Below, one piece after another: positions 1 through 64,000 of a stretch of 64,000 nucleotides of DNA. Each line of letters begins with the position of its first letter. The stretch's first letter is position 1. A model generated the notes under the pieces. The model saw only the letters and a list, made by a program, of their open reading frames with translations, had not been told where the DNA came from and made no database searches. The translations under genes were made by a program, and so were the position numbers. The DNA comes from an uncultured Lentisphaeraceae bacterium (GTDB taxonomy: Bacteria; Verrucomicrobiota; Kiritimatiellia; RFP12; DVOR01), in contig CALBHX010000028.1 of the NCBI GenBank assembly GCA_937892925.1, positions 3,392-67,391 on the forward strand. Direction: 5' to 3'.

Positions 1-1157
1 TGCGCCATAACCACAGCGGAATTCTGCTTGGCCAGCGCCCGCTGACGCTCCAGCTCCGCCTGCGACTCCGCCTGAACCATCTGCTGATCAATCTTGCGCG
101 ACTCCTGAACCGCCAATTCTCTGTCTCGAACAATCGCCGCGATTGCCTGCGGCGCAAAAATATCCCGAATCAAAACCGAGTTGAGCGCAATGCCCCACGG
201 TTTGCATACGCCCCGCAAATACGTCTCCAGCCGATCTTGAAACGCCTGCCTGCTTTCGCCCACAATAAACTCTGTCGCGACCTTTTTGCTCCCCTCAATG
301 CGCGAAAATCCACGGGCATTAGGCAGGATAATCTTCTGCAGCACATCATCCATATCACCCACTTCCTGCGTCAGCTGCGCCACCCGCCCCGCCTCCAGGT
401 TAAACTCCAGCGTCCCCTCCGCTGTCACCGAGAACCCATCCTGCGTCAGGAAGGTAATGGCGTCCGCCCCGGACAACTCAAACCGCTGACTCTGAACATT
501 GACGATGGAAACCGCATAAAGAAAGGGATTCAGCCGATGCGTTCCCTCCTGCAGCACACTCCGACGAACACCCTTGGATCCTTCCGCCGCCAGAAACCCG
601 TGCGAATCGGCCTCCGTCTTCGGCGCCTCGCCGCCCAGCACATCCGCCCCGACCAATGCCGTTACGACGCCTACATGCCCCGGGCGGATCCGAATATCAT
701 CATATAGCCGCACCTCATACGCATACGGATTAATCCGATGACGCCCGGTTCCCAAAACCTCCCGGACAATCCCCTTGGAGTGCGACCCGCGCGCCAGAAT
801 CTCCCCTTCCGGCAAATCGTCTCCAAACTTGCGGATCAACACGCCAAACCGCCCCGCCGGGATATCCGTCACCCGGAACAGCTCCCAATCCCACACGTAT
901 GGATTCCGAAAATACCGCCCCTCCGGCAGCACCTCCGCCTGAATCCCTTTATATTCCGGCCCCGGAGCCAGAATCTCGTGCGCCGGCAAATCCTTTCCTG
1001 TCTTACGGATCAACACCGCAAACATACCGTTCTCAGGCTCAATCCGCCACCCGAACCAGACCCAGAGGGCGCCTGCCCCTGCCAACAACACCACGGCAAG
1101 AGCCCCGACTACACCCCACGGCTCCCGCAGCCCCTGCATTCCCTGTCTCGCACGCAT
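1..1157 (-). CDS. SPFH/band-7 (HflK/C-prohibitin-like) membrane protein; C-terminus truncated by window start
   Basis: Manual reverse-complement translation gives an uninterrupted frame from ATG at 1157-1155 (GGAGG about 8 nt upstream) to position 1. The product has an N-terminal TM segment, internally duplicated VLIRK(T/F)G(K/D)DLP...EILA blocks and an SPFH-like C-terminal part (IRDIFAPQAIAAIVRDRELAVQESRKIDQQ). It is absent from the ORF track because no stop codon lies inside the window. Confidence 0.7.
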   Translation of the reverse strand, partial: MRARQGMQGLREPWGVVGALAVVLLAGAGALWVWFGWRIEPENGMFAVLIRKTGKDLPAHEILAPGPEYKGIQAEVLPEGRYFRNPYVWDWELFRVTDIPAGRFGVLIRKFGDDLPEGEILARGSHSKGIVREVLGTGRHRINPYAYEVRLYDDIRIRPGHVGVVTALVGADVLGGEAPKTEADSHGFLAAEGSKGVRRSVLQEGTHRLNPFLYAVSIVNVQSQRFELSGADAITFLTQDGFSVTAEGTLEFNLEAGRVAQLTQEVGDMDDVLQKIILPNARGFSRIEGSKKVATEFIVGESRQAFQDRLETYLRGVCKPWGIALNSVLIRDIFAPQAIAAIVRDRELAVQESRKIDQQMVQAESQAELERQRALAKQNSAVVMA

Positions 1158-1510
1158 CGTTCGCCTCCATCCTAATCGTTCCCTAAAACTGTAACACACC
1201 TCGATACCCCGCGCAACCGCCGCCCGTTTCAGTCCGTCTCCTCGCCCCAGAGCCCCGGAAGCTGTTCCGCATTTCTGCCCTCAGACAAACGTCACCCGAC
1301 TAACCCTCTGCCCCGCCCAATTCAGGCGCAACCGAACAACCGCCCTGCCCCACCCCGCGCACCACACATGCCGCCCCCTTCCCGCCCTACACGCCTGCAC
1401 CCTACACAACCATGCAGGCAGCGCCATCGCCTCTCGTCGAAGATTGTCCCAGACTAGGTGCTTATGCTAACATACAGCCGTTTCCAGCTTAACCGGAGGT
1501 GTGCCGCCGC

Positions 1511-2548
1511 ATGAACCGTCTTCAATACCTGATCCGCCGCTTGCTTTTACTGGTGCCAACCTTTTTCGGCATCACCATTGTTTGTTTTCTGCTGACGCGT
1601 CTTTTGCCTGGCGGACCGGTAGACATGAAACTGGCGCAAATGCGCGGCATGGGCGGCGGCGGCGAAGCGGGCGGCGGAGCCAACGCGGTTCTCGTCAGCG
1701 AAGACATGAAAAAAGAGTTGGAAAAACAGTTCGGTTTTGACCAGCCCATGTGGAAACAATATATTACTTGGGCGTTCAAGGACAGGTTGGGGATGCGAAT
1801 GCACAGCTATGAATACCCTGACCGAACGGCATGGGAGCTTATCCGCAAGCGGCTTCCGGTGTCGCTCTGGTTCGGTCTGGTCTCCTTTCTCATGAGCTAC
1901 CTAGTCTGTATTCCGCTCGGAATCGCCAAAGCGCTCCGGCACGGTTCTGCCTTCGACTTCGGCTCCAGCATTCTCGTATTCTCCGCCTATGCCGTGCCGG
2001 CCTTCGCCATCGGTATGATTCTGAAAATGTGCCTCAGTGGAACCGTTGATGGGTTATGGGATATTTTTCCTATTGGCGGCTTTGAAAGCGAAGCGGCCGC
2101 AGCGGCGGGCGGATGGGCACTCTTCTGCGACCGCGCCTACCACATGGTGCTGCCTGTAACGGCCTATGTCATGACCTCCTTTGCCCTGCTCACCATCATG
2201 ATGAAGAACTCCCTGATGGAGCAGATGAGCGCAGATTATGTGCGCACCGTCCTAGCCAAAGGCGCCACCCGCCGCCGCGCTATCTGGGGGCATGCCCTGC
2301 GCAACGCACTCATCCCTATTGCCACAGGTTTCGGCAGTATTCTGGGTGTACTCTTCGCCGGCAGCATGATCATTGAAACCCTCTTCGAAATCCCCGGCAT
2401 GGGGCAGCTCTCGCTGAATGCACTGGTCGGGCACGACTACGCGGTCTTTATGGCCATGCTCGTGCTCACCGCCTCGATTCAGCTCTTCGGCAATCTGGTT
2501 TCCGACTTCTGCTACATGCTGATCGATCCGCGCATCCACTTCGATTAA
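1511..2548 (+). CDS. ABC transporter permease, OppB/DppB/YejB-type inner-membrane component
   Basis: Multi-TM protein with the binding-protein-dependent permease signature region (MEQMSADYVRTVLAKGATRRRAIWGHALRNALIPI...) and a Gly-rich periplasmic insertion as in YejB-like permeases. ATG at 1511 has GGAGGT 13 nt upstream; the track start is an upstream GTG at 1499. No partner ATPase or substrate-binding protein gene is adjacent. Confidence 0.8.
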   Translation: MNRLQYLIRRLLLLVPTFFGITIVCFLLTRLLPGGPVDMKLAQMRGMGGGGEAGGGANAVLVSEDMKKELEKQFGFDQPMWKQYITWAFKDRLGMRMHSYEYPDRTAWELIRKRLPVSLWFGLVSFLMSYLVCIPLGIAKALRHGSAFDFGSSILVFSAYAVPAFAIGMILKMCLSGTVDGLWDIFPIGGFESEAAAAAGGWALFCDRAYHMVLPVTAYVMTSFALLTIMMKNSLMEQMSADYVRTVLAKGATRRRAIWGHALRNALIPIATGFGSILGVLFAGSMIIETLFEIPGMGQLSLNALVGHDYAVFMAMLVLTASIQLFGNLVSDFCYMLIDPRIHFD

Positions 2549-2557
2549 GCCCCTCTC

Positions 2558-4033
2558 ATGAACGATGTGCTCCGCGAAAAGCTGAAGCACCTGCCCGAAA
2601 AACCCGGGTGCTACCTTTACCGCGACCGCGCCGGAACCATCATCTATGTGGGCAAAGCCGTCAACCTTCGGCGGCGCGTTCAAAGTTACTTCCGCGCCTC
2701 CACCCTGCGTTCCGCGCCCCCCAAGCTCCGAAGCCTCGTTCATCACGTCGAAGACCTCGAAATCCGCATCGTCCGCAACGAAGCCGAAGCCCTTCTTACC
2801 GAAAGCCACCTCATCAAAACCTATCGGCCGCGTTTCAACATCCTCCTGCGCGATGATAAACGCTACCTAGCGCTCCGCCCCGCCGCCGACCGCCCCTTTC
2901 CCCGCATCACCCCCTGCCGTATCCGCCGAGACGACGGCGCAGAATATTTCGGCCCTTTTCCCTCCTCCACCATTGTCCACACCGCGCTCGACTTTACCGA
3001 AAAGCGTTTCGGCCTGCGTAAATGCACCGCGCTCACACCATGCCCCGAAGATCACACCCACTGCATGGCCGATATTATCCGTTTCTGTTCCGCTCCCTGC
3101 ATGGGGCGAATTTCCGAGCCCGACTATCGCGCCCGGTTCAATGAAGCATGCGCCTTTTTACGCGGCGATCGCCCTGCCATCATAGAGGAAGTGGCGCAGC
3201 AGATGCGCGAAGCCGCCGCGCGTGAAGATTACGAGCGCGCCGCCCGCCTCCGCGACACCTGGCTGGCGCTCAAAGAGCTCACCCGACAGCGTGCCAAAGC
3301 CCGCCTCACCCCCGCCCTGAAACGCCCCACCGCAGCAGAAGGCTTGGCCGCTTTGGCCGATCTGCTCGCGCTGCCCAAACCCCCGCGTATCATTGAGTGC
3401 TTTGACATCTCCCACCTCATGGGCACCCATACCGTAGCCTCCATGGTTGTGGCTGTAGACGGGCTCCCCGACAAACGCCGTTACCGCCGTTTTCGCATCC
3501 GCACCGTCACCAATGACGATCCTCACGCCATGGCCGAAGTCATCCGCCGCCGTTACACCCGCCTACGCGATGAAGGCGGTGCATTCCCCGACCTGATTCT
3601 CTGCGATGGCGCCGCCCTGCAAGTTCGCGCCGCCCGTGCCGTACTCAAAGAGCTCGGTCTCTTCGAGCTCATCCCCGTAGCCGGGCTAAATGAACACTTC
3701 GAAGAAATTGTCCTAGATGACGGGCGCCCAAACCTCATCCTCCCCCGAGACAGCGCCGCACTGCAAATCCTCATCCGCCTGCGCGATGAAGCACACCGTT
3801 TCGCCATCACCTTCAACCGCTCGCTTCGCCTGCGGGCACTCCGGGAATCCGTTCTGGACGAGATTCCCGGTATCGGCCCCATCCGCAAACGGCAGCTCCT
3901 GACCGCCTTCGGATCTGTCCGCCGCCTGGCTGATGCCGAGGAATCGGTTATCGCCGCCCAGCCCGGAATCACCCCCGAGCTCGCCCACGCCATCAAGACC
4001 GCCCTCAAAGCGCGTGTCCACGACCCGGATTGA
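2558..4033 (+). CDS. uvrC: excinuclease ABC subunit C (UvrC), short form of 491 aa
   Basis: N-terminal GIY-YIG motif (GCYLYRD...IIYVGKAVNLRRRV), a central UVR-like region, and a C-terminal HhH motif (IPGIGPIRKRQLLTAFGSVRRL). Confidence 0.85.
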   Translation: MNDVLREKLKHLPEKPGCYLYRDRAGTIIYVGKAVNLRRRVQSYFRASTLRSAPPKLRSLVHHVEDLEIRIVRNEAEALLTESHLIKTYRPRFNILLRDDKRYLALRPAADRPFPRITPCRIRRDDGAEYFGPFPSSTIVHTALDFTEKRFGLRKCTALTPCPEDHTHCMADIIRFCSAPCMGRISEPDYRARFNEACAFLRGDRPAIIEEVAQQMREAAAREDYERAARLRDTWLALKELTRQRAKARLTPALKRPTAAEGLAALADLLALPKPPRIIECFDISHLMGTHTVASMVVAVDGLPDKRRYRRFRIRTVTNDDPHAMAEVIRRRYTRLRDEGGAFPDLILCDGAALQVRAARAVLKELGLFELIPVAGLNEHFEEIVLDDGRPNLILPRDSAALQILIRLRDEAHRFAITFNRSLRLRALRESVLDEIPGIGPIRKRQLLTAFGSVRRLADAEESVIAAQPGITPELAHAIKTALKARVHDPD

Positions 4034-4300
4034 GGATGGCGCACATCCACTTTCGCCGCCTGCGAGACATCCCTCCGCGCGCCCGATACGAGGTCTTTAC
4101 ACGCCTGCCTACCCTTCCAATCTCACCTCCCCTACACCACGCCAAAACAACGATCTGCCGCATCGACCCCTGCAAAAAACCAGCTTAAACCGCTCCGCAC
4201 TGGAGAACAGCCGGTACCCTTAAAAACGATCCAATAAAACAAAAACCGCCCGAGCGAACCGTGTTCCTGCCGGACGGTCTTCTGCTTCTTCAGGAACCCA

Positions 4301-4570
4301 TTACGACAACACCAGCCGGGCGAGCGGGGTCAAAAGCTTGACGGCCGTCCCGTCGGCCACCAAAATGGCTCGAGAAGTTCGAAACGTTGTCCATTCCCCC
4401 CCTTGGCAAATCCGGATCTTTCCGGGCGGGCATGCGGCCACCATGGGCTCATGATGCGCCATAACCCCAAGCCGGCCAATGGGGGTGGAAACTTCCAACT
4501 GAGTGATGTCATCGCCCTCGATGAAAATCCCGGCAGGCGTTTCGATACTGAAATGGAAGGTATTGGCCAT
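4301..4570 (-). CDS. atpC: F1Fo ATP synthase epsilon subunit; short 89-aa form lacking the C-terminal helical domain
   Basis: Beta-sandwich epsilon signature (GVMAHHEPMV, IRICQGGEW). It is the last gene of the atp operon, 26 nt downstream of atpD. Confidence 0.8.
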   Translation of the reverse strand: MANTFHFSIETPAGIFIEGDDITQLEVSTPIGRLGVMAHHEPMVAACPPGKIRICQGGEWTTFRTSRAILVADGTAVKLLTPLARLVLS

Positions 4571-4596
4571 AATTCAGCTTCCGTTGCCTGTGCACC

Positions 4597-6913
<2,317 letters not shown>

Positions 6914-6919
6914 ATCCGC

Positions 6920-8452
6920 TTACTTCCTGCCGTTTTTCTGGAAGGGCGATAAGGCTTCACGCATCAACGCATCCAACAACGCCTTCAGTTCATCATCCAA
7001 TTCCGGCTTCGCTGCAAACCGCTTACTGTAGGTCTGCCCCGTCAAGGAGTCTTCTATCGCAACATGAAGCGCCTTCAATGCCTCCGGGATCTGCGAAACC
7101 GACACCTGAACCAACCACTTATTCGTGCCGGCATACAACACAGCCACCTGCTCTGCGGCAGACATCGGCCGTCCCGGCATCTGGCGAATGGAATACATCA
7201 ATGCCCGCCCGATGGAAAGCTGCTCCAACGTCCCGGCGTCCAGATCCGAAGCGAAGGATGTGAACGCTTCCAACTCGCGGTATTGCGCCAACAGCACCCG
7301 AAGCGGCCCGGCCACCTTCTTCATGGCTTTAAGCTGGGCATCGCCCCCCACACGGCTAACCGAGATGCCGGGGTTGATCGCCGGCCGCTGCCCCTCGTGA
7401 AAAAGCCCTGCCTCCAGAAAGATCTGCCCATCGGTAATGGAAATCACATTCGTTGGAATATATGCGGAGATATCATTCGCCTGCGTTTCCACAATCGGGA
7501 GCGCCGTCAGGCTGCCGCCGCCCTTTGCATCCGAAAGCTGCGCGGCGCGTTCCAACAGGCGGCTGTGAAGATAGAAGACGTCTCCGGGATAGGCCTCACG
7601 TCCCGGCGGGCGGCGCAGCAGCAGAGACATCTGCCGGTAAGCCTGCGCATGTTTGGTCAAGTCGTCATAAATTACGAGTGCATGTTCCCCGCGGTTCATC
7701 CAGAACTCCGCCATCGCACATCCAGCATACGGCGCCAGATATTGAAGCGGCGCAGGCTCCGAAGCGCCGGCCAGCACAATCGTTGTATAGGCCATCGCGC
7801 CCGCATCTTCCAGCTGCTTGTAAAGTGCGGCCACTGTTGAAAGCTTTTGGCCTATGGCCACGTAGAAACAATGAACCCCCGACCCCTTCTGATTCAGAAT
7901 CGCATCCACCGCAATCGTGGTCTTGCCTGTCTTTCGATCGCCGATGATCAGCTCACGCTGACCGCGGCCAATCGGCGTAAGTGCATCAATCGCCACCAAC
8001 CCCGTCTGCATGGGCGTGTCTACGTTGCGGCGTTCAATAATCGAGGGCGCCGCCGCTTCAACCGGCATCTGCACCGTGGCCGCAATGCCCCCTTTGCCAT
8101 CCAGAGGCCGCCCCAGCGCATCCACTACGCGCCCCGTGAGCGCTTCGCCCGCCGGCACCGACACCACACGCCCCGTTCGATGAAAGCGATCCCCTTCACG
8201 AACGTTCACATCACTGTCGAGCACCGCCACGCCCACCACATCTTCTTCCAGATTGAGCGCCAGCCCCGCCGTGCCATTCTCCGTCTCAACCAGCTCGTTA
8301 TACATCACGTGCGAAAGCCCGTCCACACGGGCAATCCCATCGCCCACACTCAATACCGTGCCAAACTCCGAGGTATCAATGGGCTTATCCACCGTCTCCA
8401 TCCGCTGGCGAAGCAATGCAGAGAGTTCGTCTGGTTTCAATTGCGTCTTCAT
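6920..8452 (-). CDS. atpA: F1Fo ATP synthase alpha subunit
   Basis: Walker [19 protein letters not shown] and the alpha-subunit N-terminal beta-barrel ([16 protein letters not shown]). Confidence 0.95.
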
Positions 8453-8461
8453 GAAAAGTCC

Positions 8462-9031
8462 TCAAAACAAGCTGTTGCCCGGCTGCTCCGGCTGATGAAA
8501 CGCGCGGGAAAGCCGCCGAAGCCGCCCTGTAAGCGAGCCGTCAATCTGCAAATCCCCCGCGCGGATCACCACGCCAGCCCCCAATTCCGGCGCCACGCGA
8601 ATCGTAATCTCCGTTTTCGGACCATACGCTTCCCGAGCACGCGCCGTCAATAACGCGACCGTCTTCGGCGAAGGATTCGCCGCAAACTCCAACAACACAG
8701 CCCGCCGCCCCTCGGCCATATCCGCCAGCCGACGGAACACCTGCAGCACATGCGGCAGAGCCGCCATCAAACCATTTTCAGAAAGCGCCTCCAGCAACAC
8801 CCGCGTCGGCCGGCTTACCGTCTCGCCCCAAAGCGCGTCCACCACCTCTCGGTGCTTAGCGCGGGGCATGCTGTGAAACGTCCGCGCCCACTCCCGAAAC
8901 ACCTCCGAGCCCTGCCACTGCGCCTCCAACGCAGCGGCATCTGCCCGAACATCCTCCAGGATGCCCAACGCCTGGGCGGCCTGAACCCATGCCCGGGCAT
9001 ACGGGCGTGCAGCTTCCTCTTCGTTATACAT
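8462..9031 (-). CDS. atpH: F1Fo ATP synthase delta (OSCP) subunit
   Basis: 189-aa OSCP-like protein with C-terminal TVRVAPELGAGVVIRAGDLQIDGSLTGRLRRL; position lies between atpF and atpA. Confidence 0.85.
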   Translation of the reverse strand: MYNEEEAARPYARAWVQAAQALGILEDVRADAAALEAQWQGSEVFREWARTFHSMPRAKHREVVDALWGETVSRPTRVLLEALSENGLMAALPHVLQVFRRLADMAEGRRAVLLEFAANPSPKTVALLTARAREAYGPKTEITIRVAPELGAGVVIRAGDLQIDGSLTGRLRRLSRAFHQPEQPGNSLF

Positions 9032-9042
9032 AGCCCTGTCGC

Positions 9043-9582
9043 TTATCGAAAGTTTACAGCCGCGGCGATACGATCCTGATAAGCCTGCCGCTGCGCTTCG
9101 GTGAGCATCCCCGGCAGCAGGGTTTCCAATGCGTGCGCAATTTCTCCGCCCGCCTGTTCACCCAGCTTTTTAAGCGTGGCCTCCCGTTCATCCGCCAGCG
9201 CCTCTTCGGCAGCCTGCCTGCGCACGGCCAGCGCCTCGCGCGCGGCCGTTTCCATCTCAGCCACATGGGCTCGTGCTGCCGCTGCCTGGGCATCCGCCTG
9301 CGCACGCGCCTTCTGCTCGGCAGCAGCCAAAGTCTGCGCGGCTGCGGCATCGGCATCGGCAGCCGCCTTCCGCGCCTGCTCAGCATGCGCCAGCGAGTCG
9401 CGGATTTCGCCCTCACGTGCCTCCAACGCCGCCAAAAGCGGCCGCCACAGAAGTTTGGCCAGAACAATCGCCGCCACGGCGAAAGCCACCCACGTCAGCA
9501 GCATCACCTGCGCGTCAAACCCGCGCGGCGACACATCGCCCGGCGCCACCGGCTGTTCGGTCGTTGCCTGAACGTCCGCCAT
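9043..9582 (-). CDS. atpF: F1Fo ATP synthase Fo subunit b
   Basis: Single N-terminal TM helix followed by a long Ala/Glu/Gln-rich coiled coil; position fits the operon order. Confidence 0.85.
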   Translation of the reverse strand: MADVQATTEQPVAPGDVSPRGFDAQVMLLTWVAFAVAAIVLAKLLWRPLLAALEAREGEIRDSLAHAEQARKAAADADAAAAQTLAAAEQKARAQADAQAAAARAHVAEMETAAREALAVRRQAAEEALADEREATLKKLGEQAGGEIAHALETLLPGMLTEAQRQAYQDRIAAAVNFR

Positions 9583-9595
9583 CGATCACCCGCCG

Positions 9596-9787
9596 TTACT
9601 TCAACAGACAGACCACCACCGCAAACAGTGCCACACCTTCAATCAGTGCGCCAGCAATGATCATCGACGTCTGCAGTTTGCCGGCTACCTCCGGCTGGCG
9701 CGCCATACCCGTGAGTGCCGCACACGCCAACGCGCCAATGCCGATTGCCGCCCCAAGAACTGCCAGCCCTGCTCCGATCGGTCCCAT
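9596..9787 (-). CDS. atpE: F1Fo ATP synthase Fo subunit c
   Basis: 63-aa two-helix hairpin proteolipid (GAAIGIGALAC...MIIAGALIEGVALFAVVV). Confidence 0.9.
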   Translation of the reverse strand: MGPIGAGLAVLGAAIGIGALACAALTGMARQPEVAGKLQTSMIIAGALIEGVALFAVVVCLLK

Positions 9788-9805
9788 AATGACTCCTTGT
9801 CTTGA

Positions 9806-10597
9806 TCAGTGTTGGGGATGAACCATCATCCCGATGAATATGGCCGAAAGCGTCGTAAACACATACGCCTGCAAACAGGCCACAAAAACCTCAAAGAGGT
9901 AAAGCGCCACAGCCACCGCCAGCGAAGGCAGTGCGAAAACACCCAGAATCGCCGTCAACGATGCCATGGCATACAGCACCACATGCCCCCCCAGCATGTT
10001 TGCAAAGAGACGCATCGCTAACGCAAACGTCCGCGCCAGGAGCGACACCACCTCCATCGCAAACATAATCGGGCGCATCGGCCCGGGCAGACCGCCCGGC
10101 AGCAACGCATGAATCAACGCCCGCCCGCCGCCCTGCCGCAGCGTAGCGAAAATCGACATCCCCAGAAAAATGGTCGCGAATCCGGCCGTTACACTCACAT
10201 TCCCCGTGGCACACGTAAAAAGCGGAATCAGCCCCAGCAGGTTGCACAACAGAATAAAGAGGAAAATCGAGCAGAAAAACGGCACAAACCGCCGCCCATA
10301 CGCCGCTCCTCCGAAGTTCGGGTAAACGATATCATCCCGGATAAAGCGCAGATACTGCTCCAGCGCCACCCCAAGCCGCTGCGGCACCCGCCCAATCCAC
10401 CTGCGCCCGAACCAGGCCAGCGCACACGACAACAGCGACACCAACACCAACATCGTGGCATCAAAGTGGAAGATCGCCAGCACATCGTGCCCCAGTGCCA
10501 CCAGCCAATCCCGATGCGTCAGCGCATCCAGCGTGCCCCAATGGTGCAGCACGTGATGATTCACGTAATTCAGAAACGCATCGAGTTTGTCGCCCAT
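9806..10597 (-). CDS. atpB: F1Fo ATP synthase Fo subunit a
   Basis: Polytopic membrane protein with the conserved subunit-a C-terminal region (ALAMRLFANMLGGHVVLY), first gene of the operon. No atpI-like gene lies upstream. Confidence 0.9.
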   Translation of the reverse strand: MGDKLDAFLNYVNHHVLHHWGTLDALTHRDWLVALGHDVLAIFHFDATMLVLVSLLSCALAWFGRRWIGRVPQRLGVALEQYLRFIRDDIVYPNFGGAAYGRRFVPFFCSIFLFILLCNLLGLIPLFTCATGNVSVTAGFATIFLGMSIFATLRQGGGRALIHALLPGGLPGPMRPIMFAMEVVSLLARTFALAMRLFANMLGGHVVLYAMASLTAILGVFALPSLAVAVALYLFEVFVACLQAYVFTTLSAIFIGMMVHPQH

Positions 10598-11163
10598 ACT
10601 CTGACCTCAAACGAATGACGCCACAGTATACGCCTCCAGGCAGGGCGCGTCAAGCCATACTTACCGCGCGGTATGCAGAAAACACCCCATCGCACACCCT
10701 GCCCCTGCAAGACAGAACGAAGCGAGTGAACTACGGCGTACAAGCACATCACACCAAGCACGCCAACATCCATGAGCCACCACGCCCACCGCGGCCTTGA
10801 GGAGATAACCGCACGATCACCCGTTCAGTTGAGAGGAAACAACCCCTCCTTTCGCAGACTGGAGATCAAATACCTTTCAGCCTTGGCAAACACGTACAAA
10901 AAGCGGCCGCTTCTACCGGCAGGCAAGTTTTCTTCCGAAGCGGAGGCAAAACCAACCCGCCCCGAGCACGAGACAAAGCCGGGGCGGGTTTACCTTAAAC
11001 TAGGGCGGCCTCGAAAGCCCGCAGCCCGGCCGTCTCTGCCCACGCTCCCTCAGGTCTTCTTCCTGCTCACCTTCCGTGCACCTAAAACCCCCAAATTTAG
11101 CCGTGTACACCGCTCACCTATCCTGTTATCGGCCTTCTCCTTCACAGAAAACTCCACAGCGGA

Positions 11164-11193
11164 TTGACAACTCCCATACAGCAGAACTATACT
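11164..11193 (+). promoter_or_regulatory. sigma70-type promoter for the lipoprotein gene (TTGACA-N18-TATACT)
   Basis: TTGACA at 11164-11169 and TATACT at 11188-11193 with an 18-nt spacer, 37 nt upstream of ATG 11230, which carries a GAGGAGG RBS. Confidence 0.5.
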
Positions 11194-11229
11194 CGCCGTG
11201 TTACTAACGTGCGAAGAGGAGGCCTTCCG

Positions 11230-11640
11230 ATGATGACAAAAACATTGGGTATAGGGTTCATGACGTTAGTGCTGCTAACCGCCGGATGTGCGGCCAAACT
11301 TCCCCAGCCGATTGCGGAGCCGTCCGGCTCCTTTGTCTTTGCCGCGGCAACAGCGTCCGATATTCGGCAGGCCATTCTGCGCGCCGTAGCGGGCACGCCG
11401 TGGCAGATTGAAGACGCATCCGATCCGGGAGAAATTGTAGTGAAGCTGGTGCGCGCCAACAGCGAGCGTATGGTCAAAGCCAAGATTCTCTACACCGCCG
11501 CCTCTTACCGCATCTGTTTTGTGGACGCTGCCGACATGGATTATGACCCCAAAGAGCGCACCATCTCACGAAAGTATAACCAGTGGATCCGCAATCTTGA
11601 AAAGCAGATCCGCCTCTCTCTCACGACTCCGGCACGCTAA
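11230..11640 (+). CDS. hypothetical lipoprotein
   Basis: Signal peptide with lipobox LLTAG|C; start ATG at 11230 after a GAGGAGG RBS (the track start at 11164 is a TTG inside the promoter). No recognisable domain. Confidence 0.6.
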   Translation: MMTKTLGIGFMTLVLLTAGCAAKLPQPIAEPSGSFVFAAATASDIRQAILRAVAGTPWQIEDASDPGEIVVKLVRANSERMVKAKILYTAASYRICFVDAADMDYDPKERTISRKYNQWIRNLEKQIRLSLTTPAR

Positions 11641-11710
11641 CGTGGAGCCCCCCGGGGGGCTCCAACCGGGGCGCATTACTGTTTTTGATATAAGCTCTGC
11701 CAAACCCTCC

Positions 11711-12916
11711 TCAAGCGTGGGGGAGGCGGCAGAGCCCAGGGGTTTGATCGTAATCAACGCTGAGAGGAATGAAGCGCTGGGTATATTGCTTCAAGAAATA
11801 CTGATCTGTCATGCCGGCAATAAAATCAGCGACAATTCGTTCATTCGAAGTGGTTTTGATATAGCTTTCAGGAAGGCGGGCCACGAAATCGTCAAAGACC
11901 GGGCTTGAATCGCGGCCAGTCTCCAGATCGTCCAAATAGGCAGCAAAGAGCTGACGGACCATGGCATCGAACTTCTTCCGCTGCGCCAAAATAAAGGAGC
12001 AGTGATAAATCCGCTCATAGTTGAAAGCCTTCATGGAGCGAAAAGCGGAAAACACATGATCTGAGAACGCAATCATGCCCCTGCCGTAACTCTGCTGAAT
12101 CACATCAGAGCAGAGGGTATTGACCATGTCGCGATTCGTATCGCCAAGAACGCGGCGGATATTGATAGGCAAATCGGAAGCAGCAATGATCTGCAGGGTT
12201 ACAGCGTCCTCAAAGTCTTTACCCAGATAAGCAATCATATCCGCCACACGCACCACACAGCCCTCTAAGGTAGAAGGGAAGACTGTTTTATCGGCGCCGG
12301 GCTCCTGAAAGCAGCGTTTCAGATTGGCCTCAAGCGTTTCCCAGGTAAGATGGGCAGGATTATAGGTGTAGCACGCCTGTTCCTGCTCGCCATTATGCCC
12401 CAGAATTCCATCCAGCACCGGAAGCGTGAGATCGCACCCCTGCCCGTCATGTTCGAGATACTGGAGCACGCGGACGGACTGTGCGTTATGAACAAACGTG
12501 CCGGCATGGCATTCCTGAAGCAATTTCCCAAGAATGTGTTCCCCGGCGTGGCCGAAAGGCGTATGCCCGATATCATGGCCGACAGCAATCGCTTCAATCA
12601 AATCTTCATTGAGCCGCAGGCAACGGCCAATCGTGCGGGCAATGCGGGAGACCATCTGTACGTGAAGCGAACGGCGCGTGATATGATCGTTTTTAATCTG
12701 GAAAAAGACTTGAGTCTTATCCATGTAACGCGCATAGGCATGCGAATGAATGATCCGGTCGGTATCATGCGCAAAGGGTGAACGGAAGTCATTCGGCGAA
12801 GGGCTGCTGGTAGAGCGGCGAATCGCCCCGCGGCTGTGAAACGCGTAGTTCGGATCGAGCGACTCAGCCTCAATCCGGTCGCGCTCCCGAGTGATTTGTT
12901 CTAAGAAGTCTTCCAT
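11711..12916 (-). CDS. dgt: dGTPase-like HD-domain deoxynucleoside triphosphate triphosphohydrolase
   Basis: FRSPFAHDTDRIIHSHAYARYMDKTQVF and the HD motif region (AVGHDIGHTPFGH) match the Dgt family. Confidence 0.85.
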   Translation of the reverse strand: MEDFLEQITRERDRIEAESLDPNYAFHSRGAIRRSTSSPSPNDFRSPFAHDTDRIIHSHAYARYMDKTQVFFQIKNDHITRRSLHVQMVSRIARTIGRCLRLNEDLIEAIAVGHDIGHTPFGHAGEHILGKLLQECHAGTFVHNAQSVRVLQYLEHDGQGCDLTLPVLDGILGHNGEQEQACYTYNPAHLTWETLEANLKRCFQEPGADKTVFPSTLEGCVVRVADMIAYLGKDFEDAVTLQIIAASDLPINIRRVLGDTNRDMVNTLCSDVIQQSYGRGMIAFSDHVFSAFRSMKAFNYERIYHCSFILAQRKKFDAMVRQLFAAYLDDLETGRDSSPVFDDFVARLPESYIKTTSNERIVADFIAGMTDQYFLKQYTQRFIPLSVDYDQTPGLCRLPHA

Positions 12917-12984
12917 TGTTACGCCCTTCCCACACGGCCCGGAAGGAACCCCGGACGAGCGGCACTATAGCATAAGTCGGGCGC

Positions 12985-14895
12985 TTACGGCGCAGCGTCG
13001 GAAGAAGCCGGCCGGAGGCGTACAGAAATGAACCCTTCCGCAGCGGGCGCCTGAAGAGCAAAGGCCCAGCGATGCGGCGTGAGCCCGGCAAAGGCTCTTC
13101 CCGGCGCCCGCTCCGGGATGCCGTCTTCGGGCAAGTTCCAATCCATCCACGCACAGGGGCGCTCAATATGCGGTTCCCCGTGAATGGCAGCCTTCGAGAA
13201 AGCCATCGCGGCGGAAGCCTTCACCTCAGCTTCAAGCGCCTTTCCCCGGAACGTCACACGGAAGCAATCGGCTCCGGCTGGGGAACAGGTTCCCCAGCCA
13301 ACCAGCGCTGTTTCAAACGTGCACGGTTCCGAAAAAACAAATCGATCGGTAATGGTCAAAGCTGGGTACGCAGGTTCCCAAACAACCTCACGGGTCAGCT
13401 TCCGGAGCTTGGACAGCCGGTAGGCCGGCGCGAGATCAAGCACCAGGCGAAAGCCGCCCTCCTCCCCGAAAGCCGATTCCAAAACCCGGGCGCTTGTGCC
13501 GCGCCCAGCAGATTGCAGCGTGCCATCCGGGCGCGGCACGGCATGACCAAACGAGTTCAGAAGCTCACTGGTATAACGGGCTCCGCTGAATGTTTTGGCA
13601 GAGTATGACTCACCGCCCAGATCGGCCAACACGCCCACCCCCTCAACCGCCACGCCAAAGACGCCCACGTCATTGTGATTGTGTGGAGCATCGTTGTTCC
13701 CGCCAACCACAAAGAAGGCCATACCCGGGGCACGGCCAATTGCCAGCTGCGTTTGCGGGAGCCATGTAACCGCCGGCAGCGAAGCCGCCGCGCCTAAGTT
13801 TTCCGAGACCTCAAAGAGGAAGGCATGCGGAAATGGCAGCGACCCATCGAAAACAAACGGGCTCGGATCAGGCTCCCCAAGCCGCCGCGCCAGAAAGTTC
13901 GCCAACCGGGCATCGGCCGCCATATCCGCCGCACAGTCGGCCAGGGCGGGATAAGCCGAGCCGCACAGCCGCAGGCGCGGCGTGGTGAGCGCGGGAGCCC
14001 GCGCCTCCGGCCACAGCAGCCAATCTTCCTGCCCAGAAGTACTCCGGCGAACCAGCTCGGCCAGGGCGGCAAAGTTCCCAAAGCCATAGTTCCAGTAAGC
14101 GATGCCTTCCGGCGTCCACCCCTCAGCCGTAAAGCCGTGCAAATAGCGGCGAACATGCGCCTTGGCCGCCGCCACCGTTTCCGCACGCTCTACTGCGCTC
14201 ACGCCCGGCAGCGCCAAGACGGCTCCAACCACGCCTGCATGGCAAACGGGATTCCAATTCCCCAGCGAGTTCGCCCACCAGGCAAACGCATTTTTCCGCA
14301 CCATGGCCAGATACGGATCAATCGCCCGTGCACGCACGGCGGCTGCAGTCTTAGCACGGGTTTTGGGCGGAAGAGCTTCCCCAAAAGCCGCCACCAGCTC
14401 GGCCATCTGCCAGGCACGGTGCGCAGAAGCCAAATCAATCTCTACTTTCCGTCCTTCCAGATTGGCCAATGTGCGATCATGAGCACAGAGCACCCATGTT
14501 GGGCTCTCGCACAAAGTCTCCATCCCCTCCGCCAGCGGTTTGAGGAAACGCCCCTTCCCCTCGATCAGCTCCCCGTAAGCCAAGGCAAAGACCCGCACCC
14601 AACGGGCATTATTTGCGGCCTCAAAACTCCACCGTTCACCGGTTTTTCGAAAATCCAGGAAGGCCGTGCGCGGAAACGGCGGCATCGGTTTTTCAGCGGC
14701 CTGTTCCGCCCGCCGGACAACCTCGGCAACCGGCACTCTGGCATTCGCAGCCAGCCGCCGCCAAACCTCACGCGCCCCATATGCCGGGAGCAGCCGCACC
14801 GGCTGACAAACCAAAGTCTCGGATGCCTCCGCCTGAAGCGTCAACACCGCCAGACATGCCAAAACACTCATTAAAAACGCTCGAAACAAGACCAT
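12985..14895 (-). CDS. secreted polysaccharide lyase, heparinase II/III-like (alginate lyase N-domain plus Hepar_II_III C-domain)
   Basis: Signal peptide (MVLFRAFLMSVLACLAVLTLQAEA) from ATG 14895 with GGAGGAAG 6 nt upstream, and a heparinase II/III-type motif (APHNHNDVGVFGV). Family assignment is from motif memory, not a search. Confidence 0.55.
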   Translation of the reverse strand: MVLFRAFLMSVLACLAVLTLQAEASETLVCQPVRLLPAYGAREVWRRLAANARVPVAEVVRRAEQAAEKPMPPFPRTAFLDFRKTGERWSFEAANNARWVRVFALAYGELIEGKGRFLKPLAEGMETLCESPTWVLCAHDRTLANLEGRKVEIDLASAHRAWQMAELVAAFGEALPPKTRAKTAAAVRARAIDPYLAMVRKNAFAWWANSLGNWNPVCHAGVVGAVLALPGVSAVERAETVAAAKAHVRRYLHGFTAEGWTPEGIAYWNYGFGNFAALAELVRRSTSGQEDWLLWPEARAPALTTPRLRLCGSAYPALADCAADMAADARLANFLARRLGEPDPSPFVFDGSLPFPHAFLFEVSENLGAAASLPAVTWLPQTQLAIGRAPGMAFFVVGGNNDAPHNHNDVGVFGVAVEGVGVLADLGGESYSAKTFSGARYTSELLNSFGHAVPRPDGTLQSAGRGTSARVLESAFGEEGGFRLVLDLAPAYRLSKLRKLTREVVWEPAYPALTITDRFVFSEPCTFETALVGWGTCSPAGADCFRVTFRGKALEAEVKASAAMAFSKAAIHGEPHIERPCAWMDWNLPEDGIPERAPGRAFAGLTPHRWAFALQAPAAEGFISVRLRPASSDAAP

Positions 14896-15546
14896 CTGTT
14901 TCTTCCTCCAAAAAAGGGGCACCCCATGAACGTTCAAACACCGAGCTCCCGCCCCACATCGAAACCATTCACTGAGGCCACTTTTTCCACCTTAAACCAT
15001 ACATCGAATAGCCCCACAAAACCACCCCTTAAACGACCGTTTTCCGCTACTGGATACTCCGGCACGCACAGTCTTCTCCCTCAGGCCGAGCAAATGATCC
15101 GCCGCCCGCGTGAATTAGATTTTTCATCACAGCTGCGTTCTTACCTGTAGGACGAGTCTCATCATAAATAGACACTCGTGCACACCGTGCCGGACAGAAG
15201 TTCGGAAAGCTGGGTGCGCTCCTGAGGAAGAAGGTTTCGCCCACGTCACCTTCCGTTTCGTGCATGAGACCTTTGCCGCCAAAAGATAAACACGGCCCCC
15301 GGACAACACACAGCGTCAATCCACCCCAGATTCTTCGATCCCGGGACGGGTTGACGCAACGTCGGAGCAGGTTCAACATCATACCGTCTCAGCTTTCCAA
15401 AAACACGTTCACGCAAATAGAAGCCCTGCATCCGAAAATCTATATAACCCACTTTCTTATGATTTCCTCATCAACCGCAAACAGAATGTATGCTACACTT
15501 TCGAGCAGGTTAGGCGAATGGTTCGCCGTATGGAGGTAAAAACAAC

Positions 15547-16767
15547 ATGAAACGTTGCGGATGGATCCTGTTGATGGTTTGGATGCTCAGCCCGCTGATG
15601 GGTCTTGCATTGCCAAAGAATGTCATCTTCATGGTGCCCGATGGCACCGGGCATGCTTCGCTGACCGTGGCGCGACAGCTCAAAGGCGCCCCGCTGGCAT
15701 TAGATCGCATCATTTACGGAACCATTCAAACCCGATCGGCAGACAGCAGCGTAACCGACTCTGCGGCAGCGGCCACCGCCATGGCCTGCGGTGTGCGGAC
15801 ATATAACGGCGCCATCGCCGTAAACATGGAGAAAACGCCGCTCCTGACGCTGGGCGAGCTGGCGCACCGGCAAGGTAAGGCCGTTGGGTGCGTGACAACC
15901 GACAATATTGCCGGCGCCACCCCCGGCGCCTTCTCCGCGCACGCCCTCAGCCGTAACCAGTATGGCGACATCTTTGAGCAGCAGCTCACCTCCGGCTTTG
16001 ACCTCTTTTTCGGCGGCGGCCGGAAGCTTTTGACCGGCGAGCGCAAAACGCTCTTGGCCGATCAGGGCTTTACACTCGTAACCACCGCCGACGAAATGAA
16101 AGCCGCGCAGGGGCGCGTGGTCGGCCTCTTTGCCGATGACATCATGACCGCCATGGTGCAGCGGCGCAGCGGCGCCCCCTGTTCAGAGCCTACCCTGCCG
16201 GAAATGGCCGATAAAGCCCTGGAGCTCCTCTCCAAGAACCCCAACGGATTCTTCCTGCTCATTGAGGGCGCGCAGGTAGATAAAGGGAACCACGACAATG
16301 ATCTGCCGTGGGCCACCTATGAAATGCTTGCCTTCGATGAAACCGTTGAGCGCGTCCTTGCCTGGGCCAAAGCACATCCTGGCACGGTAATCATGATTGC
16401 GCCCGACCACGAAACCGGCGGGCTCACCATCCTCCCTGAACCTAAAGAAGGCGCGCGCGTAAAGGCTTTGAGCGCCATCACCGCCAAGGGTGAGAGAAAA
16501 GGTAAGAAGTTCTTCGTCAATTACTCAACCGGCGGACACACCGGCGTGGACGTTTTTCTCGCAGGGAACACCCCAGCCCTTCGCCCCATGCTCAACTGCG
16601 ACATGCCCCAAACGCTTGGACTGACGCCCGAACCGCTCAAGGCTTTGACCGGTGAAACGGTCATGCGCGAGGGGAAACCCTTCCTGAAAACGCCTGACGG
16701 CAAGCTGCTGCAATCTCCGCGCGATGCGCTCTACATTTCCGGAACCGGCAAGTGGTTCGCCCGCTAA
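15547..16767 (+). CDS. alkaline phosphatase (PhoA family), secreted
   Basis: Signal peptide, FMVPDGTG and the DSAAAATAMACG active-site Ser region, and a C-terminal metal-ligand region (IAPDHETGG, GGHTGVDVF). Confidence 0.85.
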   Translation: MKRCGWILLMVWMLSPLMGLALPKNVIFMVPDGTGHASLTVARQLKGAPLALDRIIYGTIQTRSADSSVTDSAAAATAMACGVRTYNGAIAVNMEKTPLLTLGELAHRQGKAVGCVTTDNIAGATPGAFSAHALSRNQYGDIFEQQLTSGFDLFFGGGRKLLTGERKTLLADQGFTLVTTADEMKAAQGRVVGLFADDIMTAMVQRRSGAPCSEPTLPEMADKALELLSKNPNGFFLLIEGAQVDKGNHDNDLPWATYEMLAFDETVERVLAWAKAHPGTVIMIAPDHETGGLTILPEPKEGARVKALSAITAKGERKGKKFFVNYSTGGHTGVDVFLAGNTPALRPMLNCDMPQTLGLTPEPLKALTGETVMREGKPFLKTPDGKLLQSPRDALYISGTGKWFAR

Positions 16768-16788
16768 TCAACATTCCTTTGAAAAACA

Positions 16789-16825
16789 AACGCCTCCGCC
16801 ATGCACCGGCAGAGGCGTTTTTGTT
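16789..16825. terminator. bidirectional rho-independent terminator between the convergent phoA-like and ABC-F genes
   Basis: AACGCCTC...GAGGCGTT 8-bp GC-rich stem, A-run upstream and TTTTTGTTT downstream. Confidence 0.6.
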
Positions 16826-16869
16826 TATCTTCAACAGCTCTAGCCGCTGCGCCCAGCACCCGATGCGTT

Positions 16870-18657
16870 TTATCCCCCGGAAGCAATCCGAGCAGCCTTC
16901 TCTTCCACTGCACAATAGGTCTCGAACGCGGCATCCAGCTCAGCCTGCGTAGCGGAAAGCTGGGTAGAAAGCCCGGCATAATCGGCACCTGGGCGCGAGA
17001 GTGCCTCGTTGAGCTCGGCCACCTGCCGTTCCAATGCGTCAATCACGTCGGGCAGCGTTTTCAATTGCTGCTGCTCTTTATACGAGAGGCGATCGGAGCG
17101 GTTGGAGCGGCGCACGGGAACCGGTTTTTGGTCAGCTTGGGCGGGAGCCGCCGCGTCCTGCGCAGCGGCCTGACGGGCTTTGACGGCCTCATAATCAGAA
17201 TAACCTCCGGGATAGGCCGTTACCTGCCCGGCCTCAATCGCGAGAACAGAGGTTGCCACGTGATCAATAAAATCACGATCATGCGAAACCAGCAGGAGTG
17301 TGCCGGAATAATTGGCCAGTTCTTCCTCCAAAAGCTCCAGCGTTTCAATATCCAAATCGTTCGTTGGCTCATCCATCACCAACACATTGCCGGGGTTCAA
17401 AAAGAGACGCGCGAGCAGCAGGCGGGCACGCTCACCGCCGCTGAGCGCCTTGACAGGGGTTCGGGCACGCTCAGGCGTAAACAGAAAGTCGCCCAAATAA
17501 CCGTAAATATGTTTGCGGACGCCGCCTACAAGAACAAATTCTTTCCCTTCGGCCACATTCTCCATCACCGTAGCCTCGGGGTTCAAGGCTCCGCGAAGCT
17601 GATCGAAGAAAGCCGGCTGAACATTCGCACCTAACTGCTGAGTCCCGCTCTGCGGGGTCAACTGTCCAAGAATCAGCCGCAGCAACGTTGTTTTCCCCGC
17701 GCCGTTCTCCCCAAGAATACCCACCCGCTCCCCGCGGAGAATACGCAGCGACACGTTGCGCAATGTGGGCTCTGCTGCGCCGGGATAGGCGAATGAAACC
17801 CCTTCACAGCGATAGACCAGGTCGCCCGTCCGCCCACCCTCCGTACCAAGGCTCAGAGAAGCCTTACCGCCTTGCGTCCTCCGCTGAGCGAACTCCTGGC
17901 GAAGCTTCATCAGTGCTGCCACACGCCCCTCGTTGCGGCAGGTGCGCGCCTTAACCCCTCGGCGAAGCCACGCCTCTTCTTCGGAGAGCTTTTTGGACTT
18001 CTTTTCCCAATAAACCGCCTCATCGGCCAAAAGCTCTGCCTTACGCCGCAAAAACGTGGGGTAATCGCAATCCCACCCCGAAAGCACCCCGCGATCCAAA
18101 TCAAAAACCGAACGCGCCACGGCACGCAGAAACGCGCGGTCGTGCGTTACGAACAGACATGCAAAAGGAGCCGTGGATAAAAACCGCTCCAGCCAGCGAA
18201 TGGACGCAATATCCAAGTGGTTAGTCGGCTCATCCAATAGCAGCACCTGCGGCTCTGAAGCCAGCGCGCACCCCAACAGCACCCGCCGGCGAAGCCCTCC
18301 CGAGAGCGCATTGAACACCGCCCCCGGCGCAAGCCCCAGCCGCGAGCAAAGCGCATCGGCCACGTGTGCCCGTGCAGGATCTGCCACCGCTGCCGCTAAA
18401 ATCTCCCGCACCGTGCCCGGCCTGTCCGCCGGAACATCCTGCGGCAAATACGCCACCCGAACCGAAGGCGCCTTCAGCACTTCACCGGAATCCGGCTCCA
18501 AAATCCCCGCAATCACTTTCAGCAGCGTTGACTTGCCCTCTCCATTACGCCCCGTAACGCACGCACGCGCCCCGGGCTCAACTGAAAGCGACAAATTCTC
18601 CAATACCGGTGCATTGCCGAACCCAACTGTAACCTGATGAAGTGTAATCAAAGCCAT
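16870..18657 (-). CDS. ABC-F family ATPase (two tandem ABC domains, Uup/EttA/YheS-like)
   Basis: Two Walker A sites (GRNGEGKST and GENGAGKTT), two LSGG signatures and an inter-domain linker. Start taken at ATG 18657 (MALITLHQVTVGF); the track start is further upstream. Confidence 0.9.
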   Translation of the reverse strand: MALITLHQVTVGFGNAPVLENLSLSVEPGARACVTGRNGEGKSTLLKVIAGILEPDSGEVLKAPSVRVAYLPQDVPADRPGTVREILAAAVADPARAHVADALCSRLGLAPGAVFNALSGGLRRRVLLGCALASEPQVLLLDEPTNHLDIASIRWLERFLSTAPFACLFVTHDRAFLRAVARSVFDLDRGVLSGWDCDYPTFLRRKAELLADEAVYWEKKSKKLSEEEAWLRRGVKARTCRNEGRVAALMKLRQEFAQRRTQGGKASLSLGTEGGRTGDLVYRCEGVSFAYPGAAEPTLRNVSLRILRGERVGILGENGAGKTTLLRLILGQLTPQSGTQQLGANVQPAFFDQLRGALNPEATVMENVAEGKEFVLVGGVRKHIYGYLGDFLFTPERARTPVKALSGGERARLLLARLFLNPGNVLVMDEPTNDLDIETLELLEEELANYSGTLLLVSHDRDFIDHVATSVLAIEAGQVTAYPGGYSDYEAVKARQAAAQDAAAPAQADQKPVPVRRSNRSDRLSYKEQQQLKTLPDVIDALERQVAELNEALSRPGADYAGLSTQLSATQAELDAAFETYCAVEEKAARIASGG

Positions 18658-19598
18658 AGCCGCATAGTTTACGCTTTCCCGTTTCGGACGGCAAGCTGCG
18701 CCGCAAAGCCAAGTCCTGGCAAAACCTGTTCCTTTATGCCGCCGGGTTCCATCTTCTGTCACATTGCGAAGCAATCCGCCCCCGCCCCACCTAACCGAAT
18801 TGTGTGCCGCAGCGTCCCCGCGCTTTTACCACACAGCCCCTCAAATCATCCTCGAAGCGAGGCCCCATCAACCCGCCCCGGGTCAAAGATTCATCCGCCC
18901 CGAGTTTACCCAAAAGCCGAGGCGGATGAAAAACGCCTCCCCTCCGATGATGTATTCAATCAATAAAGAGGAGAAAATAATCAAGGCATGAGAAAATAAT
19001 CAAGGGGTTGAGAATGGGAAGCAGGAGAGGAAGGTTTGGAGGAAGGTCGTTTGTTGCCGAGAACGAGCGCGCCACGATCGAGAATGGGAAGCAGGAGAGG
19101 AAGGTTTGGAGGAAGGGGAGTTTTAGGGGGAAGGTGTAACCGAGCCGAGCAGCGTGTAGGGTTGATAGGTTGCGAAGTCGGTGGGCGGGGTTTGCGTGGG
19201 GGCGAAGAGCCCGCCGGGTGCGCCGAGGGTGAGGGGGATGTCGCGGGTGAGGGTGAGGTTGGGCAGATAGAACGTCTGGCTGTTTTCGGTGATGGTGGGG
19301 ATGAGACCGGTGTTGAGGAGGATGACCACGCGCCAGACGCTCCCGTTTTGCGAGACTTTGAGGGACTGGATGGGTTCGGCCGCGCCGCCGAGGGCGAGGT
19401 TGGCCTCAAAGCGCTTGATGACGGATGTGGGCAGCTTGCAAGGGATTGCCGATGTTATCCGGATGGAACGAATAGAATAGCTAAAACGCTTCCTTAAGCT
19501 CTTGCCTTATTGGCACCCGCTCAGAACAACCGCCGCCCCCGCCTCAGAGCGCGGCAGATGCGAACGGAAACGGTTCGGTATGGTATCATGCGCATGTT

Positions 19599-20885
19599 AT
19601 GTTTTGGCGAAGCGTCTGTTTGTTCTGGTCTCTTTTCGCGTGCAGTTATGCCTGGGCAATTCCTCACGCGAAGGATGAGGGGCATCTTCGTGTGGGGCCA
19701 TTTTTTGAATGGCGAGAGCGCGGCGGGAAATTGTCGCGTCTAGCCGTGCGGCCATTCTTTGCCTGGGAGCGGGAAGCCGTGGGCGCCCGCGATCGGGATT
19801 TGGAGGTGTTCTGGCCGCTTTCGCATGCCGGGTGGCGCGGAGAAGAATACCACGCAAGATTCCTCTTTATGTTCTGGCAGGAGGCGGATCGCACAGGGCA
19901 GACAAGCCGCGATTATTCCTTTTCGGTGCCGCCGCTGTGGGTACATGGACGCGACTTGGAGAAACCGTATTGGGGGCTTTTCCCCCTTTACGGGAAAGTA
20001 CCCAAGCTTTTTTTTCTGGAAGACGTTCAGTGGGCGGCATTTCCGCTGTGGCTGAGGTATCGAACGGGCGGCTCACGAGCCGTGCGCCGTGATTACTTTG
20101 GGTGGCCATTCCTTTCGGCAAAATATGACCCGGACAGGACGCGGTGGGCGCTTTGGCCGCTCTTTGGGGTAAAGCGGGAGCCAGACTTTGACGCGCGGTT
20201 TGTCTTGTGGCCCTTCTGGAATGACCAGACATTTCATGCGCCGAAGCGTTCAGGGCGCGCGTGGATGCTGTGGCCGCTAATCGAGCGGATTGATGCGGAT
20301 TCTGAACAGGGCTGGGGGTTTCTGCCGCCCCTTTTCCGAAACAGCTCGGCCACGAACGGTGCGCGTCTGTGGCGGGCGCCATGGCCCCTGCTGGAACATT
20401 ACGAAGACGCACGGGAAAACACGTGGCGCGGATGGCGCCTGTGGGGGATCCAGCGGCGCGGATCGCGCCGCGCCTGGTGGCTGGCCTACCCGATTATATA
20501 TGGAAGAAGTCAGCAAACGCCGCGCCTGCGGAAGCGGTCAATCCGCCTGTGGCCTTTTTACACCGATGAAGCCGTCTATAGCGTGTCGGGAACCGGGGCT
20601 GAGACGTTGAAAAGCAGCTTTTTCCGACTGTGGCCCTTTTACTCCAGCACCTATGAGGCCGGGCAGGGCCTACGCCGGCGGGCATTGGAGCTTTTTCCTA
20701 TTCATGATGTTCCGGCAGTGGAACGCAACTGGGCGCCATTCTGGACGCTCTATACCGCCACCCGCAACCCGGGTTCAGACGAGGTGCTGCACGAGCTGTT
20801 TTGGGGGTTGATCTGGTGGCGAACGCGGGCAGAAGCATCCGATGAAGCGCGTGCCCCAGAAGAAACGAAGGGAACGACACCATGA
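19599..20885 (+). CDS. secreted Trp-rich repeat protein of unknown function, about 15 WP(L/F)-containing ~22-aa repeats
   Basis: Signal peptide (cleavage about AWA|IP) then periodic LWPLF/FWPL/LWPFY motifs; its stop overlaps the mlaE start (ATGA at 20882-20885), implying co-transcription. Confidence 0.6.
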   Translation: MFWRSVCLFWSLFACSYAWAIPHAKDEGHLRVGPFFEWRERGGKLSRLAVRPFFAWEREAVGARDRDLEVFWPLSHAGWRGEEYHARFLFMFWQEADRTGQTSRDYSFSVPPLWVHGRDLEKPYWGLFPLYGKVPKLFFLEDVQWAAFPLWLRYRTGGSRAVRRDYFGWPFLSAKYDPDRTRWALWPLFGVKREPDFDARFVLWPFWNDQTFHAPKRSGRAWMLWPLIERIDADSEQGWGFLPPLFRNSSATNGARLWRAPWPLLEHYEDARENTWRGWRLWGIQRRGSRRAWWLAYPIIYGRSQQTPRLRKRSIRLWPFYTDEAVYSVSGTGAETLKSSFFRLWPFYSSTYEAGQGLRRRALELFPIHDVPAVERNWAPFWTLYTATRNPGSDEVLHELFWGLIWWRTRAEASDEARAPEETKGTTP

Positions 20886-21670
20886 GTCTTGCATTTCGCG
20901 AGCCGGTAGAAAACCGACTAGGCGCATTATGCGCAGCAGTCGGGCAGACGGTGCAGGTGGCGGCAGCAGCGTTTTGCGGCCTGCCGGGGATGTTGTGGCG
21001 ACAGCGGTCGCGGCAAGTCTTTTACCGGCAGCTCTACGTGGCGGGAATTGGAACGCTGCCAGTGGCAACAGTGGTAGCACTCTTCACAGGCATGATCCTG
21101 AGCCTGCAGCTTGGGATTGCCTTCCGGCAGTTCTCACAGGAGCTAATGGTGGCGTATACGCTAACCTTTGCGATGTTTCGGGAAATGGGGCCGTTCATGA
21201 CGGGGATTTTGCTGGCTTCATGCGTAGGCTCGGCCATGGCGGCACAACTGGGGACGATGACGGTAGATGAGGAAGTCGCAGCATTGGAAATGATGGGCGT
21301 GAACCCGATTCGGTTTCTCGTGGTGCCGCGGTTCTGGGCGATGACATGCATGGCGCCGTTACTCTCCTTTTACACGTGCCTGATTGCTTTTTTTGGCGGA
21401 GCACTGGTTGGTTATACGCAGCTGAATATTCCCTTTCTTCAATTTTTCAGGCAGCTGGTGGAGGCGGCAGAGCTGAAGGATTTATATGTTGGGTTGTTCA
21501 AGGCTATGTGTTTTGGAATGCTGATTTGCAGTATTTCCTGTACGGTTGGATTTGCCGCCACGCAGGGAGCGTCCGGGGTAGGCGCCGCCACCCGCCGGGC
21601 GGTTATTCTTTCATTTCTCTCTATTCTGATTGGCGGCTATTTCATCACGAGGTTCTTCTATGCCCTGTGA
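20882..21670 (+). CDS. mlaE: phospholipid ABC transporter permease MlaE
   Basis: 262-aa MlaE/Ttg2B-type permease (5 TM, conserved LVEAAELKDLYVGLFKA region). Confidence 0.85.
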   Translation: MSLAFREPVENRLGALCAAVGQTVQVAAAAFCGLPGMLWRQRSRQVFYRQLYVAGIGTLPVATVVALFTGMILSLQLGIAFRQFSQELMVAYTLTFAMFREMGPFMTGILLASCVGSAMAAQLGTMTVDEEVAALEMMGVNPIRFLVVPRFWAMTCMAPLLSFYTCLIAFFGGALVGYTQLNIPFLQFFRQLVEAAELKDLYVGLFKAMCFGMLICSISCTVGFAATQGASGVGAATRRAVILSFLSILIGGYFITRFFYAL

Positions 21671-22415
21671 AGATCCGATTGTCTTTGAGAACGTCTGCAA
21701 AGTGTTTGGCGGGCATGAAGTGATCGCCCATCAAACCTTCTCAATTCATGCAGGAGAACGCTTTGTGATTATCGGCCCCTCTGGGACAGGGAAGAGTGTT
21801 TCCCTGAAGCTTGCCTCCGGGCAGCTTTTCCCCAGTTCAGGAAAGGTAAAACTCTTAGGGCACGATTTGGCGCAGCTTTCGACGAAAGCTCTTTCACGTC
21901 TTCGCAAACGGGTGGGTTACCTGTTCCAAAGCGGCGCATTGCTGGGGTGGAAAACGTTGGCCGAAAATATTGCATTGCCCCTAGAAGAACGCGATGAATG
22001 CGCGGGAGAGGAACTGGAGCAGCGCGTTCGGGAAGCATTGGAGGAAGTTGGGCTCGGGCAAGCAGGAGAGCTCTATCCGGCAGAAGCTTCCGGCGGCATG
22101 GTTAAACGAGCTGCATTTGCGCGCGCCATGATTGACAACCCGGAGGTGTTGTTCTGCGATGAGCCGACCTCCGGTCTTGATCCGGTCATGTCGCGCACCA
22201 TTGATCGGTTAATCGTGGATATCAACGAACGCAGGGGAACAACGTGCGTGGTGGTGACGCATGACTTGGCTGGTGCATTGCTTTATGCGAGCCGGATTGC
22301 GTTTCTGAAGGCAGGACGATTTCTCGAAGTAGCCACGCCGGACGGTATTCGCCGCTCTAAAGCACCAGAGATTCAGGCGTTTCTAAAAGCCCAACAACTG
22401 GAGGTTTGCCTATGA
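21660..22415 (+). CDS. mlaF: phospholipid ABC transporter ATPase MlaF
   Basis: Walker A GPSGTGKS, LSGG-like signature and Walker B (VLFCDEPTSGLD). ATG 21660 overlaps the mlaE stop; the track start is TTG 21630. Confidence 0.85.
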   Translation: MPCEDPIVFENVCKVFGGHEVIAHQTFSIHAGERFVIIGPSGTGKSVSLKLASGQLFPSSGKVKLLGHDLAQLSTKALSRLRKRVGYLFQSGALLGWKTLAENIALPLEERDECAGEELEQRVREALEEVGLGQAGELYPAEASGGMVKRAAFARAMIDNPEVLFCDEPTSGLDPVMSRTIDRLIVDINERRGTTCVVVTHDLAGALLYASRIAFLKAGRFLEVATPDGIRRSKAPEIQAFLKAQQLEVCL

Positions 22416-23524
22416 AGGCGAAGTCTCAATGCTCGATTTCGGAAATTCTCACAGGTCTATTTGTCCTTGCGGTAATTGGTGCGCTCGGATTTTTCACCAT
22501 CATTATCAGCGGCGTGGATTGGCTGAAAGGAACGCAGGCCATCATTCAGGAAGTGCGCTTTGAGAACGTAGGAGCCCTCAAGGTGCAGGATCCGGTTTTC
22601 GTCCGCGGGATGAAGATAGGCAATGTGCAGAGGCTTCGACTGGAACCGGACGGTGTGTGCGTAACACTCCATCTCTCGGAGCCAATCCAACTGAAAAAAG
22701 ACTACGCCTTTTCCATTGCCAAAACGTCCATGCTGGGCGGAAGCTGCGTGGAGATTCGGCAGGGGGATGCAGCTGAGCCCCTCCCCGAAGGCACACCGCT
22801 GCGTGGCATCACTCCGGTAGATACGCTTCAGGAATTAGGCGAACTGGTCTCAACATTGCGTCAATCGATCGATGCCCCAACCATTCGGAGCACGTTAACC
22901 AACGTGCAGCGTGCGTCCGATGACGTAGCCGAACTGACCGGACGACTCCGCCGGGGAGAAGGACTAGTCGGCAAACTGCTCTCTGCGGAAGATACCACTT
23001 ATGCAGATCTCCGGGGAACATTAGCCAATCTTCACACTCTCACGCAAGGCCTGTCCAATGGAAAAGGTTTGCTTGGCCGCCTCCTGAACGAGCAAGATCC
23101 CGCAGCGGAGAACTTCTCCGCCACACTCGCCAGTTTACGCGACCTTGCAGAAGGTCTGCGTAATGGGCGCGGGTTACTCGGCAAATTGATGCGGGAAGAC
23201 GATACCTCCTATGCCGATTTGCGCGCGTCCTTGGCCAACATCCGTTCCGTCACAGCCAAGCTGAATGATCCTGCCTGCGGCCTGGGACGTCTGTTATCAC
23301 AAGATTCCAAGTTGGTGGAGAACCTGGAAGTTACTGCCGAAAACTTGCGAAACGTTTCAACCAAACTCGAACGAGGCGAGGGAACACTTGGCAAGTTGGT
23401 AAATGACGACGCCGTAGCGAACGAAATTGAAGCCACCCTGCGCGATGTTCGGCAAGTCATCGATAATCTACGCGACACCGCCCCCATCACCACCTTCTCT
23501 TCTCTTTTTTTCAATGGACTCTAA
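22406..23524 (+). CDS. mlaD: MlaD (MCE-domain protein) with a long C-terminal repeat/coiled-coil extension
   Basis: N-terminal TM segment plus MCE domain (VRFENVGALKVQDPVFVRGMKIGNVQRL), followed by about 6 repeats of LxxLxxGxGLLGxLL.... Confidence 0.8.
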   Translation: MPMKAKSQCSISEILTGLFVLAVIGALGFFTIIISGVDWLKGTQAIIQEVRFENVGALKVQDPVFVRGMKIGNVQRLRLEPDGVCVTLHLSEPIQLKKDYAFSIAKTSMLGGSCVEIRQGDAAEPLPEGTPLRGITPVDTLQELGELVSTLRQSIDAPTIRSTLTNVQRASDDVAELTGRLRRGEGLVGKLLSAEDTTYADLRGTLANLHTLTQGLSNGKGLLGRLLNEQDPAAENFSATLASLRDLAEGLRNGRGLLGKLMREDDTSYADLRASLANIRSVTAKLNDPACGLGRLLSQDSKLVENLEVTAENLRNVSTKLERGEGTLGKLVNDDAVANEIEATLRDVRQVIDNLRDTAPITTFSSLFFNGL

Positions 23525-24157
23525 GTGTGATTCGCTCTGAATGTCATCGACAAGGTCTTGGAACTGTCTGGTTCGTGTAACCGACACATCTGAACATCAT
23601 TCTGGAAAAATTGAAATCGCGGGGGCGTTAAAACCTGAATTCCCCGCCACAAGGAACCAGCATCCATAAACAAGGGTACGCTGCCTCCAGGGCATTACAC
23701 CGTTCGGAACCGTATCGTCCTCTCATATTCAGAACACCCACCGTTTTACAACAGGTAGACCATCGATACGCGTGCGATGGATGCCTGTCTGAACGCTGGC
23801 ATATACCATACAGACAGAAAGAAAAAACCTTTATGTCCCCGATCGAGCGAACATCGTTGTAGCCCCATATAATACAACGTTACGATGCGCTTCAAACACC
23901 GCTTAGCCTCGCCCTCACACATCCCCATTTCTGCGGCAACAACGCATTCATTTAAGCCGAACCGTTCACCTGTGTCAGCGATTTCAACCCGTACAAAACC
24001 AAAAACAACCTGTTGGCCACGCGTCTCTCTCTCTCACCAACCTCCTCCTCTAAACGATCTCTTCAAGCCTGTCGATTCATTGAGGTATCACTCAAGTGCC
24101 CAAACAGCCCTTCAAACACACCTCTCCCCTCAAACAGACGCCCCGCCAATATACGCC

Positions 24158-24191
24158 AAAATCCGGAGGCACATATAACGCCTCCGGATTT
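24158..24191. terminator. rho-independent terminator downstream of the histone-like dksA gene
   Basis: Perfect 11-bp inverted repeat AATCCGGAGGC-N9-GCCTCCGGATT flanked by A-run and T-run, 37 nt past the minus-strand stop at 24228. Confidence 0.7.
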
Positions 24192-24227
24192 ATTATCCAA
24201 CCTCAGCAACAACACTCCGTGCTCTTC

Positions 24228-25334
24228 CTACGCGTTCTGCTGTCGCCGATTCTTTGCCTCCTTCTTCTTCGCCTCATACTCTGTTTTGCACTTTACACAA
24301 CGGATGGCAAAAGGATATGACTTCAGACGATCACGCGTAATAAGGCAGCCGCAGACCTGACAAATACCGTACGTTTTCTCTTTGATAGCGGTCAAAGCAT
24401 CATTCACCGAATTGAGCTGATCCTGAAGATCATTTGCCCGATTCAAATCTGCCGTACGAGTAAAGGTGTTCGTGCCATCCTCCTCCACGTTCTCCTCATC
24501 AGCCCGGCTCAACGCTTCGCCACGAATCGCACGCTGACGGCGGAGAATCTCTTCTCGACGCTCCAACAACCGCAGCTTGAAATCCTCTAAATCCGCATCG
24601 CTGAATCGCTGTTTCCCCCCCTTTGGGAAGCGTGTACTTCCCTGCGCAGCTCTTTTTCCCAACACTGCACTCGGTTTGATGACCGGATAACGCGGCTGTA
24701 AATGTGTTACAGGCTTCGCCGAAACCGAAACAGCCTTGTCCGACGTTCCGGTTGGCTTGGACAAGGCTTTTTTGGCAGGAACAGCCTTGATGGCCGTCTT
24801 CTTTTCAGCAGCCGCGGTGGTTTTTGGAGCTTCAACACGCTTCTTCACAGAAGCTCCGGCCTTTGATGCAGACTTCGCCGTTACCTTTTCATCCACCTTT
24901 TTGGCCGATGCTTTAGCAACCCCCTTGGATGCCGCAATCTTCTTTGCCGGGACTTCCTTCTTGGCCGACACCACGGACTTTTTAACCACAGCCACCGTTT
25001 TTTTCACGGCAGACTTCGCCGCAGGCTTAACCCCAGAAGATTTTTTCACCGCGGCCGGCTTTTTTCCCCCTGCAACCGCCTTCACCGGTTGTTTTTTTAC
25101 AGCTGTCTGCAACACCGACTTCTTCGCTGTGAGAACTTTAGCGGCCGGCTTTTTCACACCAGCCGTTTTGCTCGAACCGGAGGCCGAAGTCTTCTTGACT
25201 GCGGAGGCACCCAAAGACGTCTTTACGGAAGGAGATTTCGCGGCGGTTTTCCCCGAACTCTTTTTCACCGAGGCTTTTTTCTCTTTCGGGGCGGATGTCT
25301 TTTTTGACACAGGCTTTTTAGTGGTGGTTGCCAT
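24228..25334 (-). CDS. histone H1-like Lys/Ala-rich N-terminal domain fused to a DksA/TraR-family C4 zinc finger
   Basis: About 190 aa of KKxA/AKK repeats, then a DksA-like coiled-coil region and CQVCGCLITRDRLKSYPFAIRCVKC (Cx2Cx17Cx2C). ATG 25334 has GAGGAGG 9 nt upstream. Confidence 0.7.
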   Translation of the reverse strand: MATTTKKPVSKKTSAPKEKKASVKKSSGKTAAKSPSVKTSLGASAVKKTSASGSSKTAGVKKPAAKVLTAKKSVLQTAVKKQPVKAVAGGKKPAAVKKSSGVKPAAKSAVKKTVAVVKKSVVSAKKEVPAKKIAASKGVAKASAKKVDEKVTAKSASKAGASVKKRVEAPKTTAAAEKKTAIKAVPAKKALSKPTGTSDKAVSVSAKPVTHLQPRYPVIKPSAVLGKRAAQGSTRFPKGGKQRFSDADLEDFKLRLLERREEILRRQRAIRGEALSRADEENVEEDGTNTFTRTADLNRANDLQDQLNSVNDALTAIKEKTYGICQVCGCLITRDRLKSYPFAIRCVKCKTEYEAKKKEAKNRRQQNA

Positions 25335-25593
25335 AATGCAGAACCTCCTCAAGATGAGCATCATGTCACGCAGATGCGGCAGTTGTCGGGCCCTCCCTCA
25401 CAACCCCAACATGTTATCAAAAACGGCCCCCTTTATGCAAGACTTCTCACACGTCAAGCCAGGCAGAAAACCCGCCTGCCTCCTCGTCCGAAAGTTCATC
25501 TGCTTTGTCAAAACACGTTTCAATCCACACCTTTAGGTTCCGATGCCGCCCAGCGCCACCCATCCAGCGAATATATGCTATCATGCCCATACC

Positions 25594-26973
25594 ATGCGCG
25601 TTGCCTTCTGTTATCCGCCCATTCCCTCCGCCAAAGGCGTCCCTCTGCTTTCTCAAAACCGGCAGTTTCAGTGGTTCAGCAGGCCTACGGCCATTTATCC
25701 CGTTGTCCCTGCCAGCGCCGCCACCCTGCTCAAAAACCGCGGCTATGACGTACTCTGGCTAGATGGCATCGCACAACAGCTCTCGCCAGAAGCCTATTGG
25801 GAACGCCTCTGTGCCTGGAAGCCCGAGGTTGTCTTTCTCGAAACCAAAACGCCTGTGGTCCATTTCCATTGGCGTTGGGTTCAGGAACTCAAGCAGCGGC
25901 TCCCCGCCTGCCGCGTGGTTCTGGCAGGCGATCACGTCACAGCCCTTCCTGAAGAGACCCTTGCCGCCGCCCCGGTCGATGCTGTTCTGCACGGCGGCGA
26001 TTACGATTTTTCCCTGCTTGCCTGGTTGGAAAAGCGCCCCGTTTCCATCGATCTTGCAGCGCTTCCTCTCATCGACCGCACCCTGACGCGATGGAAAGAC
26101 TACGCCTTCAGTAACGGAAACTTTCTGCAGACCCCAGGAGCTTACATCATGGCTGGGCGCGACTGTTGGCACGGCAAATGTACATTCTGTTCTTGGACCA
26201 CTCTCTACCCGACCTATCGTATCCGCCCCGTTGAAACCGTTTTGGATGAAGTCGGTATGCTGATCCGCCTAGGAGCAAAAGAAATTATGGATGACACCGG
26301 GAGCTTCCCCATTGGGAGCTGGCTGCACACGTTCTGCGAAGGCATGATCGCTCGCGGTTACCACCGGCGTGTCCGAATGAACTGCAATCTGCGATTCGGC
26401 GCCCTTCATGAGGCAGACTATCGTCTCATGCGCAAAGCTGGCTTCCGCATGATACTCTTTGGCGTAGAATCCGCAAACGCCGAGACGTTAGCACGCCTGA
26501 ACAAAGGGCTTTCCCCGGAACAAATCGTGCAAGGCGCCCGCATGGCCTCCGCTGCGGGGCTGGACGTTCACATTACCCTGATGTTCGGCTATCCTTGGGA
26601 AACCCTTGAAGATGCCCGGCGCACGGTAGCCCTTGGCCGCGACCTCCTGCGCCGGGGATACGCCGCCACCCTTCAAGCCACCTGGCTCGTTCCCTACCCC
26701 GGAACACCCCTCTTTCGCGAACTCAAAGCCTCCGGCCAGCTCCTCACCGAAAACTGGGACGCTTACGACATGCGCGCCCCCGTCATGCGTTCTCCCCTCT
26801 CCGAAGCAGACATCCGCCGTCTGATTTCCGAGGCCTACCGAAGCCATCTCCAACCCCAAGTTCTCCTCCGCCAAGCAGTACGCGCACTCCTTCACCCAAC
26901 CTATCTGCAAAAAAGTTTCCGTGCGCTTACCGGTCATTTACGCGACTTCCGTCAATCCCCATCCATCACCTAA
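25594..26973 (+). CDS. B12-binding-domain radical SAM protein
   Basis: N-terminal B12-binding-like domain (MRVAFCYPP..., VVLAGDHVTALPEE) and a radical-SAM cysteine cluster in GRDCWHGKCTFCSW. Start taken at ATG 25594. Confidence 0.55.
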   Translation: MRVAFCYPPIPSAKGVPLLSQNRQFQWFSRPTAIYPVVPASAATLLKNRGYDVLWLDGIAQQLSPEAYWERLCAWKPEVVFLETKTPVVHFHWRWVQELKQRLPACRVVLAGDHVTALPEETLAAAPVDAVLHGGDYDFSLLAWLEKRPVSIDLAALPLIDRTLTRWKDYAFSNGNFLQTPGAYIMAGRDCWHGKCTFCSWTTLYPTYRIRPVETVLDEVGMLIRLGAKEIMDDTGSFPIGSWLHTFCEGMIARGYHRRVRMNCNLRFGALHEADYRLMRKAGFRMILFGVESANAETLARLNKGLSPEQIVQGARMASAAGLDVHITLMFGYPWETLEDARRTVALGRDLLRRGYAATLQATWLVPYPGTPLFRELKASGQLLTENWDAYDMRAPVMRSPLSEADIRRLISEAYRSHLQPQVLLRQAVRALLHPTYLQKSFRALTGHLRDFRQSPSIT

Positions 26974-27000
26974 ACATCCCCGCCAGCCCCTGAAATCCGC

Positions 27001-27594
27001 CTACCGCAACCGAAACGCACAATCGTAAATCGGATCGCCTTTCGACCGGAATAACAATTCAAAATCCGTCTGCTCATCCTCTGAGCGAACTAACGGCGCA
27101 ATCGCCTCAAACCGCACATCCTCCGAAAGATAGCGCTGCATCTCACGAAAATAATCTGCGTGATCCGTTGAAATATAAATTGCACCGCCCGGAATCAAAA
27201 TCCGCGCCAACACCTCACACATCTCCCGCTGAAAAAACCGATTCTTATGATGTCGCCGCTTCGGCCAGGGATCCGGGAAAAAGAGATACATGGCATGAAC
27301 AGAAGCCGGCGGCAACAACTCCCGGACAAACCGCCCCGCTTCCACTCGAACAAACAGCAGATTCTCCAGCGCCCCCTGCTTTGCCTTTTTGGAGCATTTG
27401 CGCAAACGCTCCATCATCCGTTCCACCCCAAGGTAAAACTGTTTCGGGTGTTTCGCCGCATTCGCCGCCAAGAAACGTCCGTTCCCGCATCCAATTTCAA
27501 TTTCCAGCGGCATGCCGGCTGGAACATATGCCGAGAGATCAAATACGTTATCTGCTTCTTTCAGTTCAACCACATGAGGCAACAAATCATTCAT
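27001..27594 (-). CDS. trmB: tRNA (guanine46-N7)-methyltransferase
   Basis: IEIGCGNGRFL SAM-binding motif and FFPDPWPKRRHHKNRF, typical of TrmB. Confidence 0.85.
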   Translation of the reverse strand: MNDLLPHVVELKEADNVFDLSAYVPAGMPLEIEIGCGNGRFLAANAAKHPKQFYLGVERMMERLRKCSKKAKQGALENLLFVRVEAGRFVRELLPPASVHAMYLFFPDPWPKRRHHKNRFFQREMCEVLARILIPGGAIYISTDHADYFREMQRYLSEDVRFEAIAPLVRSEDEQTDFELLFRSKGDPIYDCAFRLR

Positions 27595-27857
27595 GTTTCA
27601 AGTATACCACATTTTCGCTCATCAGCCGCCCCAACCTCAGAAGCCCCACACCCCTACCCCTTCAGAATCCCAACCACGACAGCAGCATTCCTCTATCTTT
27701 CCGGAATACGGGATCGACCAATCCGACCCTCACAACCTCAAATCCTTTTCTATGATGCAGCCTCACACTCCGCACGCGTGGACGAATCGAGCTTCAATGG
27801 GTGACACACTGAACAGTTGAAACGTTTTTCCATAACTCTAACCCTGAAATCAAAGAA

Positions 27858-27889
27858 ACAGGAGGGCGCGGAATTCCCGCGCCCTCCTG
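27858..27889. terminator. rho-independent terminator downstream of rpoC
   Basis: 13-bp inverted repeat CAGGAGGGCGCGG-GAATTC-CCGCGCCCTCCTG; the minus-strand transcript follows it with a U-rich tract. Confidence 0.65.
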
Positions 27890-27914
27890 TTTTTAGAGAT
27901 GCTTGCGCCCCCGC

Positions 27915-30900
27915 TCAGTTGATCTCCGGCTCATCACCGGATGCATCCGTTTCCGAGACCTGCGGAACCGGAATGAGATCAGAAAGCGCATCCGTATCGG
28001 AAACCAACTCCTCTTCGGGAATTTCAATCGCATCCGTTGAGATACCGTTCGCATCCTTCTTGCCGTAAACAGCATCCATCTCATCCTGTGAGATCGGTGT
28101 GCCCAAGGGCACCATCTTGATATAACGATGCATCGGGAAGCCCGTGCCGCCGGGAATCAGATGGCCGAGAATGACATTCTCCTTGAACCCTCGCAGCTCA
28201 TCCACACGTCCCATGGTAGAAGCTTCGGTGAGGACACGTGTGGTGTCCTGGAAGGATGCTGCGGAGATGAAAGAATCCGTCTCCAGCGAGGCCTTGGTGA
28301 TACCCAGCAGAATGGGATTACCAACGGCCTTACATTTGCCCTCTCGGCCCACGCGCTCGTTGGTTTCCTCATAAACGTGCCGGGACACCTGCTCGCCATA
28401 GAGGAAATCGGTATCTCCGGGAGAATCAATGCGGACCTTACGAAGCATCTGGCGGATAATGATCTCAATGTGCTTGTCGTTGATCTGCACTTCCTGCAGA
28501 CGATAGACCTGCTGCACCTCATTCACCAGATACCGTTGGAGCTCCTGCGGGCCGCAGACCTCCAGGATGTCCTGCGGAGAAATCGAGCCCTCCGTGAGAG
28601 GCTGCCCGCGCTTAACATGGTCGCCTTTATAGACTACCACCTGCGTAGAGAGCGGAATCAAATGGCGCTCAGACATTTTGGTGATGGGATCGCTGACCAC
28701 CAGCACACGCTTACCGCGCTCATTCTCAGCAAAGTCGATGATGCCGTCAATATGCGAGATCTCGGCCACATCCTTTGGCGTACGCGCTTCGAAAAGTTCG
28801 GCCACGCGAGGCAGACCGCCCGTGATGTCGTGCGTCTTGTTTTCACCACGCGGCGTCTTAGCCAACGTCTCACCAGGTCTGACCACGGCGCCATTAGCCA
28901 CCATCACACTGGCTCCTGCCGGAATGGTATAGACATCGGCAGTCTTCAACTGCGTGATATCAACGGTTGCAGGGTCAGCGCCTTCGGGCAGCGTCTTGAC
29001 AACGAGGCGCGGGTGGAGCTTCGTACGCGACTCAATGACCACACGCATCCGAGCCCCGGAAGTCTCGTCAATCTTGGAGACCACCGTGATGCCCTCTTCG
29101 AAGTCTTCTTCCACCACCAGGCCCGCCACATCGGTAATAATCGGCACAGAGTGCGGATCCCATACAGCGAGCTTATCGCCCTTCGCAATTTTCCCATTGT
29201 CAGGAACGAACAACGTAGAGCCCATCTGAATGGAATATTCCACCAGCGTATTGCCCTTCTCGTCCGAAATGGTAATGGAGCCGTTACGGTTGAGTACAAT
29301 AATCGAACCGTCCTCCGCGCGAACTGTGCGCAGGTCGTGATAGTGCACCACACCGCCAGTCGTTACCTGGATCTCGGAACTCTCCGCCAACGTGGAAGCC
29401 GTACCGCCAACGTGGAACGTACGCATCGTCAGCTGTGTGCCCGGCTCACCAATGGACTGCGCAGCAATGATTCCAACAGCGGTGCCGATTTCAACCGTTT
29501 TACCCGTAGAGAGGTCTCGCCCATAGCACTTAGCGCACATACCATGTTTACAAGCGCACGTAAGGCCGGAACGGATGGAAACGCGCTCAATACCGGCAGC
29601 CTCAATGCGTTTGGCTTTGGCCTCGTCAATTTCTTCATTGGCTTCAACGATGACTTCACCGGTCTTCGGGTCGCAGATTTCGCTGAGTGCGGTGCGGCCG
29701 ATAATACGCTTGGCAAGCGAGAGCTTTACTTCGTTGCCTTCGACCACGGCCTCCACGTCAATACCAGAAACCGTATTGCAATCCTGCTGCGTGATAATGA
29801 CATCTTGCGCCACGTCCACAAGCTTACGCGTCATGTAGCCGGCATCTGCCGTCTTCAACGCCGTATCGGCCAGACCCTTACGGGCGCCGTGAGAAGAAAT
29901 GAAGTATTCGAGCACCGAGAGGCCTTCGCGGAAGGAGGCGGTAATCGGCGTTTCAATAATTTCACCGTTCGGCTTAGCCATCAAGCCGCGCATACCGGCC
30001 AACTGGCGGATCTGCGTCCGCGAACCACGCGCCTTGGAATCTGCCATCATGTAAATGGGGTTGATATCCGTAGGCTTGTCGTTATCCGGAGAAATATTCT
30101 GCTCAATGGTCTTGTAGAGCGAATCGGCAATTCGTTCAGTGGCAGAGGACCAGATATCCGTAATCTTACCCTTCCGTTCACCTTCGGTGATGATACCCTG
30201 CTTGAACTGTTTGGTAACCTTCGCCACCTCCTTCTCAGAGGCTTCCAGGATTTTATCCTTATCCTTCGGGCGAATCATGTCCTTGATGCCCATCGATGCG
30301 CCGGACTGGCAAGCCCATTCAAAGCCAAGGGCTTTCAGTTTATCCAGCATCTCAATCGTCCGGTCGTGGCCGACCGTCTGGTGACAGGAGACGATCAGCT
30401 TGCCCAATGTGGACTTCGTAACCTTCTCGTTGAAGAAGCCCATTTCTGCAGGCCACACTTCATTAAAGATGACGCGCCCCACAAGCGTAACGATCACCTT
30501 GGCCGTAGGATCGCCGTTCTTCCGTTCAGGTTTCCCGTAATCGGGGTTCTTGAACCAGATGCGGTCATGAACTTTCAGGGCACCATCATTAAAGGCCAGC
30601 ATCACTTCGTCTGTTGAGCCAAAAAGCGGCAAACGATCCTTGATTGGATCGGGCGCAACCCCCTTGCCCAACGGCTTTCCAGCGTTTTTATCCGCCTGCG
30701 AAGGCACCGTGAGGAAGTAGCACCCCAGAGCAATATCCTGCGTCGGCGTCTTGTTGGAATCGCCACTTGCGGGAGAGAAAATCGAGTTGGTCGAGAGCAT
30801 CAACAGCCGACTTTCCAGCTGCGCTTCCACCGAAAGCGGCACATGCACAGCCATCTGGTCACCATCGAAGTCCGCATTGAACGGCGTGCAGACCATCGGA

Positions 30901-32255
30901 TGCAGCCGAATCGCTTCACCCTCAATCAGCACCGGTTCAAACGACTGAATCGAAAGGCGGTGCAGCGTGGGCGCACGGTTCAGCATCACCGTCTTGCCCT
31001 TCGTTACCTCTTCGAGGATATCCCAGACTTCCGGCTTCTGCTGCTCAATCATCTTCTTTGCCGTACGCACCGTATGGCAAAGCCCCAGCTCCTTCAGCCG
31101 GCGAATGATAAACGGCTCGAAAAGCGTCAGAGCCATCTTCTTCGGCAAGCCGCACTGATGCAGCTTCAGATGCGGCCCAACCACAATAACCGAACGGCCG
31201 GAGTAGTCTACGCGCTTGCCCAGCAGGTTCTGGCGGAAACGCCCCGTTTTACCCTTCAGCATGTCGCTGAGAGACTTCAGGGGGCGGCTTCCAGCACCGG
31301 CTACCGCACGCCCATGGCGGCCATTGTCAAAAACCGCATCCACCGCTTCCTGAAGCATCCGCTTTTCATTACGGATAATCACATCCGGCGTCTTCAGAAG
31401 AAGCAAATTCCGCAACCGATTGTTACGATTGATCACCCGGCGATACAAATCATTCAGGTCAGACGTCGCAAAACGCCCGCCTTCCAACGGCACCAACGGG
31501 CGGAGCTCCGGCGGGATCACCGGCAACGCTTCCAAGATCATCCATTCGGGCTTCGCGCCGGATGCACGGAACCCTTCAACGATCTTCATGCGCTTCGTGA
31601 TTTTTTTCTTATTCTGCTTGGACTTGGTGTTCTCGATCTCCTCTTCAAGCTTGGCCATCAGCTCGTCCAGATCGATGCGCCGCAAGCAGGTTCGGATCAC
31701 TTCCGCGCCCATGCCCGCCTCAAAGGCCTCCGCGCCGTACTTGGAGACCGCCTCGTTGTATTCGGCTTCCGAAAGCAGCTGATTTTCCTTCAGCGGCGTT
31801 TCTCCCGGATCCGTAACCAGATAGTCTTCGTAATACAACACGCGCTCAAGCACCGTACTGGACAGATCCAGGATCGCGCCGATGCGGCTTGGATTGCACT
31901 TGAAGAACCAGATATGGCTCACCGGAACCGCCAGCTCAATATGCCCCATCCGCTCACGGCGAACACGCGCCTGCGTCACCTCCACGCCGCAGCGATCGCA
32001 GATGATGCCTTTATGCTTGATGCGCTTATATTTGCCGCACGCGCATTCCCAGTCCTTCGTCGGGCCGAAAATACGTTCGCAAAATAACCCATCGCGCTCC
32101 GGGCGATACGAGCGATAGTTGATGGTTTCCGGGTTTTTCACTTCACCGTGCGACCATCCGCGGATGGTCTCGGGCGAGGCAAGCGTGATACTCACCGCGT
32201 CATACTGTGCATTGGCGGGAAGCTTAAACATTTCCTTTGTGGCGTAAGCACTCAC
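27915..32255 (-). CDS. rpoC: DNA-directed RNA polymerase beta' subunit
   Basis: 1446 aa with conserved [12 protein letters not shown] catalytic motif, zinc-binding CxxC motifs and other conserved beta' regions. Confidence 0.97.
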
Positions 32256-32273
32256 TGGAAAAACCTCCGGGGA

Positions 32274-35200
32274 TTAGTGGGTCAGAGAAGGAGAAGAAGG
32301 GACATTTGCAGTCATGGAGGCCATTGTCACCTCCGGCTCCGACGGCTCCGGGCCGCCCAGCAACCGCATGTCTAGGCACAAACCGCGCAATTCACTCACC
32401 AACACGGAGAACGATTCCGGCGTGCCGGCCTCCAACGTATTGGAGCCCTTCACAATCGTCTCGTAGATGCGCGTCCGCCCGACCACATCGTCGGACTTCA
32501 CAGTCAGAAGCTCCTGCAGCGCATAGGCCACGCCATACGCTTCCAGAGCCCACACTTCCATCTCGCCCATACGCTGGCCGCCCGCCTGAGCTTTACCGCC
32601 CAGCGGCTGCTGCGTAACAAGCGAATAGGGCCCTGTCGCACGCGCATGGATCTTGTCCGTCACCAGGTGGTGAAGCTTGAGCATGTAGATGGTTCCCACT
32701 ACCACACGCTGGCTGAACGGTTCACCCGTCAAGCCATCGAACAGCTGCGTTTTGCCATCCGCGCTGATCCAGGGCACCGAACCCGGAGCCTGGTTGTCTT
32801 CCTGATGCTTTCGAGCCTTCGCCAGCAGCGCATCGATCTCGCTTTCCTGGCATCCATCAAAGACCGGTGTTTTCACATGCATGCCGAGCTCCGAACAAGC
32901 CCCGCCCAAAACCGTTTCAAAGAGCTGCCCAAGGTTCATACGGGAAGGCACGCCCAAGGGATTCAGCACAATATCCACCGAGCGGCCATCCGGCAAGAAC
33001 GGCATGTCGCAATCCGGCAGGATACGCGAAACAACACCCTTGTTACCGTGGCGGCCGGCCAGCTTGTCGCCCACCGAGAGATTCTTTTTCTCAGCGATGA
33101 ATACGCGTACCTGCTTTACCACGCGCTCCTCATCCACCAGGCTCTCGCCGCCAACACCCTCGATGCCGATCATATCCAGCTCGGCAAACTTGGGGGCAAA
33201 ACGCGCCACCACATCCTCGATCTGCTCCTGCGCAACCGGGAACTCTACCTCTTGCAGGTGGTCATGCGCCTCGGCCAGCTTGGCCAGCAGGGTCTTGGTA
33301 ATTTTCCGGTTCTTCGGGATAATGATATCCCCCGTCTCAGCGTCCAATACATCCACCGGAAGCTTCTCGTTCAGGAAGCAGTCGCTGAATGCCTTGGCCA
33401 TCTCGTCCAGCAATTGCGCCTCACGCCGCTTACGCTGATCTTCCACCTTGCGGGAATCCATTTCAGCAGCATTCCCCGGCAGCGCAGCATCGTCCAGATA
33501 CGACTCCACACTGTCGCCATCGTCCATCAAGGCAATCCTTTCGGCCTTGCTCTTTTTGGTTGCGCGCGGCGTCAAGCTGGTATCTGCGTTCGTCACGCGC
33601 ACATCCATGACAATACCCTTCGTCCCTGGCGGAACCTTGAGCGAGGTATCGCGCACATCGGCGGCTTTTTCGCCGAAAATAGCGCGAAGCAGCCGCTCTT
33701 CCGGAGCCAGTTCCGTTTCACTTTTCGGGGTAATTTTGCCCACTAGGATGTCGCCTGGCTTCACCTCGGCACCAATGCGAATCACACCGTCTGTGCCGAG
33801 ATTTCGAAGCATGTCTTCGCCCACGTTGGGGATATCGCGCGTGATCTCTTCCGGCCCAAGCTTGGTATCGCGGGCACCCACTTCAAAATCTTTAATGTGA
33901 ATCGATGTAAAGGTGTCGTTCTTCACACACCGTTCATTGATCAGAATCGCGTCTTCGAAGTTAAATCCGCGCCATGGCATGAAGGCCACCAGCAGGTTCT
34001 TGCCCAACGCCAACTCGCCGTCGTCCGTTGCCGGGCCGTCGGCCAGCGTCTGCCCCTTCTTGACCGCCTGCCCAAGGCTGACGATCGGCTTCTGATTCAC
34101 GCACGTACCGGCATTGGAACGGCGGAACTTCTCAAGCACATACCGGCGGCATCCGGGCACCTTTTCGCCCTTGCGCACCCGCGGCGGGCACTTGCCATCC
34201 TTGGAGACCACGATTTCTGTGGCCGACACATAGGCCACAATACCGTCTTCTTCCGCCAGCACCGTCACACAGCTGTCAGCAGCCGCAATGCCTTCAAGCC
34301 CCGTGCCCACACGCGGACGCTCCGTCCGCATGAGCGGCACGCCCTGGCGCATCATGTTCGCACCCATCAGGGCACGGTTTGCGTCGTCATGCTCCAGGAA
34401 CGGAATCAACCCGGCAGCGATCGAAATCACCTGCATCGGGCTCACATCCATCAGGTCAATCGCATCCGGCGCAGCTGTGGTGAACTCTCCGCGCTCGCGC
34501 ACCTTAACCGTAGCGTTGACAAACCGCCCATTCGCATCCAGGGGCGCATTCGCCTGCGCAATCACGTGCTTCTCCTCTTCATCGGCATCGATGTAGAGGA
34601 TCTCATCGGTTACACGCCCATCTTTCACCACACGGTAAGGCGTTTCAATAAAGCCATACGCATTGATCTTAGCGTAGATGCCCAGCGATGAAATCAACCC
34701 GATGTTCGGGCCTTCCGGCGTCTCAATCGGGCAAATACGGCCATAGTGCGTGGGATGCACGTCGCGCACTTCGAATCCGGCGCGCTCACGCGACAAGCCG
34801 CCCGGCCCCAATGCGGACAACCGGCGCTTGTGCGCCAAAGCCGACAGCGGATTGGTCATATCCATGAACTGGCTCAACTGGCTCCGCCCGAAGAAATCCT
34901 GAATCACCGCGGAAAGGCTCTTGGACGTGACCAGCTTGATCGGCGACAAAACGGCATTCTGCGTGCTCGGATCATACGTGCTCATCCGCTCACGGATCAA
35001 CCGCTCCGTACGGGCCAGCCCCACTCGGCAGGCATTTTCAAGCAATTCACCTGTGGTGCGGATACGACGGTTGCCCAAATGGTCAATATCATCCACATGT
35101 TCACGCCCCGCAGAGATATTCAGCAGCAGACGCAGGGCTTCCACCACCTCAATCCCGTCATCCGAGAGCACACGCAGATTCAAATCCACCTTGTTCATCA

Positions 35201-36242
35201 GCCCCAGGCGCTGATTCACTTTGTAGCGCCCCACATAGCCCAAGTCGTACCGGCGCTGATCAAAGAACTGCGAATGAACATAAGCCCGCGCATTTGCCGC
35301 CGTCATGGGATCACCCGGGCGCAGCCGATGATAGATATCCTTCACGGCCTCTTCTTCGCTGTGCGTCGGATCGGCCTTAATCGTTTTCAGGAGCAGCCCC
35401 TTGTCAAACGAAGTATCCACCACATCAAAGAAGGGAATCCCTGCGCGCGCGGCCAGATCCACCACCGCCGGCGTCACGGGGTCGTACCGCCGCGCCAACA
35501 CCGAGCCGGAGTTCAGGTCAATCAAATCGTCCTTGAGCACATAACTCGTCAGCTCCTCATCCGTCCAGCGGTCTTTCGTCGAAACCGAATGGAAGTTGTA
35601 GTACAGCTTGAGGATATCCTCATCCGAACCATACCCCAGCGTCCGCAGAAAAGTGGTTACATAAAACTTACGCGCCCGGCGCCGGCGATCCAGGTAAACC
35701 CACATCGCGTCCGATGTGTCAAACTGAATTTCAATCCACGAACCATGATCCGGAATAATACGAACCGAGTAAAGGTCGTGCCCGTTGGCATGCTGCGTTT
35801 TCTCCGAACACACCCCGGGGCTGCGGTGCAGCTGCGAAACAATCACCCGCTCGGCGCCATTGATAATGAAGGCGCCATCACGCGTCATCAGCGGGATCTC
35901 ACCCAGATAGACATCGTCTTCGCGCACCTCATCGCCGTCTTTCAGGCGAAACGTTGCATGCAGCGGAGCCGAAAACGTATCCCCGTCGCGAAGCGCCTCA
36001 AACGCCGTCTTTTTGGGTTTCTCCAGATTGTAGCGCACGAAGTCGATCGTAAAGCGCCCATCCTTCGACACCACCGGGAACACTTCCCGGAAAATTGCCT
36101 GAAGCCCCTTGTTCTGACGCTTTCCCGCACTCACATCCGCTTGCAGAAAATCCGCAAAAGACTGCGTCTGAATCTCGATCAGGTTTGGCGGCTGAATAGG
36201 CGCCTTCAATTTCCCGAACACGTAATCCTTGTCTCTGGCCAT
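32274..36242 (-). CDS. rpoB: DNA-directed RNA polymerase beta subunit
   Basis: 1322 aa with conserved beta motifs (rifampicin cluster region, GGQRMGEMEVWALEAYG); 18 nt upstream of rpoC. Confidence 0.97.
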   Translation of the reverse strand: MARDKDYVFGKLKAPIQPPNLIEIQTQSFADFLQADVSAGKRQNKGLQAIFREVFPVVSKDGRFTIDFVRYNLEKPKKTAFEALRDGDTFSAPLHATFRLKDGDEVREDDVYLGEIPLMTRDGAFIINGAERVIVSQLHRSPGVCSEKTQHANGHDLYSVRIIPDHGSWIEIQFDTSDAMWVYLDRRRRARKFYVTTFLRTLGYGSDEDILKLYYNFHSVSTKDRWTDEELTSYVLKDDLIDLNSGSVLARRYDPVTPAVVDLAARAGIPFFDVVDTSFDKGLLLKTIKADPTHSEEEAVKDIYHRLRPGDPMTAANARAYVHSQFFDQRRYDLGYVGRYKVNQRLGLMNKVDLNLRVLSDDGIEVVEALRLLLNISAGREHVDDIDHLGNRRIRTTGELLENACRVGLARTERLIRERMSTYDPSTQNAVLSPIKLVTSKSLSAVIQDFFGRSQLSQFMDMTNPLSALAHKRRLSALGPGGLSRERAGFEVRDVHPTHYGRICPIETPEGPNIGLISSLGIYAKINAYGFIETPYRVVKDGRVTDEILYIDADEEEKHVIAQANAPLDANGRFVNATVKVRERGEFTTAAPDAIDLMDVSPMQVISIAAGLIPFLEHDDANRALMGANMMRQGVPLMRTERPRVGTGLEGIAAADSCVTVLAEEDGIVAYVSATEIVVSKDGKCPPRVRKGEKVPGCRRYVLEKFRRSNAGTCVNQKPIVSLGQAVKKGQTLADGPATDDGELALGKNLLVAFMPWRGFNFEDAILINERCVKNDTFTSIHIKDFEVGARDTKLGPEEITRDIPNVGEDMLRNLGTDGVIRIGAEVKPGDILVGKITPKSETELAPEERLLRAIFGEKAADVRDTSLKVPPGTKGIVMDVRVTNADTSLTPRATKKSKAERIALMDDGDSVESYLDDAALPGNAAEMDSRKVEDQRKRREAQLLDEMAKAFSDCFLNEKLPVDVLDAETGDIIIPKNRKITKTLLAKLAEAHDHLQEVEFPVAQEQIEDVVARFAPKFAELDMIGIEGVGGESLVDEERVVKQVRVFIAEKKNLSVGDKLAGRHGNKGVVSRILPDCDMPFLPDGRSVDIVLNPLGVPSRMNLGQLFETVLGGACSELGMHVKTPVFDGCQESEIDALLAKARKHQEDNQAPGSVPWISADGKTQLFDGLTGEPFSQRVVVGTIYMLKLHHLVTDKIHARATGPYSLVTQQPLGGKAQAGGQRMGEMEVWALEAYGVAYALQELLTVKSDDVVGRTRIYETIVKGSNTLEAGTPESFSVLVSELRGLCLDMRLLGGPEPSEPEVTMASMTANVPSSPSLTH

Positions 36243-36729
36243 GCCTCACACCTTTTTGAGGAATTGTTCTGAAACATCCTGCCCTGCGCAGGAGATCCAA
36301 AAGGTCAGCAGGAGCGATTCCAACGCTCTCCACCCCGGCGGACAGCCGAGCCTTCGGGCGACAGTAGACAGCTGGATCGCGAATCGAAGGCCGACATGCG
36401 CCCAGAAATGACAGTTCATCCCTAGACGTAACCCATCAACCATATCAAAAACACCTGTTAAACGCAAGCCTTTTTTACAATAGCGGGACAACCGCCCTTC
36501 CCGTCCGCGAATCTCCCCCACACCGTGCGCCATGCCCCGCATCAACTTTCTCCTGAATCTCTCCGCCCGCACGCCGCACGCCGTTCACACACGCCCAAAT
36601 AGAGCTTTCACCTTCATGCCTGAGTGTTCACGAGGACAAGCGCCCAGATTGCGACGAAGGCGTTCCGCACCCGGTAAATCCCGCAGCAGGATAAATGACA
36701 GCTTGCAGGGGGCATGGGCTTTTGTTACC

Positions 36730-36834
36730 ATGTCGCGCATTATGGAACGCATCGTTTCCACACAGGCAACCTTTCGACTTAGCAGCCTGCCGCTTTTACG
36801 CGGCCGGAAGCGGGGGTTTTTCCGTTTTGGATAA
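36730..36834 (+). CDS. candidate leu leader peptide (34 aa, MSRIMERIVSTQATFRLSSLPLLRGRKRGFFRFG)
   Basis: Small ORF 108 nt upstream of leuA with Leu codons CTT, CTG, CTT, TTA; TTA and CTT are rare in this GC-rich genome. A terminator-like hairpin follows. Confidence 0.35.
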   Translation: MSRIMERIVSTQATFRLSSLPLLRGRKRGFFRFG

Positions 36835-36857
36835 AGGTTCCAAATAAGGGTATAAGC

Positions 36858-36896
36858 GCCTCCGCGGGTTTAACTGACTGCGGAGGCTTCTTTGTG
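36858..36896 (+). terminator. candidate attenuator/terminator hairpin in the leuA leader
   Basis: GCCTCCGC-N14-GCGGAGGC 8-bp stem followed by TTCTTTGTG, 47 nt before the leuA ATG. Confidence 0.4.
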
Positions 36897-36942
36897 TAAA
36901 GAACCGCCGCGTCCCTGAAGAAGCAACAGACAGGAAGACACC

Positions 36943-38523
36943 ATGAGCACACGCAAGATCGCAATCTTCGACACCACGCTTCGCGATGGCGAGCAGAGCC
37001 CGGGCTGCAGCATGAAGCTGCATGACAAGCTCCTGGTGGCCGGGAATCTGGAGGCCTTAAAGGTGGACGTAATCGAGGCCGGGTTTGCGATTGCCTCTCC
37101 GGGCGACTTTGAAAGCGTTCAGGCTATTGCCGCGCAGGTAAAAGGATGCACCGTAGCCTCTTTGGCGCGATGCCTGAAGGGAGACATCGACCAGGCCTGG
37201 GCAGCCGTCTGCAAGGCGGAACGCCCGCGGATTCACACCTTTCTGGCCACAAGCCCGGTACATATGCAATACAAATTACGCATGTCGCCGGAGCAGGTCT
37301 TGCAGCAGGCCGTATCGATGGTCTCCTATGCGCGCACGCTCTGCCCTGACGTTCAGTTCTCACTGGAAGATTACACGCGGACAGAGGAAGCCTTTTCCTG
37401 GCGCGTCATTGAAGCTGTAATCAAAGCCGGCGCCACCGTAGTTAACCTGCCGGACACGGTCGGTTATGCCATTCCAGAAGAATTCGGTGCGCGGATTCGC
37501 GGGGTCATGGAGCACGTGCCAAACGTAGACCAGGCAACCATCGCCGTGCATTGTCATAACGACCTAGGGCTGGCCGTAGCCAACACCCTGGCAGCTTTGC
37601 GTGCAGGGGCAGGACAGGCCGAATGCACCATCAACGGCATCGGCGAACGCGCAGGAAATGCAGCACTGGAAGAAATCGTCATGGCATTGCGCACGCGGCA
37701 TGATTATTTTTCCGACCTGACGTGCGGCGTTGACACGACAAAGATCATGTCCACCAGCCGCTGCGTCTGTTCCGTAACGGGCAGCCGCGTGCAGAACAAT
37801 AAAGCCATTGTCGGGCAAAATGCATTCGCCCATGAATCCGGAATTCACCAGCATGGCATGTTGGCCAACCGCGAAACCTATGAAATTATGACCCCAGAGT
37901 CCATCGGCTTAACGCAGAGCCAGATGGTGCTGGGCAAGCATTCCGGCAAACACGCACTCAAAGACCGCCTCGCACAGCTGGGCATTTCCCTCTCGGAAGA
38001 CCGCCTGCAGGAGTTGTTCGCACGCTTTAAGGATTTGGCCGATGCCAAAAAAGTGGTTACAGATGCAGACATCGAGGCGCTTGCCCGCGGCCTGGAAATG
38101 CGCCCGGACGCCCAACAAAAACTGGTGTTTGACCGTTTCCTGGCCGCCACAGGAAATACCAACGCCAATGTGTCAACCGTGCGCCTGCGGGTGGACGGGC
38201 AAACCGTTGAAGAAGTCGCCATGGGAAGCGGACCCATCGAGGCCTCGTTCAATGCCATCAATAAGATGCTCAACCTGCACGTCACAATCGAAAACTTCTC
38301 AGTCTCAGCCGTTACAGCAAATGTGGATGCGCAGGGAGAATGCGATTTGCGCGTGCGCCATAACCAGCGCGTCTATCTGGGGCGCGGCGTGGCGCAAGAC
38401 ATTATTGAAGCGGCCATCCGCGCCTACGTCCACGCGCTCAACGGCTTGTTGGAAGACGAACAGCGCATGACCGTGAATGCCGCAACGCTGGCCGCCGCAA
38501 ACGTAGGCGGCGGGCTCGTCTGA
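36943..38523 (+). CDS. leuA: 2-isopropylmalate synthase (LeuA/CimA family, with C-terminal LeuA dimerisation domain)
   Basis: Conserved LeuA-type N-terminal motif [31 protein letters not shown], and a C-terminal regulatory domain; 526 aa. Confidence 0.85.
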
Positions 38524-38534
38524 GGAGGTCTCCG

Positions 38535-39098
38535 GTGGATATCGCTACATGCGACGTACGCGCACTCAAGCTGGGGGAGCCCCTCGCGTTGAACGGGCTT
38601 GTGTACACTGGGCGCGACCGCCTGCACAAGTATCTCCACGATGGGGGCGCGCTGCCTGAGGGTATAGACTTGCACCGCGCCGCACTGTATCACTGCGGGC
38701 CGGTTATGCTCCATACGCCAGCCGGCTGGCGTATGGTTGCAGGCGGCCCGACCACCTCATCCCGCGAAGAACCCTACGAAGCCGAAATCATTGAACGTTT
38801 TGGCTTGCGGTTGATTATCGGAAAGGGCGGCATGGGCGCCCGAACCCTAGAGGCCTGCCGCCGTTTCGGCTGTGTCTATCTGCAGGCAGTGGGCGGTGCA
38901 GCCACTTTGATTGCAAACACGGTAACAGCTGTAGAGGGGGTGGACTTTTTGGAAACCTTCGGCGCGGCGGAAGCTCTGTGGCACTTACGCGTAAAAGATT
39001 TCCCCGTTGTTGTAGCCATGGATGCCCACGGCAACAGCCTCTATGACCGGGTCCAGGCGCGATCTGCCCAGCAGCTGGCACAGCTGCTGAACGCCTGA
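38535..39098 (+). CDS. Fe-S hydro-lyase, tartrate/fumarate subfamily beta-type subunit (class I fumarase/TtdB C-terminal-domain homolog), orphan
   Basis: 187 aa with the beta-region signature (LVYTGRDRLHKYL, MLHTPAGWRMVAGGPTTSSREEPY, GKGGMGARTLEACRRFGCVYLQAVGGAA). No alpha (catalytic) subunit gene is adjacent. Confidence 0.65.
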   Translation: MDIATCDVRALKLGEPLALNGLVYTGRDRLHKYLHDGGALPEGIDLHRAALYHCGPVMLHTPAGWRMVAGGPTTSSREEPYEAEIIERFGLRLIIGKGGMGARTLEACRRFGCVYLQAVGGAATLIANTVTAVEGVDFLETFGAAEALWHLRVKDFPVVVAMDAHGNSLYDRVQARSAQQLAQLLNA

Positions 39099-39135
39099 TG
39101 CCGCCAAGCTGAATAAACACACCCTCATAAACCAC

Positions 39136-39173
39136 GCGCGGAGAAGAAAATCCCTCTCCGCGCGGTTTTGTTT
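39136..39173. terminator. bidirectional rho-independent terminator between convergent genes
   Basis: CGCGCGGAGA-N9-TCTCCGCGCG 10-bp stem followed by TTTTGTTT. Confidence 0.65.
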
Positions 39174-39245
39174 ACCCAAAGCAGAAAATCGAGAGCCGCG
39201 AGCCAGATATCAAACCCAATTCTGCGGCATGCACCCATTCGCCCG

Positions 39246-40481
39246 TCAGGTGCTCAGCCACTCCCGGAGGGCGGCGGCAAAAGCCACCGCGTCAGCAGCG
39301 GCGGTTATGGGCAAATCCGTTGCCCAAGCCACCGGATCCTCATCCCGGCCATGCGTCCCCCGAACACGTGCGGTATCGGCAGAAACCTGAAACGGTGTCC
39401 GCCCAAAAAACAATTCGCACGGGTCAAACCCCGGCTTATTGTGGATATCCACATGCGAAGCGTAATCCGGAGCCTCCTCCGCCCGCTCCCACCACGGCCA
39501 GGCAAACCAGCATCCTGGCCTGGCAACCGCTTCCCAATCCACATCGCCCACCCCAGGACGCACCTCCGCCACTTCAGGCAACGCTTCCAGAATCTCACGC
39601 ACCTGCTCCCGGCAGGCAGGATCCAGACAATAAATGAGCGCACACTGATGATCACATAATGCGAGCGCCCGGCTTTGGAAGAAGTCCGGATAGGCCATCC
39701 GGCGTACCCGCCGCGTTGCAAACAGCCCCTGCTGCCGCAAGATCCGATTAGGAAAAACCACCGAACCTTCCGCGTTGGCAATCGCATAATCCCCCGAAAC
39801 GGCCACCGCATATCCCTGCGCCCGAGCCGCACCTATCAGCCGCTCCAGCTGCGCCATGCAGAGCGCCAACGATCGCCGCGCTTTAGGGTGGTCAAGCCCA
39901 TGACGCTGAAGGTCATAATCCAACGTTGGAAGATAGGCCATCATCAGCTCTGGGGCATCTCCCCGCGCCAGCCGCGCCTCCAGCACCCGCACGATATCCC
40001 AGCCCACATTCGGTGAAGCAAGCGGTCCCCAATACCGCCAAAGCGCCACCGGGTTCTCCACGCCAAGCACACGCGGCGGCTTCTGGTAAGTAGCCATAAT
40101 CATCCCGCCGCCATGTGTATGAATCGGAGCCGGAGACACCACTTCATCCACCTGTTCGCCTAACGACTGCTGAAAGAAATAAAGCCCCACGCGCCCGCCC
40201 CGCGCACGAAAGGCCTCCCAAATCCGTGCCCCGGAAACCAGTCTGGCCGACTGGTTCCAAAACGCACTTTGATACGTTTCTCGAAAAAACCGTCCATTCG
40301 CCGGCATTCCATGCGCCGCAGGAGGAAGCCCCGTCCGCAGCGTAGCCTGCGCCACACAGGTAACCGCAGGAAAGACCGGGCGCAGCGATCGGATCGGCAG
40401 CCCGGCGAGCGAAGAGACCCCCTCCTGCCGGAGCCAACGATAACCCCACGCCGCCACCTGAACCACCAAAAGTTTTTTCAT
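39246..40481 (-). CDS. alkaline-phosphatase-superfamily type I phosphodiesterase/nucleotide pyrophosphatase-like protein
   Basis: N-terminal region matches the Phosphodiest family (LLVVQVAAWGY...FPAVTCVAQATLRTGLPPAAHGMPANGRF) and later has GDYAI and metal-ligand motifs. Start assumed at MKKLL (ATG 40481); uncertain. Confidence 0.6.
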   Translation of the reverse strand: MKKLLVVQVAAWGYRWLRQEGVSSLAGLPIRSLRPVFPAVTCVAQATLRTGLPPAAHGMPANGRFFRETYQSAFWNQSARLVSGARIWEAFRARGGRVGLYFFQQSLGEQVDEVVSPAPIHTHGGGMIMATYQKPPRVLGVENPVALWRYWGPLASPNVGWDIVRVLEARLARGDAPELMMAYLPTLDYDLQRHGLDHPKARRSLALCMAQLERLIGAARAQGYAVAVSGDYAIANAEGSVVFPNRILRQQGLFATRRVRRMAYPDFFQSRALALCDHQCALIYCLDPACREQVREILEALPEVAEVRPGVGDVDWEAVARPGCWFAWPWWERAEEAPDYASHVDIHNKPGFDPCELFFGRTPFQVSADTARVRGTHGRDEDPVAWATDLPITAAADAVAFAAALREWLST

Positions 40482-40497
40482 GGGCTGCCCATTCCAA

Positions 40498-40974
40498 TCA
40501 CGCGCCGCGCGGCGCCGGAATATCATCCGCCGAAGCGACCCCATCTGCTCCAAGCGACCGAACGCTGTAATGCCCCGTTTCATGATCCACCCGATAGAGC
40601 AGCTGACGAGCCCATCCATCACGAATCACTTCCGAGCCCAGAAGGCCGGAGGATACCAGCGCTTCCAGAGAATCGGGCAGCCGGCCGGCATGGAGCAGCG
40701 CATAGGTGGGCAGCGCCTGCATCACCAAGCGGATACGCGTATTCGTTAGAATTTCCGCATCCACATTCGGCTCGGCATGATGCGCCCAATGTCCGGAGGC
40801 ATCGGTTGTTCGAATGGCCTCTCCGGGCTGTTTAGCCTCACGCCCCAAATTGCCAAACCACCCGCCCAGGACAACGCCCACCAAAATGGCGGCCGAAACC
40901 CAGGCGAGCGTCCGGCGATCTATCGGCGGGCGCTGCCCGCTCGGGTTTAGGGAACGGGGAACTGCGCGACCCAC
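40498..40974 (-). CDS. GspG-like pseudopilin C-terminal-domain protein lacking a canonical prepilin N-terminus
   Basis: One TM helix then GspG-type C-terminal motifs ([28 protein letters not shown]). Confidence 0.5.
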
Positions 40975-42632
40975 GCCCGAACCTCCTCACGCACCCTGGC
41001 CTGGAGCTCCGTATCTTCCGGCGACTTCAGCACCTGAACAATCCAGCCGCCCAGCTTCACCATCTCAGGCTCCTTCATCCCGCGCGTGGTAACCGCTGCT
41101 GTGCCAATCCGGATACCGGAGGTAACGAACGGGCTCTCCGTATCATACGGAATGGTGTTCTTGTTGCAGATGATACCGGCAGCGTCCAGCGCAGCGGCGG
41201 CCTGCTTTCCAGTCAGCCCGGCAGCCTTCACATCCACCAGGAACAGATGATTTTCCGTGCCCCCGGAAACCAACCGGAAACCCGCCTCCTGAAGCACCTT
41301 TGCCAGTGTTTGCGTGTTGGCCACAATCTGCGCGGCGTACGCGTGCGCATCCCGATGCAGCCACTCGTTAAAGCAAACAGCCTTGGCCGCAATCACATTT
41401 TCAAGCGGCCCGCCCTGAATCCCGGGAAACACGGTCTTATTGATGGCGGCAATGTACTTTTCCTTGCAGAGGATCAGCCCCGAACGCGGACCGCGCAGCG
41501 TCTTGTGCGTGGTGGTAGTAACAAAGTCGGCAAACGGCACCGGCGACGGATGCACCCCTCCGGCCACCAATCCGGCAATATGCGCCATGTCTACCATCAA
41601 ATAGGCGCCCACCTTATCGGCAATCGCCCGGAACCGCGCAAAATCGATCACCCGTGGATACGCCGATGCACCCGCCAGAATCAGCTTCGGACGCGCCTCC
41701 AACGCCAATTGCTCAAGCGCGTCATAATCCAGGCATTCCGTCTCACGATTCACCGTGTAGGGCACAATGTGATACAGCTTGCCCGAGAAGTTCACCGGCG
41801 AACCATGGCTCAAATGCCCGCCCTGGTCGAGACTCATCGAAAGAATCGTGTCTCCAGGCTGCAGCATGGCAAAGAACACGGCCATATTGGCTGCACTGCC
41901 GCAATGCGGCTGCACATTGGCCGCCTCAGCGCCAAACAGCTTCTTCGCCCGCTCAATGGCCAGCGTTTCCACCGTATCCACCGGGATGCATCCGCTATAC
42001 CATCGTTTTCCCGGATACCCCTCAGCATATTTATTATTCAACACCGAACCCTGCGCCTCACGCACCGCCGCCGAAGTATAATTCTCCGAAGCAATCAGAT
42101 TCACTGTTTCATCTTCCTGATGAACCTGAGCCACAATGGCCGCATGAACCTCCGGATCCGCCGAAGCCAGAAGCGACGACTCCGCCAACCGCCCCGCACG
42201 ATCGCACTTCTTCAACCGCCGCACATGGCGTTCCGCACCGGAAAAAGGAGTCTTCAGCCAGACATCCAACGCCCGCACCGCCGCCTCATCGCTCAGTGCC
42301 CGCGCCGAAAGAATAATCACATTGGCATCGTTATGTTCGCGGGAGAGCTTGGCCACCGCCTCATCCGTTACAATCGCTGCGCGAATTCCCGTGAAACGAT
42401 TCGCCACAATGCTCATGCCAATACCGGTTGTGCACAGCAATACGCCGCGCTGAGCCTGACCTTCCAACACCGCCTCGCAAACCGATACCGCAAAATCCGT
42501 GTAATCATCGGCAGCTGCAGCATCAAAAGAACCCTTGTCCGCAACACACATTCCGCGAGACTCAAGAAACGAAATCAGTTTACTCTTCAAGGCAACGCCT
42601 GCGTGATCGCACCCAATGGCGATGGTGTCCAT
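40947..42632 (-). CDS. glyA: bifunctional fusion: ribose-5-phosphate isomerase B (N-terminal) and serine hydroxymethyltransferase (C-terminal)
   Basis: Residues 1-150 match RpiB/LacAB ([45 protein letters not shown]). The remainder is a complete SHMT ([13 protein letters not shown]-lysine region [14 protein letters not shown]). Start at MDTIAIG (ATG 42632) with AGGAGG 7 nt upstream. Confidence 0.85.
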
Positions 42633-43239
42633 AACCGTCCTCCTATAAGGATAATGTAGGAGGGCATTATAGCACAATGATGTACCGCCTTGGCTGTAAC
42701 TCCACGCCCCTCATTCCGACCTGTATACACCCCAATACATCCTCCCTTCTTTCCGACCTGCCCGGTATGTTGTCCACCCGGCCCCTGAAACCACCCCGGG
42801 GCGGACGCCCCTCAAACCCGCCCCGACTTTAAGATGAACCCGCCCCGGACTTGCCCAAGCTCCAATGCGGGCTTAAAATCCCCTTACAAATCAACCGCCC
42901 GTATCTGTTATCAGGCTCTTTGAGAATAGCCCCTCAAGAGCCGTAATCTATTCTCAACTTCATGGATAACTCCCCTTTTCATTCTCAATCATCCACCCCG
43001 CCCAAATCCCCTCAAATCAAAACCCCGCTATTCCAGTTCAGCCCTTTCCACTCTATTCCCCATTTCCACCGCACGTGCGTTAAACCTTTGAAGCAAACCG
43101 TGACAAGCCCCCTCCTCCCGGCATGTCCTCCCGAGAGAAACACCGCCATCGCCCTCACCCTGTCGGCACCCGTATCTCATCTGCACCGCTTTCTGCACAG
43201 AACACGCGCTACCCGGATTCTTTTTGATATACTTTTTGC

Positions 43240-43268
43240 TTGCGTTCAATGCGGAAGTTTGGCATAAT
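43240..43268 (+). promoter_or_regulatory. sigma70-type promoter for tRNA-Gln (TTGCGT-N17-CATAAT) with AT-rich UP-like region
   Basis: -35 at 43240-43245, -10 at 43263-43268, about 20 nt upstream of the tRNA 5' end. Confidence 0.45.
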
Positions 43269-43288
43269 GAACGCGTTTTACTTCTCTC

Positions 43289-43362
43289 TGCCTCATGGTG
43301 TAACGGTAGCACAACTGACTCTGGATCAGTTTGTCAAGGTTCGAATCCTTGTGAGGCAACCA
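43289..43362 (+). tRNA. tRNA-Gln (anticodon CUG)
   Basis: Cloverleaf read by eye: acceptor TGCCTCA/TGAGGCA (U1-A72 as in bacterial tRNA-Gln), anticodon stem ACTGA/TCAGT with loop CTCTGGA, T-arm AAGGTTCGAATCCTT, and 3' ACCA. Confidence 0.8.
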
Positions 43363-43550
43363 CATCAAGCGGCCTGTCTGCATGGCCGCTTTTGTATTTC
43401 CAATACATACGAAGCCCGCCCGGACGGCACTTGCAGTACGGTGCATTTAGTCTCGACAAATACACGGGGGGCTTTGTTATAATAGCGGCAAACCCGGGGC
43501 ATGGCGCTTCCGGGCAGAGAATGGCCTCCGGGCCAAGAAGGAGCGATATC

Positions 43551-43721
43551 ATGGCTTACAAAATCACCGATAAGTGTGTGGCGTGCGGAACCTGTGCCGG
43601 CGAGTGCCCCGTAGAAGCCATCTCGGCAGGTAGCCCGATCTACGTGATTGACCCTGACAAGTGCGTCAGCTGCGGCACGTGCGCCGGGGCTTGCCCGATG
43701 GAAGCCATCGTTGCGGAGTAA
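43551..43721 (+). CDS. 2x[4Fe-4S] ferredoxin (56 aa)
   Basis: Two CxxCxxCxxxCP motifs (CVACGTCAGECP and CVSCGTCAGACP); ATG 43551 has an AAGAAGGAG RBS. Confidence 0.85.
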   Translation: MAYKITDKCVACGTCAGECPVEAISAGSPIYVIDPDKCVSCGTCAGACPMEAIVAE

Positions 43722-43811
43722 CGTCTCCGAGTAACGGAAAAATCGGAGGTTTGGATTCTTTTTCCCGAATCCAAACCTCCGTTTCTTTTGCTCCCCCACG
43801 CACATCTCCCA

Positions 43812-45974
43812 ATGGAAGCACAAACCGTCTTTTACCTCACCGATGCCCCCGAGGCGACTCCCGCCTTTCTGCAAGAGCTTGAATATGGCCTCTCAGATGC
43901 GTTTCAGGCATTTTGCCGTGAACACTTCACCTTCGAAGATCCACTGGACTACCCAGAACTCCGGCTTATTGCCGTGCGTACGCCTGCGGAGCTGGACACC
44001 GCCCTTTTTCATACGCTCGATGAACGCCACTCGCTCTCCGAAGACGGCAGCCACTGCTGCCTTTTTTTGCTGGATGACGAGCTGGCCGGGCGCCCAGTCT
44101 TTGATTACCGACTCGATGGACTCTCCCTCCCGGTCTGGTTTCTGACCTATTTCCCGGCCATTCCAAAGGTGCTCATCACGCGCCCGGGGCACGCCAAGCT
44201 CCACCTGCCTTCTCGCCGCTGGGCGCAAAAACCCTTCTCCGTGATCGCCAACCCCGGAAAGTTCCGGGAGCGGATTGACCACCTCTTCGCCTCTTTCTGG
44301 CTGCCGCGCTTCTGGGACGCTCTCCGCCAATATGTCCGCCGTCGAGCCGGGACCAGCTGGCACACCCCCGGGCACAATAACGGCAACGCCTTCGGACGAT
44401 CCCCTTTTCTGCACGGCTTCCACGATGCCTTCTCCTCCATGATCTTCCGAACGGATCTTTCCGTTTCGGTGGAGTCGCTGGGCGACCTCTCCGACCCCGA
44501 GGGGCACACTCCCCTCTCTGAAGCCCAGCGCCTCGCCTCTGAAATCTTCGGCACCGCTCAAAGCTGCTTCGTTACCAACGGCACCAGCACCTCCAACAAG
44601 GCCATGCTCATGACCCTGTTGCGCCCGGGCGAAGCCGTTCTGCTCGACCGCAACTGCCACAAATCCGTCCACCACGCCGTGGTTATGGCCGGTGCGGTGC
44701 CCCGTTACCTTCCCGCCCGCTACAATGCCCGCCTGGGCGTGTGGGGGCCTATCGCGCTGGACGACCTCAAGGCTGAGCTTGCACGCGCCCAAACCCTTCC
44801 CGAAGCGCAGCGCCCCAAGATGCTCGTGATCACCACCTGCACCTACGAAGGCATCGTCTACCCCGTCTGGGAAATTGGGCGTCTATGTGAAGAAGCCGGC
44901 CTGCTCTTTTATGCCGATGAAGCCTGGGCGCCTTATCTGGCCTTTCACCCCTACTACACCCGGACCTTGCCCGATGGCCGCCAAATGCGCTACAACGCCG
45001 TAAGCGAAATCGGCGGGGCGCATTTCGCCGTGCAATCCACCCATAAGGCGCTTGCAGCCTTCTCGCAAGCCTCCATGATTCATGTTTCCAACCGCTTTAA
45101 AGCGCTTTTGGAAACCGACTCCGGCAAGCCTTTCCGCTGGCTCAGGCGCCGCTTCCATCTGCATGGCCACGGATCCTACGAAAAGTTCTCGCACGATCTG
45201 CACGAAGTCCTCCGTTACTGGCACTCCACCTCCCCTCATTATCCCACCCTTGCCACGCTCGACATGGCCGGCATCCAAATGCGCCTTGAAGGGCTCTTTA
45301 TTCTTGAACAGCGCCTTCATTGGGTGGCGGCCTTCCAGCAGCGGGTGGCCGCTCTTGTTGGCCGCCCCATTCATGAGTGTTTCGCCGGTCTGCGCGCAAT
45401 CGCGGGCAATGACCCGAAATGGAAAGCGCAGGGGTATTTCCACGACCCGCTCAAAATGATGCTTGTTTTCCGCAACGCTAAGGCCTGCGAGGAGTTCAAG
45501 CGCCTGCTTCACGGAGCACACATCCAATGGGAAAAGGCCACCTCCGTAACCATTCTCTTCCTGGTAACCGTTGGAACCGTCCGTGAACATTTCGAATATC
45601 TCTTCCGGTGTATCCGCCAGATGCAGGATGCCATCGGCTTGCCTGACGCACTCCCCGCAGACGCCGAAACGCTGGGGCAGGCCATCGCCGGGCAGCCGGC
45701 CGTTCTCCCGCGGGATGCAGCCCTCTGCGATGGCGAGCTCCTGCCCCTCGAAGCCTGTGAAGGGCGCATCTGTTCCCAGCTCCTAGTGCCCTACCCACCT
45801 GGCATCCCCGTCTTTATTCCAGGCCTGAGAATCACACGCCCCATGATCGACCTCATTCTCGACATCATTCGCCGCGAAGGCACCGATGCCGTCCATGGCC
45901 TTTTTGTGCGCGGCAAACATGCCTTTGTAGAAGTGCTCAACCGAGACGAGGAGCACCGCGTAACGACCGTCTAA
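43812..45974 (+). CDS. Orn/Lys/Arg decarboxylase, family-1 PLP-dependent (AdiA/CadA/SpeF-like)
   Basis: N-terminal wing domain, the major domain with PLP-lysine motif STHKALAAFSQAS, and a C-terminal domain; about 720 aa is typical of this family. Confidence 0.8.
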   Translation: MEAQTVFYLTDAPEATPAFLQELEYGLSDAFQAFCREHFTFEDPLDYPELRLIAVRTPAELDTALFHTLDERHSLSEDGSHCCLFLLDDELAGRPVFDYRLDGLSLPVWFLTYFPAIPKVLITRPGHAKLHLPSRRWAQKPFSVIANPGKFRERIDHLFASFWLPRFWDALRQYVRRRAGTSWHTPGHNNGNAFGRSPFLHGFHDAFSSMIFRTDLSVSVESLGDLSDPEGHTPLSEAQRLASEIFGTAQSCFVTNGTSTSNKAMLMTLLRPGEAVLLDRNCHKSVHHAVVMAGAVPRYLPARYNARLGVWGPIALDDLKAELARAQTLPEAQRPKMLVITTCTYEGIVYPVWEIGRLCEEAGLLFYADEAWAPYLAFHPYYTRTLPDGRQMRYNAVSEIGGAHFAVQSTHKALAAFSQASMIHVSNRFKALLETDSGKPFRWLRRRFHLHGHGSYEKFSHDLHEVLRYWHSTSPHYPTLATLDMAGIQMRLEGLFILEQRLHWVAAFQQRVAALVGRPIHECFAGLRAIAGNDPKWKAQGYFHDPLKMMLVFRNAKACEEFKRLLHGAHIQWEKATSVTILFLVTVGTVREHFEYLFRCIRQMQDAIGLPDALPADAETLGQAIAGQPAVLPRDAALCDGELLPLEACEGRICSQLLVPYPPGIPVFIPGLRITRPMIDLILDIIRREGTDAVHGLFVRGKHAFVEVLNRDEEHRVTTV

Positions 45975-46110
45975 CGAGCCTCGACTCCCTGTTTGAGGGG
46001 CGCTTCACCCTTCAGCCAGACATTCTTTAAATAAGCCGTCCCCTTAAATGGAACGCGCCCTGCCAAACCCGGCGGGGCGCGTCCTTTCCAGCTTAAAGGC
46101 TCTTACCGTC

Positions 46111-46878
46111 TCAAGCTTTCCTTGGCAGGAAGCGCGTACACGGCACCTCCCGCCCGGCAACCACATCGGCCAGCACACTATGGCGCATGCCGTTGGCCAC
46201 CACCACGGTAATCCCCTCCTGCGCTGCACGGGCAGCCACCTGCAGCTTGGTGCTCATGCCGCCGCGCCCCTGACTGCTTGTCTTCTCAGAAACCACGTGC
46301 GTCAGATCTTCTCCAGGAGAAACGATGCGGATAAGCTTGGACTCTGGGGCTGCTGGGTCGCCATCATAAAGCCCATCCACCGAGGAGAGAATGATGAGAA
46401 GATCGGCCTGGATGAGACGGGAAAGGATCCCGGCCAGCTCGTCATTGTCGGTAAACATCAGCCCTTCCACACTCACCGTGTCGTTCTCGTTCACCACCGG
46501 CACAATGCCATAGGCAAAGAACGCCTGGATGCACTGACGAATGTTCGAAGCATGCTCCTCGGTAGAAAAGTCGCTCTTGGTGAGCAAGATCTGCCCCACG
46601 TCAAACCCATTGGCAGCGAACAGCGTGCGGTAGGTATCGAGCAGCAGCACCTGCCCCACCGCACTGAGCACCTGCCGGCGCGCCACGCGATCCACCGTCT
46701 TGGGAAGCGCCACCTGTGCCTTGCCCGCCGCCACAGCGCCCGAAGAGACAATCAATACCTGATGCCCCTGATCGCACAGTGCAGCCACTTCATCCACCAG
46801 CTCCGCCATGCGCGCAATGCTCAAACGCCCGTTTGCGCGCGCCAGAACATTCGATCCGATTTTCACTACGATACGCAT
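46111..46878 (-). CDS. proB: glutamate 5-kinase (short form without PUA domain)
   Basis: Amino-acid kinase fold motifs (VVKIGSNVL, ILIVSSGAVAAG, VPVVNENDTV). Confidence 0.85.
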   Translation of the reverse strand: MRIVVKIGSNVLARANGRLSIARMAELVDEVAALCDQGHQVLIVSSGAVAAGKAQVALPKTVDRVARRQVLSAVGQVLLLDTYRTLFAANGFDVGQILLTKSDFSTEEHASNIRQCIQAFFAYGIVPVVNENDTVSVEGLMFTDNDELAGILSRLIQADLLIILSSVDGLYDGDPAAPESKLIRIVSPGEDLTHVVSEKTSSQGRGGMSTKLQVAARAAQEGITVVVANGMRHSVLADVVAGREVPCTRFLPRKA

Positions 46879-46879
46879 G

Positions 46880-47677
46880 TTACTTCTCCGGAAGTGATGC
46901 CAATAACCCCTGCACCACCGCGCCCGTAAACCCTTTGGCTTCCATCACATTCAGCCCGCGGATCGTCAACCCGCCCGGTGTACACACACGATCCACCTCC
47001 GTCTCGGGGTGGTTGCCCGAGCGCAACACCAGCGCCGCCGCCCCCATCATGACCTGCGCAAAAATCTCTCCCGAAAGCCCCGCCGGAATCCCCATTTGCA
47101 ACCCGGCCGACTGCCCCGCCCGCAAAAACCGCAGCGCGTGCGCAATGCCGCAGCCGGAAAGCGCGGTAATCGCACTAAAGCGCTCTTCCGGGAACTCAAA
47201 AGCCAACCCCAGGTGATCAAAGAGCTCCTTCGCTGCCTTCAGCCCGGCTTCCGTCTCTGCCGCCAATGCCGTTACCCCCGTGCAAAGCCCCACAGCTGTA
47301 TTCGGCATGGCGCGCACAATCTGCACCTCGCGGCTGCGGCTCAAATCTTCCCGCAAATCCGCCAGCGTTACCCCCGCCGCCACCGAGATCAATACCGTGC
47401 CCGGCGCCAATTCACGCGCCAGCGGCTGCAATATCTGGCTCACCAGATAGGGCTTCACCGCTACAAACACCACCGAAGCGCCCTGCACCGCCTCTTCGTT
47501 CGAAAGCACCGAGCGAAACCCCTCCTGCGCCAACTCCGCAGGAAGCCCATTGTGCGGATGCGCAAACAAAATTTCTTCCGGCCGGACGGCTCCCGCACGA
47601 ACCAACCCTTTGGCAATAGCGCCTCCCATATTCCCGGCGCCCAGAATCGCAAGCTTCATCGCAGCTCCTTTCTTCAA
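46880..47677 (-). CDS. proC: pyrroline-5-carboxylate reductase
   Basis: NADP-binding MKLAILGAGNMGGAI N-terminus and P5CR C-terminal dimerisation region; lies directly upstream of proB. Confidence 0.85.
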   Translation of the reverse strand: MKKGAAMKLAILGAGNMGGAIAKGLVRAGAVRPEEILFAHPHNGLPAELAQEGFRSVLSNEEAVQGASVVFVAVKPYLVSQILQPLARELAPGTVLISVAAGVTLADLREDLSRSREVQIVRAMPNTAVGLCTGVTALAAETEAGLKAAKELFDHLGLAFEFPEERFSAITALSGCGIAHALRFLRAGQSAGLQMGIPAGLSGEIFAQVMMGAAALVLRSGNHPETEVDRVCTPGGLTIRGLNVMEAKGFTGAVVQGLLASLPEK

Positions 47678-47834
47678 CCTCTTCTAAAATAACACAATTT
47701 CCCAACGAAACCAACCGTACCGGCCATTTGCCCGCCCAACCCCATCCCGGGCAGATTGAACGCAAAGCCGCCACCAGCGCGGCAGCGGCGGCGGCATTTT
47801 GCTATACTGCCCGCTTCAGGAATTGAGGAGCGTT

Positions 47835-48116
47835 ATGGCAGGATTTGATATTGACCGTGTGGCGCATTTAGCGCGGCTGGCGCTGACAGATGAAGAACGC
47901 ACATTGTTCGGCGGGCAGCTGGAAACCATTGTTGCCTATGTAGAGCGTATTTCCGCGCTGGATGTAACATCGCTCCCAGCCACCCTGCACGGGCACGGCG
48001 TCAACAATATTTTCCGGGAAGATACGCCGAGGGAAGGCCTGGATACGGAGACGGTACTGGACAATGCGCCCGCGCGTGTCGGGGATGAAATCCGGATGCC
48101 CCGGGTGGTAGAATAA
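47835..48116 (+). CDS. gatC: Asp/Glu-tRNA(Asn/Gln) amidotransferase subunit C
   Basis: MAGFDIDRVAHLARLALTDEERTLF...; GAGGAG RBS before ATG 47835. Confidence 0.85.
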   Translation: MAGFDIDRVAHLARLALTDEERTLFGGQLETIVAYVERISALDVTSLPATLHGHGVNNIFREDTPREGLDTETVLDNAPARVGDEIRMPRVVE

Positions 48117-48130
48117 GAAAGGAGCCCGGT

Positions 48131-49576
48131 GTGGAATTCGCAAAGATGACCGTAACCGAGGCCTTGCGCGGCATGCGCGCAGGAGCATTCACCTCCGTTG
48201 AGCTGACGCAGGGCGTGCTGCAGGCCGCGCAAGCCGCGCAAAACACCATTCACGCCTATGTCACCCTCGATGCCGAGGGCGCCCTGGCGCAGGCGGCGGA
48301 AGCCGATCGAATGCGGGCGGCGGGGCAGGAGCTGCCGCTGCTTGGCGTGCCGATAGCCGTCAAAGACAACATGAATGTAAAGGGGCAGCCCTGTACGGCT
48401 TCTTCGCACATTCTGGAAGGCTATGTGGCGCCCTATGACGCTACCGTGATCGCCCAGCTTCGGGCAGCGGGCGCCGTCTTTCTTGGGCGGACAAATATGG
48501 ATGAATTCGCCCTAGGCTCCACCACGCAGACGTCTTACTTCGGGCCAACGGAAAACCCTGTGGCACGCGGATGCATCCCCGGAGGCTCCTCAGGCGGAAG
48601 CGCAGCAGCTGTAGGCGGAGACCTGGCGCTCTGCGCACTGGGAACGGACACCGGCGGCTCAATCCGTCAGCCGGCCTCGCACTGCGGGCTGGTGGGCGTG
48701 AAGCCAACCTATGGCCGCGTGTCGCGCTATGGCATCGTAGCCTGCGCCTCTTCGCTCGACCAGGTGGGGCCTATGACCAAGACGGTGGAAGATGCCGCAC
48801 TGTTGATGAACGTCATCTCCGGGCAGGATGCAATGGATGCGACAAGCCTGGATGAACCCGTGCCGGATTATACACAGGCCTGGATCGAAAGCGAAGGCTC
48901 AGAGAAGCCGCTCGCCGGCATCACGCTGGGCATTCCGAAAGAATATTTCGGCGAGGGGCTGGATCCGGAAGTGCATACACGGATCGAAGAAGCCAAGATG
49001 CGGGCAGAGCGTCTCGGCGCCACGCTGCGCCCGGTTTCTCTGCCAAACACCGCATATGGCATCCCCACCTATTACATTTGCATGACGGCGGAAATCTCGG
49101 CAAACCTAGCGCGTTTCGATGGTGTGCGCTATGGGCTGCGCGTGCCGTGCGATGACGTGATTGAACAATATAAGCGGACACGTGCGGAGGGTTTCGGCGC
49201 AGAGGTCAAGCGGCGTATTCTGCTGGGGACCTTCGTGCTTTCAAGCGGATTTTACGATGCCTACTATAATCGGGCGCAAAAAGTGCGCACGCTCATTCGG
49301 CGCGACTTTGAGGCCGCCTTTGCCCAGTGCGATCTGCTACTCGCTCCCGTTACACCCGAGCCTGCCTGGCCGCTGGGCGTCTATCAGAACGACCCCATTC
49401 GCAACTACCTTTCAGACGTCCTCACCGTGGGCGTCAATCTGGCCGGGTGTTGCGCGCTTTCGCTCCCTGCCGGGAAGACTGCCGCAGGCAAGCCGGTGGG
49501 CGTGCAGCTGATCGGCCCAAACTTCGGAGAGATGATGCTCTTCCGCGTGGCCAAAGCGTTGGAGCTGCCACGCTGA
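48131..49576 (+). CDS. gatA: Asp/Glu-tRNA(Asn/Gln) amidotransferase subunit A
   Basis: Amidase signature GGSSGGSAAAV and Ser-cisSer-Lys triad region; GTG 48131 has AAGGAG upstream, alternative ATG at 48146. Confidence 0.9.
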   Translation: MEFAKMTVTEALRGMRAGAFTSVELTQGVLQAAQAAQNTIHAYVTLDAEGALAQAAEADRMRAAGQELPLLGVPIAVKDNMNVKGQPCTASSHILEGYVAPYDATVIAQLRAAGAVFLGRTNMDEFALGSTTQTSYFGPTENPVARGCIPGGSSGGSAAAVGGDLALCALGTDTGGSIRQPASHCGLVGVKPTYGRVSRYGIVACASSLDQVGPMTKTVEDAALLMNVISGQDAMDATSLDEPVPDYTQAWIESEGSEKPLAGITLGIPKEYFGEGLDPEVHTRIEEAKMRAERLGATLRPVSLPNTAYGIPTYYICMTAEISANLARFDGVRYGLRVPCDDVIEQYKRTRAEGFGAEVKRRILLGTFVLSSGFYDAYYNRAQKVRTLIRRDFEAAFAQCDLLLAPVTPEPAWPLGVYQNDPIRNYLSDVLTVGVNLAGCCALSLPAGKTAAGKPVGVQLIGPNFGEMMLFRVAKALELPR

Positions 49577-49603
49577 GCCGGGATGGGGAAAGGATTTTTA
49601 ACC

Positions 49604-51028
49604 ATGGATTATGAAGTTGTCATTGGGCTGGAGACACACGTTCAGCTGAAAACGCGCACCAAAATGTTCTGCGGATGCGGCACAAGCTTTGGAGCACCGC
49701 CCAATTCTCACGTCTGCCCCGTCTGCCTGGGATATCCTGGTGCACTGCCCAGCATGAACCGCGAGGCCATCCGCTACACCGTGATGGCCGGCCTGATGCT
49801 CGGGTGCCGAATTGCCGGCTATGCAAAGTTCGATCGAAAAAACTACTTCTATCCAGATTCTTCCAAAGATTATCAGATCACCCAGCTGGATCAACCGCTT
49901 TGTCTTGGCGGCGGCGTAGAGATTTCCGGTGAAGACGGTGTGCGCCGCACGATCCGCATTCACCACATCCACCTGGAAGAAGACGTCGGCAAGCTGACCC
50001 ATCGAGCCGGCTGTTCTGGCGTAGACTTCAACCGCGCAGGCGTCCCGCTCATGGAAATCGTCTCAGAGCCGGATCTGCGTTCAGCTGATGAAGCCATCGC
50101 TTACCTGACAGCCTTGCGGGAGATGATGATCTACGCCGGCGTGAGCGAGTGTAACCTCGAAGAGGGAAATATGCGCTCGGACGTGAACATTTCTATTCGG
50201 CCGCGCGGGCAGCAGGCCTATGGCACGAAGATCGAGATCAAGAACATGAACACGTTCAGCGGTATCCACGCCGCCCTCCTCTTCGAAATTGAGCGTCAAA
50301 AATCCGCCGCCGCCGCCGGGCAGCCGCTTCGCCAGGAAACCCGCCGGTGGGATCCTGAGCTCGGCGAGACCTTTGTCATGCGCACCAAGGAAAATGCTGA
50401 CGATTACCGCTATTTCCCTGAGCCTGACCTGATGCCCATTGCCCTCTCGCCCGAACAGGTAGCCGCTTGGGCGGCAGACCTGCCGGAAGCCCCCGCCAAA
50501 CGGCGTACACGTATGATCGCAGAATATGGCATCCCGGAATATGACGCCGGCGTCCTCTCCGCCGACCGAGCCCTGGCCGACCTTTTTGAAGCCGCCGCCA
50601 AACGCTGCGGCAATGGCAAGCTGGCCTCCAACTGGGTGATGGCAGAAGTCTTGGCGTTGACAGCCAAAACCAGCGTAGCACTCACAGACTCTGCCCTCAC
50701 GGCCGAAGCCTTGGGCGACCTGCTCAAACTGCTTGCCGACAAAACCATCAACGGCCCCACCGCCAAAGCCCTCCTGCCCGAACTTTTCGAAAAAGGCGGC
50801 GACCCCGCGGCCATCGTCCGCGAACGGGGATTAGGACAAGTCTCCGATGCCGACGCAATCGAGGCCTTTGTAGACGCCGCTCTGGCCGCCAACCCCAAAG
50901 TCGTGGCCGATTTCAAAGCCGGCAAACAGGCCGCGCTCGGCTTCCTTGTGGGGCAGGTTATGAAACAATCCAAAGGCAAAGCCTCGCCGCAGCTGGTTCA
51001 GGAAATGCTGCGCAGCCGACTGGCCTAA
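49604..51028 (+). CDS. gatB: Asp/Glu-tRNA(Asn/Gln) amidotransferase subunit B
   Basis: MDYEVVIGLETHVQL..., the metal-binding Cys/His region, and a C-terminal GatB/YqeY domain. Confidence 0.9.
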   Translation: MDYEVVIGLETHVQLKTRTKMFCGCGTSFGAPPNSHVCPVCLGYPGALPSMNREAIRYTVMAGLMLGCRIAGYAKFDRKNYFYPDSSKDYQITQLDQPLCLGGGVEISGEDGVRRTIRIHHIHLEEDVGKLTHRAGCSGVDFNRAGVPLMEIVSEPDLRSADEAIAYLTALREMMIYAGVSECNLEEGNMRSDVNISIRPRGQQAYGTKIEIKNMNTFSGIHAALLFEIERQKSAAAAGQPLRQETRRWDPELGETFVMRTKENADDYRYFPEPDLMPIALSPEQVAAWAADLPEAPAKRRTRMIAEYGIPEYDAGVLSADRALADLFEAAAKRCGNGKLASNWVMAEVLALTAKTSVALTDSALTAEALGDLLKLLADKTINGPTAKALLPELFEKGGDPAAIVRERGLGQVSDADAIEAFVDAALAANPKVVADFKAGKQAALGFLVGQVMKQSKGKASPQLVQEMLRSRLA

Positions 51029-51075
51029 CAGAAGCCGTCTGCTGCGTCCCCCCATATACGGCAGGAAAAAGAACT

Positions 51076-51103
51076 TTCATTCCTGTAAAAAAAAAGGTAT
51101 ACT
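51076..51103 (+). promoter_or_regulatory. candidate sigma70 promoter for yajC-secDF (TTCATT-N16-TATACT)
   Basis: AT-rich region with a good -10 hexamer, 57 nt upstream of yajC. Confidence 0.35.
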
Positions 51104-51160
51104 AAGCGAACTTATTTCATTGCCCAGAGCAATGCCCAGATGGATCAAGAAGGACATCGC

Positions 51161-51532
51161 ATGAACGTATTAGCATCCTCTGCGCCGGCCACAACGGCGG
51201 CAACGACCACTCAGCCGGCTCCCACCCCGGAAGGCCAAGCCCAGCCCGGCGGCATCTTTGGCAGCATGGGCGGCTTTCTGCCCCTGATCATTATTTTCGG
51301 CCTTTTCTACTTTATTTTGCTCCGCCCGCAGCAGCGCAAGGAAAAAGAGCGCCAGCGCATGATCGCCGAGCTTCGTGCCGGGCGTAAAGTCTCTTTTGCC
51401 GGCGGGTTGATTGGCACAATTGTAGAAGCGCGCGAACAGACCTTCCTTATTGAACTTTGCCAGGGCACCACGGTGGAAGTGGCGCGCGGCGCAATAACGG
51501 CTGTTCTGGATGAGCCCGAAGCGACGAAATAA
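51161..51532 (+). CDS. yajC: preprotein translocase subunit YajC
   Basis: Single TM helix (LPLIIIFGLFYFILLRPQQRKEKE) then the YajC conserved region (GDKVSFAGGLIGTIVE-like); immediately upstream of secDF. Confidence 0.85.
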   Translation: MNVLASSAPATTAATTTQPAPTPEGQAQPGGIFGSMGGFLPLIIIFGLFYFILLRPQQRKEKERQRMIAELRAGRKVSFAGGLIGTIVEAREQTFLIELCQGTTVEVARGAITAVLDEPEATK

Positions 51533-51543
51533 CGGAGCGCAAC

Positions 51544-54162
51544 ATGTTAAACTTCAAGCAACTGGATACCCCAAGCCTCATCAAGTGGGCCATTTTGGCC
51601 GTCTTGGTGGCGTTTTCCTGCTGGGTTACCTTCCCCGTTAAAGAACATGTCCGCCTGGGGCTTGACCTCAAGGGCGGCACCAGCTTTACCGTTCAAATCG
51701 ATGAGCCCCGGTTGATCGAAGATCTCAAAGCCGAAGGCTATGCCGCCGCAGGGCTCACCCCCGAAACCGCCACAGCCGAACAAACCGCCAACATCGAAGC
51801 GAAAGCCAAAGCTGATGCGCAGGTTCTCATGGCCGATGCCGATGATCTGACGCTGGAGGTGCTCCGCAAACGCATTGACGCCTTGGGCACCAACGAGCCC
51901 ATCATTGCCAAGGCTAACGGGCACCGTATTCTCATCCAAATCCCTGGAGCCGATGCAGCGCAGGCCGCCGCCGCCGAGAAGTCCGTGAAAAGCGCGGCCT
52001 TCCTCACCTTTCGCCTGGTTCACAAAGATAACGATCGTCTGGTGCGCGGCGTGCTCGATTCCACTCGCACCCCCGAAGGCTTCGAGCGCAGCACCTGCAG
52101 CGGGCGCGTCTGCTTCGTTCGTTCACAAGCCTACAATACGCTGTCGGAACAACCCGATTACGCCGTTAAACTGGGGCGTTTCGCAGCCCCTTCCGCGCTG
52201 TATGAATGTGTAATGGAAGAAATCGGCAAGGATCCCGCCGGGCGCGATGCTTACTTGCCCATGTTTCTCTCTCGCAGCCGCGAAGCGACCATCCCCGGCT
52301 CAACGGTGGCTTCCGCACGCCCCAGCAAGAACCCCACCACCGGTAAAGTCGTGGTGGATGTAGAGTTCAACTCTGAAGGCACCGCCGCGTTTGCCAAGCT
52401 TACCGGCCGTTATGTCGGCCGCCAGTTGGCAATCGTGCTCGACAACACCGTCCGTTCTGCACCCGTGCTCCGCTCGGAAATCTCCGACGGCCGCTGTGAG
52501 ATCTCCGGGGGCTTCACGTGGCGCGAAGCGTCCAACCTTACCGGCGTACTTAACGCCGGTGCACTCAAAGCTCCTATCCGCGTGATCGAAACCCGTTCGG
52601 TTTCGCCGAGCCTGGGCAATGAAGCCATCAGCAAAGGCGCCCTTTCTGCCGCAATCGGCGTGCTCGCAGTCTTTATCTTCATGCTTTTCTACTACCTCTG
52701 CTGCGGTATCATTGCCGACATTGCCCTGCTGCTTAATATGATATTGTGGCCCGCCGGCATGATTGTGGCCTCCGGCATCATGAGCACGTTCGTCGTAGAC
52801 GGAACCGGTAGCACCTCCCTTGGGCAGCTCCCCGTGCTCACGCTCCCGGGTATCGCAGGTCTTGTTCTTTCCGTCGGCATGGCCGTTGATGCAAACGTGC
52901 TGATCTTTGAGCGGATGCGTGAAGAATTCCGCTTGGGTAAAACGGCGAAAGGCGCCGTGGCGGCCGGTTATGACCGCGCATTCCTGGCAATCTTCGACTC
53001 CAACCTGACCACGCTGATCACCGGCGTCATCCTCTTCATCTTCGGTTCCGGCCCCATCCGCGGTTTTGCCGTTACCCTCTGCGGCGGTATCATCATCTCC
53101 ATGTTCACCGCCCTGGTGATCACCCGCCTGATCTTCAATCTGACGACAGGCGATACCACCAAGCCCTTCAAAATGCTCCAGTGGGTGCCCGAGAATATCA
53201 ACTTCGATTTTCTCAAATGGGCCAAGCCCGTTTCCGCCATTGCCGCGTTGGTGATTATCGTTACCCTCGGCATCTTCTTTACCCGGGCATACCGTAATCC
53301 AGCCAGCGTTATGGCCGTAGACTTCACCGGCGGTGTGGCGCTTACCTACGAGGCCATCGATAAGAAGGACAACGCCACCATCCACGCCCTTGACACCGAG
53401 AAAGTGCGCCAGGTGGTTCACAGCACAGGCGTAACCGATGAAACCGTCCAGAGTTCCACCGGCGAAGGCGGCAAAGTTCAAACCCTCGTCAAAACCTCTA
53501 CAGTGAACCTGACCGTTAACGGCGAAGAAACCGACTCGGCCAAAGTCATCGAAAAGGCACTCGATGAAGCCTATCCAGAATACACCGTTCGCCTCGTGAG
53601 CAAAGATCTTGTCGGTTCGCAGATCGGTGCGGAGCTGAAAAAAGATGCCACCTGGGCAATCATCCTCTCGCTCATCTGCATCATTGCCTACGTCAGTTTC
53701 CGCTTCCAGTTTGGGTTTGCCCTCGGCGGTGTGGTGGCGCTTGCCCATGATGCCCTTATCACACTGGGCATCTACACCATCTGCGGCAATCAGGTAAGCT
53801 TGACCACGGTAGCCGCCTTGCTGACGATTGTAGGTTATTCGATCAACGATACAATCGTGGCCTTCGACCGGATTCGCGAGCTGATGCACCGCGATGCTAC
53901 CACACCCTTCCCCGAGCTGGTACGCAAAGCATTGAATCAGACGCTTAGCCGGACGCTCCTGACCACACTTTCCACCTTGCTCCCCGTAGCAGCGCTTTAC
54001 TTCTTCGGCGGAGCTGCCATGCACGACTTTGCCTTCGCACTCTTCGTAGGCATGGTGGCCGGCACGTACTCCACGCTCTTTATCGCCCCGCTCGTTACGC
54101 TTTGGTTCTATCGCGGCAAACGCCCGCAAGCAGCCGTAGAAGCCAAACACGAGCAGCCCTAA
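51544..54162 (+). CDS. secDF: protein-export membrane protein SecDF (fused SecD-SecF, 872 aa)
   Basis: SecD periplasmic domain and TM bundle, followed in frame by SecF-like TM region (LGIYTICGNQVSLTTVAALLTIVGYSINDTIVAFDRIRE). Confidence 0.9.
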   Translation: MLNFKQLDTPSLIKWAILAVLVAFSCWVTFPVKEHVRLGLDLKGGTSFTVQIDEPRLIEDLKAEGYAAAGLTPETATAEQTANIEAKAKADAQVLMADADDLTLEVLRKRIDALGTNEPIIAKANGHRILIQIPGADAAQAAAAEKSVKSAAFLTFRLVHKDNDRLVRGVLDSTRTPEGFERSTCSGRVCFVRSQAYNTLSEQPDYAVKLGRFAAPSALYECVMEEIGKDPAGRDAYLPMFLSRSREATIPGSTVASARPSKNPTTGKVVVDVEFNSEGTAAFAKLTGRYVGRQLAIVLDNTVRSAPVLRSEISDGRCEISGGFTWREASNLTGVLNAGALKAPIRVIETRSVSPSLGNEAISKGALSAAIGVLAVFIFMLFYYLCCGIIADIALLLNMILWPAGMIVASGIMSTFVVDGTGSTSLGQLPVLTLPGIAGLVLSVGMAVDANVLIFERMREEFRLGKTAKGAVAAGYDRAFLAIFDSNLTTLITGVILFIFGSGPIRGFAVTLCGGIIISMFTALVITRLIFNLTTGDTTKPFKMLQWVPENINFDFLKWAKPVSAIAALVIIVTLGIFFTRAYRNPASVMAVDFTGGVALTYEAIDKKDNATIHALDTEKVRQVVHSTGVTDETVQSSTGEGGKVQTLVKTSTVNLTVNGEETDSAKVIEKALDEAYPEYTVRLVSKDLVGSQIGAELKKDATWAIILSLICIIAYVSFRFQFGFALGGVVALAHDALITLGIYTICGNQVSLTTVAALLTIVGYSINDTIVAFDRIRELMHRDATTPFPELVRKALNQTLSRTLLTTLSTLLPVAALYFFGGAAMHDFAFALFVGMVAGTYSTLFIAPLVTLWFYRGKRPQAAVEAKHEQP

Positions 54163-54216
54163 ACGGCTTGGAGCAAATCCGCTTGCATCCGGGCAGAATC
54201 CGCCTGGATGCCCTCT

Positions 54217-54304
54217 GGAGAGGTGGCAGAGCGGTCGAATGCGGCGGTCTTGAAAACCGTTGAATCGCAAGATTCCGGGGGTTCGAATCCCTCCCTCTCC
54301 GCCA
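54217..54304 (+). tRNA. tRNA-Ser (anticodon UGA), class II with long variable arm
   Basis: Acceptor GGAGAGG/CCTCTCC, anticodon stem GCGGT/ACCGT with loop CTTGAAA, long variable arm, T-arm GGGGGTTCGAATCCCTC, and 3' GCCA. Confidence 0.85.
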
Positions 54305-54618
54305 TCATTTTTGACACCTAGAAAGAGTCGGCTGCCCGGCTCTTTCTCATGTCTTGGAATTGCCCCATTGTTTGGGCGTTTTTGTTCCGTTAGCGCGGGA
54401 GCGGAATCGCTGTTGCTTTCGGGGGAGAACAGCACGTATTCACGTTGAGGACGATATCGTAACTGGAATGGAGCCGTCGAGTCTGGGATACTGCAAGCTT
54501 GACATTGAAGTATTGAACGACATATGATGGAACGGGACGTGGCTCGGAGAATAACTCATTCGTGCGGATTATCAGAACATTCCGGCTGACGACATGGTTG
54601 CATTTCTTAGGATGACAT

Positions 54619-55671
54619 GTGGTTAATGATAACGTTCGAATAAAAACCGACTCAGGCGAGAGAGTAGACGCGTTGGCGCCTGTCATTGTTTCCGCTAGCC
54701 GCTCTACCGACATCCCGGCATTCTACGCCAGGTGGTTCTTTAACCGACTCAAACGCGGATACTGTGTCTGGTACAATCCCTTTAATCAAAAACCCTCATA
54801 CGTTTCGTTTGCCAAATGCAAGGTCATTGTATTTTGGACAAAAAACCCTGCCCCGATCATACCTTTTCTCCCTGAACTTGATCGTCGAGGAATTCACTAT
54901 TATTTCCAAGTCACACTTAACGATTATGTCCGTGAAGGGTTGGAGCCGAATGTTCCTTCGATTGAAGAACGGGTGGAGACCTTCAAGCGGCTTTCGGCGC
55001 TGATTGGGAAAGAGCGCGTGATTTGGCGCTTCGATCCTCTAATCCTGACCGAGACCCTCACGCCTAGAGAAATACTTAAGAAAATCTGGCGTGTAGGCAA
55101 CCTCATCAAAGGAACTACTGAAAAATTGGTGTTCAGTTTTGTCGATATCTCCGCTTATAAGAAAGTCCAACATAACTTAGTCAGGGGAACGAAGGCTTTC
55201 AACTTCGGCAATGTGATGTCAGCAGAAATGACAACAGATCAGCGAAGAGAAGTTGTCGAGGGGCTTGTTAAGATTCGGCAGTCATGGTCTCGTGAGGGGT
55301 GGCACGTAACAATGGCAACGTGTGGAGAGGCGTTCGATTACTCGGCATATGGCGTGGAGAGGAATTGCTGTATTGATGGGTCTCTGATGGAGCGCGTGTT
55401 TGGCGACGACAAGGGGCTTGTCTCCTTTCTAAAGACTGGAAAGATTGCAGAACCCGACTTGTTTGGAGCCTATCCTTCACTGCCTGTTGTCGGAAAGAAT
55501 CTCAAGGATAAGGGACAGCGTAAGGCGTGTGGTTGTATGATAAGTAAAGATATTGGTCTGTATAACACATGCCGCCATTTCTGTATCTATTGCTATGCAA
55601 ATACCAGCAGAACGTGCGTACTGAAGAACGTTGCAAGACACCGTGACGAGAACGAAAGTATCATTTGGTAA
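54619..55671 (+). CDS. DUF1848-family protein with C-terminal Cys cluster
   Basis: GTG start, the only in-frame start after a stop 1 codon upstream. Conserved N-terminal VIVSASRSTDIPAFYARWF and C-terminal CGCMISKDIGLYNTCRHFCIYCYAN. GC is about 46%, well below the surrounding genome. Family name recalled from memory. Confidence 0.55.
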   Translation: MVNDNVRIKTDSGERVDALAPVIVSASRSTDIPAFYARWFFNRLKRGYCVWYNPFNQKPSYVSFAKCKVIVFWTKNPAPIIPFLPELDRRGIHYYFQVTLNDYVREGLEPNVPSIEERVETFKRLSALIGKERVIWRFDPLILTETLTPREILKKIWRVGNLIKGTTEKLVFSFVDISAYKKVQHNLVRGTKAFNFGNVMSAEMTTDQRREVVEGLVKIRQSWSREGWHVTMATCGEAFDYSAYGVERNCCIDGSLMERVFGDDKGLVSFLKTGKIAEPDLFGAYPSLPVVGKNLKDKGQRKACGCMISKDIGLYNTCRHFCIYCYANTSRTCVLKNVARHRDENESIIW

Positions 55672-55689
55672 AGGGGGCTGGGTGGCGTA

Positions 55690-56097
55690 CTGCTTCCGGG
55701 CACGTTCGAGTCCACTGAAATCGTGCCGATAGAGGGCGCCCCTATCGAAGTAGAACGTCGTGATCCGCTCGACCTTGCGTAGCCAGTCTAGATCCCGTCC
55801 ATTCTCGACGATCTTCAGTGGAGCGCCGAAGCGGGGCTCTCAGCTCCTTGCAGATCTTCCACACGCGGCCTCCGCCCCTTGATCACATCTTGCAGAAGCT
55901 CGATGTGCTTAGCGAAGCGTTCCTCCATTCCGACGTACCGCTGCAGCCGACAATGGCGCGATCTGGCTTATCCTCCTTCAGGATCCGTTCGAGACGATGG
56001 CCGGAGCCGTTCTCGAGGGCGAAGAGGAAGTCAGTGCCAGGGCTCCACTTCTTGCTGCTCGACATCATCTGCGTGCGGAGGCGGCGATGGCCGCCGC
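55690..56097 (-). pseudogene. candidate frameshifted gene remnant between DUF1848 and rtcR
   Basis: Three consecutive minus-strand frame segments each read protein-like but are interrupted by frame changes and lack a start: ...DFLFALENGSGHRLERILKEDKPDRAIVGCSGT / VGMEERFAKHIELLQDVIKGRRPRVEDLQGAESP / LKIVENGRDLDWLRKVERITTFYFDRGALYRHDFSGLERARKQY. Confidence 0.3.
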
Positions 56098-57732
56098 CTA
56101 GGCTCTGACAATTTCCTTGAATTTCAGGCCGAACCTGGCGAGGAACTTGGTCAGACGATCCGAGTCGTTAGCGTTTGCTTTGGCCTTTCGCGAGATGGCG
56201 AAGAGTCGTTTCGCAGCGTCCGCCGCCGTGTCGCAGCAGCGGCAGACGGCGATCACATGAGCGAGCATCGCAATGTCGGTGCTGTCGAAGCGGGAAAAGA
56301 AGTCCGATCCGAGGACCCGCGACAACTCGTCGAAGTTTGCGAATGGGATGACCGTTGCTTTCGGATCGCAGCGGATGGCTGGCCGTTGGGCTCTTCTGCT
56401 TCGGGCGATTTCGTCTTCGACAAGATCCTCGGTGATGCGTCCGCCATCGGAAAGCGTGGCCATACGGACGACCATTGCGTTCAGGTCGCGGAAGTTTCCC
56501 GGCCAGAGATTGTCGGGATCGAGCGCGAAGGCAAGAAAACGTTCGCGAGCCTCCTTATTGAATGTGATGTGTTTCCCGGACTTCGAAGTAAAATTGTCGA
56601 GTTCGTAGGTGAGGTTGGGCTCGATATCTTCGCGGCGTTCTGCGAGACCTGGGAGCTCAAAGCTCCAGAGGTTGATACGGACGAGCAGGTCTGCACGGAA
56701 TTTCCTGTCGGCGACATCGATCGAGAGATCACGGTTCGTTCCGCAGATGATCTGGAAGTCGCTGTGTTCGTCATCCGTTGCACCCAGTGGACGAAAGGTC
56801 TTCTCCTCAATGGCTTTAAGAAGCATGGCCTGAGCCTCGAGGGGGAGCTCCCCGATCTCGTCGAGAAAGAGGATGCCGCCATCAGCCTCCTTGAGATAGC
56901 CATCGTGGTTCGCCTCTGCGCCGGTGAATGCGCCTTTTTTATAACCGAAGAGAGCCGCCTTTGCGAGTTCTCCGCCAAGCGTTGCACAGTTGACATCAAC
57001 GAATCTGCCGCCGACTTGTCCGTTCTGTTTCTTCAGCTTGAAGATTTGGTTGGCAAGCTGGCTCTTGCCTACGCCGGTGGGCCCGGTCAGGAGGATAGGA
57101 TCGGAGGAACGAGCCGAGACGCGTTCGATGGTCTCGATAAGTTTGTTAAACGCCTTATTCCTCGTTTTAATGCCTCTTTTGAGGAACGAGAGGTCGTCCT
57201 GCCGTTCACCCTCGAAACGCTTGGCGAGCTTGTCGTAGCGAGAGAGGTCGAGGTCGATGATGCTGCAGGTGCCCTTGGAGTCGTTCGAGTGCCGGACGTG
57301 CCCCTCCTTGGGCGATGTCTGGATGAGCTTGCCGGGTAAATGCCGGGATTCGGCCAGGAGAAAGAGGCAGATCTGCTCAACATGTGAGCCGGTTGACATA
57401 TGGATGTAGTACTGGGTTCGCTCCTCGTGAAAGCATGGGCTTTTGGCGTAGTCGTAGAACTTTGCGTAGACTTCCTCGAAATCCCACGGGTCTTTCAGGT
57501 CGATGACGTCGAAGACCACTTCCGTTCCCGGCGAGACAGCGTTGATGTCGCGTTTGATTCGTTCTGCGAGCGTCGAAAATTCCGCATTGAAGATGAGGTG
57601 CAGCTCATCGATCGAAAGCTCGTCTTGTTGAACGAGGCCGATGTTGGGACGCCAAGTACCCCAACGCCCCGGACCGTGACCGCCGCGAGCATCCTTCTGT
57701 GTACCGAGGACGGAGATGACTGTGGTTTTCAT
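56098..57732 (-). CDS. rtcR: sigma54-dependent transcriptional activator RtcR (N-terminal CARF-type sensor, AAA+ sigma54-interaction domain, C-terminal HTH)
   Basis: N-terminus closely resembles E. coli RtcR (AVSPGTEVVFDVIDLKDPWDFEEVYA, IHMSTGSHVEQICLFLLAESRHLPGKLIQTSP). Central domain has Walker A LTGPTGVGKS, GAFTGA and GGILFLDEIGEL; it lies divergent from the rtcAB operon. Confidence 0.9.
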   Translation of the reverse strand: MKTTVISVLGTQKDARGGHGPGRWGTWRPNIGLVQQDELSIDELHLIFNAEFSTLAERIKRDINAVSPGTEVVFDVIDLKDPWDFEEVYAKFYDYAKSPCFHEERTQYYIHMSTGSHVEQICLFLLAESRHLPGKLIQTSPKEGHVRHSNDSKGTCSIIDLDLSRYDKLAKRFEGERQDDLSFLKRGIKTRNKAFNKLIETIERVSARSSDPILLTGPTGVGKSQLANQIFKLKKQNGQVGGRFVDVNCATLGGELAKAALFGYKKGAFTGAEANHDGYLKEADGGILFLDEIGELPLEAQAMLLKAIEEKTFRPLGATDDEHSDFQIICGTNRDLSIDVADRKFRADLLVRINLWSFELPGLAERREDIEPNLTYELDNFTSKSGKHITFNKEARERFLAFALDPDNLWPGNFRDLNAMVVRMATLSDGGRITEDLVEDEIARSRRAQRPAIRCDPKATVIPFANFDELSRVLGSDFFSRFDSTDIAMLAHVIAVCRCCDTAADAAKRLFAISRKAKANANDSDRLTKFLARFGLKFKEIVRA

Positions 57733-57946
57733 GGGAACGTATCATACCAAAACTTCATTCATAAAATATCTGAGATGATATGAAATATCTAATTAGCATA
57801 ACCGCTTTTTGACGATTCAAATCTACAGAAGGATTTTAAGACCGATCATAGCAATACGACATCATCTGCTATTTTCAGCATCGGGATGCTTGAACCGAAA
57901 TATTCTGCCGTGCCGACGCCTCTAGCGTCGATTATCTTTGTTGTTT

Positions 57947-57962
57947 TGGCACGTGTCTTGCA
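57947..57962 (+). promoter_or_regulatory. sigma54 (-24/-12) promoter TGGCAC-GTGTC-TTGCA driving the AAA-ATPase/rtcAB operon
   Basis: Exact match to the TGGCAC-N5-TTGCW consensus in the rtcR/operon divergent intergenic region, about 105 nt upstream of the first gene. Confidence 0.75.
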
Positions 57963-58069
57963 ATAAGTGGGCGTCATCGAAACCGCTCAATGGTCAAGCA
58001 TCTCACTTTTTATGAGACCGCCGCTGGTTCGAATTCAGCCACCCAAGCCAATTGAAGGAGAAATTGAAG

Positions 58070-59176
58070 ATGAAGGTCATCAAGACCAACAACACGATTC
58101 ATCTCTACCGGGATGACGTTGAGACGTACGACCGAATCCCCGTCGGGACGTACACAATATGTTTCGCCAAGAATGTCGGATTCTATCTTACGACCAGGAA
58201 CGACATGGCCGTGGAAGAGAAGGTATACGGCTGCCATCCCGAAAAAGCTCGAAAGGTTCTGGCCTCGTTCAGGGATTTCAGCCGGAGCCTTGGCGTGATC
58301 ATGAGCGGAGCCAAGGGGATCGGGAAATCGATATCGGCCAAGCTGATCGCGAAAGAAGCGATTTTCGGCGGAATGCCGGTCATCGTCTGCGACCAGTACG
58401 TCCCCGGCATCGCATCGTTCATCGAATCCATCGAGCAGGAGGTGATGATCCTGTTCGATGAATTCGACAAGGTCTTCGCGAAGACGGATGACGAGAACCC
58501 GCAGGCAAGCATGCTGAGCCTCTTCGACGGAACCGCTGTCGGGAAAAAGCTGTATGTGGTAACGTGCAACGCTCTGACCGGACTCAACGACTACCTCGTC
58601 AACCGCCCAGGACGATTCCACTACCACTTCCGATTCGACTATCCGGACGCGGACGGCATCCGCGAATATCTCCGCGACAAGGTGTCAGAAGAAGGCCGCG
58701 GACAAATCGAAGACGTCGTAAACTTCTCCGAGAAGGTCAACCTCAACTACGATTGCCTGCGGTCAATTGCGTTCGAGATCAATCATGGGGCCACGTTTGC
58801 AGAGGCGATCAGAGACCTCAACATCGTCAGCCTGGGCGAAGAGCGTTACACGCTCGTGCTGCGTATGACGAACGGGGCAACGTTTCAGGCGGCTCCCGTC
58901 TGCATCGACCTATTCGACAAGGGCGCGCGTGCACGCTTCTGGATGAAACGCTGCGGATCCGGCCGCGGATGCTATGCGGAGTTCTGCGTTGGGGACGTGC
59001 AGCTCGACGTGACGAACGGCAAACTCTCGGTCGTGAAGGAGTTCATCAGCGTTGACAACCCCTACGACGACAATGAGGACGACTGCGGGAACCGTCTGCG
59101 TTGGGAGCGGGAAATGCATCCCGAAAGCCTGACAATCTACCAGAACCGGGGAAAGTCGCTCCACTATATCCTGTAA
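58070..59176 (+). CDS. classic-clade AAA+ ATPase of unknown function, first gene of the RtcR-controlled operon
   Basis: Walker A GAKGIGKS, Walker B VMILFDEFDK, sensor-1 VVTCN, and SRH/Arg-finger NRPGRFHYHFRFDYP. N-terminal ~75-aa domain and C-terminal ~110-aa Cys-containing domain (CGSGRGCYAEFC) are unassigned. ATG 58070 has a GAAGGAG RBS. Confidence 0.75.
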   Translation: MKVIKTNNTIHLYRDDVETYDRIPVGTYTICFAKNVGFYLTTRNDMAVEEKVYGCHPEKARKVLASFRDFSRSLGVIMSGAKGIGKSISAKLIAKEAIFGGMPVIVCDQYVPGIASFIESIEQEVMILFDEFDKVFAKTDDENPQASMLSLFDGTAVGKKLYVVTCNALTGLNDYLVNRPGRFHYHFRFDYPDADGIREYLRDKVSEEGRGQIEDVVNFSEKVNLNYDCLRSIAFEINHGATFAEAIRDLNIVSLGEERYTLVLRMTNGATFQAAPVCIDLFDKGARARFWMKRCGSGRGCYAEFCVGDVQLDVTNGKLSVVKEFISVDNPYDDNEDDCGNRLRWEREMHPESLTIYQNRGKSLHYIL

Positions 59177-59189
59177 AGGATCGGCGTCG

Positions 59190-60101
59190 GTGCAACAAAA
59201 ATGGAATGAGGACATGAAGAAGGATTTTGACATACACCAAGGGCATGGCAATCACAACGGCTGTCTATGCGAGCCGGAAAAGGACGGGGCGTTCCTTTCC
59301 GAATGGATCCCAAGAAGCATCACGGAAAGCGAGGTGATCGGAGGGACGAAAGAGCCCATCGCGTGCAACTTCGGCGATAATCTGCCGAAGGAAATGCCGA
59401 TGTTGTTCCTCGGCGATACGAAGGCTCCGCTTCGTCTCGGGCTCCTGCTCGCCGTCAAGGAAGCCGGGAAGCAGAACACACTGGTGTCGGTCTACCCGGA
59501 ACACGATGGTGCGGAAGTACGTGTTAAGATCACAGCGATCCACGAATGGGCGGCGGGCGTTGAAGCAACGCTTGAGGGCGAGGTTCTCGACGAGTCGGCG
59601 CGCGAAATCGCGTTCTTCGACACACGCTACGCTTTGAACAAGGGCCGCTACAAAATCGGGAAGACATACGTCTTCCGGCTTTCGGCGTTTGCGTACAGCG
59701 CCGACGTCCTTCCGGAGGAGAACCGCGAGTTCCGCTTTGAGGGCGAGGACGCGGTCAAGCATCGCGAACGCTGTGGGCAGGAACAGGAATATGACGAAGC
59801 CGGGAAACCGAAGCCCGTGGTCTTCCGGATTGAAAGCGCGGTGGCATTCCTACCGAAGTGGGGGCCGTATCCGGATGACGCCGAGTTCCAGTCCCCCGCG
59901 TTCGGGGACGTGAGCGAGTTCACAGCGTTCGGCACGGACTTCTACCGGATCCATGTCGCGATCGCCCGCGATGAAGAAGACGTCGTCATTCCGCTGATCG
60001 CGCGAAAGTCGCTCTTCTCGGTCGCGCCAAAGACGGACGATCCGGTGTACGGAATGCTGTGGCTCCAGGGATACTGTCCGGACGTGGAAAGCGCGGTGTA
60101 G
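59190..60101 (+). CDS. hypothetical protein (303 aa), second gene of the RtcR-controlled operon
   Basis: ORF lies 13 nt after the ATPase gene and ends 3 nt before rtcA; no recognisable domain by eye. Starts at GTG 59190, alternative ATG 59214. Confidence 0.55.
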   Translation: MQQKWNEDMKKDFDIHQGHGNHNGCLCEPEKDGAFLSEWIPRSITESEVIGGTKEPIACNFGDNLPKEMPMLFLGDTKAPLRLGLLLAVKEAGKQNTLVSVYPEHDGAEVRVKITAIHEWAAGVEATLEGEVLDESAREIAFFDTRYALNKGRYKIGKTYVFRLSAFAYSADVLPEENREFRFEGEDAVKHRERCGQEQEYDEAGKPKPVVFRIESAVAFLPKWGPYPDDAEFQSPAFGDVSEFTAFGTDFYRIHVAIARDEEDVVIPLIARKSLFSVAPKTDDPVYGMLWLQGYCPDVESAV

Positions 60102-60104
60102 AAC

Positions 60105-61136
60105 ATGGCGGCTGTCATCACGATAGACGGATCGATAGGCGAAGGCGGAGGACAGATCCTCCGCACGGCTCTTTCGCTGAGCGCGATAACAAAAACGAAC
60201 ATCGCGCTTGGGAAGATCCGGGCGGGGCGCGAGAAGCCGGGGCTGAGGCGTCAGCATCTAACGTGCGTCCGCGCCGTGGCGGAGATCTGCGGAGCAACCG
60301 TGTCAGGAGACGAGATAGGCTCGCAGGAACTCGTATTCGCCCCTGGGAAAATCAAGGCTGGGAACTACCGATTCGATGTTGGCACGGCGGGCAGCGTGAC
60401 GCTCGTCGCGCAGACCACCATCCCGGTGCTCCTGATGGCGGACGGCGTTTCAACGGTAGCGATCACCGGCGGAACCCACGTGCCGTTCGCCCCGATCTGG
60501 GAGTTTTTCGAATCCTGCTACCTGCCGGAACTTCGACGCATGGGCGCAAAGATCGAGGCCAAGCTCGGCTCCTACGGGTTCTCTCCGGCAGCAGGTGGCG
60601 TCGTCGAGCTGCGTGTCTGGCCGTTTGATTCAAACAGGAAGCTCGAATCATACGAGCTGACAGATCTCGGTGTGTACCGTGGCGGCTCGGTCATCGGCGT
60701 CGTCTCCGCGATCCCGAAGTCGATTGCCGAAGCCGAGGTCGGAATCGTGTTGAGGCAGTTTCCAAAACTAGACCTGACGCCCGAAGTGCGCACCATCGAT
60801 TCCTTCGGCCCCGGTAACTACTGTTACGCGAAGCTCGACTACGAGAGAGCATCGGTTGTCTTCTCATCCGTTGGGGCGTTCGACAAGTCGCGCAAGACGG
60901 TCGGCAACGAGGTTGTGCAGGGCGTGAGGAAATTTCTGAAATCCGGCAAGGCTTGCGAGAAACATCTTGCGGATCAGTTACTGGTGCCCCTTGTGGCTCT
61001 TACCGGAAGACATTGCGAAGAAATGTTTCGTGTTGTCTGGTACGACGACTGGACGCTAGGCATACAGAAGAAAACGAAACACTACGAGACGAACAAAAAC
61101 GTCATACAGATGTTCAATATCGACGATACTATCTAG
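60105..61136 (+). CDS. rtcA: RNA 3'-terminal phosphate cyclase
   Basis: Strong similarity to E. coli RtcA N-terminus (IDGSIGEGGGQILRTALSLSAIT, IRAGREKPGLRRQHLTCVRAVAEICGA, GSQELVFAPG). Confidence 0.9.
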   Translation: MAAVITIDGSIGEGGGQILRTALSLSAITKTNIALGKIRAGREKPGLRRQHLTCVRAVAEICGATVSGDEIGSQELVFAPGKIKAGNYRFDVGTAGSVTLVAQTTIPVLLMADGVSTVAITGGTHVPFAPIWEFFESCYLPELRRMGAKIEAKLGSYGFSPAAGGVVELRVWPFDSNRKLESYELTDLGVYRGGSVIGVVSAIPKSIAEAEVGIVLRQFPKLDLTPEVRTIDSFGPGNYCYAKLDYERASVVFSSVGAFDKSRKTVGNEVVQGVRKFLKSGKACEKHLADQLLVPLVALTGRHCEEMFRVVWYDDWTLGIQKKTKHYETNKNVIQMFNIDDTI

Positions 61137-61153
61137 ACAAGAGGTATTTGGGA

Positions 61154-62389
61154 ATGAAGTGGGAAAAGTTCGAAAATGGGTATTCAGTGCCTGTAAAGAG
61201 CTGGTGCGAGAACTGTGAGGATGGAGTCATGAAGCAGGTGCTCAATCTTGTGAAGCATCCGGCAGTGTTCGACCACGTAGCGCTCATGCCGGACGCACAC
61301 CTGGGCTACGGCATGCCGATCGGCGGTGTGATCGCGTGCGATGGCGCCGTGATCCCGGCGGCGGTCGGCGTCGATATCGGCTGCGGCATGATCGCAGTAG
61401 AAACGGACATCTCGGCGGAACGCTTCGCGAACATGTCGTTCCGGCGGGCCTTTCAAGAGAAACTCAAGGAGCGAATCCCAGTCGGCGAGGGTGTGCCGCA
61501 CCGTAAGGCTCAGTACTGGAAGGGCTTCGAGGAGTACACAGCTAACAACGGCATGCGCTCAAATCTCTGGCCATCGAAGCTCGATCGGCTGAACCTCGGT
61601 ACGCTTGGCGGAGGCAACCACTTCATCGAACTTCAGAGGTCAACAGCGCTCGACGGGAATGGCGCGCCGGAGGGCGGATCGAAAATCTGGCTCATGATCC
61701 ACTCGGGATCGCGCAATCTCGGCAAGCGCATCGAGGAGTACTACCACAAGATCGCGAACCGTCTCTGCACGCGTTTCCGCGTGCCGTTGGCAGATCCCAA
61801 TCTCGCGTTCCTGCCGATCGCGGAGGCTGACGGTCACAACTACTTCACGGACATGCTTTTCGCGCTCCGCTACGCAAAGGAGAATCGCCGCCGGATGATG
61901 GAGGCAATGAAGGCCACCGTCGCCGAGTTCGTGCCGAGCGTGAACTTCCTGCGCACAATCGACATCCATCACAACTATGCTGTTTGCGAGGAACACTTCG
62001 GAAAGAAGGTGTTTGTTCACCGCAAAGGCGCAACATCGGCGAAACTGAACGAGATTGGGATCATCCCAGGCTCGATGGGCACGGCCTCATATATCGTTCG
62101 CGGCCTCGGGAATCCTGATTCGTTCATGTCATGCTCGCACGGTGCGGGCCGCCGCATGAGCCGGATTGCGGCCTCAACCAACCTGACGGTCGAAGCGTGC
62201 GACAAGGCGATGAACGGCATCGTGTACGAGCGCTGGCACACATACAAGGGCTTCGGCAAGTCCAAGCATCGGCTCGACCTCTCGGAGGCTCCGCAAGCTT
62301 ACAAAGACATCGAAGCCGTGATTGCGTCCGAACGCGATCTCGTCGAGCCACGCGTCCGTCTTGTCCCCCTCGCTTCACTGAAGGGATGA
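61154..62389 (+). CDS. rtcB: RNA-splicing ligase RtcB
   Basis: RtcB metal-binding motifs (MPDAHLGYGMPIGGV, GGGNHFIEL, HNYA, SHGAGR). ATG 61154 has an AAGAGG RBS; the track start at 60953 is an upstream extension overlapping rtcA. Confidence 0.9.
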   Translation: MKWEKFENGYSVPVKSWCENCEDGVMKQVLNLVKHPAVFDHVALMPDAHLGYGMPIGGVIACDGAVIPAAVGVDIGCGMIAVETDISAERFANMSFRRAFQEKLKERIPVGEGVPHRKAQYWKGFEEYTANNGMRSNLWPSKLDRLNLGTLGGGNHFIELQRSTALDGNGAPEGGSKIWLMIHSGSRNLGKRIEEYYHKIANRLCTRFRVPLADPNLAFLPIAEADGHNYFTDMLFALRYAKENRRRMMEAMKATVAEFVPSVNFLRTIDIHHNYAVCEEHFGKKVFVHRKGATSAKLNEIGIIPGSMGTASYIVRGLGNPDSFMSCSHGAGRRMSRIAASTNLTVEACDKAMNGIVYERWHTYKGFGKSKHRLDLSEAPQAYKDIEAVIASERDLVEPRVRLVPLASLKG

Positions 62390-62430
62390 CAACCGTCGAT
62401 GAGCTTGTTCATTTTTGAACTTGAACAGAG

Positions 62431-62694
62431 GTGATAACGTTCTTGAAGTCAATAATCACAGACAACCCCATCGACCTCACGAAAGACGCCGTACCTTCGC
62501 TCATGAAGCAAGCGACAAACGTGTGCAACAATCGTGAGCTGCTTCTCTCGGAGCGTCGTTCACGTGCCATATCTTCGTTGCGCTACAACCATCTTCATCT
62601 GCTCCATGTTCACGTTTCTGAGGGCTGTTTTATATATTCCAACCAGGGATCCGGTCCGTTTCGGCGACTCCAATCGTGCTTTTCAATACGATAA
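62431..62694 (+). CDS. hypothetical small protein (87 aa), low confidence
   Basis: ORF in a ~45% GC stretch upstream of the HigA-like gene; no recognisable toxin motifs. Confidence 0.2.
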   Translation: MITFLKSIITDNPIDLTKDAVPSLMKQATNVCNNRELLLSERRSRAISSLRYNHLHLLHVHVSEGCFIYSNQGSGPFRRLQSCFSIR

Positions 62695-62784
62695 AGAAGA
62701 ATGATGAAGCGTATGCTGCAAGCCCATAATGGTATGTTCACTTGAACGTCGGCGCACGGGTTATGCAAGCTTCGGTTCGCGGTT

Positions 62785-62813
62785 GACTTAAGGTACGTCA
62801 AGGGCGTACAATG
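62785..62813 (+). promoter_or_regulatory. sigma70-type promoter TTGACT-N18-TACAAT with overlapping palindrome TTGAC-N9-GTCAA (candidate autoregulatory operator)
   Basis: Located 45 nt upstream of the HTH gene start; the -35 hexamer is part of the inverted repeat TTGACTTAAGGTACGTCAA. Confidence 0.45.
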
Positions 62814-62857
62814 CGCGTGGGTATAAGCAAAGAAACGTTGACGAACTCATAGCGAGT

Positions 62858-63151
62858 ATGCGCGAAGATAGCGAATTCCTACACGGAACAAAAACGGCCT
62901 CTCGTACTTGGTCGGCCGAGGATGGTAAGCATATTGAGAGCAAAGAGGACGTGCAGACTTTGCGCCATACGTTTGGCGTAAGTCAACCCGTATTCGCGGA
63001 GTTCATGTGCGTCAGTGTCAACACGCTGCAGAATTGGGAACAGGGGCGCCGCCAGCCAACAGGAGCGGCGCGGATCCTTTTGACAAATGCCTGCAGCAGC
63101 CGACACTTTCCCGCAAAACTATGGCGGAAAGTTTCTCTGACATGCGATTGA
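62858..63151 (+). CDS. HTH XRE-family, HigA-like type II antitoxin-type DNA-binding protein
   Basis: C-terminal HTH with the characteristic FGVSQPVFAEFMCVSVNTLQNWEQGRRQPTGAARILL motif. Confidence 0.65.
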   Translation: MREDSEFLHGTKTASRTWSAEDGKHIESKEDVQTLRHTFGVSQPVFAEFMCVSVNTLQNWEQGRRQPTGAARILLTNACSSRHFPAKLWRKVSLTCD

Positions 63152-63215
63152 CCCGATAAGGCCACATTGTGATTCTTCTGCACGACACTCGTCAATCTAA
63201 GCATGAATTACCTAT

Positions 63216-63827
63216 ATGGAAGGATATCCGGTGGATGCCACTTTCACAGCAGATGCGCTCGCACAAGCGTTTATTGAGTACAAGGAACGCCTGATGGCGC
63301 TCGTGAAGAAGAACCTCAATCCGATTCTTCTCAAGCGGTTGTCGTATGAGGACGTCCTCCAGTCCGCCTACGAGGCGGCTGCGAAGCGGCTTGACTATTT
63401 TTCCTCAGCCGCGGACGTACCGGTCTACTTCAAACTCCGCACCATTCTCCTCCAGACGATTACCGATCTCTCTCGCCGCCATCTTCAGTCAGAGAGCCGC
63501 GATGCATACAAAGAGGTGAAGGTGAGGGGTGAAGGTGACGATGGGAATCAATCCGGCGTGGTGATCGAGAATCTGGCGGCGAACGTGACTTCTCCAGTTT
63601 CGCGAATGGATCGGGATGAACGGCATGCTCTTCTCCGTCGTGCCGTGGACGCGCTTGCGAAGGCAGATCGGCAGATTATTATTCTCCGACATTTTGACGC
63701 CTTCGAGAATTCGCAATGCGCCGACATTCTCGGCATCGAACCGAAGGCGGCATCCATCCGTTATGTCCGAGCTCTCGAGCGTCTTCAGAAGAAGCTGATG
63801 GAACTCTCATACTTCAGAAAGGCATGA
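63216..63827 (+). CDS. ECF-type sigma-70 family RNA polymerase sigma factor
   Basis: Region 2-like (LSYEDVLQSAYEAA) and region 4 HTH (RQIIILRHFDAFENSQCADILGIEPKAASIRYVRALERLQKKL). Confidence 0.8.
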   Translation: MEGYPVDATFTADALAQAFIEYKERLMALVKKNLNPILLKRLSYEDVLQSAYEAAAKRLDYFSSAADVPVYFKLRTILLQTITDLSRRHLQSESRDAYKEVKVRGEGDDGNQSGVVIENLAANVTSPVSRMDRDERHALLRRAVDALAKADRQIIILRHFDAFENSQCADILGIEPKAASIRYVRALERLQKKLMELSYFRKA

Positions 63828-63832
63828 TCGCA

Positions 63833-64000
63833 TGAGCGAAGATGCGGAACTTCCGGCTGAACTGAGAACACTCGCGGCGGAACTCGATGCGTTGGGTGGT
63901 GTATCGAACGGGCCTTTAGTGGATGCCCTCCCCAATCTGGACGGGACGGATTTCCGTCCGCTTGCACTTCTGGGGCGTGGTGGCATGGGAGAGGTTTACG
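63833..64000 (+). CDS. Ser/Thr protein kinase, N-terminal fragment truncated by window end
   Basis: ATG 63833 lies 5 nt after the sigma-factor gene; the Gly-rich ATP-binding loop LLGRGGMGEVY is at the window edge. Confidence 0.6.

Follow-up and report, generated by a model that had tools for sequence, protein, structure and literature searches.

A DksA/TraR-family protein of Kiritimatiellia with a polycationic N-terminal tail and a DdbA-type domain architecture

The window analysed, a 64,000-nucleotide stretch of a contig from an uncultured gut Kiritimatiellia bacterium, carries a complete gene for a protein in which a long basic N-terminal tail precedes a DksA-like core. The gene and its features are as follows.

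24228–25334, minus strand: complete gene, 368 codons plus stop, encoding a DksA/TraR-family protein with a polycationic N-terminal tail
25344–25350, minus strand: Shine-Dalgarno-like GAGGAGG, read from the sequence, 9 nt upstream of ATG 25334
24720–25334, minus strand: Lys/Ala/Ser/Val-rich polycationic tail, residues 1–205, predicted to be disordered, with degenerate xxxKK repeats (from composition, pLDDT and motif counts)
24606–24719, minus strand: linker between tail and core, residues 206–243, holding a clade-conserved motif
24669–24701, minus strand: the linker motif L-Q-P-R-Y-P-V-I-K-P-S, residues 212–222, aligned in relatives
24375–24605, minus strand: antiparallel coiled-coil hairpin of the DksA fold, residues 244–320 (AlphaFold2, Foldseek and profile matches)
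24474–24500, minus strand: acidic hairpin tip D-E-E-N-V-E-E-D-G, residues 279–287 (column counts, profile alignment and helix break)
24273–24374, minus strand: C4 zinc finger, residues 321–354 (Pfam PF01258 and cysteine positions)
24231–24272, minus strand: end of the basic C-terminal helix, residues 355–368 (AlphaFold2 helix 347–367, pLDDT >90)
24159–24191, minus strand: hairpin formed by a 12-bp perfect inverted repeat with a 9-nt spacer, starting 37 nt past the stop codon

The open reading frame and its translation place the start codon at ATG 25334 and the stop codon at 24228–24230. A second in-frame ATG is located upstream at 25364 and is an unlikely start, because the N-termini of relatives read MAT(T)KK, matching the 25334 start, and because GAGGAGG, the strong ribosome-binding site of the original prediction, lies 9 nt upstream of the latter. 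The searches return 483 homologues at E ≤ 1e-3, and relatives are named TraR/DksA or DksA proteins by NCBI and JGI. Low-complexity coding sequence is error-prone in assembly and annotation, and a 266-aa shadow open reading frame occupies the opposite strand, both of which are compatible with the fusion being an artefact of mis-assembly, of a wrong start codon or of two merged genes. Against this, the 1107-nt gene is 100% identical in six assemblies that were made independently from different samples and in which its neighbours are also the same, and three further variants, 98–99% identical, are of equal length. Moreover, TRF detects no tandem repeat in the DNA, the gene is a single continuous frame with a ribosome-binding site and the family-typical MATTKK start, and the same architecture recurs in more than 100 independent homologues. 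Mis-assembly and a wrong start were rejected on the assemblies, the variants, the lack of a tandem repeat and the N-termini of relatives. The artefact explanation is effectively refuted, which disposes of the concern raised with the original prediction that the N-terminal repeats are mis-assembled low-complexity sequence, and the gene is confirmed as real.

Downstream of the gene, the arms of the inverted repeat (24159–24170 and 24180–24191) fold in the RNA into a 13-pair stem, with a minimum free energy of −34.8 kcal/mol for the segment (z = −2.6). The U-run on the gene strand is only UUUU, three of these residues being within the stem, and TTTATTAT is found on the other strand. The perfect stem originally claimed for a terminator of the gene's own is thus present, but its U-tract is weak and the hairpin was not picked up in the consensus terminator scan; the element is a probable terminator. 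Consensus scanning for promoters and terminators gave nothing useful at either gene end, and Rfam searches covering the window, and separately the 700-bp spacer downstream of the gene, returned only two distant tRNAs and one chance miRNA hit. The gene is chromosomal, lying among the housekeeping genes rpoB, rpoC, trmB and the Mla genes and not in a mobile element. No neighbours shared beyond strain level were detected by tblastn with MlaF, MlaD, the B12-radical SAM protein, TrmB and RpoC against 21 related loci or by all-against-all clustering of open reading frames. Inference of function from the operon was dropped, as there is no conserved partner at these 21 loci.

The C-terminal part of the protein displays the organization of DksA. 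The AlphaFold2 model contains two hairpin helices, residues 246–280 and 283–318, with pLDDT >90 over most of their length and a break at 281–282, in agreement with the DksA-like coiled coil originally proposed. [quoted passage not shown] Thus, the hairpin, the zinc-binding globular part and the C-terminal helix that define the DksA structure are all present in the prediction with pLDDT >90. Residues 321–354 match PF01258 with 34.8 bits against a cut-off of 24.9, which places the protein in the DksA/TraR C4 zinc-finger superfamily, while the best NCBIfam matches over residues 246–358 are DksA_like, yteA and dksA. In single-sequence comparisons the solved DksA structures are matched at 7.6e-10 (6ptg) and 3e-5 (1tjl), and the family profile matches DksA structures with E-values of 1e-24 to 4e-16. 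Similarly, Foldseek pairs the predicted core with 4ijj (DksA2, TM 0.79), 1tjl, 7khi, 5vsw and 6ptg; the top hits are all DksA or DksA2, with TM scores of 0.66–0.82 when normalised to the targets, the best being DksA2, E. coli DksA inside RNA polymerase complexes and chlamydial DksA. PF01258, the predicted fold and the similarity to solved DksA proteins agree with the original assignment of the C-terminal half, and residues ~244–368 can be regarded, from these profiles and the model, as a genuine DksA/TraR-family module. The NCBIfam DksA equivalog cut-offs are all missed (TIGR02420, 40.1 against 115.5; NF033459, 56.9 against 105; NF008045, 26 against 289).

Canonical DksA proteins (E. coli 1tjl, 5vsw and 7khi; P. 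aeruginosa DksA2 4ijj; Chlamydia trachomatis 6ptg) share with this core the hairpin, the Cx2Cx17Cx2C spacing and the C-terminal helix. The chlamydial protein is the closest solved relative by sequence, consistent with an origin in the PVC group. In contrast, the matched solved DksA chains comprise 112–151 aa and leave no room for a long tail. The hairpin tip also differs, reading E-E-D-G here against D-x-x-D-R-A in canonical DksA. In 42 relatives the tip columns are dominated by acidic residues and glycine (position 284, E/D in 37; 285, E/D in 40; 286, D/E in 38; 287, G in 40). The profile alignment to 1tjl pairs E285 with D74 and G287 with A76; E284 falls near D71, next to which two residues are deleted. 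The tip is therefore acidic, its columns being at least 88% acidic or 95% Gly, but the literal DxxDxA of E. coli (D71, D74, A76) is absent. Conservative changes of D74 impair E. coli DksA. In that protein L95, K98, R129 and K139 contact ppGpp and form site 2 together with the beta-prime rim. A pairwise alignment to 1tjl, based on sequence only, pairs these with Q306, S309, Y340 and K350, respectively, so that K98 and R129 are replaced by Ser and Tyr. Only K139 is matched among the site 2 residues in this alignment, by which the protein would not fall into the ppGpp-dependent type.

N-terminal to the core, the linker carries the clade-conserved motif. All Kiritimatiellia-type relatives, short-tailed ones included, show the pattern [LI]xP[KRN]Yxhh[RHK]P[SKT]G in the alignment, and over residues 211–220 the AlphaFold2 pLDDT climbs to ~70. 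The tail itself is modelled with pLDDT 42–56 and no secondary structure, and is thus predicted to be intrinsically disordered. Residues 1–200 consist of 27% Lys, 20% Ala, 13% Ser and 12% Val and have a net charge of +48, which reaches +55 over residues 1–240; Pro accounts for only 6% of the tail. There are 18 KK doublets and 16 [ASVTGP]KK motifs. Basic residues occur as doublets or singlets with at least three other residues between them, such that spacings of 2 and 3 are nearly absent (2 and 1 cases, where ~14.5 would be expected) and a spacing of 5 is overrepresented. Accordingly, the repeat is a loose, degenerate one of roughly pentapeptide length. Of the ~190 residues of (A/S/V)KK(x)A-type repeats originally described, the basic, repeat-like character holds, whereas the repeat is degenerate and its extent is ~205 residues.

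The tail had also been likened to histone H1, AlgP and the chlamydial Hc1-type proteins. Chlamydial Hc1/Hc2 (Pfam PF07382) and AlgP and PhaF of Pseudomonas indeed resemble it in being Lys/Ala-rich with some Pro, disordered and of very high positive charge; AlgP, an H1-like protein with KPAA repeats, has a net charge of +55 (PMC9239181), equal to that of residues 1–240 here. In contrast with this protein, none of them has a DksA module. The likeness fails at the level of motifs: Pfam HC2 finds no match in this protein even at E ≤ 1 (cut-off 40 bits), the eukaryotic H1-type [ST]PxK motif occurs zero times in the tail, with no S/TPKK, and AlgP-type KPAA tandem repeats are lacking. The HC2 scores of the tails of three relatives are 41.7 (P0099, above the cut-off), 33.8 (P0111) and 26.4 (P0087). 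The resemblance to H1 and AlgP is thus compositional only. Between the strain variants there are 10 codon differences, all in the tail, of which seven are non-synonymous and none changes a Lys. That strain changes spare every Lys, in tails with ~20–30% Lys and almost no acidic residues, points to selection for charge.

The spread of the architecture was followed with an exhaustive search seeded with the core alone, and hence free of bias from tail words. Among the best 150 matches, taken as the nearest cluster representatives, 121 possess basic tails of ≥40 aa. A genome scan with 12 close cores, whose reach is mostly limited to Kiritimatiellia, adds ~18 Kiritimatiellia species genomes with tails of ~90–350 aa. 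Tailed relatives are also found in Kribbella and Bacteroidota, which addresses the question of taxonomic distribution posed with the original prediction; a search seeded with the Kribbella homologue gave only Kribbella proteins among the best 120 listed. Tail length ranges from 0 to ~350 aa across relatives, and a single cluster at ≥90% identity holds members of 348 or 296 aa. Relatives of 134–159 aa, in which the tail is lost or very short, retain 53–75% core identity, and tailed and tail-less proteins share 70–75%. Tail presence is labile as judged from these comparisons, because tailed and tail-less proteins have ~70% core identity, and the tail would therefore be dispensable for the function of the core. 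One relative, P0126, was considered as a swap of the DNA-binding module (HU-HIG/DksA) and rejected: half of a HU-HIG domain is joined halfway along coiled-coil helix 1, the sequence comes from just one contig of 2.5 kb, and the protein is probably a chimera.

The fusion is not new, having been published for Streptomyces; what is new here is the breadth of tailed DksA proteins. DdbA of Streptomyces coelicolor (SCO2075), the 'Dks-like DNA-binding protein', joins an H1-like N-domain to a DksA-like C-domain (Aldridge et al. 2013, NAR, PMC3643593). EMSA and AFM showed DNA binding and condensation by its N-domain but not by the DksA-like C-domain alone; in vivo, DdbA affects nucleoid condensation and supercoiling, and its overexpression suppresses a relA phenotype when full-length but not as the N-domain alone (PMC3643593). 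Direct binding of DdbA to RNA polymerase was not demonstrated in the 2013 paper, whose authors proposed a role as nucleoid-associated RNA-polymerase regulator, the role also suggested in the original prediction for the present protein, and called the N-half streptomycete-specific (PMC3643593), a restriction that the homologues found in the present searches contradict. The two proteins share the domain order, a basic Lys/Ala-rich H1-like N-region being followed by a DksA-like C-domain with a four-cysteine zinc finger; here, tail 1–205 and core 244–368 are combined in one polypeptide. The DdbA repeats are S/T-A/T-A-K-K pentapeptides, and similarly the 16 x-K-K motifs of the present tail favour a spacing of ~5. 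The present tail is longer (~205 aa against 93 aa) and richer in Ser and Val. The counterparts of D71 and D74 are reportedly both Asp in DdbA, while the D74 position is Glu here. DdbA belongs to Actinomycetota and this protein to Kiritimatiellia (PVC group); core identity to P0111 of Kribbella, the nearest actinobacterial tailed relative examined, is ~33%. Because tails are readily gained and lost, an independent origin of this fusion and that of SCO2075 is plausible.

A comparable principle operates in myxobacterial CarD, in which a small RNA-polymerase-binding module is combined with a basic, low-complexity, eukaryote-like DNA-binding region. García-Heras et al. in 2009 reportedly described an H1-like version of the basic domain in the CarD of some species. 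The polymerase-interacting part of CarD is a CarD_CdnL_TRCF domain, fused to an HMGA-type basic DNA-binding domain (PMC2919716). CarD differs in that its polymerase-binding module is unrelated and contacts the beta subunit, not the secondary channel, in that its basic domain is C-terminal, and in being confined to myxobacteria.

The domain identities, the predicted fold and disorder, the conserved architecture and the reality of the gene are established by these results, from which we infer polymerase binding, DNA binding and a coupling of both. It seems reasonably probable that the protein is a DdbA-type two-part factor, which would bind the RNA polymerase secondary channel while its tail holds it on DNA, or on another polyanion. 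The zinc-finger globular part would, by homology, contact the secondary-channel rim of RNA polymerase, and the hairpin, with its acidic tip E284-E285-D286-G287, would be inserted toward the active site and modulate initiation. The tail, residues 1 to ~205 with a charge of ~+48, would bind DNA non-specifically by charge, as the DdbA domain does in vitro, and may thus retain the factor at the nucleoid or give the polymerase–factor complex an additional contact with DNA. Local DNA packing would thereby be coupled to polymerase regulation.

The partner of the tail is the first point at which other readings arise. A polycation of ~+50 cannot distinguish polyanions by its sequence, the tail has no DNA-specific motif, S/TPKK or HC2 match, and AlgP sits on polyphosphate granules, its repeat domain being needed for granule spacing (PMC9239181). 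With the same DksA-like role, the tail might thus engage another polyanion, polyphosphate granules or RNA, and place the factor in starvation-induced condensates with no DNA compaction. This is rather unlikely, given that DdbA, the sole tested protein of this architecture, binds and condenses DNA and alters nucleoid condensation and supercoiling in vivo, and that no polyphosphate-metabolism gene adjoins this gene in the window. AlgP-type repeats also bind DNA (PMC9239181), and DNA and polyphosphate partners are therefore not mutually exclusive. Alternatively, the tail may have no binding partner, being a tolerated, fast-evolving extension or one that tunes solubility, abundance or turnover of what would be the ordinary DksA of the lineage. 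Conservation of composition only, lengths that vary from 0 to ~350 aa and even within a single cluster, the 70–75% core identity between tailed and tail-less proteins, and strain substitutions that are confined to the tail and mostly non-synonymous are in line with such a reading. It is nevertheless improbable, as 121 of the 150 nearest cluster representatives retain a basic tail, which also occurs in several phyla, its high Lys and near lack of acidic residues are maintained with every Lys spared between strains, and the corresponding DdbA domain functions both in vitro and in vivo.

The core could likewise be questioned, as a DksA/TraR-fold zinc finger that serves a different partner and is not a secondary-channel factor, the protein then being mainly a nucleoid protein. 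It scores below all NCBIfam DksA equivalog cut-offs, its tip motif and ppGpp-contact positions are unlike those of E. coli DksA, and the PF01258 superfamily includes YbiI (2kgo), deposited as an uncharacterized protein. In contrast, the full DksA architecture is predicted confidently, the top structural matches are RNA-polymerase-binding DksA proteins, few parts of the family are as well conserved as the acidic tip, and all solved relatives matched except YbiI (DksA, DksA2, TraR) are described as transcription factors or were solved bound to RNA polymerase. A different partner for the core is thus very improbable, and the DdbA-type factor remains the preferred reading.

For this gene the outcome is mainly a refinement of annotation, from "TraR/DksA zinc finger protein" to "DdbA-like, H1-tail-bearing DksA homologue". 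On a wider scale it is possible, if doubtful, that polycation-tailed DksA proteins form a large multi-phylum class, which would supply Kiritimatiellia with their standard DksA and be common in Bacteroidota and Actinomycetota. The tail would then be repeatedly gained, lost and tuned in length, and would direct a secondary-channel factor to compartments rich in polyanions (nucleoid, polyphosphate, RNA condensates); this would amount to a general, so far unrecognised link between the state of the chromosome or of condensates and the regulation of RNA polymerase. Should the DdbA-like interpretation hold, DNA-tethered, H1-tailed secondary-channel regulators, which the 2013 paper placed in Streptomyces alone, would be widespread in gut Kiritimatiellia, Bacteroidota and several actinobacterial genera. 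The natural variants, with tails of 0 to ~350 aa on near-identical cores, would then offer a means of probing the role of the tail, and coupling between nucleoid state and RNA polymerase regulation would be a general bacterial theme.

The polycationic, disordered tail and the DksA-fold core are encoded by one open reading frame, thus confirming the fusion put forward in the original prediction. The gene is defined by the following features.

24228-25334, minus strand: 368-codon open reading frame of the DksA-like gene (ORF analysis and translation)
9 nt 5' of the start at 25334, minus strand: Shine-Dalgarno-like GAGGAGG (sequence)
24666-24701, minus strand: linker motif L-Q-P-R-Y-P-V-I-K-P-S(A), residues 212-222(223) (alignment of relatives)
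24159-24191, 37 nt past the stop: perfect 12-bp inverted repeat (sequence), a 13-pair hairpin by RNA folding

Translation from 25334 yields the N-terminus MATTTKK, the type found in nearly all relatives (MATKK, MATTKK, MSTKSKK), and on this ground the in-frame ATG at 25364 was rejected as the start. The proposed ribosome-binding site corresponds to the GAGGAGG element. The proposed terminator retains its perfect 12-bp stem and 13-pair hairpin, but the U-run on the strand of the gene is short (TTTTGG) and a consensus scan did not flag the hairpin. The plus strand carries the better T-rich run (TTTATTAT), and the hairpin might be bidirectional, serving both convergent genes. A plus-strand ORF at 24736-25536 (266 aa), antisense to the tail, was rejected as a gene. 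Its Phe/Ala-rich product mirrors the Lys/Ala-rich frame; it is a shadow ORF arising because the coding strand is of low complexity, and annotation could mistake it for a gene.

Six independent assemblies, made from different samples, carry the identical 1107-nt gene with constant neighbours (the B12-radical-SAM gene on one side, mlaD-mlaF-mlaE on the other, trmB and rpoC near), and no tandem repeat was found in the tail-coding DNA. Mis-assembly and other artefact explanations of the fusion are thus excluded. In three variants of 98-99% identity, each likewise 368 aa, the tail holds all 10 of the codons that differ and the core none; 7 are non-synonymous and none affects a lysine, which fits constraint on charge and composition rather than on exact sequence.

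Residues 1-200 are composed of 27% Lys, 20% Ala, 13% Ser and 12% Val; Glu occurs just five times, and the net charge is +48 (+55 for residues 1-240). The basic residues are arranged as KK doublets (n = 18) or singlets, a spacing of 5 being commonest and spacings of 2 or 3 almost absent. This degenerate xxxKK pattern resembles the S/T-A/T-A-K-K pentapeptides of the Streptomyces protein DdbA (PMC3643593). The tail is Lys/Ala-rich and highly basic as proposed, but by formal criteria it falls outside the H1, HC2 and AlgP families. Residues 1-240 display a pLDDT of 42-56 and no secondary structure in an AlphaFold2 prediction from a 42-sequence alignment.

The same prediction is confident from residue 246 (pLDDT mostly >90), with helices 246-280 and 283-318 paired as a hairpin, followed by a zinc ribbon and a helix at 347-367. 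The core exceeds the cut-off of Pfam PF01258. Among NCBIfam families it scores best with yteA, DksA_like and dksA, without reaching the equivalog cut-off of any of them. The top Foldseek matches in the PDB are solely DksA proteins: P. aeruginosa DksA2 (4ijj, TM 0.79), E. coli DksA, both alone and within RNA polymerase complexes, and chlamydial DksA (6ptg). Similarly, the family profile matches 6ptg (1e-24), 4ijj (2e-18) and E. coli DksA 1tjl (1e-16), and the Cx2Cx17Cx2C finger has the spacing of the aligned E. coli chain. The assignment of the C-terminal half to DksA/TraR, with coiled coil and finger, thus holds.

No acidic patch of the family is better conserved in the relatives' alignment than the hairpin tip, D279-E-E-N-V-E-E-D-G287. 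When E. coli DksA is aligned to the profile, D74 corresponds to E285 and A76 to G287, two residues being deleted beside D71, and the same register is obtained by counting from the flanking anchors L249 and Y322, both conserved; the tip is thus acidic and conserved, and the literal DxxDxA motif is absent. Cooperation with ppGpp appears doubtful, because among the E. coli ppGpp site-2 contacts K139 alone has a counterpart (K350) in the sequence alignment. The linker motif between tail and core is specific to the Kiritimatiellia-type relatives, short-tailed ones included, and local pLDDT climbs to ~70. It possibly corresponds to the Pro/Tyr/Gly-containing N-terminal segment of E. coli DksA, presumably E-P-Y-Q-E-K-P-G just upstream of the part shown in the alignment.

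A full-length search returned 483 homologues, with K/A/P-rich tails in nearly all of the best 120. Because this search is biased by tail words, an exhaustive core-only HMMER search was run against 1.84 billion cluster representatives, giving 6294 matches at E<=1e-3. In 121 of the best 150 the N-terminus is extended by a basic stretch of 40 aa or more. The taxonomic distribution of the fusion, proposed for checking, extends over Kiritimatiellia, Actinomycetota (Kribbella, >100 clusters among the matches listed) and Bacteroidota (e.g. Niabella, finger without cysteines). A scan of GTDB species genomes recovered, apart from one Marinimicrobia MAG, 20 gut MAGs of Kiritimatiellia type (Ca. Spyradenecus; bins from buffalo, yak, sheep and deer). 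Tails of ~90-350 aa are present at ~18 of the Kiritimatiellia-type loci, and the window is accordingly assigned to a gut Kiritimatiellia bacterium.

The profile search also found many short, tail-less members. In Bacteroidota, 125-aa tail-less and 338-aa tailed proteins share 70% core identity, and within Kiritimatiellia the core of the 234-aa tailed homologue P0012 is 61-75% identical to that of 159-aa proteins whose N-terminal extension is merely short. Judged from these sequences, tail presence is evolutionarily labile and changes easily. Tail length differs even inside clusters of at least 90% identity (member proteins of 348 and 296 aa in the P0026 cluster; also the P0020 cluster), suggesting frequent in-frame expansion and contraction.

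Relatives are named TraR/DksA or DksA proteins in NCBI and JGI entries. Two Ca. Spyradenecus species (loci L015 and L016) have tails of ~340 aa with net charge near +90. In the Bacteroidota-type homologues P0083, P0099, P0112-P0115 and P0119 the zinc-binding cysteines are lost, CRVTG...PHAT replacing CxxC...CxxC, as they likewise are in 6ptg; this subfamily includes members with and without long K/A/P tails. Homologue P0126 (166 aa, one 2.5-kb metagenome contig; 58% core identity) joins the first 72 residues of an HU-HIG DNA-binding domain to the middle of core coiled-coil helix 1 and is probably an assembly or recombination chimera. The closest genome-collection match (L001, CAVDHG010000076.1; 64% core identity) lies on a 9.7-kb contig of a MAG labelled Agathobacter rectalis (Firmicutes), and this contig is probably mis-binned.

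The polymerase genes lie nearby (window annotation).

25543-26973, plus strand: B12-binding radical SAM gene
27001-27594, minus strand: trmB
27915-32255, minus strand: rpoC
32274-36242, minus strand: rpoB

rpoB-rpoC end ~2.6 kb from the DksA-like gene, with trmB and the radical SAM gene intervening. This proximity is kept in all contigs of the source species and is absent at other Kiritimatiellia loci; no conserved gene neighbourhood was found among the related loci. Between convergent mlaD and the DksA-like gene lies a gene-free spacer of ~700 bp (23525-24227), with no Rfam match, no convincing ORF and no gene called in public contigs. It differs between strains at 4 of 700 positions, fewer than in the tail coding region, where 10 codons are changed over 615 nt. 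Across the window, Rfam matches exceed the gathering score only at two tRNA genes, 43289-43359 and 54217-54301 (plus strand).

A full-text literature search found one published account of the architecture, that of Streptomyces coelicolor DdbA (SCO2075; Aldridge et al. 2013, PMC3643593), in which a 93-residue H1-like N-domain is joined to a DksA-like C-domain. In EMSA, DNA is shifted by full-length DdbA and by its N-domain but not by the C-domain, and AFM reveals that DNA is condensed. Nucleoid condensation and supercoiling are changed in the mutant, and overexpressed full-length DdbA suppresses a relA phenotype (PMC3643593). According to the authors, DdbA orthologues and the N-terminal half occur only in streptomycetes (PMC3643593); the homologues recovered here indicate a tailed design much more widespread than that.

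The predicted structure combines a DksA fold, whose acidic tip is conserved, with a conserved disordered polycationic tail. By homology, the core would most likely dock on the rim of the RNA polymerase secondary channel with the hairpin inserted; the analogous cases of DdbA, AlgP/PhaF and H1 suggest that the tail would bind DNA electrostatically, without sequence preference, concentrating the factor on the nucleoid or providing an extra DNA contact in the complex. Polyphosphate or RNA may be the tail partner instead of or besides DNA, since AlgP, also of net charge +55, is located on polyphosphate granules (PMC9239181). The tail may also be a largely neutral extension, and RNA polymerase may not be the partner of the core. 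The reading as a DNA-binding RNA polymerase factor is supported, its polymerase role by homology and its DNA binding by analogy. The fusion was already known, and the Kiritimatiellia protein is a phylogenetically distant new member, of modest added value given that tailed DksA proteins are common and their tails evolutionarily labile.

Follow-up and report, generated by a model that had tools for sequence, protein, structure and literature searches.

Does the DNA that follows tRNA-Ser(UGA) in an uncultured Lentisphaeraceae bacterium come from another genome and, if so, did it enter through the tRNA gene? The tRNA (anticodon tga; ARAGORN; Rfam tRNA 58.3 bits) is at positions 54217-54304 on the + strand of the window, which is the whole analysed stretch of 64,000 nucleotides. 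tRNA genes are common integration sites, and the initial annotation described a lower-GC genomic island beginning immediately after this one. The sequence signature does step at the tRNA. The DNA from ~54.35 to ~66 kb is probably a horizontally acquired, mosaic accessory segment, which is fixed in the species and located at a synteny breakpoint.

Composition of the segment and of the core

The region 54305-64000 has a dinucleotide distance (delta*) to the core of 145, versus 42.7 +/- 11.2 with a maximum of 69 in 90 size-matched core windows of 9.7 kb each (z = 9.2), where the core reference comprises 54 kb of sequence only and signature statistics are noisy for windows of 2-10 kb. The tetranucleotide correlation with the core is 0.64 for the segment versus 0.916 +/- 0.023 in the matched windows (z = -12). 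Along the contig, delta* stays at 31-75 until 53.5 kb, rises to 113-172 at 54.0-62.5 kb and is 119-137 from there to ~66 kb. Both the signature and the codon usage jump at tRNA-Ser, with the step at ~54.0-54.5 kb, and the GC skew flips sign at ~54 kb. The palindrome TCGA is 3.5-fold enriched (observed/expected of 2.9 in the segment versus 0.83 in the core), and CpG and GA/TC are also overrepresented. Based on delta* and codon usage, the compositionally foreign segment covers 54346-64000 and runs past the window end to ~66 kb, a length of ~10-12 kb.

GC content does not describe this change. GC drops from 57.9% before tRNA-Ser to 54.8% after it, but the segment value of 0.548 is inside the range of the 9.7-kb core windows (0.577 +/- 0.016, minimum 0.541), so GC alone is not significant and the label "lower-GC" does not hold. 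The composition shift reported after the tRNA is therefore real for delta*, tetranucleotides and codon usage, but not for GC. A stretch at 21-27 kb is equally GC-poor, yet has the native signature. The only GC-poor parts of the segment are the DUF1848 gene (47.0%) and the spacers, and the rtc genes have a GC of 55.9-58.8% and a GC3 of 0.69-0.76, above the core. The GC figures first given for DUF1848 and the rtc genes are close to these values, whereas the 60-63% baseline given for the core was too high; the measured values are 55.5% for rpoC, 57.8% for rpoB, 57.7% for secDF and 58.8% for gatB. GC and GC3 were dropped as discriminators because the GC3 of the rtc genes is higher than that of the core. 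The codons had also been described as rich in AAA, TTT and GAT. Instead, the rtc genes use ATC (88%), TTC (79%), TAC (78%) and GAC (67%), versus ~50% in the core. This preference is strongly C-ending, with GTC over GTG and CTC over CTG, and is unlike that of the core, rpoBC and atp.

If the region were native and vertically inherited, its odd composition would reflect constraints acting locally, for example through expression level, strand or gene content, and the relatives would differ by rearrangement only. The GC within the core range and the normal to high GC3 agree with this explanation, and the normal appearance of GC and GC3 in most genes counts against horizontal acquisition. However, strand bias cannot account for the signature because the counts were strand-symmetrised, and the TCGA enrichment and a delta* above that of every core window also argue against native DNA. 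High expression does not explain the change in codon usage and was dropped, because rpoBC and atp, which are highly expressed, prefer the opposite codons.

The same module in other genomes serves as a control. The MAG RGIG7486 (SecDF 81% identical) has the RtcR-AAA-303aa-RtcA-RtcB module between an SBF transporter gene and coaE-rho-ubiA, where it matches its own genome (delta* of 61 to the secDF contig L003, TCGA of 0.55, and codon usage likewise). This shows that rtc genes do not have an atypical signature of their own. Among the longer contigs that encode the nearest RtcR homologues (66-79% identity), most are segment-like, with a delta* of 22-71 versus 86-205 to the core; one exception, L076, is core-like. 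In RGIG7486 and in other genomes, the module has the signature of its host, which argues against a native origin here. Several observations remain in favor of a native region: the segment is fixed in the species, synteny is poor on either side of the tRNA, the rtc module with its 303-aa gene is characteristic of the clade and is found among housekeeping genes in one relative, and the identities of RtcR and RtcB to relatives (70-84%) are similar to those of SecDF (70-84%). Another point against horizontal acquisition is that this lineage typically has both the rtc module and the ECF sigma/kinase pair. Overall, a native origin is unlikely, and the donor of an acquired segment is likely a related lineage and not a distant phylum.

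The tRNA-Ser block and its downstream junction

The tRNA-Ser(UGA) gene is the final element of a conserved yajC-secDF-tRNA-Ser block, and secDF-tRNA-Ser is kept in all 22 related loci that are long enough to include the tRNA. Downstream genes differ in all 23 secDF-region loci of related species, and the segment genes are at none of them (0/23). The comparison next to the orthologous tRNA-Ser, which the initial annotation had proposed, does find other genes in the 23 species, but these relatives are generally poorly syntenic and also lose synteny upstream of gatC/yajC, a few kb away. Therefore, the missing downstream synteny says little, except in L001, the closest relative, which retains gatC-gatA-gatB-yajC-secDF-tRNA and diverges ~40 nt past the tRNA. 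The earlier suggestion of a foreign origin is supported by the signature step, the absence of the genes from this locus in relatives and the RGIG7486 control.

The terminator hairpin of the tRNA (AGAAAGAGTCGG...CCGGCTCTTTCT) is at 54318-54345 on the + strand. A hairpin follows tRNA-Ser in all relatives and has a similar sequence in L001 and L002; the similarity between L001 and the window (85.6% over 132 nt) ends at 54345. By this similarity, 54318-54345 is native DNA persisting beyond the tRNA. A second hairpin with a T-run is found at 54361-54385.

A classical integrative island would be a tyrosine-integrase element inserted in the 3' end of tRNA-Ser, with its integrase and attR past both the window and the CRISPR array. 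The coincidence of the compositional step with a tRNA, a common type of integration site, fits such an element, as does the defence- or stress-like cargo (DUF1848, which matches a DRT accessory model, an orphan HTH protein and the nearby CRISPR array). However, no integrase, transposase or other mobility gene is found in the 14.3 kb after the tRNA, including 4.6 kb beyond the window; this span ends at the CRISPR array, ~4 kb past the window end. The 25-nt tRNA 3' end occurs once in the window and in contig L061 at up to 3 mismatches, with no attR in the 14.3 kb, and the search for long-range direct and inverted repeats gave nothing above chance. The repeat and family searches thus agree with the initial annotation that the window has neither an integrase nor a repeat of the tRNA 3' end, and the further downstream search that it suggested finds none up to the CRISPR array. 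An insertion into the tRNA 3' end would also shift the hairpin to the far junction, whereas the hairpin still follows the tRNA and is homologous to the one in the nearest relatives. An integrase gene is next to tRNA-Ser in 0/23 relatives; L024 has an apparent transposase ORF ~370 nt downstream of the tRNA, judged from its sequence.

The segment is carried by every same-species assembly extending past the tRNA; therefore, no presence/absence polymorphism is observed, which again argues against a classical element. A megablast of the segment against plasmid and phage collections matched only a 47-57 nt RtcB motif. The lack of mobility genes, plasmid or phage matches and strain polymorphism also counts against horizontal acquisition in general. 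The available contigs all stop at the CRISPR array or short of it and do not reach the distal boundary, which leaves room for a classical element on the far side. Such an element is nevertheless improbable, and the integration at the tRNA implied by the initial annotation is not borne out: there is no integrase or attR in 14.3 kb, the terminator is in place and no assembly lacks the segment.

The junction could also result from an assembly chimera in which two organisms are joined at the conserved tRNA. The signature changes at the tRNA, different species have tRNA 3' ends in common and three Logan assemblies, which are k-mer-based, break exactly there. However, the junction is spanned by at least 8 independent ENA assemblies, each from a different sample, and the five that were aligned are 99.5-100% identical to the window. 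Because the junction is identical across many independent assemblies, a chimera is extremely unlikely. Of the Logan contigs, three begin at 54275 and another stops at 54303, a pattern explained by one 31-mer that is shared at the conserved tRNA 3' end. Strain-level polymorphism at the tRNA was also considered from these breaks and was dropped, since one shared 31-mer suffices in a k = 31 assembly.

The horizontally acquired segment resembles tRNA-adjacent islands, e.g., the pathogenicity and defence islands at tRNA-Ser and tRNA-Leu, in its position next to a tRNA, its atypical signature, its accessory, stress or defence-type cargo and the absence of its genes from the locus in related species. 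It differs from them in having no integrase, flanking direct repeats or mobility gene, in retaining the tRNA terminator and in showing no strain-level presence/absence. The segment adjoins the conserved yajC-secDF-tRNA-Ser block at a synteny breakpoint, and the signature of its rtc and distal genes is one that typifies a different gut/rumen Kiritimatiellae-type lineage. The direction and route of the transfer are inferred: most probably, the segment arrived by recombination in or close to the conserved tRNA block or with a mobile element that has since decayed, and less probably through a tRNA-targeting integrase that is still active.

Gene content of the segment

The gene inventory of the initial annotation is confirmed: DUF1848, RtcR, RtcA, RtcB, a HTH/NadS-like protein and an ECF sigma factor followed by a Ser/Thr kinase are all found. 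The first gene (54619-55671, +) encodes a 350-aa DUF1848 protein (Pfam PF08902, E = 1.8e-90; GC 47%, GC3 0.51) and has a candidate sigma70-like promoter upstream (TTGACA-18-TATGAT, 54499-54528, +; a pattern match only, 11/12 in a consensus scan). The protein matches PADLOC RTasDUF1848 (E = 1e-37). Its nearest homologues (71-77%) are in multi-gene helicase/NERD operons, of which the window shares the DUF1848 ORF alone; the gene is an orphan copy of a defence-associated gene. It has a different GC and probably represents a separate and older leftover from a defence-type cluster. The adjacent frameshifted remnant (55672-56097, -) was described correctly and consists of ORF fragments in three frames. 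Same-species contigs have no gene call there, and neither the three-frame nor the joined translation has a Pfam or NCBIfam match at E <= 10; therefore, it cannot be labelled an integrase or transposase relic.

The main cargo is the RtcR/sigma54 RNA-repair operon, comprising a tRNA-like leader, an AAA ATPase, a 303-aa protein, RtcA and RtcB. RtcR (56098-57732, -; 544 aa) has a CARF domain, a sigma54-activator AAA+ domain and a HTH (Pfam RtcR 9.8e-70, Sigma54_activat 8.4e-51; PADLOC RtcR--CARF_AAA_HTH 2e-219). A predicted sigma54 promoter core, TGGCAC-N5-TTGC (TGGCACGTGTCTTGC), is read at 57947-57961 (+), and the motif is equally placed in L064, L091 and L153. The operon leader contains a degenerate tRNA-like element (57985-58039, +), which at 26.3 bits (E = 0.052) falls under the Rfam tRNA gathering score of 29. 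Its T-arm (GCUGG-UUCGAAU-UCAGC) is intact, and it aligns with the homologous elements of L091, L153 and L085, two of which score 45.8 and 54.9 bits as tRNA. The whole-leader fold is no more stable than that of shuffled sequence (z = 0.76). Of the 71 RtcR loci examined, 11 have a tRNA or tRNA-like gene on the divergent strand, no more than 1 kb upstream of rtcR.

The first gene of the RtcR-controlled operon encodes a 368-aa AAA+ ATPase (58070-59176, +; Pfam AAA 3.1e-08). Among its 2547 homologues, only twelve are full-length at 79-85% identity, and the next full-length ones are at most 54% identical. Many large phages hold full-length homologues (38-52%). A link between the ATPase and tRNA clusters was considered, and it is true in Enterococcus phage EFDG1; it is not general, because it is absent in Bacillus Deep Blue, Lactococcus AM3 and Staphylococcus CF1. 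The next gene (59190-60101, +) encodes a beta-strand-rich protein of 303 aa and is invariably located just upstream of rtcA. Pfam, NCBIfam and PADLOC give no match for this protein. The AlphaFold2 model (pLDDT 91, pTM 0.87) predicts a confident fold that seems to have no recognisable counterpart, as searches of PDB and BFVD found no analogue (top-ranked alignments with TM of 0.15-0.18). The family includes 96 close homologues and 1002 cluster representatives from a profile search, and its sole named member is from Kiritimatiellae. The genes located after the ATPase in phages show no homology to the 303-aa protein, and its fused homologues have no Pfam domain except for one weak ASCH match. RtcA, the RNA 3'-phosphate cyclase (60105-61136, +; Pfam RTC 2.2e-66), and RtcB, the RNA ligase (61154-62389, +; Pfam RtcB 2.2e-104), complete the operon, and the exact RtcB protein recurs in several assemblies. 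The Ro60/TROVE (Rsr) domain is absent from all ORFs of the operon, and YrlA (RF02553) has no match in 54000-64000.

Downstream, a candidate sigma70-like promoter (TTGACT-18-TACAAT, 62783-62812, +; 10/12 in the consensus scan, likewise a pattern match only) precedes the gene for a 97-aa XRE/NadS/MqsA-like HTH protein (62858-63151, +; Pfam HTH_31), whose NCBIfam NadS score of 3e-09 is under the family cutoff. It has no recognisable toxin partner, and the neighbouring small ORFs have no family match. The ECF sigma factor (63216-63827, +; Pfam Sigma70_r4_2) is of a type typical of Planctomycetes-Verrucomicrobia-Chlamydiae (PVC) bacteria, and its best NCBIfam match, the Planctomycete-specific subfamily TIGR02984 (7.3e-36), is under cutoff. 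The window ends in the N-terminus of the Ser/Thr kinase (63832-64000, +), which has 412 aa in the full contig (L061 12679-13917, Pkinase 3.6e-38). The distal genes beyond the window include those for a FGE-sulfatase-domain protein and a hydrolase. Together, the HTH, ECF sigma, kinase, FGE-sulfatase and hydrolase genes share the codon and oligonucleotide signature of the rtc operon.

A variant RtcR-controlled operon

The operon has a divergent RtcR, the TGGCAC-N5-TTGC motif and distal RtcA and RtcB in common with the rtcBA operon of E. coli and rsr-yrlBA-rtcBA of Salmonella (Hughes et al. 2020, PMC7790460; Kotta-Loizou et al. 2022, PMC9650030). Like the Salmonella operon, it has extra genes and a tRNA-like RNA between the promoter and the rtc genes. 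It differs in the order rtcA-rtcB and in lacking Rsr/Ro60, and the AAA+ ATPase and the 303-aa protein fill the Rsr position. YrlA modules (Chen et al. 2014, PMC4201824; Rfam RF02553) have a tRNA-mimicking RNA within a RtcR-controlled operon, as the window appears to have. Compared with the YrlA Y RNA, the element here is a short, degenerate leader (26.3 bits) with no Ro60-binding stem, in an operon with no rsr. The small HTH protein is similar to orphan HigA/MqsA/NadS-type antitoxin-like regulators in being XRE-type with its own predicted sigma70-like promoter; unlike HigBA/MqsRA-like type II toxin-antitoxin systems, it has no adjacent toxin gene, and its NadS score is sub-cutoff.

Since no integrase or repeat marks a classical tRNA-integrated island, this is a fairly ordinary accessory region, although its RNA-repair operon is unusual. 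As an island it is routine: an uncultured Kiritimatiellae species from the gut has one more acquired block beside a tRNA. For methodology, GC and GC3 alone would miss or misdescribe the transfer, whereas dinucleotide, tetranucleotide and codon signatures together with the same-module control reveal it clearly. A tentative joint reading gives the cargo more weight than the island and sees in it an undescribed RtcR operon variant of gut/rumen Kiritimatiellae, a horizontally mobile damaged-tRNA module. In this variant, the tRNA-like leader, the phage-related ATPase and the 303-aa beta-rich protein may replace Rsr/Y-RNA upstream of RtcA-RtcB, and they may constitute a new module that senses or handles damaged tRNA. 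The mosaic gene identities and the foreign signature at this locus suggest that the variant operon moves between lineages. RtcR-controlled RNA-repair operons would then be exchanged as units, and the variant, which combines an uncharacterised protein family with a phage-type ATPase and a leader resembling tRNA, may be relevant to tRNA damage and phage defence.

Gene content downstream of tRNA-Ser(UGA)

The window is DNA of an uncultured gut bacterium of the Kiritimatiellae/Lentisphaerae type, whose SecDF relatives (60-84% identity) are labelled as Candidatus Spyradenecus, Kiritimatiellae or Lentisphaeraceae MAGs. The DNA that follows its tRNA-Ser(UGA) gene (54217-54304; ARAGORN and Rfam) is probably a horizontally acquired, mosaic accessory block which is fixed in the species and adjoins a conserved tRNA block. 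All of the cargo genes listed in the initial annotation were found in order: a DUF1848 gene (54619-55671, plus strand), RtcR (56098-57732, minus strand), RtcA (60105-61136), RtcB (61154-62389), an XRE/NadS-like HTH protein (62858-63151), an ECF sigma factor (63216-63827) and, 3' of it, the start of a Ser/Thr kinase at the window end. The 426-nt stretch at 55672-56097 (minus strand) contains ORF fragments in three frames and has no family match. A sigma54 promoter (TGGCAC-N5-TTGC, 57947-57961) is followed by a degenerate tRNA-like element (57985-58039, plus strand), which lies between it and the start of an AAA+ ATPase gene (58070-59176, plus strand), and by the gene for a 303-aa protein (59190-60101, plus strand).

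Exact-protein look-ups found this locus again in many independent assemblies and added ~4.6 kb past the window. This extension completes the kinase (412 aa) and encodes an FGE-sulfatase-domain protein and an alpha/beta hydrolase, after which come ~1.1 kb of non-coding DNA. The segment is present in every same-species assembly extending past the tRNA, with 99.5-100% identity to the window in the ones that were aligned to it; an artificial join made during assembly is therefore very improbable. Three Logan assemblies have contigs that break at the tRNA; this was considered as a sign of polymorphism, but a shared 31-mer accounts for the breaks.

A CRISPR array lies past the window end at 16885-17425 of the same-species contig L061 (~68.0-68.6 kb in window coordinates). 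Its 32-nt repeat, GTTTCAATTCACGCGCCCGCGTGGGGCGCGAC, occurs at least 8 times with a period of ~66 and presumably resembles those of type I-C. Every same-species contig stops before or within this array, so that the contigs show the segment only up to this point. Some strains may be losing the distal genes by decay; in one (L163, 12531-13507) the Ser/Thr kinase is broken into pieces of 145 and 156 aa. The RtcR of this strain is longer (555 aa).

Oligonucleotide signature, GC content and codon usage

A compositional shift immediately after tRNA-Ser had been proposed, and it is sharp in strand-symmetrised dinucleotide relative abundances (Karlin's delta*) and tetranucleotide usage deviations. The delta* to the core, the window DNA before the tRNA, is 31-75 for each of the 2-kb windows as far as 53.5 kb, climbs to 113 at 54.0 kb, holds at 150-172 until ~62.5 kb, is 119-137 until ~66 kb and falls beyond. 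The 54305-64000 region has a delta* of 145 compared to 42.7 +/- 11.2 (maximum 69.3) in matched core windows (n=90), and a tetranucleotide correlation of 0.64 compared to 0.916 +/- 0.023. In the segment TCGA is enriched 3.5-fold, CpG and GA/TC are also in excess, and GC and CC/GG are depleted. The GC skew flips at ~53000-55000 from about -0.1 to between +0.04 and +0.08, with the cumulative minimum at the tRNA, although the genes on either side are mostly on the plus strand; this sign change is read as part of the compositional step. High expression was ruled out as the cause of the codon shift. The rpoBC and atp genes have the opposite synonymous preferences (CTG, GTG); therefore, translational selection does not account for it.

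The lower GC content holds in direction, falling from 57.9% before the tRNA to 54.8% after it, with the DUF1848 gene at 47% (GC3 0.51). However, size-matched core windows range over 54.1-59.8% (mean 57.7 +/- 1.6), so that z is only about -1.8 on GC alone. The core baseline of 60-63% in the initial annotation was too high, since rpoC measures 55.5%, rpoB 57.8%, secDF 57.7% and gatB 58.8%. The deficit can be traced to the DUF1848 gene, to the HTH and ECF genes and to the spacers (1.5 kb at 50.6% GC). In the five rtc-operon genes GC3 is 0.69-0.76, as high as in the core (0.65-0.72) or higher, and their codons are strongly C-ending (ATC 88%, TTC 79%, TAC 78%, GAC 67%), the opposite of the AAA/TTT/GAT-rich usage first described. 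The window region 21600-27600 is as GC-poor as the segment (51-55% GC, GC3 0.53-0.58) and has housekeeping-type genes (ABC/MlaD, DksA-type zinc-finger, methyltransferase), but its oligonucleotide signature is native. In this genome, therefore, GC alone is not a reliable marker of foreign DNA.

The segment signature is not intrinsic to the rtc genes. Of the 96 close homologues of the 303-aa protein, a single one is named; it is from the Kiritimatiellae MAG RGIG7486, which is also the source of the SecDF locus L003 (81% identity). In RGIG7486 the RtcR-AAA-303aa-RtcA-RtcB module is on another contig, flanked by an SBF transporter gene and coaE-rho-ubiA, and has its host's own signature and codon usage (delta* of 61 to L003, TCGA 0.55). 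The module also agrees with its own flanks in other contigs. Given this control, it is unlikely that the segment is purely native to the genome.

Acquisition of the segment from a related lineage is likely, since the clade holds both signature types. Most of the longer contigs with the nearest RtcR homologues (66-79% identity) are segment-like (delta* 22-71, r 0.80-0.90) and have a delta* of 86-205 to the window core; L076 is the exception and is core-like. Some SecDF relatives are also segment-like, including the closest, L001. Such a donor is consistent with the planctomycete-type ECF sigma and with the kinase/FGE genes.

The tRNA-Ser junction and mosaicism

The comparison covered 24 SecDF-region loci of 23 related MAGs. 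All 22 loci reaching the tRNA carry secDF-tRNA-Ser(UGA), mostly with yajC in front, and the genes after the tRNA differ in nearly every relative. The window's downstream genes are absent from all of the recovered loci, but this is weaker evidence than it looks since synteny upstream of yajC is also lost. The sole informative relative, L001, keeps gatC-gatA-gatB-yajC-secDF-tRNA and diverges afterwards; its contig extends only 776 nt past the tRNA, into a different minus-strand gene, by its sequence an apparent glycosyltransferase.

The similarity between the window and L001 extends through the terminator hairpin up to 54345, and a hairpin is at this position in all relatives. The junction is therefore after the tRNA's terminator, whereas tRNA-targeting integrases are expected to leave it inside the tRNA 3' end. 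The window has no integrase gene and no second copy of the tRNA 3' end, both as first reported; the latter holds with up to 3 mismatches allowed, and neither an integrase nor a transposase domain was found in the segment or extension genes. There are no long-range repeats, nothing in plasmid and phage collections matches the segment significantly, and the suggested search further downstream gave neither an integrase nor an attR up to the CRISPR array. A classical integrase-mediated island is thus rather unlikely and is possible only with machinery beyond the array.

A mosaic, horizontally acquired block agrees with the DUF1848 gene, which stands apart in GC from the other parts of the segment. 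The homologues closest to it (71-77%; L155-L159) are the last or next-to-last gene of operons of 5-8 genes, which also encode AAA_30/UvrD-type helicases or NERD proteins alongside several uncharacterised proteins. Two of these operons (L158, L159) are flanked by DDE transposase fragments and GmrSD. Named homologues (68%) are from Parabacteroides and Prevotella, and PADLOC matches a DRT-associated DUF1848 model. Since DUF1848 is the only ORF common to the window and these operons, it is an orphan scrap of what looks like an undescribed defence-type cluster. Within the rtc module, the ATPase is 84% identical to the window's in L091 and 39-43% in L064, L149 and L153, while RtcR is 82% identical in L064 and 66% in L091. 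These sequence identities suggest possible recombination between lineages inside the module.

The rtc module and a possible link to tRNA repair

The functional roles of the tRNA-like leader, the ATPase and the 303-aa protein are leads and not demonstrations. The ATPase has 2547 homologues, with twelve full-length matches at 79-85% identity; the next full-length matches are at 54% or below, some on phage-like contigs. The family is large and its other members are mostly phage-encoded (38-54% full-length identity), many large phages having full-length homologues at 38-52%. On the phage-like contig L169 an RNA ligase gene (PF09414) comes directly after the homologue. Enterococcus phage EFDG1 has the gene in the middle of its tRNA gene cluster, but three other phages examined do not.

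The 303-aa gene is immediately upstream of rtcA in 7/7 contexts seen, and the protein has conserved QGHGxH and FFDTRYAL motifs. It has no family in Pfam, NCBIfam or PADLOC. The AlphaFold2 model is confident (pLDDT 91, pTM 0.87) and predicts a mostly beta fold with no structural analogue in PDB or BFVD. A profile search gives ~1000 cluster representatives; many homologues are fused into proteins of 500-1000 aa without known domains, with one weak ASCH match.

The tRNA-like element has an intact T-arm, and its match to Rfam tRNA, at 26.3 bits, is short of the gathering score. Homologous elements at the same position in L091 (3858-3934), L153 (8534-8601) and L085 (2619-2690) include clearer ones, with 45.8 and 54.9 bits. 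In L091 (3516-3893) a ~189-nt tandem duplication takes in the sigma54 promoter together with the leader's 5' half; it may be genuine or an artefact of assembly. Genes for tRNAs or tRNA-like elements, one to four per locus, are also present in 11 of 71 more distant RtcR loci. All of them are on the divergent strand and no more than 1 kb upstream of rtcR, at ~10x the density in the rest of the same loci. The element recalls YrlA, the tRNA-like Y RNA of the Salmonella rsr-yrlBA-rtcBA operon (PMC4201824, PMC7790460), although the window operon lacks Rsr. In L153 (13223-14409) the operon runs on past RtcB with an AAA_33 kinase-like gene and a Thg1-like gene, the latter of the tRNA 5'-end repair type. 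These genes reinforce the tRNA-repair theme of the operon.

Follow-up and report, generated by a model that had tools for sequence, protein, structure and literature searches.

The window analysed here, a stretch of 64,000 nucleotides, carries a damage-induced RNA-repair system built from RtcR, sigma54, RtcA, and RtcB, together with extra parts. On the minus strand, rtcR (56098 to 57732) encodes a transcriptional activator with CARF, sigma54-interaction AAA+, and HTH domains. Divergent from it, the plus strand holds a -24/-12 promoter (57947 to 57962), a degenerate tRNA-like leader element (57985 to 58039), and four genes: a classic-clade AAA+ ATPase of 368 amino acids (58070 to 59176), an uncharacterised 303-amino-acid all-beta protein that we call U303 (59190 to 60101), the RNA 3'-terminal phosphate cyclase gene rtcA (60105 to 61136), and the 3'-phosphate/5'-OH RNA ligase gene rtcB (61154 to 62389). 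With gaps of 13, 3, and 17 nt, the four form one tightly packed unit that begins at, or just 5' of, the tRNA-like RNA. A sequence-only reading of this DNA had described the divergent RtcR-type activator, the exact promoter, and the four packed same-strand genes, and all of these were recovered; it passed straight from promoter to genes, however, and overlooked the tRNA-like RNA that follows the promoter. Some starts allow a choice. The ATPase could begin at TTG 58052 (374 amino acids) or at ATG 58070, with GGAG 8 nt upstream; U303 could begin at GTG 59190, with AAGGA 9 nt upstream, or at ATG 59214, which corresponds to the start of most of its homologues. For rtcB we used the ATG of MKWEKF.

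The promoter, of the form TGGCAC-N5-TTGCA and reading TGGCACGTGTCTTGCA at 57947 to 57962 on the plus strand, has no second match in the window, even when one mismatch is permitted. By itself the pattern is not significant, given that shuffled sequences contain 1.44 one-mismatch sites per window. The site is nevertheless credible because it lies between rtcR and the operon and because the exact consensus occupies the equivalent place in seven related loci (L007, L008, L022, L023, L026, L029, and L042). Transcription is predicted to start near 57973, taking the customary distance of 12 nt from the -12 GC. A 6-bp inverted repeat lies just 5' of the promoter (57914 to 57930), and a search 3' of rtcB found no intrinsic terminator. 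A tRNA-Ser gene (54217 to 54304) sits 1.8 kb past the 3' end of rtcR.

The identity of the core components, as previously read from the sequence, was borne out by curated profiles. RtcR scored 698.4 bits against NF038308 RNA_repair_RtcR (cutoff, 650), 234 bits against PF06956, 172 bits against PF00158 (Sigma54_activat), and 727 bits against the PADLOC model RtcR--CARF_AAA_HTH; it is the rtc-specific equivalog and not a member of the restriction-associated RtcR-like subfamily. RtcA reached 223.7 bits with PF01137 and 300.6 bits with TIGR03399 (cutoff, 250), and its translation contains HLADQ, which we take to be the motif holding the nucleotidylated histidine. RtcB covered the full PF01139 profile at 349.6 bits, and its translation includes DAH, GCGM, GGGNHF, HSGSR, HHNY, HRKGAT, and HGAGR, presumably the motifs of the ligase.

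The AAA+ protein kept its earlier placement in the classic clade. It matches PF00004 at 34.6 bits (cutoff, 21.2), among solved structures it is closest to Afg2/Drg1, VAT, Cdc48, and FtsH, and its sequence has an RPGRF second region of homology and a conserved aromatic pore-loop-like motif. The AAA core (residues ~70 to 250) is flanked by an N-terminal beta region (~1 to 45) and a variable, beta-rich C-terminal region (~255 to 368). The protein is not peculiar to rtc loci: its family, phrog_2376, belongs chiefly to large phages and to mobile elements. Among some 2,500 relatives, the majority reside in phages or mobile elements that lack both rtc genes and U303, so the ATPase has a function for which neither is needed. 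In a neighbor-joining tree, ATPases of the type shared by the window, L008, and L022 were nested inside a clade of gut phages and mobile elements, and those of the remaining rtc loci formed a separate clade. Two lineages in one slot argue that an AAA+ of the phrog_2376 type is needed there. PADLOC v2 had no convincing model for the window ATPase (best, IetA at E 0.005); a different AAA+ in L076 matched IetA at E 1.5e-10.

U303 belongs to no named family, as had been supposed, with zero matches in Pfam, NCBIfam, PADLOC, and PHROGs. That reading could name no motif in it, but a fold element is recognisable. Its confidently predicted structure (pLDDT 90) is all-beta and multi-barreled, with OB-like barrels similar to OB folds that bind nucleic acids, tRNA anticodon-binding domains among them. 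The similarity is moderate (Z of at most 7.2 over 66 to 124 aligned residues), and structure comparison returned no analogue of the whole protein. A QGHGDH motif is conserved at the N terminus of U303, the conserved residues are mostly structural with no obvious catalytic set, and no nuclease, NADase, or pore domain can be recognised in the protein. The domain family spans about 1,000 clusters.

The leader retains a D arm, an anticodon-like arm (UCUCA-CUUUUUA-UGAGA), a T arm (GCUGG-UUCGAAU-UCAGC), and a GCCA tail by 58048; an intact acceptor stem is absent. It scored 26.3 bits against Rfam RF00005, short of the gathering cutoff (29); its E value was 0.001 over 201 nt and 0.044 over 8.5 kb. ARAGORN found nothing in it, and its folding energy was no better than that of shuffles (z 0.05). 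The window copy may be a decaying relic. It is homologous to an element 5' of the AAA+ gene in L013 and L027 (54.9 bits), and equivalent elements scoring 30 to 55 bits occur in L022, L026, L029, L042, L024, L025, and L030. In an alignment of tRNA-like RNAs (alignment A3), 91% of cells were paired and 16 of 25 pairs showed compensatory changes; none of 500 shuffles did as well, and slid controls reached 37 to 55% pairing. Such a leader is missing from L007/L023 and L028, and L008 retains just a T-loop-like remnant.

Conservation of the arrangement ties the extra genes to rtc. U303 lies inside RtcR operons in about 15 of 53 related loci, usually behind the AAA+ gene, and the named loci among them are Verrucomicrobiota/Kiritimatiellae. 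An RtcR-adjacent sigma54 promoter followed, with or without the tRNA-like RNA, by AAA+, U303, RtcA, and RtcB was found in L007 to L010, L013, L022, L023, L026 to L028, L030, and L032. Across the conserved rtc loci, identity falls to 48% for U303 and is about 70% for RtcR. Because gene order is kept in these loci, the link of the pair to rtc is not accidental, and the co-occurrence that the sequence-only reading had proposed to look for in a neighbourhood census was indeed seen. The pair is not obligate, since L024 and L025 keep U303, RtcA, and RtcB and lack the ATPase. For roughly two-thirds of U303 homologues, however, the census showed no rtc gene nearby. Some of the wider neighbours are RNA-repair enzymes: RlaP directly 5' of the sigma54 promoter, tRNA-like RNA, AAA+, and U303 in L042; in L070, a PNK-like kinase and Thg1 encoded 3' of a U303 fusion; and RtcB genes near U303 in L043 and L052. 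In addition, U303 domains directly follow other classic AAA+ genes, outside this clade (L071 and L076 to L078), and Hsp70-like ATPase genes adjoin or lie near U303 in L016, a pattern consistent with a binder that works together with a remodelling ATPase. Insertions in sister operons, HipBA in L013 and L027 and a weak Ro60-vWA-like gene in L024, concern tRNA or RNA-protein biology.

From this context and the predicted fold, we tentatively favour, at somewhat under an even chance, the view that this is an Rtc operon for the response to RNA damage, expanded by U303 as an RNA binder and by an ATPase that would remodel RNA-protein complexes ahead of RtcA and RtcB. The sensing, remodelling, or targeting role suggested by the sequence-only reading stays hypothetical. 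U303 would be the recognition subunit for single-stranded or tRNA-shaped RNA, and its targets would be the broken ends of tRNA or rRNA, the tRNA-like RNA of the operon itself, or both. A hexamer of the AAA+ protein would spend ATP to strip bound proteins from these RNAs (candidates include a ribotoxin, a synthetase, an elongation factor, or ribosomal proteins) or to remodel the complex, and the freed broken ends could then be healed and sealed by RtcA and RtcB. The ATPase itself has a history of exchange with relatives in phages or mobile elements. The module would thereby serve RtcAB with different parts, as Ro60 with tRNA-like Y RNA (rsr-yrlBA-rtcBA), PrfH (with RtcB2), and archease do elsewhere. 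As precedents, RtcR operons encode the tRNA mimic YrlA (PMC4201824), and Anabaena co-regulates a tRNA array with rtcB (PMC8421152). In the literature searched, we found no earlier description of the pair as an Rtc module, and the operon would represent an undescribed variant of a known RNA-repair system.

The closest reference point is the rtcR/rtcBA RNA repair operon of the E. coli type, reportedly described by Genschik in 1998 and by Tanaka and Shuman in 2011. The window shares its divergent RtcR, -24/-12 promoter, RtcA, and RtcB, here at or near curated thresholds; unlike it, the window places rtcA before rtcB and, between promoter and rtcA, has a tRNA-like leader and genes for two additional proteins. 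In Salmonella rsr-yrlBA-rtcBA, likewise under RtcR/sigma54 control, an RNA-binding protein (a candidate one in the window) and a non-coding tRNA-like RNA share a transcript with RtcB and RtcA (PMC4201824, PMC7790460), a likeness extended by the weak Ro60-vWA-like gene of the sister locus. The window, in contrast, lacks TROVE/Ro60, its U303 has an unrelated OB-like fold, an AAA+ is present, and its RNA follows the normal order of D, anticodon, and T arms plus a terminal stem rather than the permuted YrlA layout. Accessory genes that prepare substrate or enzyme are familiar from other RtcB operons, among them RlaP in the Pseudomonas order RtcR-RtcB-RlaP-RtcA (PMC12776372), PrfH with RtcB2 (PMC9223846), and archease (PMC3973293). 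Ro/Y-RNA and archease had been listed as such before; RlaP had been omitted (PMC12776372). RlaP adjoins the pair in L042, yet none of these factors is related in sequence or fold to the AAA+ or U303, and none is an ATP-driven remodeller.

Alternatively, the ATPase and U303 could form a self-contained defence or abortive-infection module wired to the RtcR alarm in this clade, which we regard as possible but doubtful. Here tRNA fragments would signal attack, RtcR would induce the operon, U303, a sensor or effector directed by nucleic acid, would be activated or regulated by the ATPase, and RtcA/RtcB would limit or reverse self-damage. Control of restriction-modification and defence loci by RtcR-like proteins has been documented (PMC4012209, PMC11090510), and the scheme is akin to the CoCoNuT and restriction superoperons that Bell et al. 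proposed to be under RtcR control (PMC11090510), in which a CARF/sigma54 regulator is a proposed sensor of cyclic-phosphate RNA fragments that switches on conflict genes (PMC11090510, PMC4012209) and OB-fold RNA-binding domains (SmpB-like) also occur. Several rtc-less U303 homologues are operonic with restriction enzymes, lying immediately 3' of MmeI-type enzymes (L015 and L033, also L031) or close to HsdR of type I (L021) and to Mod/Res of type III with WYL (L018), a context easier to reconcile with defence than with repair. A U303 fusion preceded by an AAA+ stands beside ThsB_TIR (L071) or WYL (L076 to L078), and the Hsp70-like neighbours point the same way. Half of the top U303 family representatives are fusions to unknown domains, typical of effector diversification; AAA+ relatives occupy phage early regions and regions resembling conjugative-element leading regions; and in L029 the pair follows a sigma54 promoter and tRNA-like RNA with no rtcAB downstream. 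Set against this are the lack of a convincing PADLOC v2 match for either protein, the absence from U303 of a recognisable effector domain or obvious catalytic residues, its links to the non-defence enzymes RlaP, Thg1 with PNK, and RtcAB, and the rtc-specific RtcR of the window, which, unlike the superoperons, has rtcAB and no McrBC, HEPN, or restriction genes.

A rather improbable reading makes the tRNA-like RNA the key partner: U303, aided by the ATPase, would complex the operon's tRNA mimic, which would either divert anticodon nucleases, as a decoy or sponge, or supply cyclic-phosphate 5' halves that feed back on the CARF domain of RtcR. [quoted passage not shown] The position of the RNAs is suggestive, a few nt from the predicted sigma54 start in L022, L026, L029, and L042 or directly 5' of the AAA+ or U303 gene in L013, L024, L025, and L027, as are anticodon-like loops that vary (Trp CUCCAAA, Arg, Asn, Cys, and Lys-like mimics) on arms that covary. 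However, the GAAA tetraloop of L022, the 5-nt loop of L024 and L025, and the oversized loop of L026 could not mimic an anticodon-nuclease target. Moreover, the window copy is degenerate, no element was detected in L007/L023, L028, or L009/L010/L032, and beyond sigma54 operons no tRNA-like RNA adjoins a U303 homologue, the exceptions being ordinary tRNA genes in L050 and L051.

That the two genes are mobile-element cargo caught between promoter and rtcA, co-transcribed incidentally and with no tie to RNA repair, is highly improbable: the window ATPase does nest among phage and mobile-element relatives and the tRNA-Ser gene could mark an island boundary, but the arrangement is kept in about 15 diverged loci with spacers of 3 to 17 nt, the junctions show no integrase or repeats, two AAA+ lineages were independently recruited to one slot, and the same pair follows sigma54 promoters elsewhere (L029 and L042).

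The phage ATPases of phrog_2376 are the same family as the window protein (E 1e-103), share its motifs, and in the closer members are 40 to 53% identical to it; they differ in having no U303 or rtc neighbours. The gene is carried by Herelleviridae, Lactococcus phage P1048, rV5-like phages, and uncultured gut phages. In two sampled phage lineages, it lies inside or beside a tRNA gene array.

The locus belongs, as predicted from its sequence, to the Rtc RNA repair system, with RtcR, a sigma54 promoter, RtcA and RtcB all present. The minus-strand rtcR gene (56098-57732; 544 aa) matched NF038308 (698.4 bits, cutoff 650), along with PF06956, PF00158 and AAA_lid_14, which bears out the activator with a CARF-like N-terminal domain and sigma54-interaction AAA+ domain proposed in the sequence-only reading; the protein also has an HTH. 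In an ORF scan, rtcR was divergent from four plus-strand genes encoding an AAA+ ATPase (58052/58070-59176; PF00004, 34.6 bits, cutoff 21.2), an uncharacterised protein of 303 aa that we call U303 (59190-60101), RtcA (60105-61136; TIGR03399, 300.6 bits, cutoff 250) and RtcB (61154-62389; PF01139, 349.6 bits). The identities of RtcA and RtcB and the gaps of 13, 3 and 17 nt between the four genes were thus as claimed. The listed RtcB ORF opens at a TTG at 60953, and the ATG of MKWEKF lies 17 nt past the rtcA stop; from this gap and the shared strand we infer that rtcA and rtcB are co-transcribed. The exact TGGCAC-N5-TTGCA sequence described earlier is present at 57947-57962 (TGGCACGTGTCTTGCA) and is the sole sigma54-type site in 64 kb when one mismatch is allowed. 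Because 1.44 one-mismatch sites are expected in the shuffled window, the pattern by itself proves little. Nevertheless, its location between rtcR and the operon makes it credible as the predicted sigma54 (-24 GG / -12 GC) promoter of the operon, as does the fact that seven related loci retain the exact consensus in the matching position. Just past rtcR are a tRNA-Ser gene (54217-54304) and a DUF1848 gene (54619-55671; 303.8 bits). On the other side, rtcB is followed by a 470-nt gap that contains a sigma70-like promoter (62783-62812) and then by genes for an HTH protein and an ECF-type sigma factor (62858-63827).

Profile comparison places the ATPase in the phrog_2376 family of phage ATPases (E 1.1e-103, 348 bits; residues 1-292 aligned to positions 1-294 of the 363-position profile), among which the C-terminal domain is variable. 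Its assignment to the classic AAA clade held up: in addition to the PF00004 match, the Walker A (SGxKGIGKS), Walker B (FDEFDK) and sensor-1 (TCN) motifs and the arginine-finger region (NRPGRFHYHFRF; NRPGRF) were invariant in an alignment of 36 homologues. The same alignment revealed a conserved [YF][IV]PGIA at the position of classic-AAA pore loop 1, where [YF][IV]PG lines up with the Afg2 loop K[YF]VGE and has an inserted proline. The core sits between a small beta domain at the N-terminus and a beta-rich domain of variable sequence at the C-terminus, and the best PDB matches are Afg2, VAT, Cdc48 and FtsH. The family is large (2,547 matches), with relatives in 394 deposited phage genomes, including Herelleviridae, Lactococcus phage P1048 and rV5-like phages, and homologues with 47-53% identity are found on phage-like or ICE-like contigs from which rtc genes are absent. 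In a rough neighbor-joining tree, the AAA+ proteins of the operons formed two lineages: those of the window, L008 and L022 type (the latter two being related rtc loci) were nested in a clade of gut phages and mobile elements, and the others made up a separate, deeper clade. An ATPase of this family has thus entered the same operon slot at least twice.

Two phage homologues adjoin tRNA genes. In Enterococcus phage vB_OCPT_Bop (L062), the gene (6001-7092) is inside a tRNA array, with tRNA genes on either side, while in Lactococcus phage P1048 (L061) it lies directly 5' of the array's first tRNA gene (5001-6077). We rejected the idea that location within a tRNA array is a general property of phage AAA+ genes; it is true of these two phages alone. 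Embedding was not seen in Bcp1, Staphylococcus S-CoN_Ph3, Lactobacillus SAC12B, phiWec188 or UAB_1, nor in an ARAGORN scan of the gut phage-like and ICE-like contigs L001-L006; the comparison leaves out the unannotated MT835544.

That U303 has no nameable motif was confirmed, as Pfam, NCBIfam, PADLOC and PHROGs all gave nothing. Used as a profile against PDB sequences, the U303 alignment returned only noise, and Foldseek against PDB gave a meaningless TM of ~0.17. Measured by a five-stranded barrel that superposes on known members, U303 is no more than a candidate for the OB-fold nucleic-acid-binding proteins (SSB, RPA, anticodon-binding). A word-seeded search recovered 96 close relatives, one of them named Kiritimatiellae, and a profile search of 1.84 billion representatives revealed a far more widespread domain (1,022 clusters at E <= 1e-3) that is absent from phage collections (INPHARED phages and IMG/VR). 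We also rejected as a relative the 275-aa gene 3' of the phage AAA+ gene in contig L001 (hhalign probability 0.4%). Fusions longer than 400 aa account for half of the top 140 new representatives; in ten of these proteins, the extra regions matched almost nothing in Pfam, only Sel1 and, weakly, ASCH. Across 146 representatives, the conserved residues are mostly aromatic, glycine or proline, plus E125, with H19, H22, E119 and K151 conserved at ~75-80%. This pattern of conservation points to a binding module more readily than to an obvious enzyme.

Our census, drawn from scans of genomes and metagenome contigs, comprised 53 loci encoding U303 relatives, which were annotated by tblastn, clustering and Pfam. 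The proposed association of the pair with RNA repair stood in part: U303 is within an rtc operon in 15 of the 53 loci, and many relatives of both U303 and the AAA+ protein occur without rtc genes. The core order of RtcR, sigma54 promoter, AAA+, U303, RtcA and RtcB is found in L007-L010, L013, L022, L023, L026-L028, L030 and L032, and two more loci (L024 and L025) have U303, RtcA and RtcB without the AAA+ gene. The taxonomy of the rtc loci rests on the five that are genome-derived (L007-L010 and L013), which are labelled Verrucomicrobia/Verrucomicrobiota, Kiritimatiellae or Candidatus Spyradenecus, with one simply "uncultured bacterium"; the other ten are metagenome-derived and bear no taxonomic name.

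Between the promoter and the start codon of the ATPase gene, the Rfam tRNA model matched 57985-58039 (+) at 26.3 bits, against a gathering score of 29 (E 0.044 for a search of 8.5 kb, 0.001 for one of 201 nt). The match takes in a D arm, an anticodon-like stem of 5 bp, without mismatches and closing the loop CUUUUUA, and a T arm, also perfect, with UUCGAAU. This degenerate leader is without a proper acceptor stem, at most 4-5 acceptor pairs being possible, and its folding energy is ordinary (z 0.05, no better than shuffles). We rejected it as a bona fide tRNA gene, since ARAGORN called no tRNA there and the window's two real tRNAs score 58-67 bits. Taken alone, the leader is a weak candidate for a tRNA-like RNA. 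It is, however, homologous to the element 5' of the AAA+ gene in L013, and in RtcR-operon loci tRNA-like RNAs lie directly 3' of the sigma54 promoter or directly 5' of the AAA+/U303 genes. Specifically, elements were found in L022 (3859-3932, Rfam 44.4 bits, promoter at 3829), L026 (1800-1868, 39.8 bits, promoter at 1770), L029 (1208-1262, 30.0 bits, promoter at 1172) and L042 (1426-1494, promoter at 1397), the last matching the tRNA-Sec model at 35.8 bits, under its gathering score of 47, and called tRNA-Trp by ARAGORN. L024 has one copy directly 5' of U303 (5992-6069, Rfam 45.7 bits). Two copies each are present in L025 (1786-1853 and 2595-2672; 50.1 and 45.7 bits), L030 (2192-2259 and 5076-5143; 52.8 and 37.6 bits), L013 (5905-5974 and 6708-6779; 48.9 and 54.9 bits) and L027 (again 48.9 and 54.9 bits). 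One class is characterized by an extended terminal stem of 10-12 bp and a D loop of very few nucleotides. Its anticodon-like loops resemble tRNA-Trp (CUCCAAA) and are variable, including a GAAA tetraloop and an oversized loop. In an alignment of eight sequences of this extended-stem class, 91% of cells were paired, with compensatory changes in 16 of 25 pairs; none of 500 shuffles matched this pairing, and slid controls paired only 37-55%. Judged against the scores of the window's real tRNAs, the elements are tRNA mimics or degenerate tRNAs rather than ordinary tRNA genes.

Previous work provides a frame for these components. The CARF domain of RtcR binds tRNA 5' halves that end in a 2',3'-cyclic phosphate (PMC7790460) and is also bound by RtcA and RtcB themselves (PMC9650030). 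Other rtc operons have additional parts, namely Ro60 and tRNA-like Y RNAs in Salmonella (PMC4201824) and RlaP in Pseudomonas (PMC12776372), and superoperons of the restriction and CoCoNuT kinds, too, are headed by RtcR-like regulators (PMC4012209, PMC11090510). For an Anabaena tRNA array that is co-regulated with rtcB, a role as back-up or sponge has been proposed (PMC8421152). The window operon differs from the Ro60/Y RNA (Rsr-YrlA) module in having no TROVE-domain Ro60 protein; no protein of the operon matched TROVE or vWA_Ro60 in Pfam, and a weak vWA_Ro60/Rsr-like match was seen solely in the sister locus L024. Searching the operon with Rfam gave neither a Y RNA nor a further family, and the tRNA-like elements differ in topology from YrlA (PMC4201824), scoring 26.3 bits as tRNA in the window and 30-55 bits, with covariation, in related loci. 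Among known defense systems (PADLOC v2), the AAA+ protein matched only IetA (E 0.005, 14 bits), and U303 and its fusions matched nothing; unlike IetAS, the window operon has no IetS-like protease. The pair was not described in the literature searched, which did not extend to Burroughs and Aravind 2016 (NAR 44:8525).

The best-supported reading, drawn from context and held tentatively at somewhat under even chances, is that the AAA+ protein and U303 are an accessory module for handling substrates in a response to tRNA damage. The role of U303 would be to bind RNA, and that of the AAA+ protein to remodel or strip RNA-protein complexes. Healing and sealing of the RNA ends would fall to RtcA and RtcB, with the tRNA-like leader, where intact, serving as a partner RNA or decoy. 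At stake for the Rtc system are the actual substrates of RtcB in bacteria and the route by which damaged RNA is located and passed to the ligase. With three candidate substrate-handling parts (an ATP-driven remodeler, an OB-like binder and a tRNA mimic) in a single RtcR-controlled unit, the operon offers concrete handles on damaged-RNA recognition upstream of RtcB. Two orphan families also gain their first functional context, the phrog_2376 ATPases that are widespread in phages and mobile elements and the U303 domain, with its ~1,000 clusters and no database model.

In the main rival reading, the pair works as a conflict module whose only tie to the RtcR alarm is that it is switched on by it. 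Outside rtc operons, the pair is found behind a sigma54 promoter in L029 and, directly 3' of an RlaP gene, in L042; in L046 it is followed by an ankyrin-repeat protein. Distant U303 fusions lie directly 3' of other PF00004 ATPases in L071, where the ATPase has 30% core identity (E 9e-22) and ThsB_TIR adjoins, and in L076-78, with WYL following. Furthermore, U303 is operonic with MmeI-type enzymes (L015, L033 and also L031), with type I HsdR (L021) and with type III Mod/Res (L018), and it adjoins ADP-ribosylglycohydrolases in L068 and L073. The shared domain thereby links RNA repair loci with restriction and defense islands. No PADLOC model fits these non-rtc loci. The restriction, TIR and WYL contexts fit a conflict module, as does the phage origin of the ATPase. 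We regard this rival as less likely than the substrate-handling reading, at well under even chances. Two further loci have other partners. In L070 (314-6108), an 817-aa U303-domain fusion precedes DUF6578, a PNK-like P-loop kinase and a Thg1-like 3'-5' polymerase, a predicted RNA-end-repair cassette distinct from rtc. In L016 (1121-6068), with which L053 and L014 are listed, U303, a 513-aa protein that matches no named family (705 aa in the related L053, 348-3359) and an 830-aa Hsp70-like ATPase may constitute a three-gene module.

A model centered on the tRNA mimic would make the RNA, rather than substrate handling by the two proteins, the focus; we consider it improbable. Elements of this kind were not found in L007/L023, L028 or L009/L010/L032, and L008 has only a T-loop-like remnant. 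U303 genes outside sigma54 operons have no adjoining tRNA-like RNA, apart from ordinary tRNA genes near L050/L051. About as improbable is the idea that the AAA+ protein, U303 and the tRNA-like RNA jointly make up a previously unrecognized tRNA-surveillance RNA-protein module. U303 would then define a novel class of OB-barrel proteins that read tRNA shape, possibly with an enzymatic activity centered on the conserved His-x-x-His, Glu and Lys. The phage-type AAA+ unfoldase would load or recycle U303, and the promoter-proximal mimic would serve it as bait, decoy or RNA antidote. If an invading anticodon nuclease cut the mimic, the resulting cyclic-phosphate 5' halves would be sensed by RtcR, creating a self-amplifying alarm coupled to repair. 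If so, the U303 domain in restriction operons would parallel the classic PrrC/EcoprrI arrangement. Finally, that the pair is incidental cargo of the rtc operons is very improbable.

Several sister operons contain further genes and elements. In L013 (4144-5723) and L027 (3777-5356), RtcR is separated from the remaining operon by two inserted genes, one for a HipB-like HTH protein and one for a kinase of the HipA family (PF07804, 151 bits). HipA is a toxin that targets tRNA synthetases, so the insert places such a toxin inside an RNA repair operon. A conserved 153-aa protein (MKK..IARALKEKNR.AGRL...), probably a coiled-coil and without a match in Pfam or NCBIfam, is encoded in L009 (6061-6522), L010, L013, L024, L025, L027 and L032 and is absent from the window; its gene is located between two tRNA-like RNAs. 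The L024 operon also encodes a 511-aa protein (3735-5270) that weakly resembles Ro60 vWA/Rsr (32.9 bits in Pfam; 28 bits with the NCBIfam Rsr model, whose cutoff is 900), its gene being 5' of the 153-aa gene, the tRNA-like RNA and U303. In L009 (6540-6700), and likewise in L010 and L032, the ends of the ~290-nt spacer from the 153-aa gene to the AAA+ gene can form a long stem (GTCACA..CTACATCT / AGATGGAGTGATGTGAC), a predicted pairing that is reminiscent of a Y-RNA-like hairpin. The 12-kb contig L022 has four exact sigma54 consensus sites (3640, 3829, 9466 and 11512, +), which suggests a larger RtcR/sigma54 regulon, and a SAM-I/IV riboswitch (8429-8535; 48 bits) 3' of rtcB.
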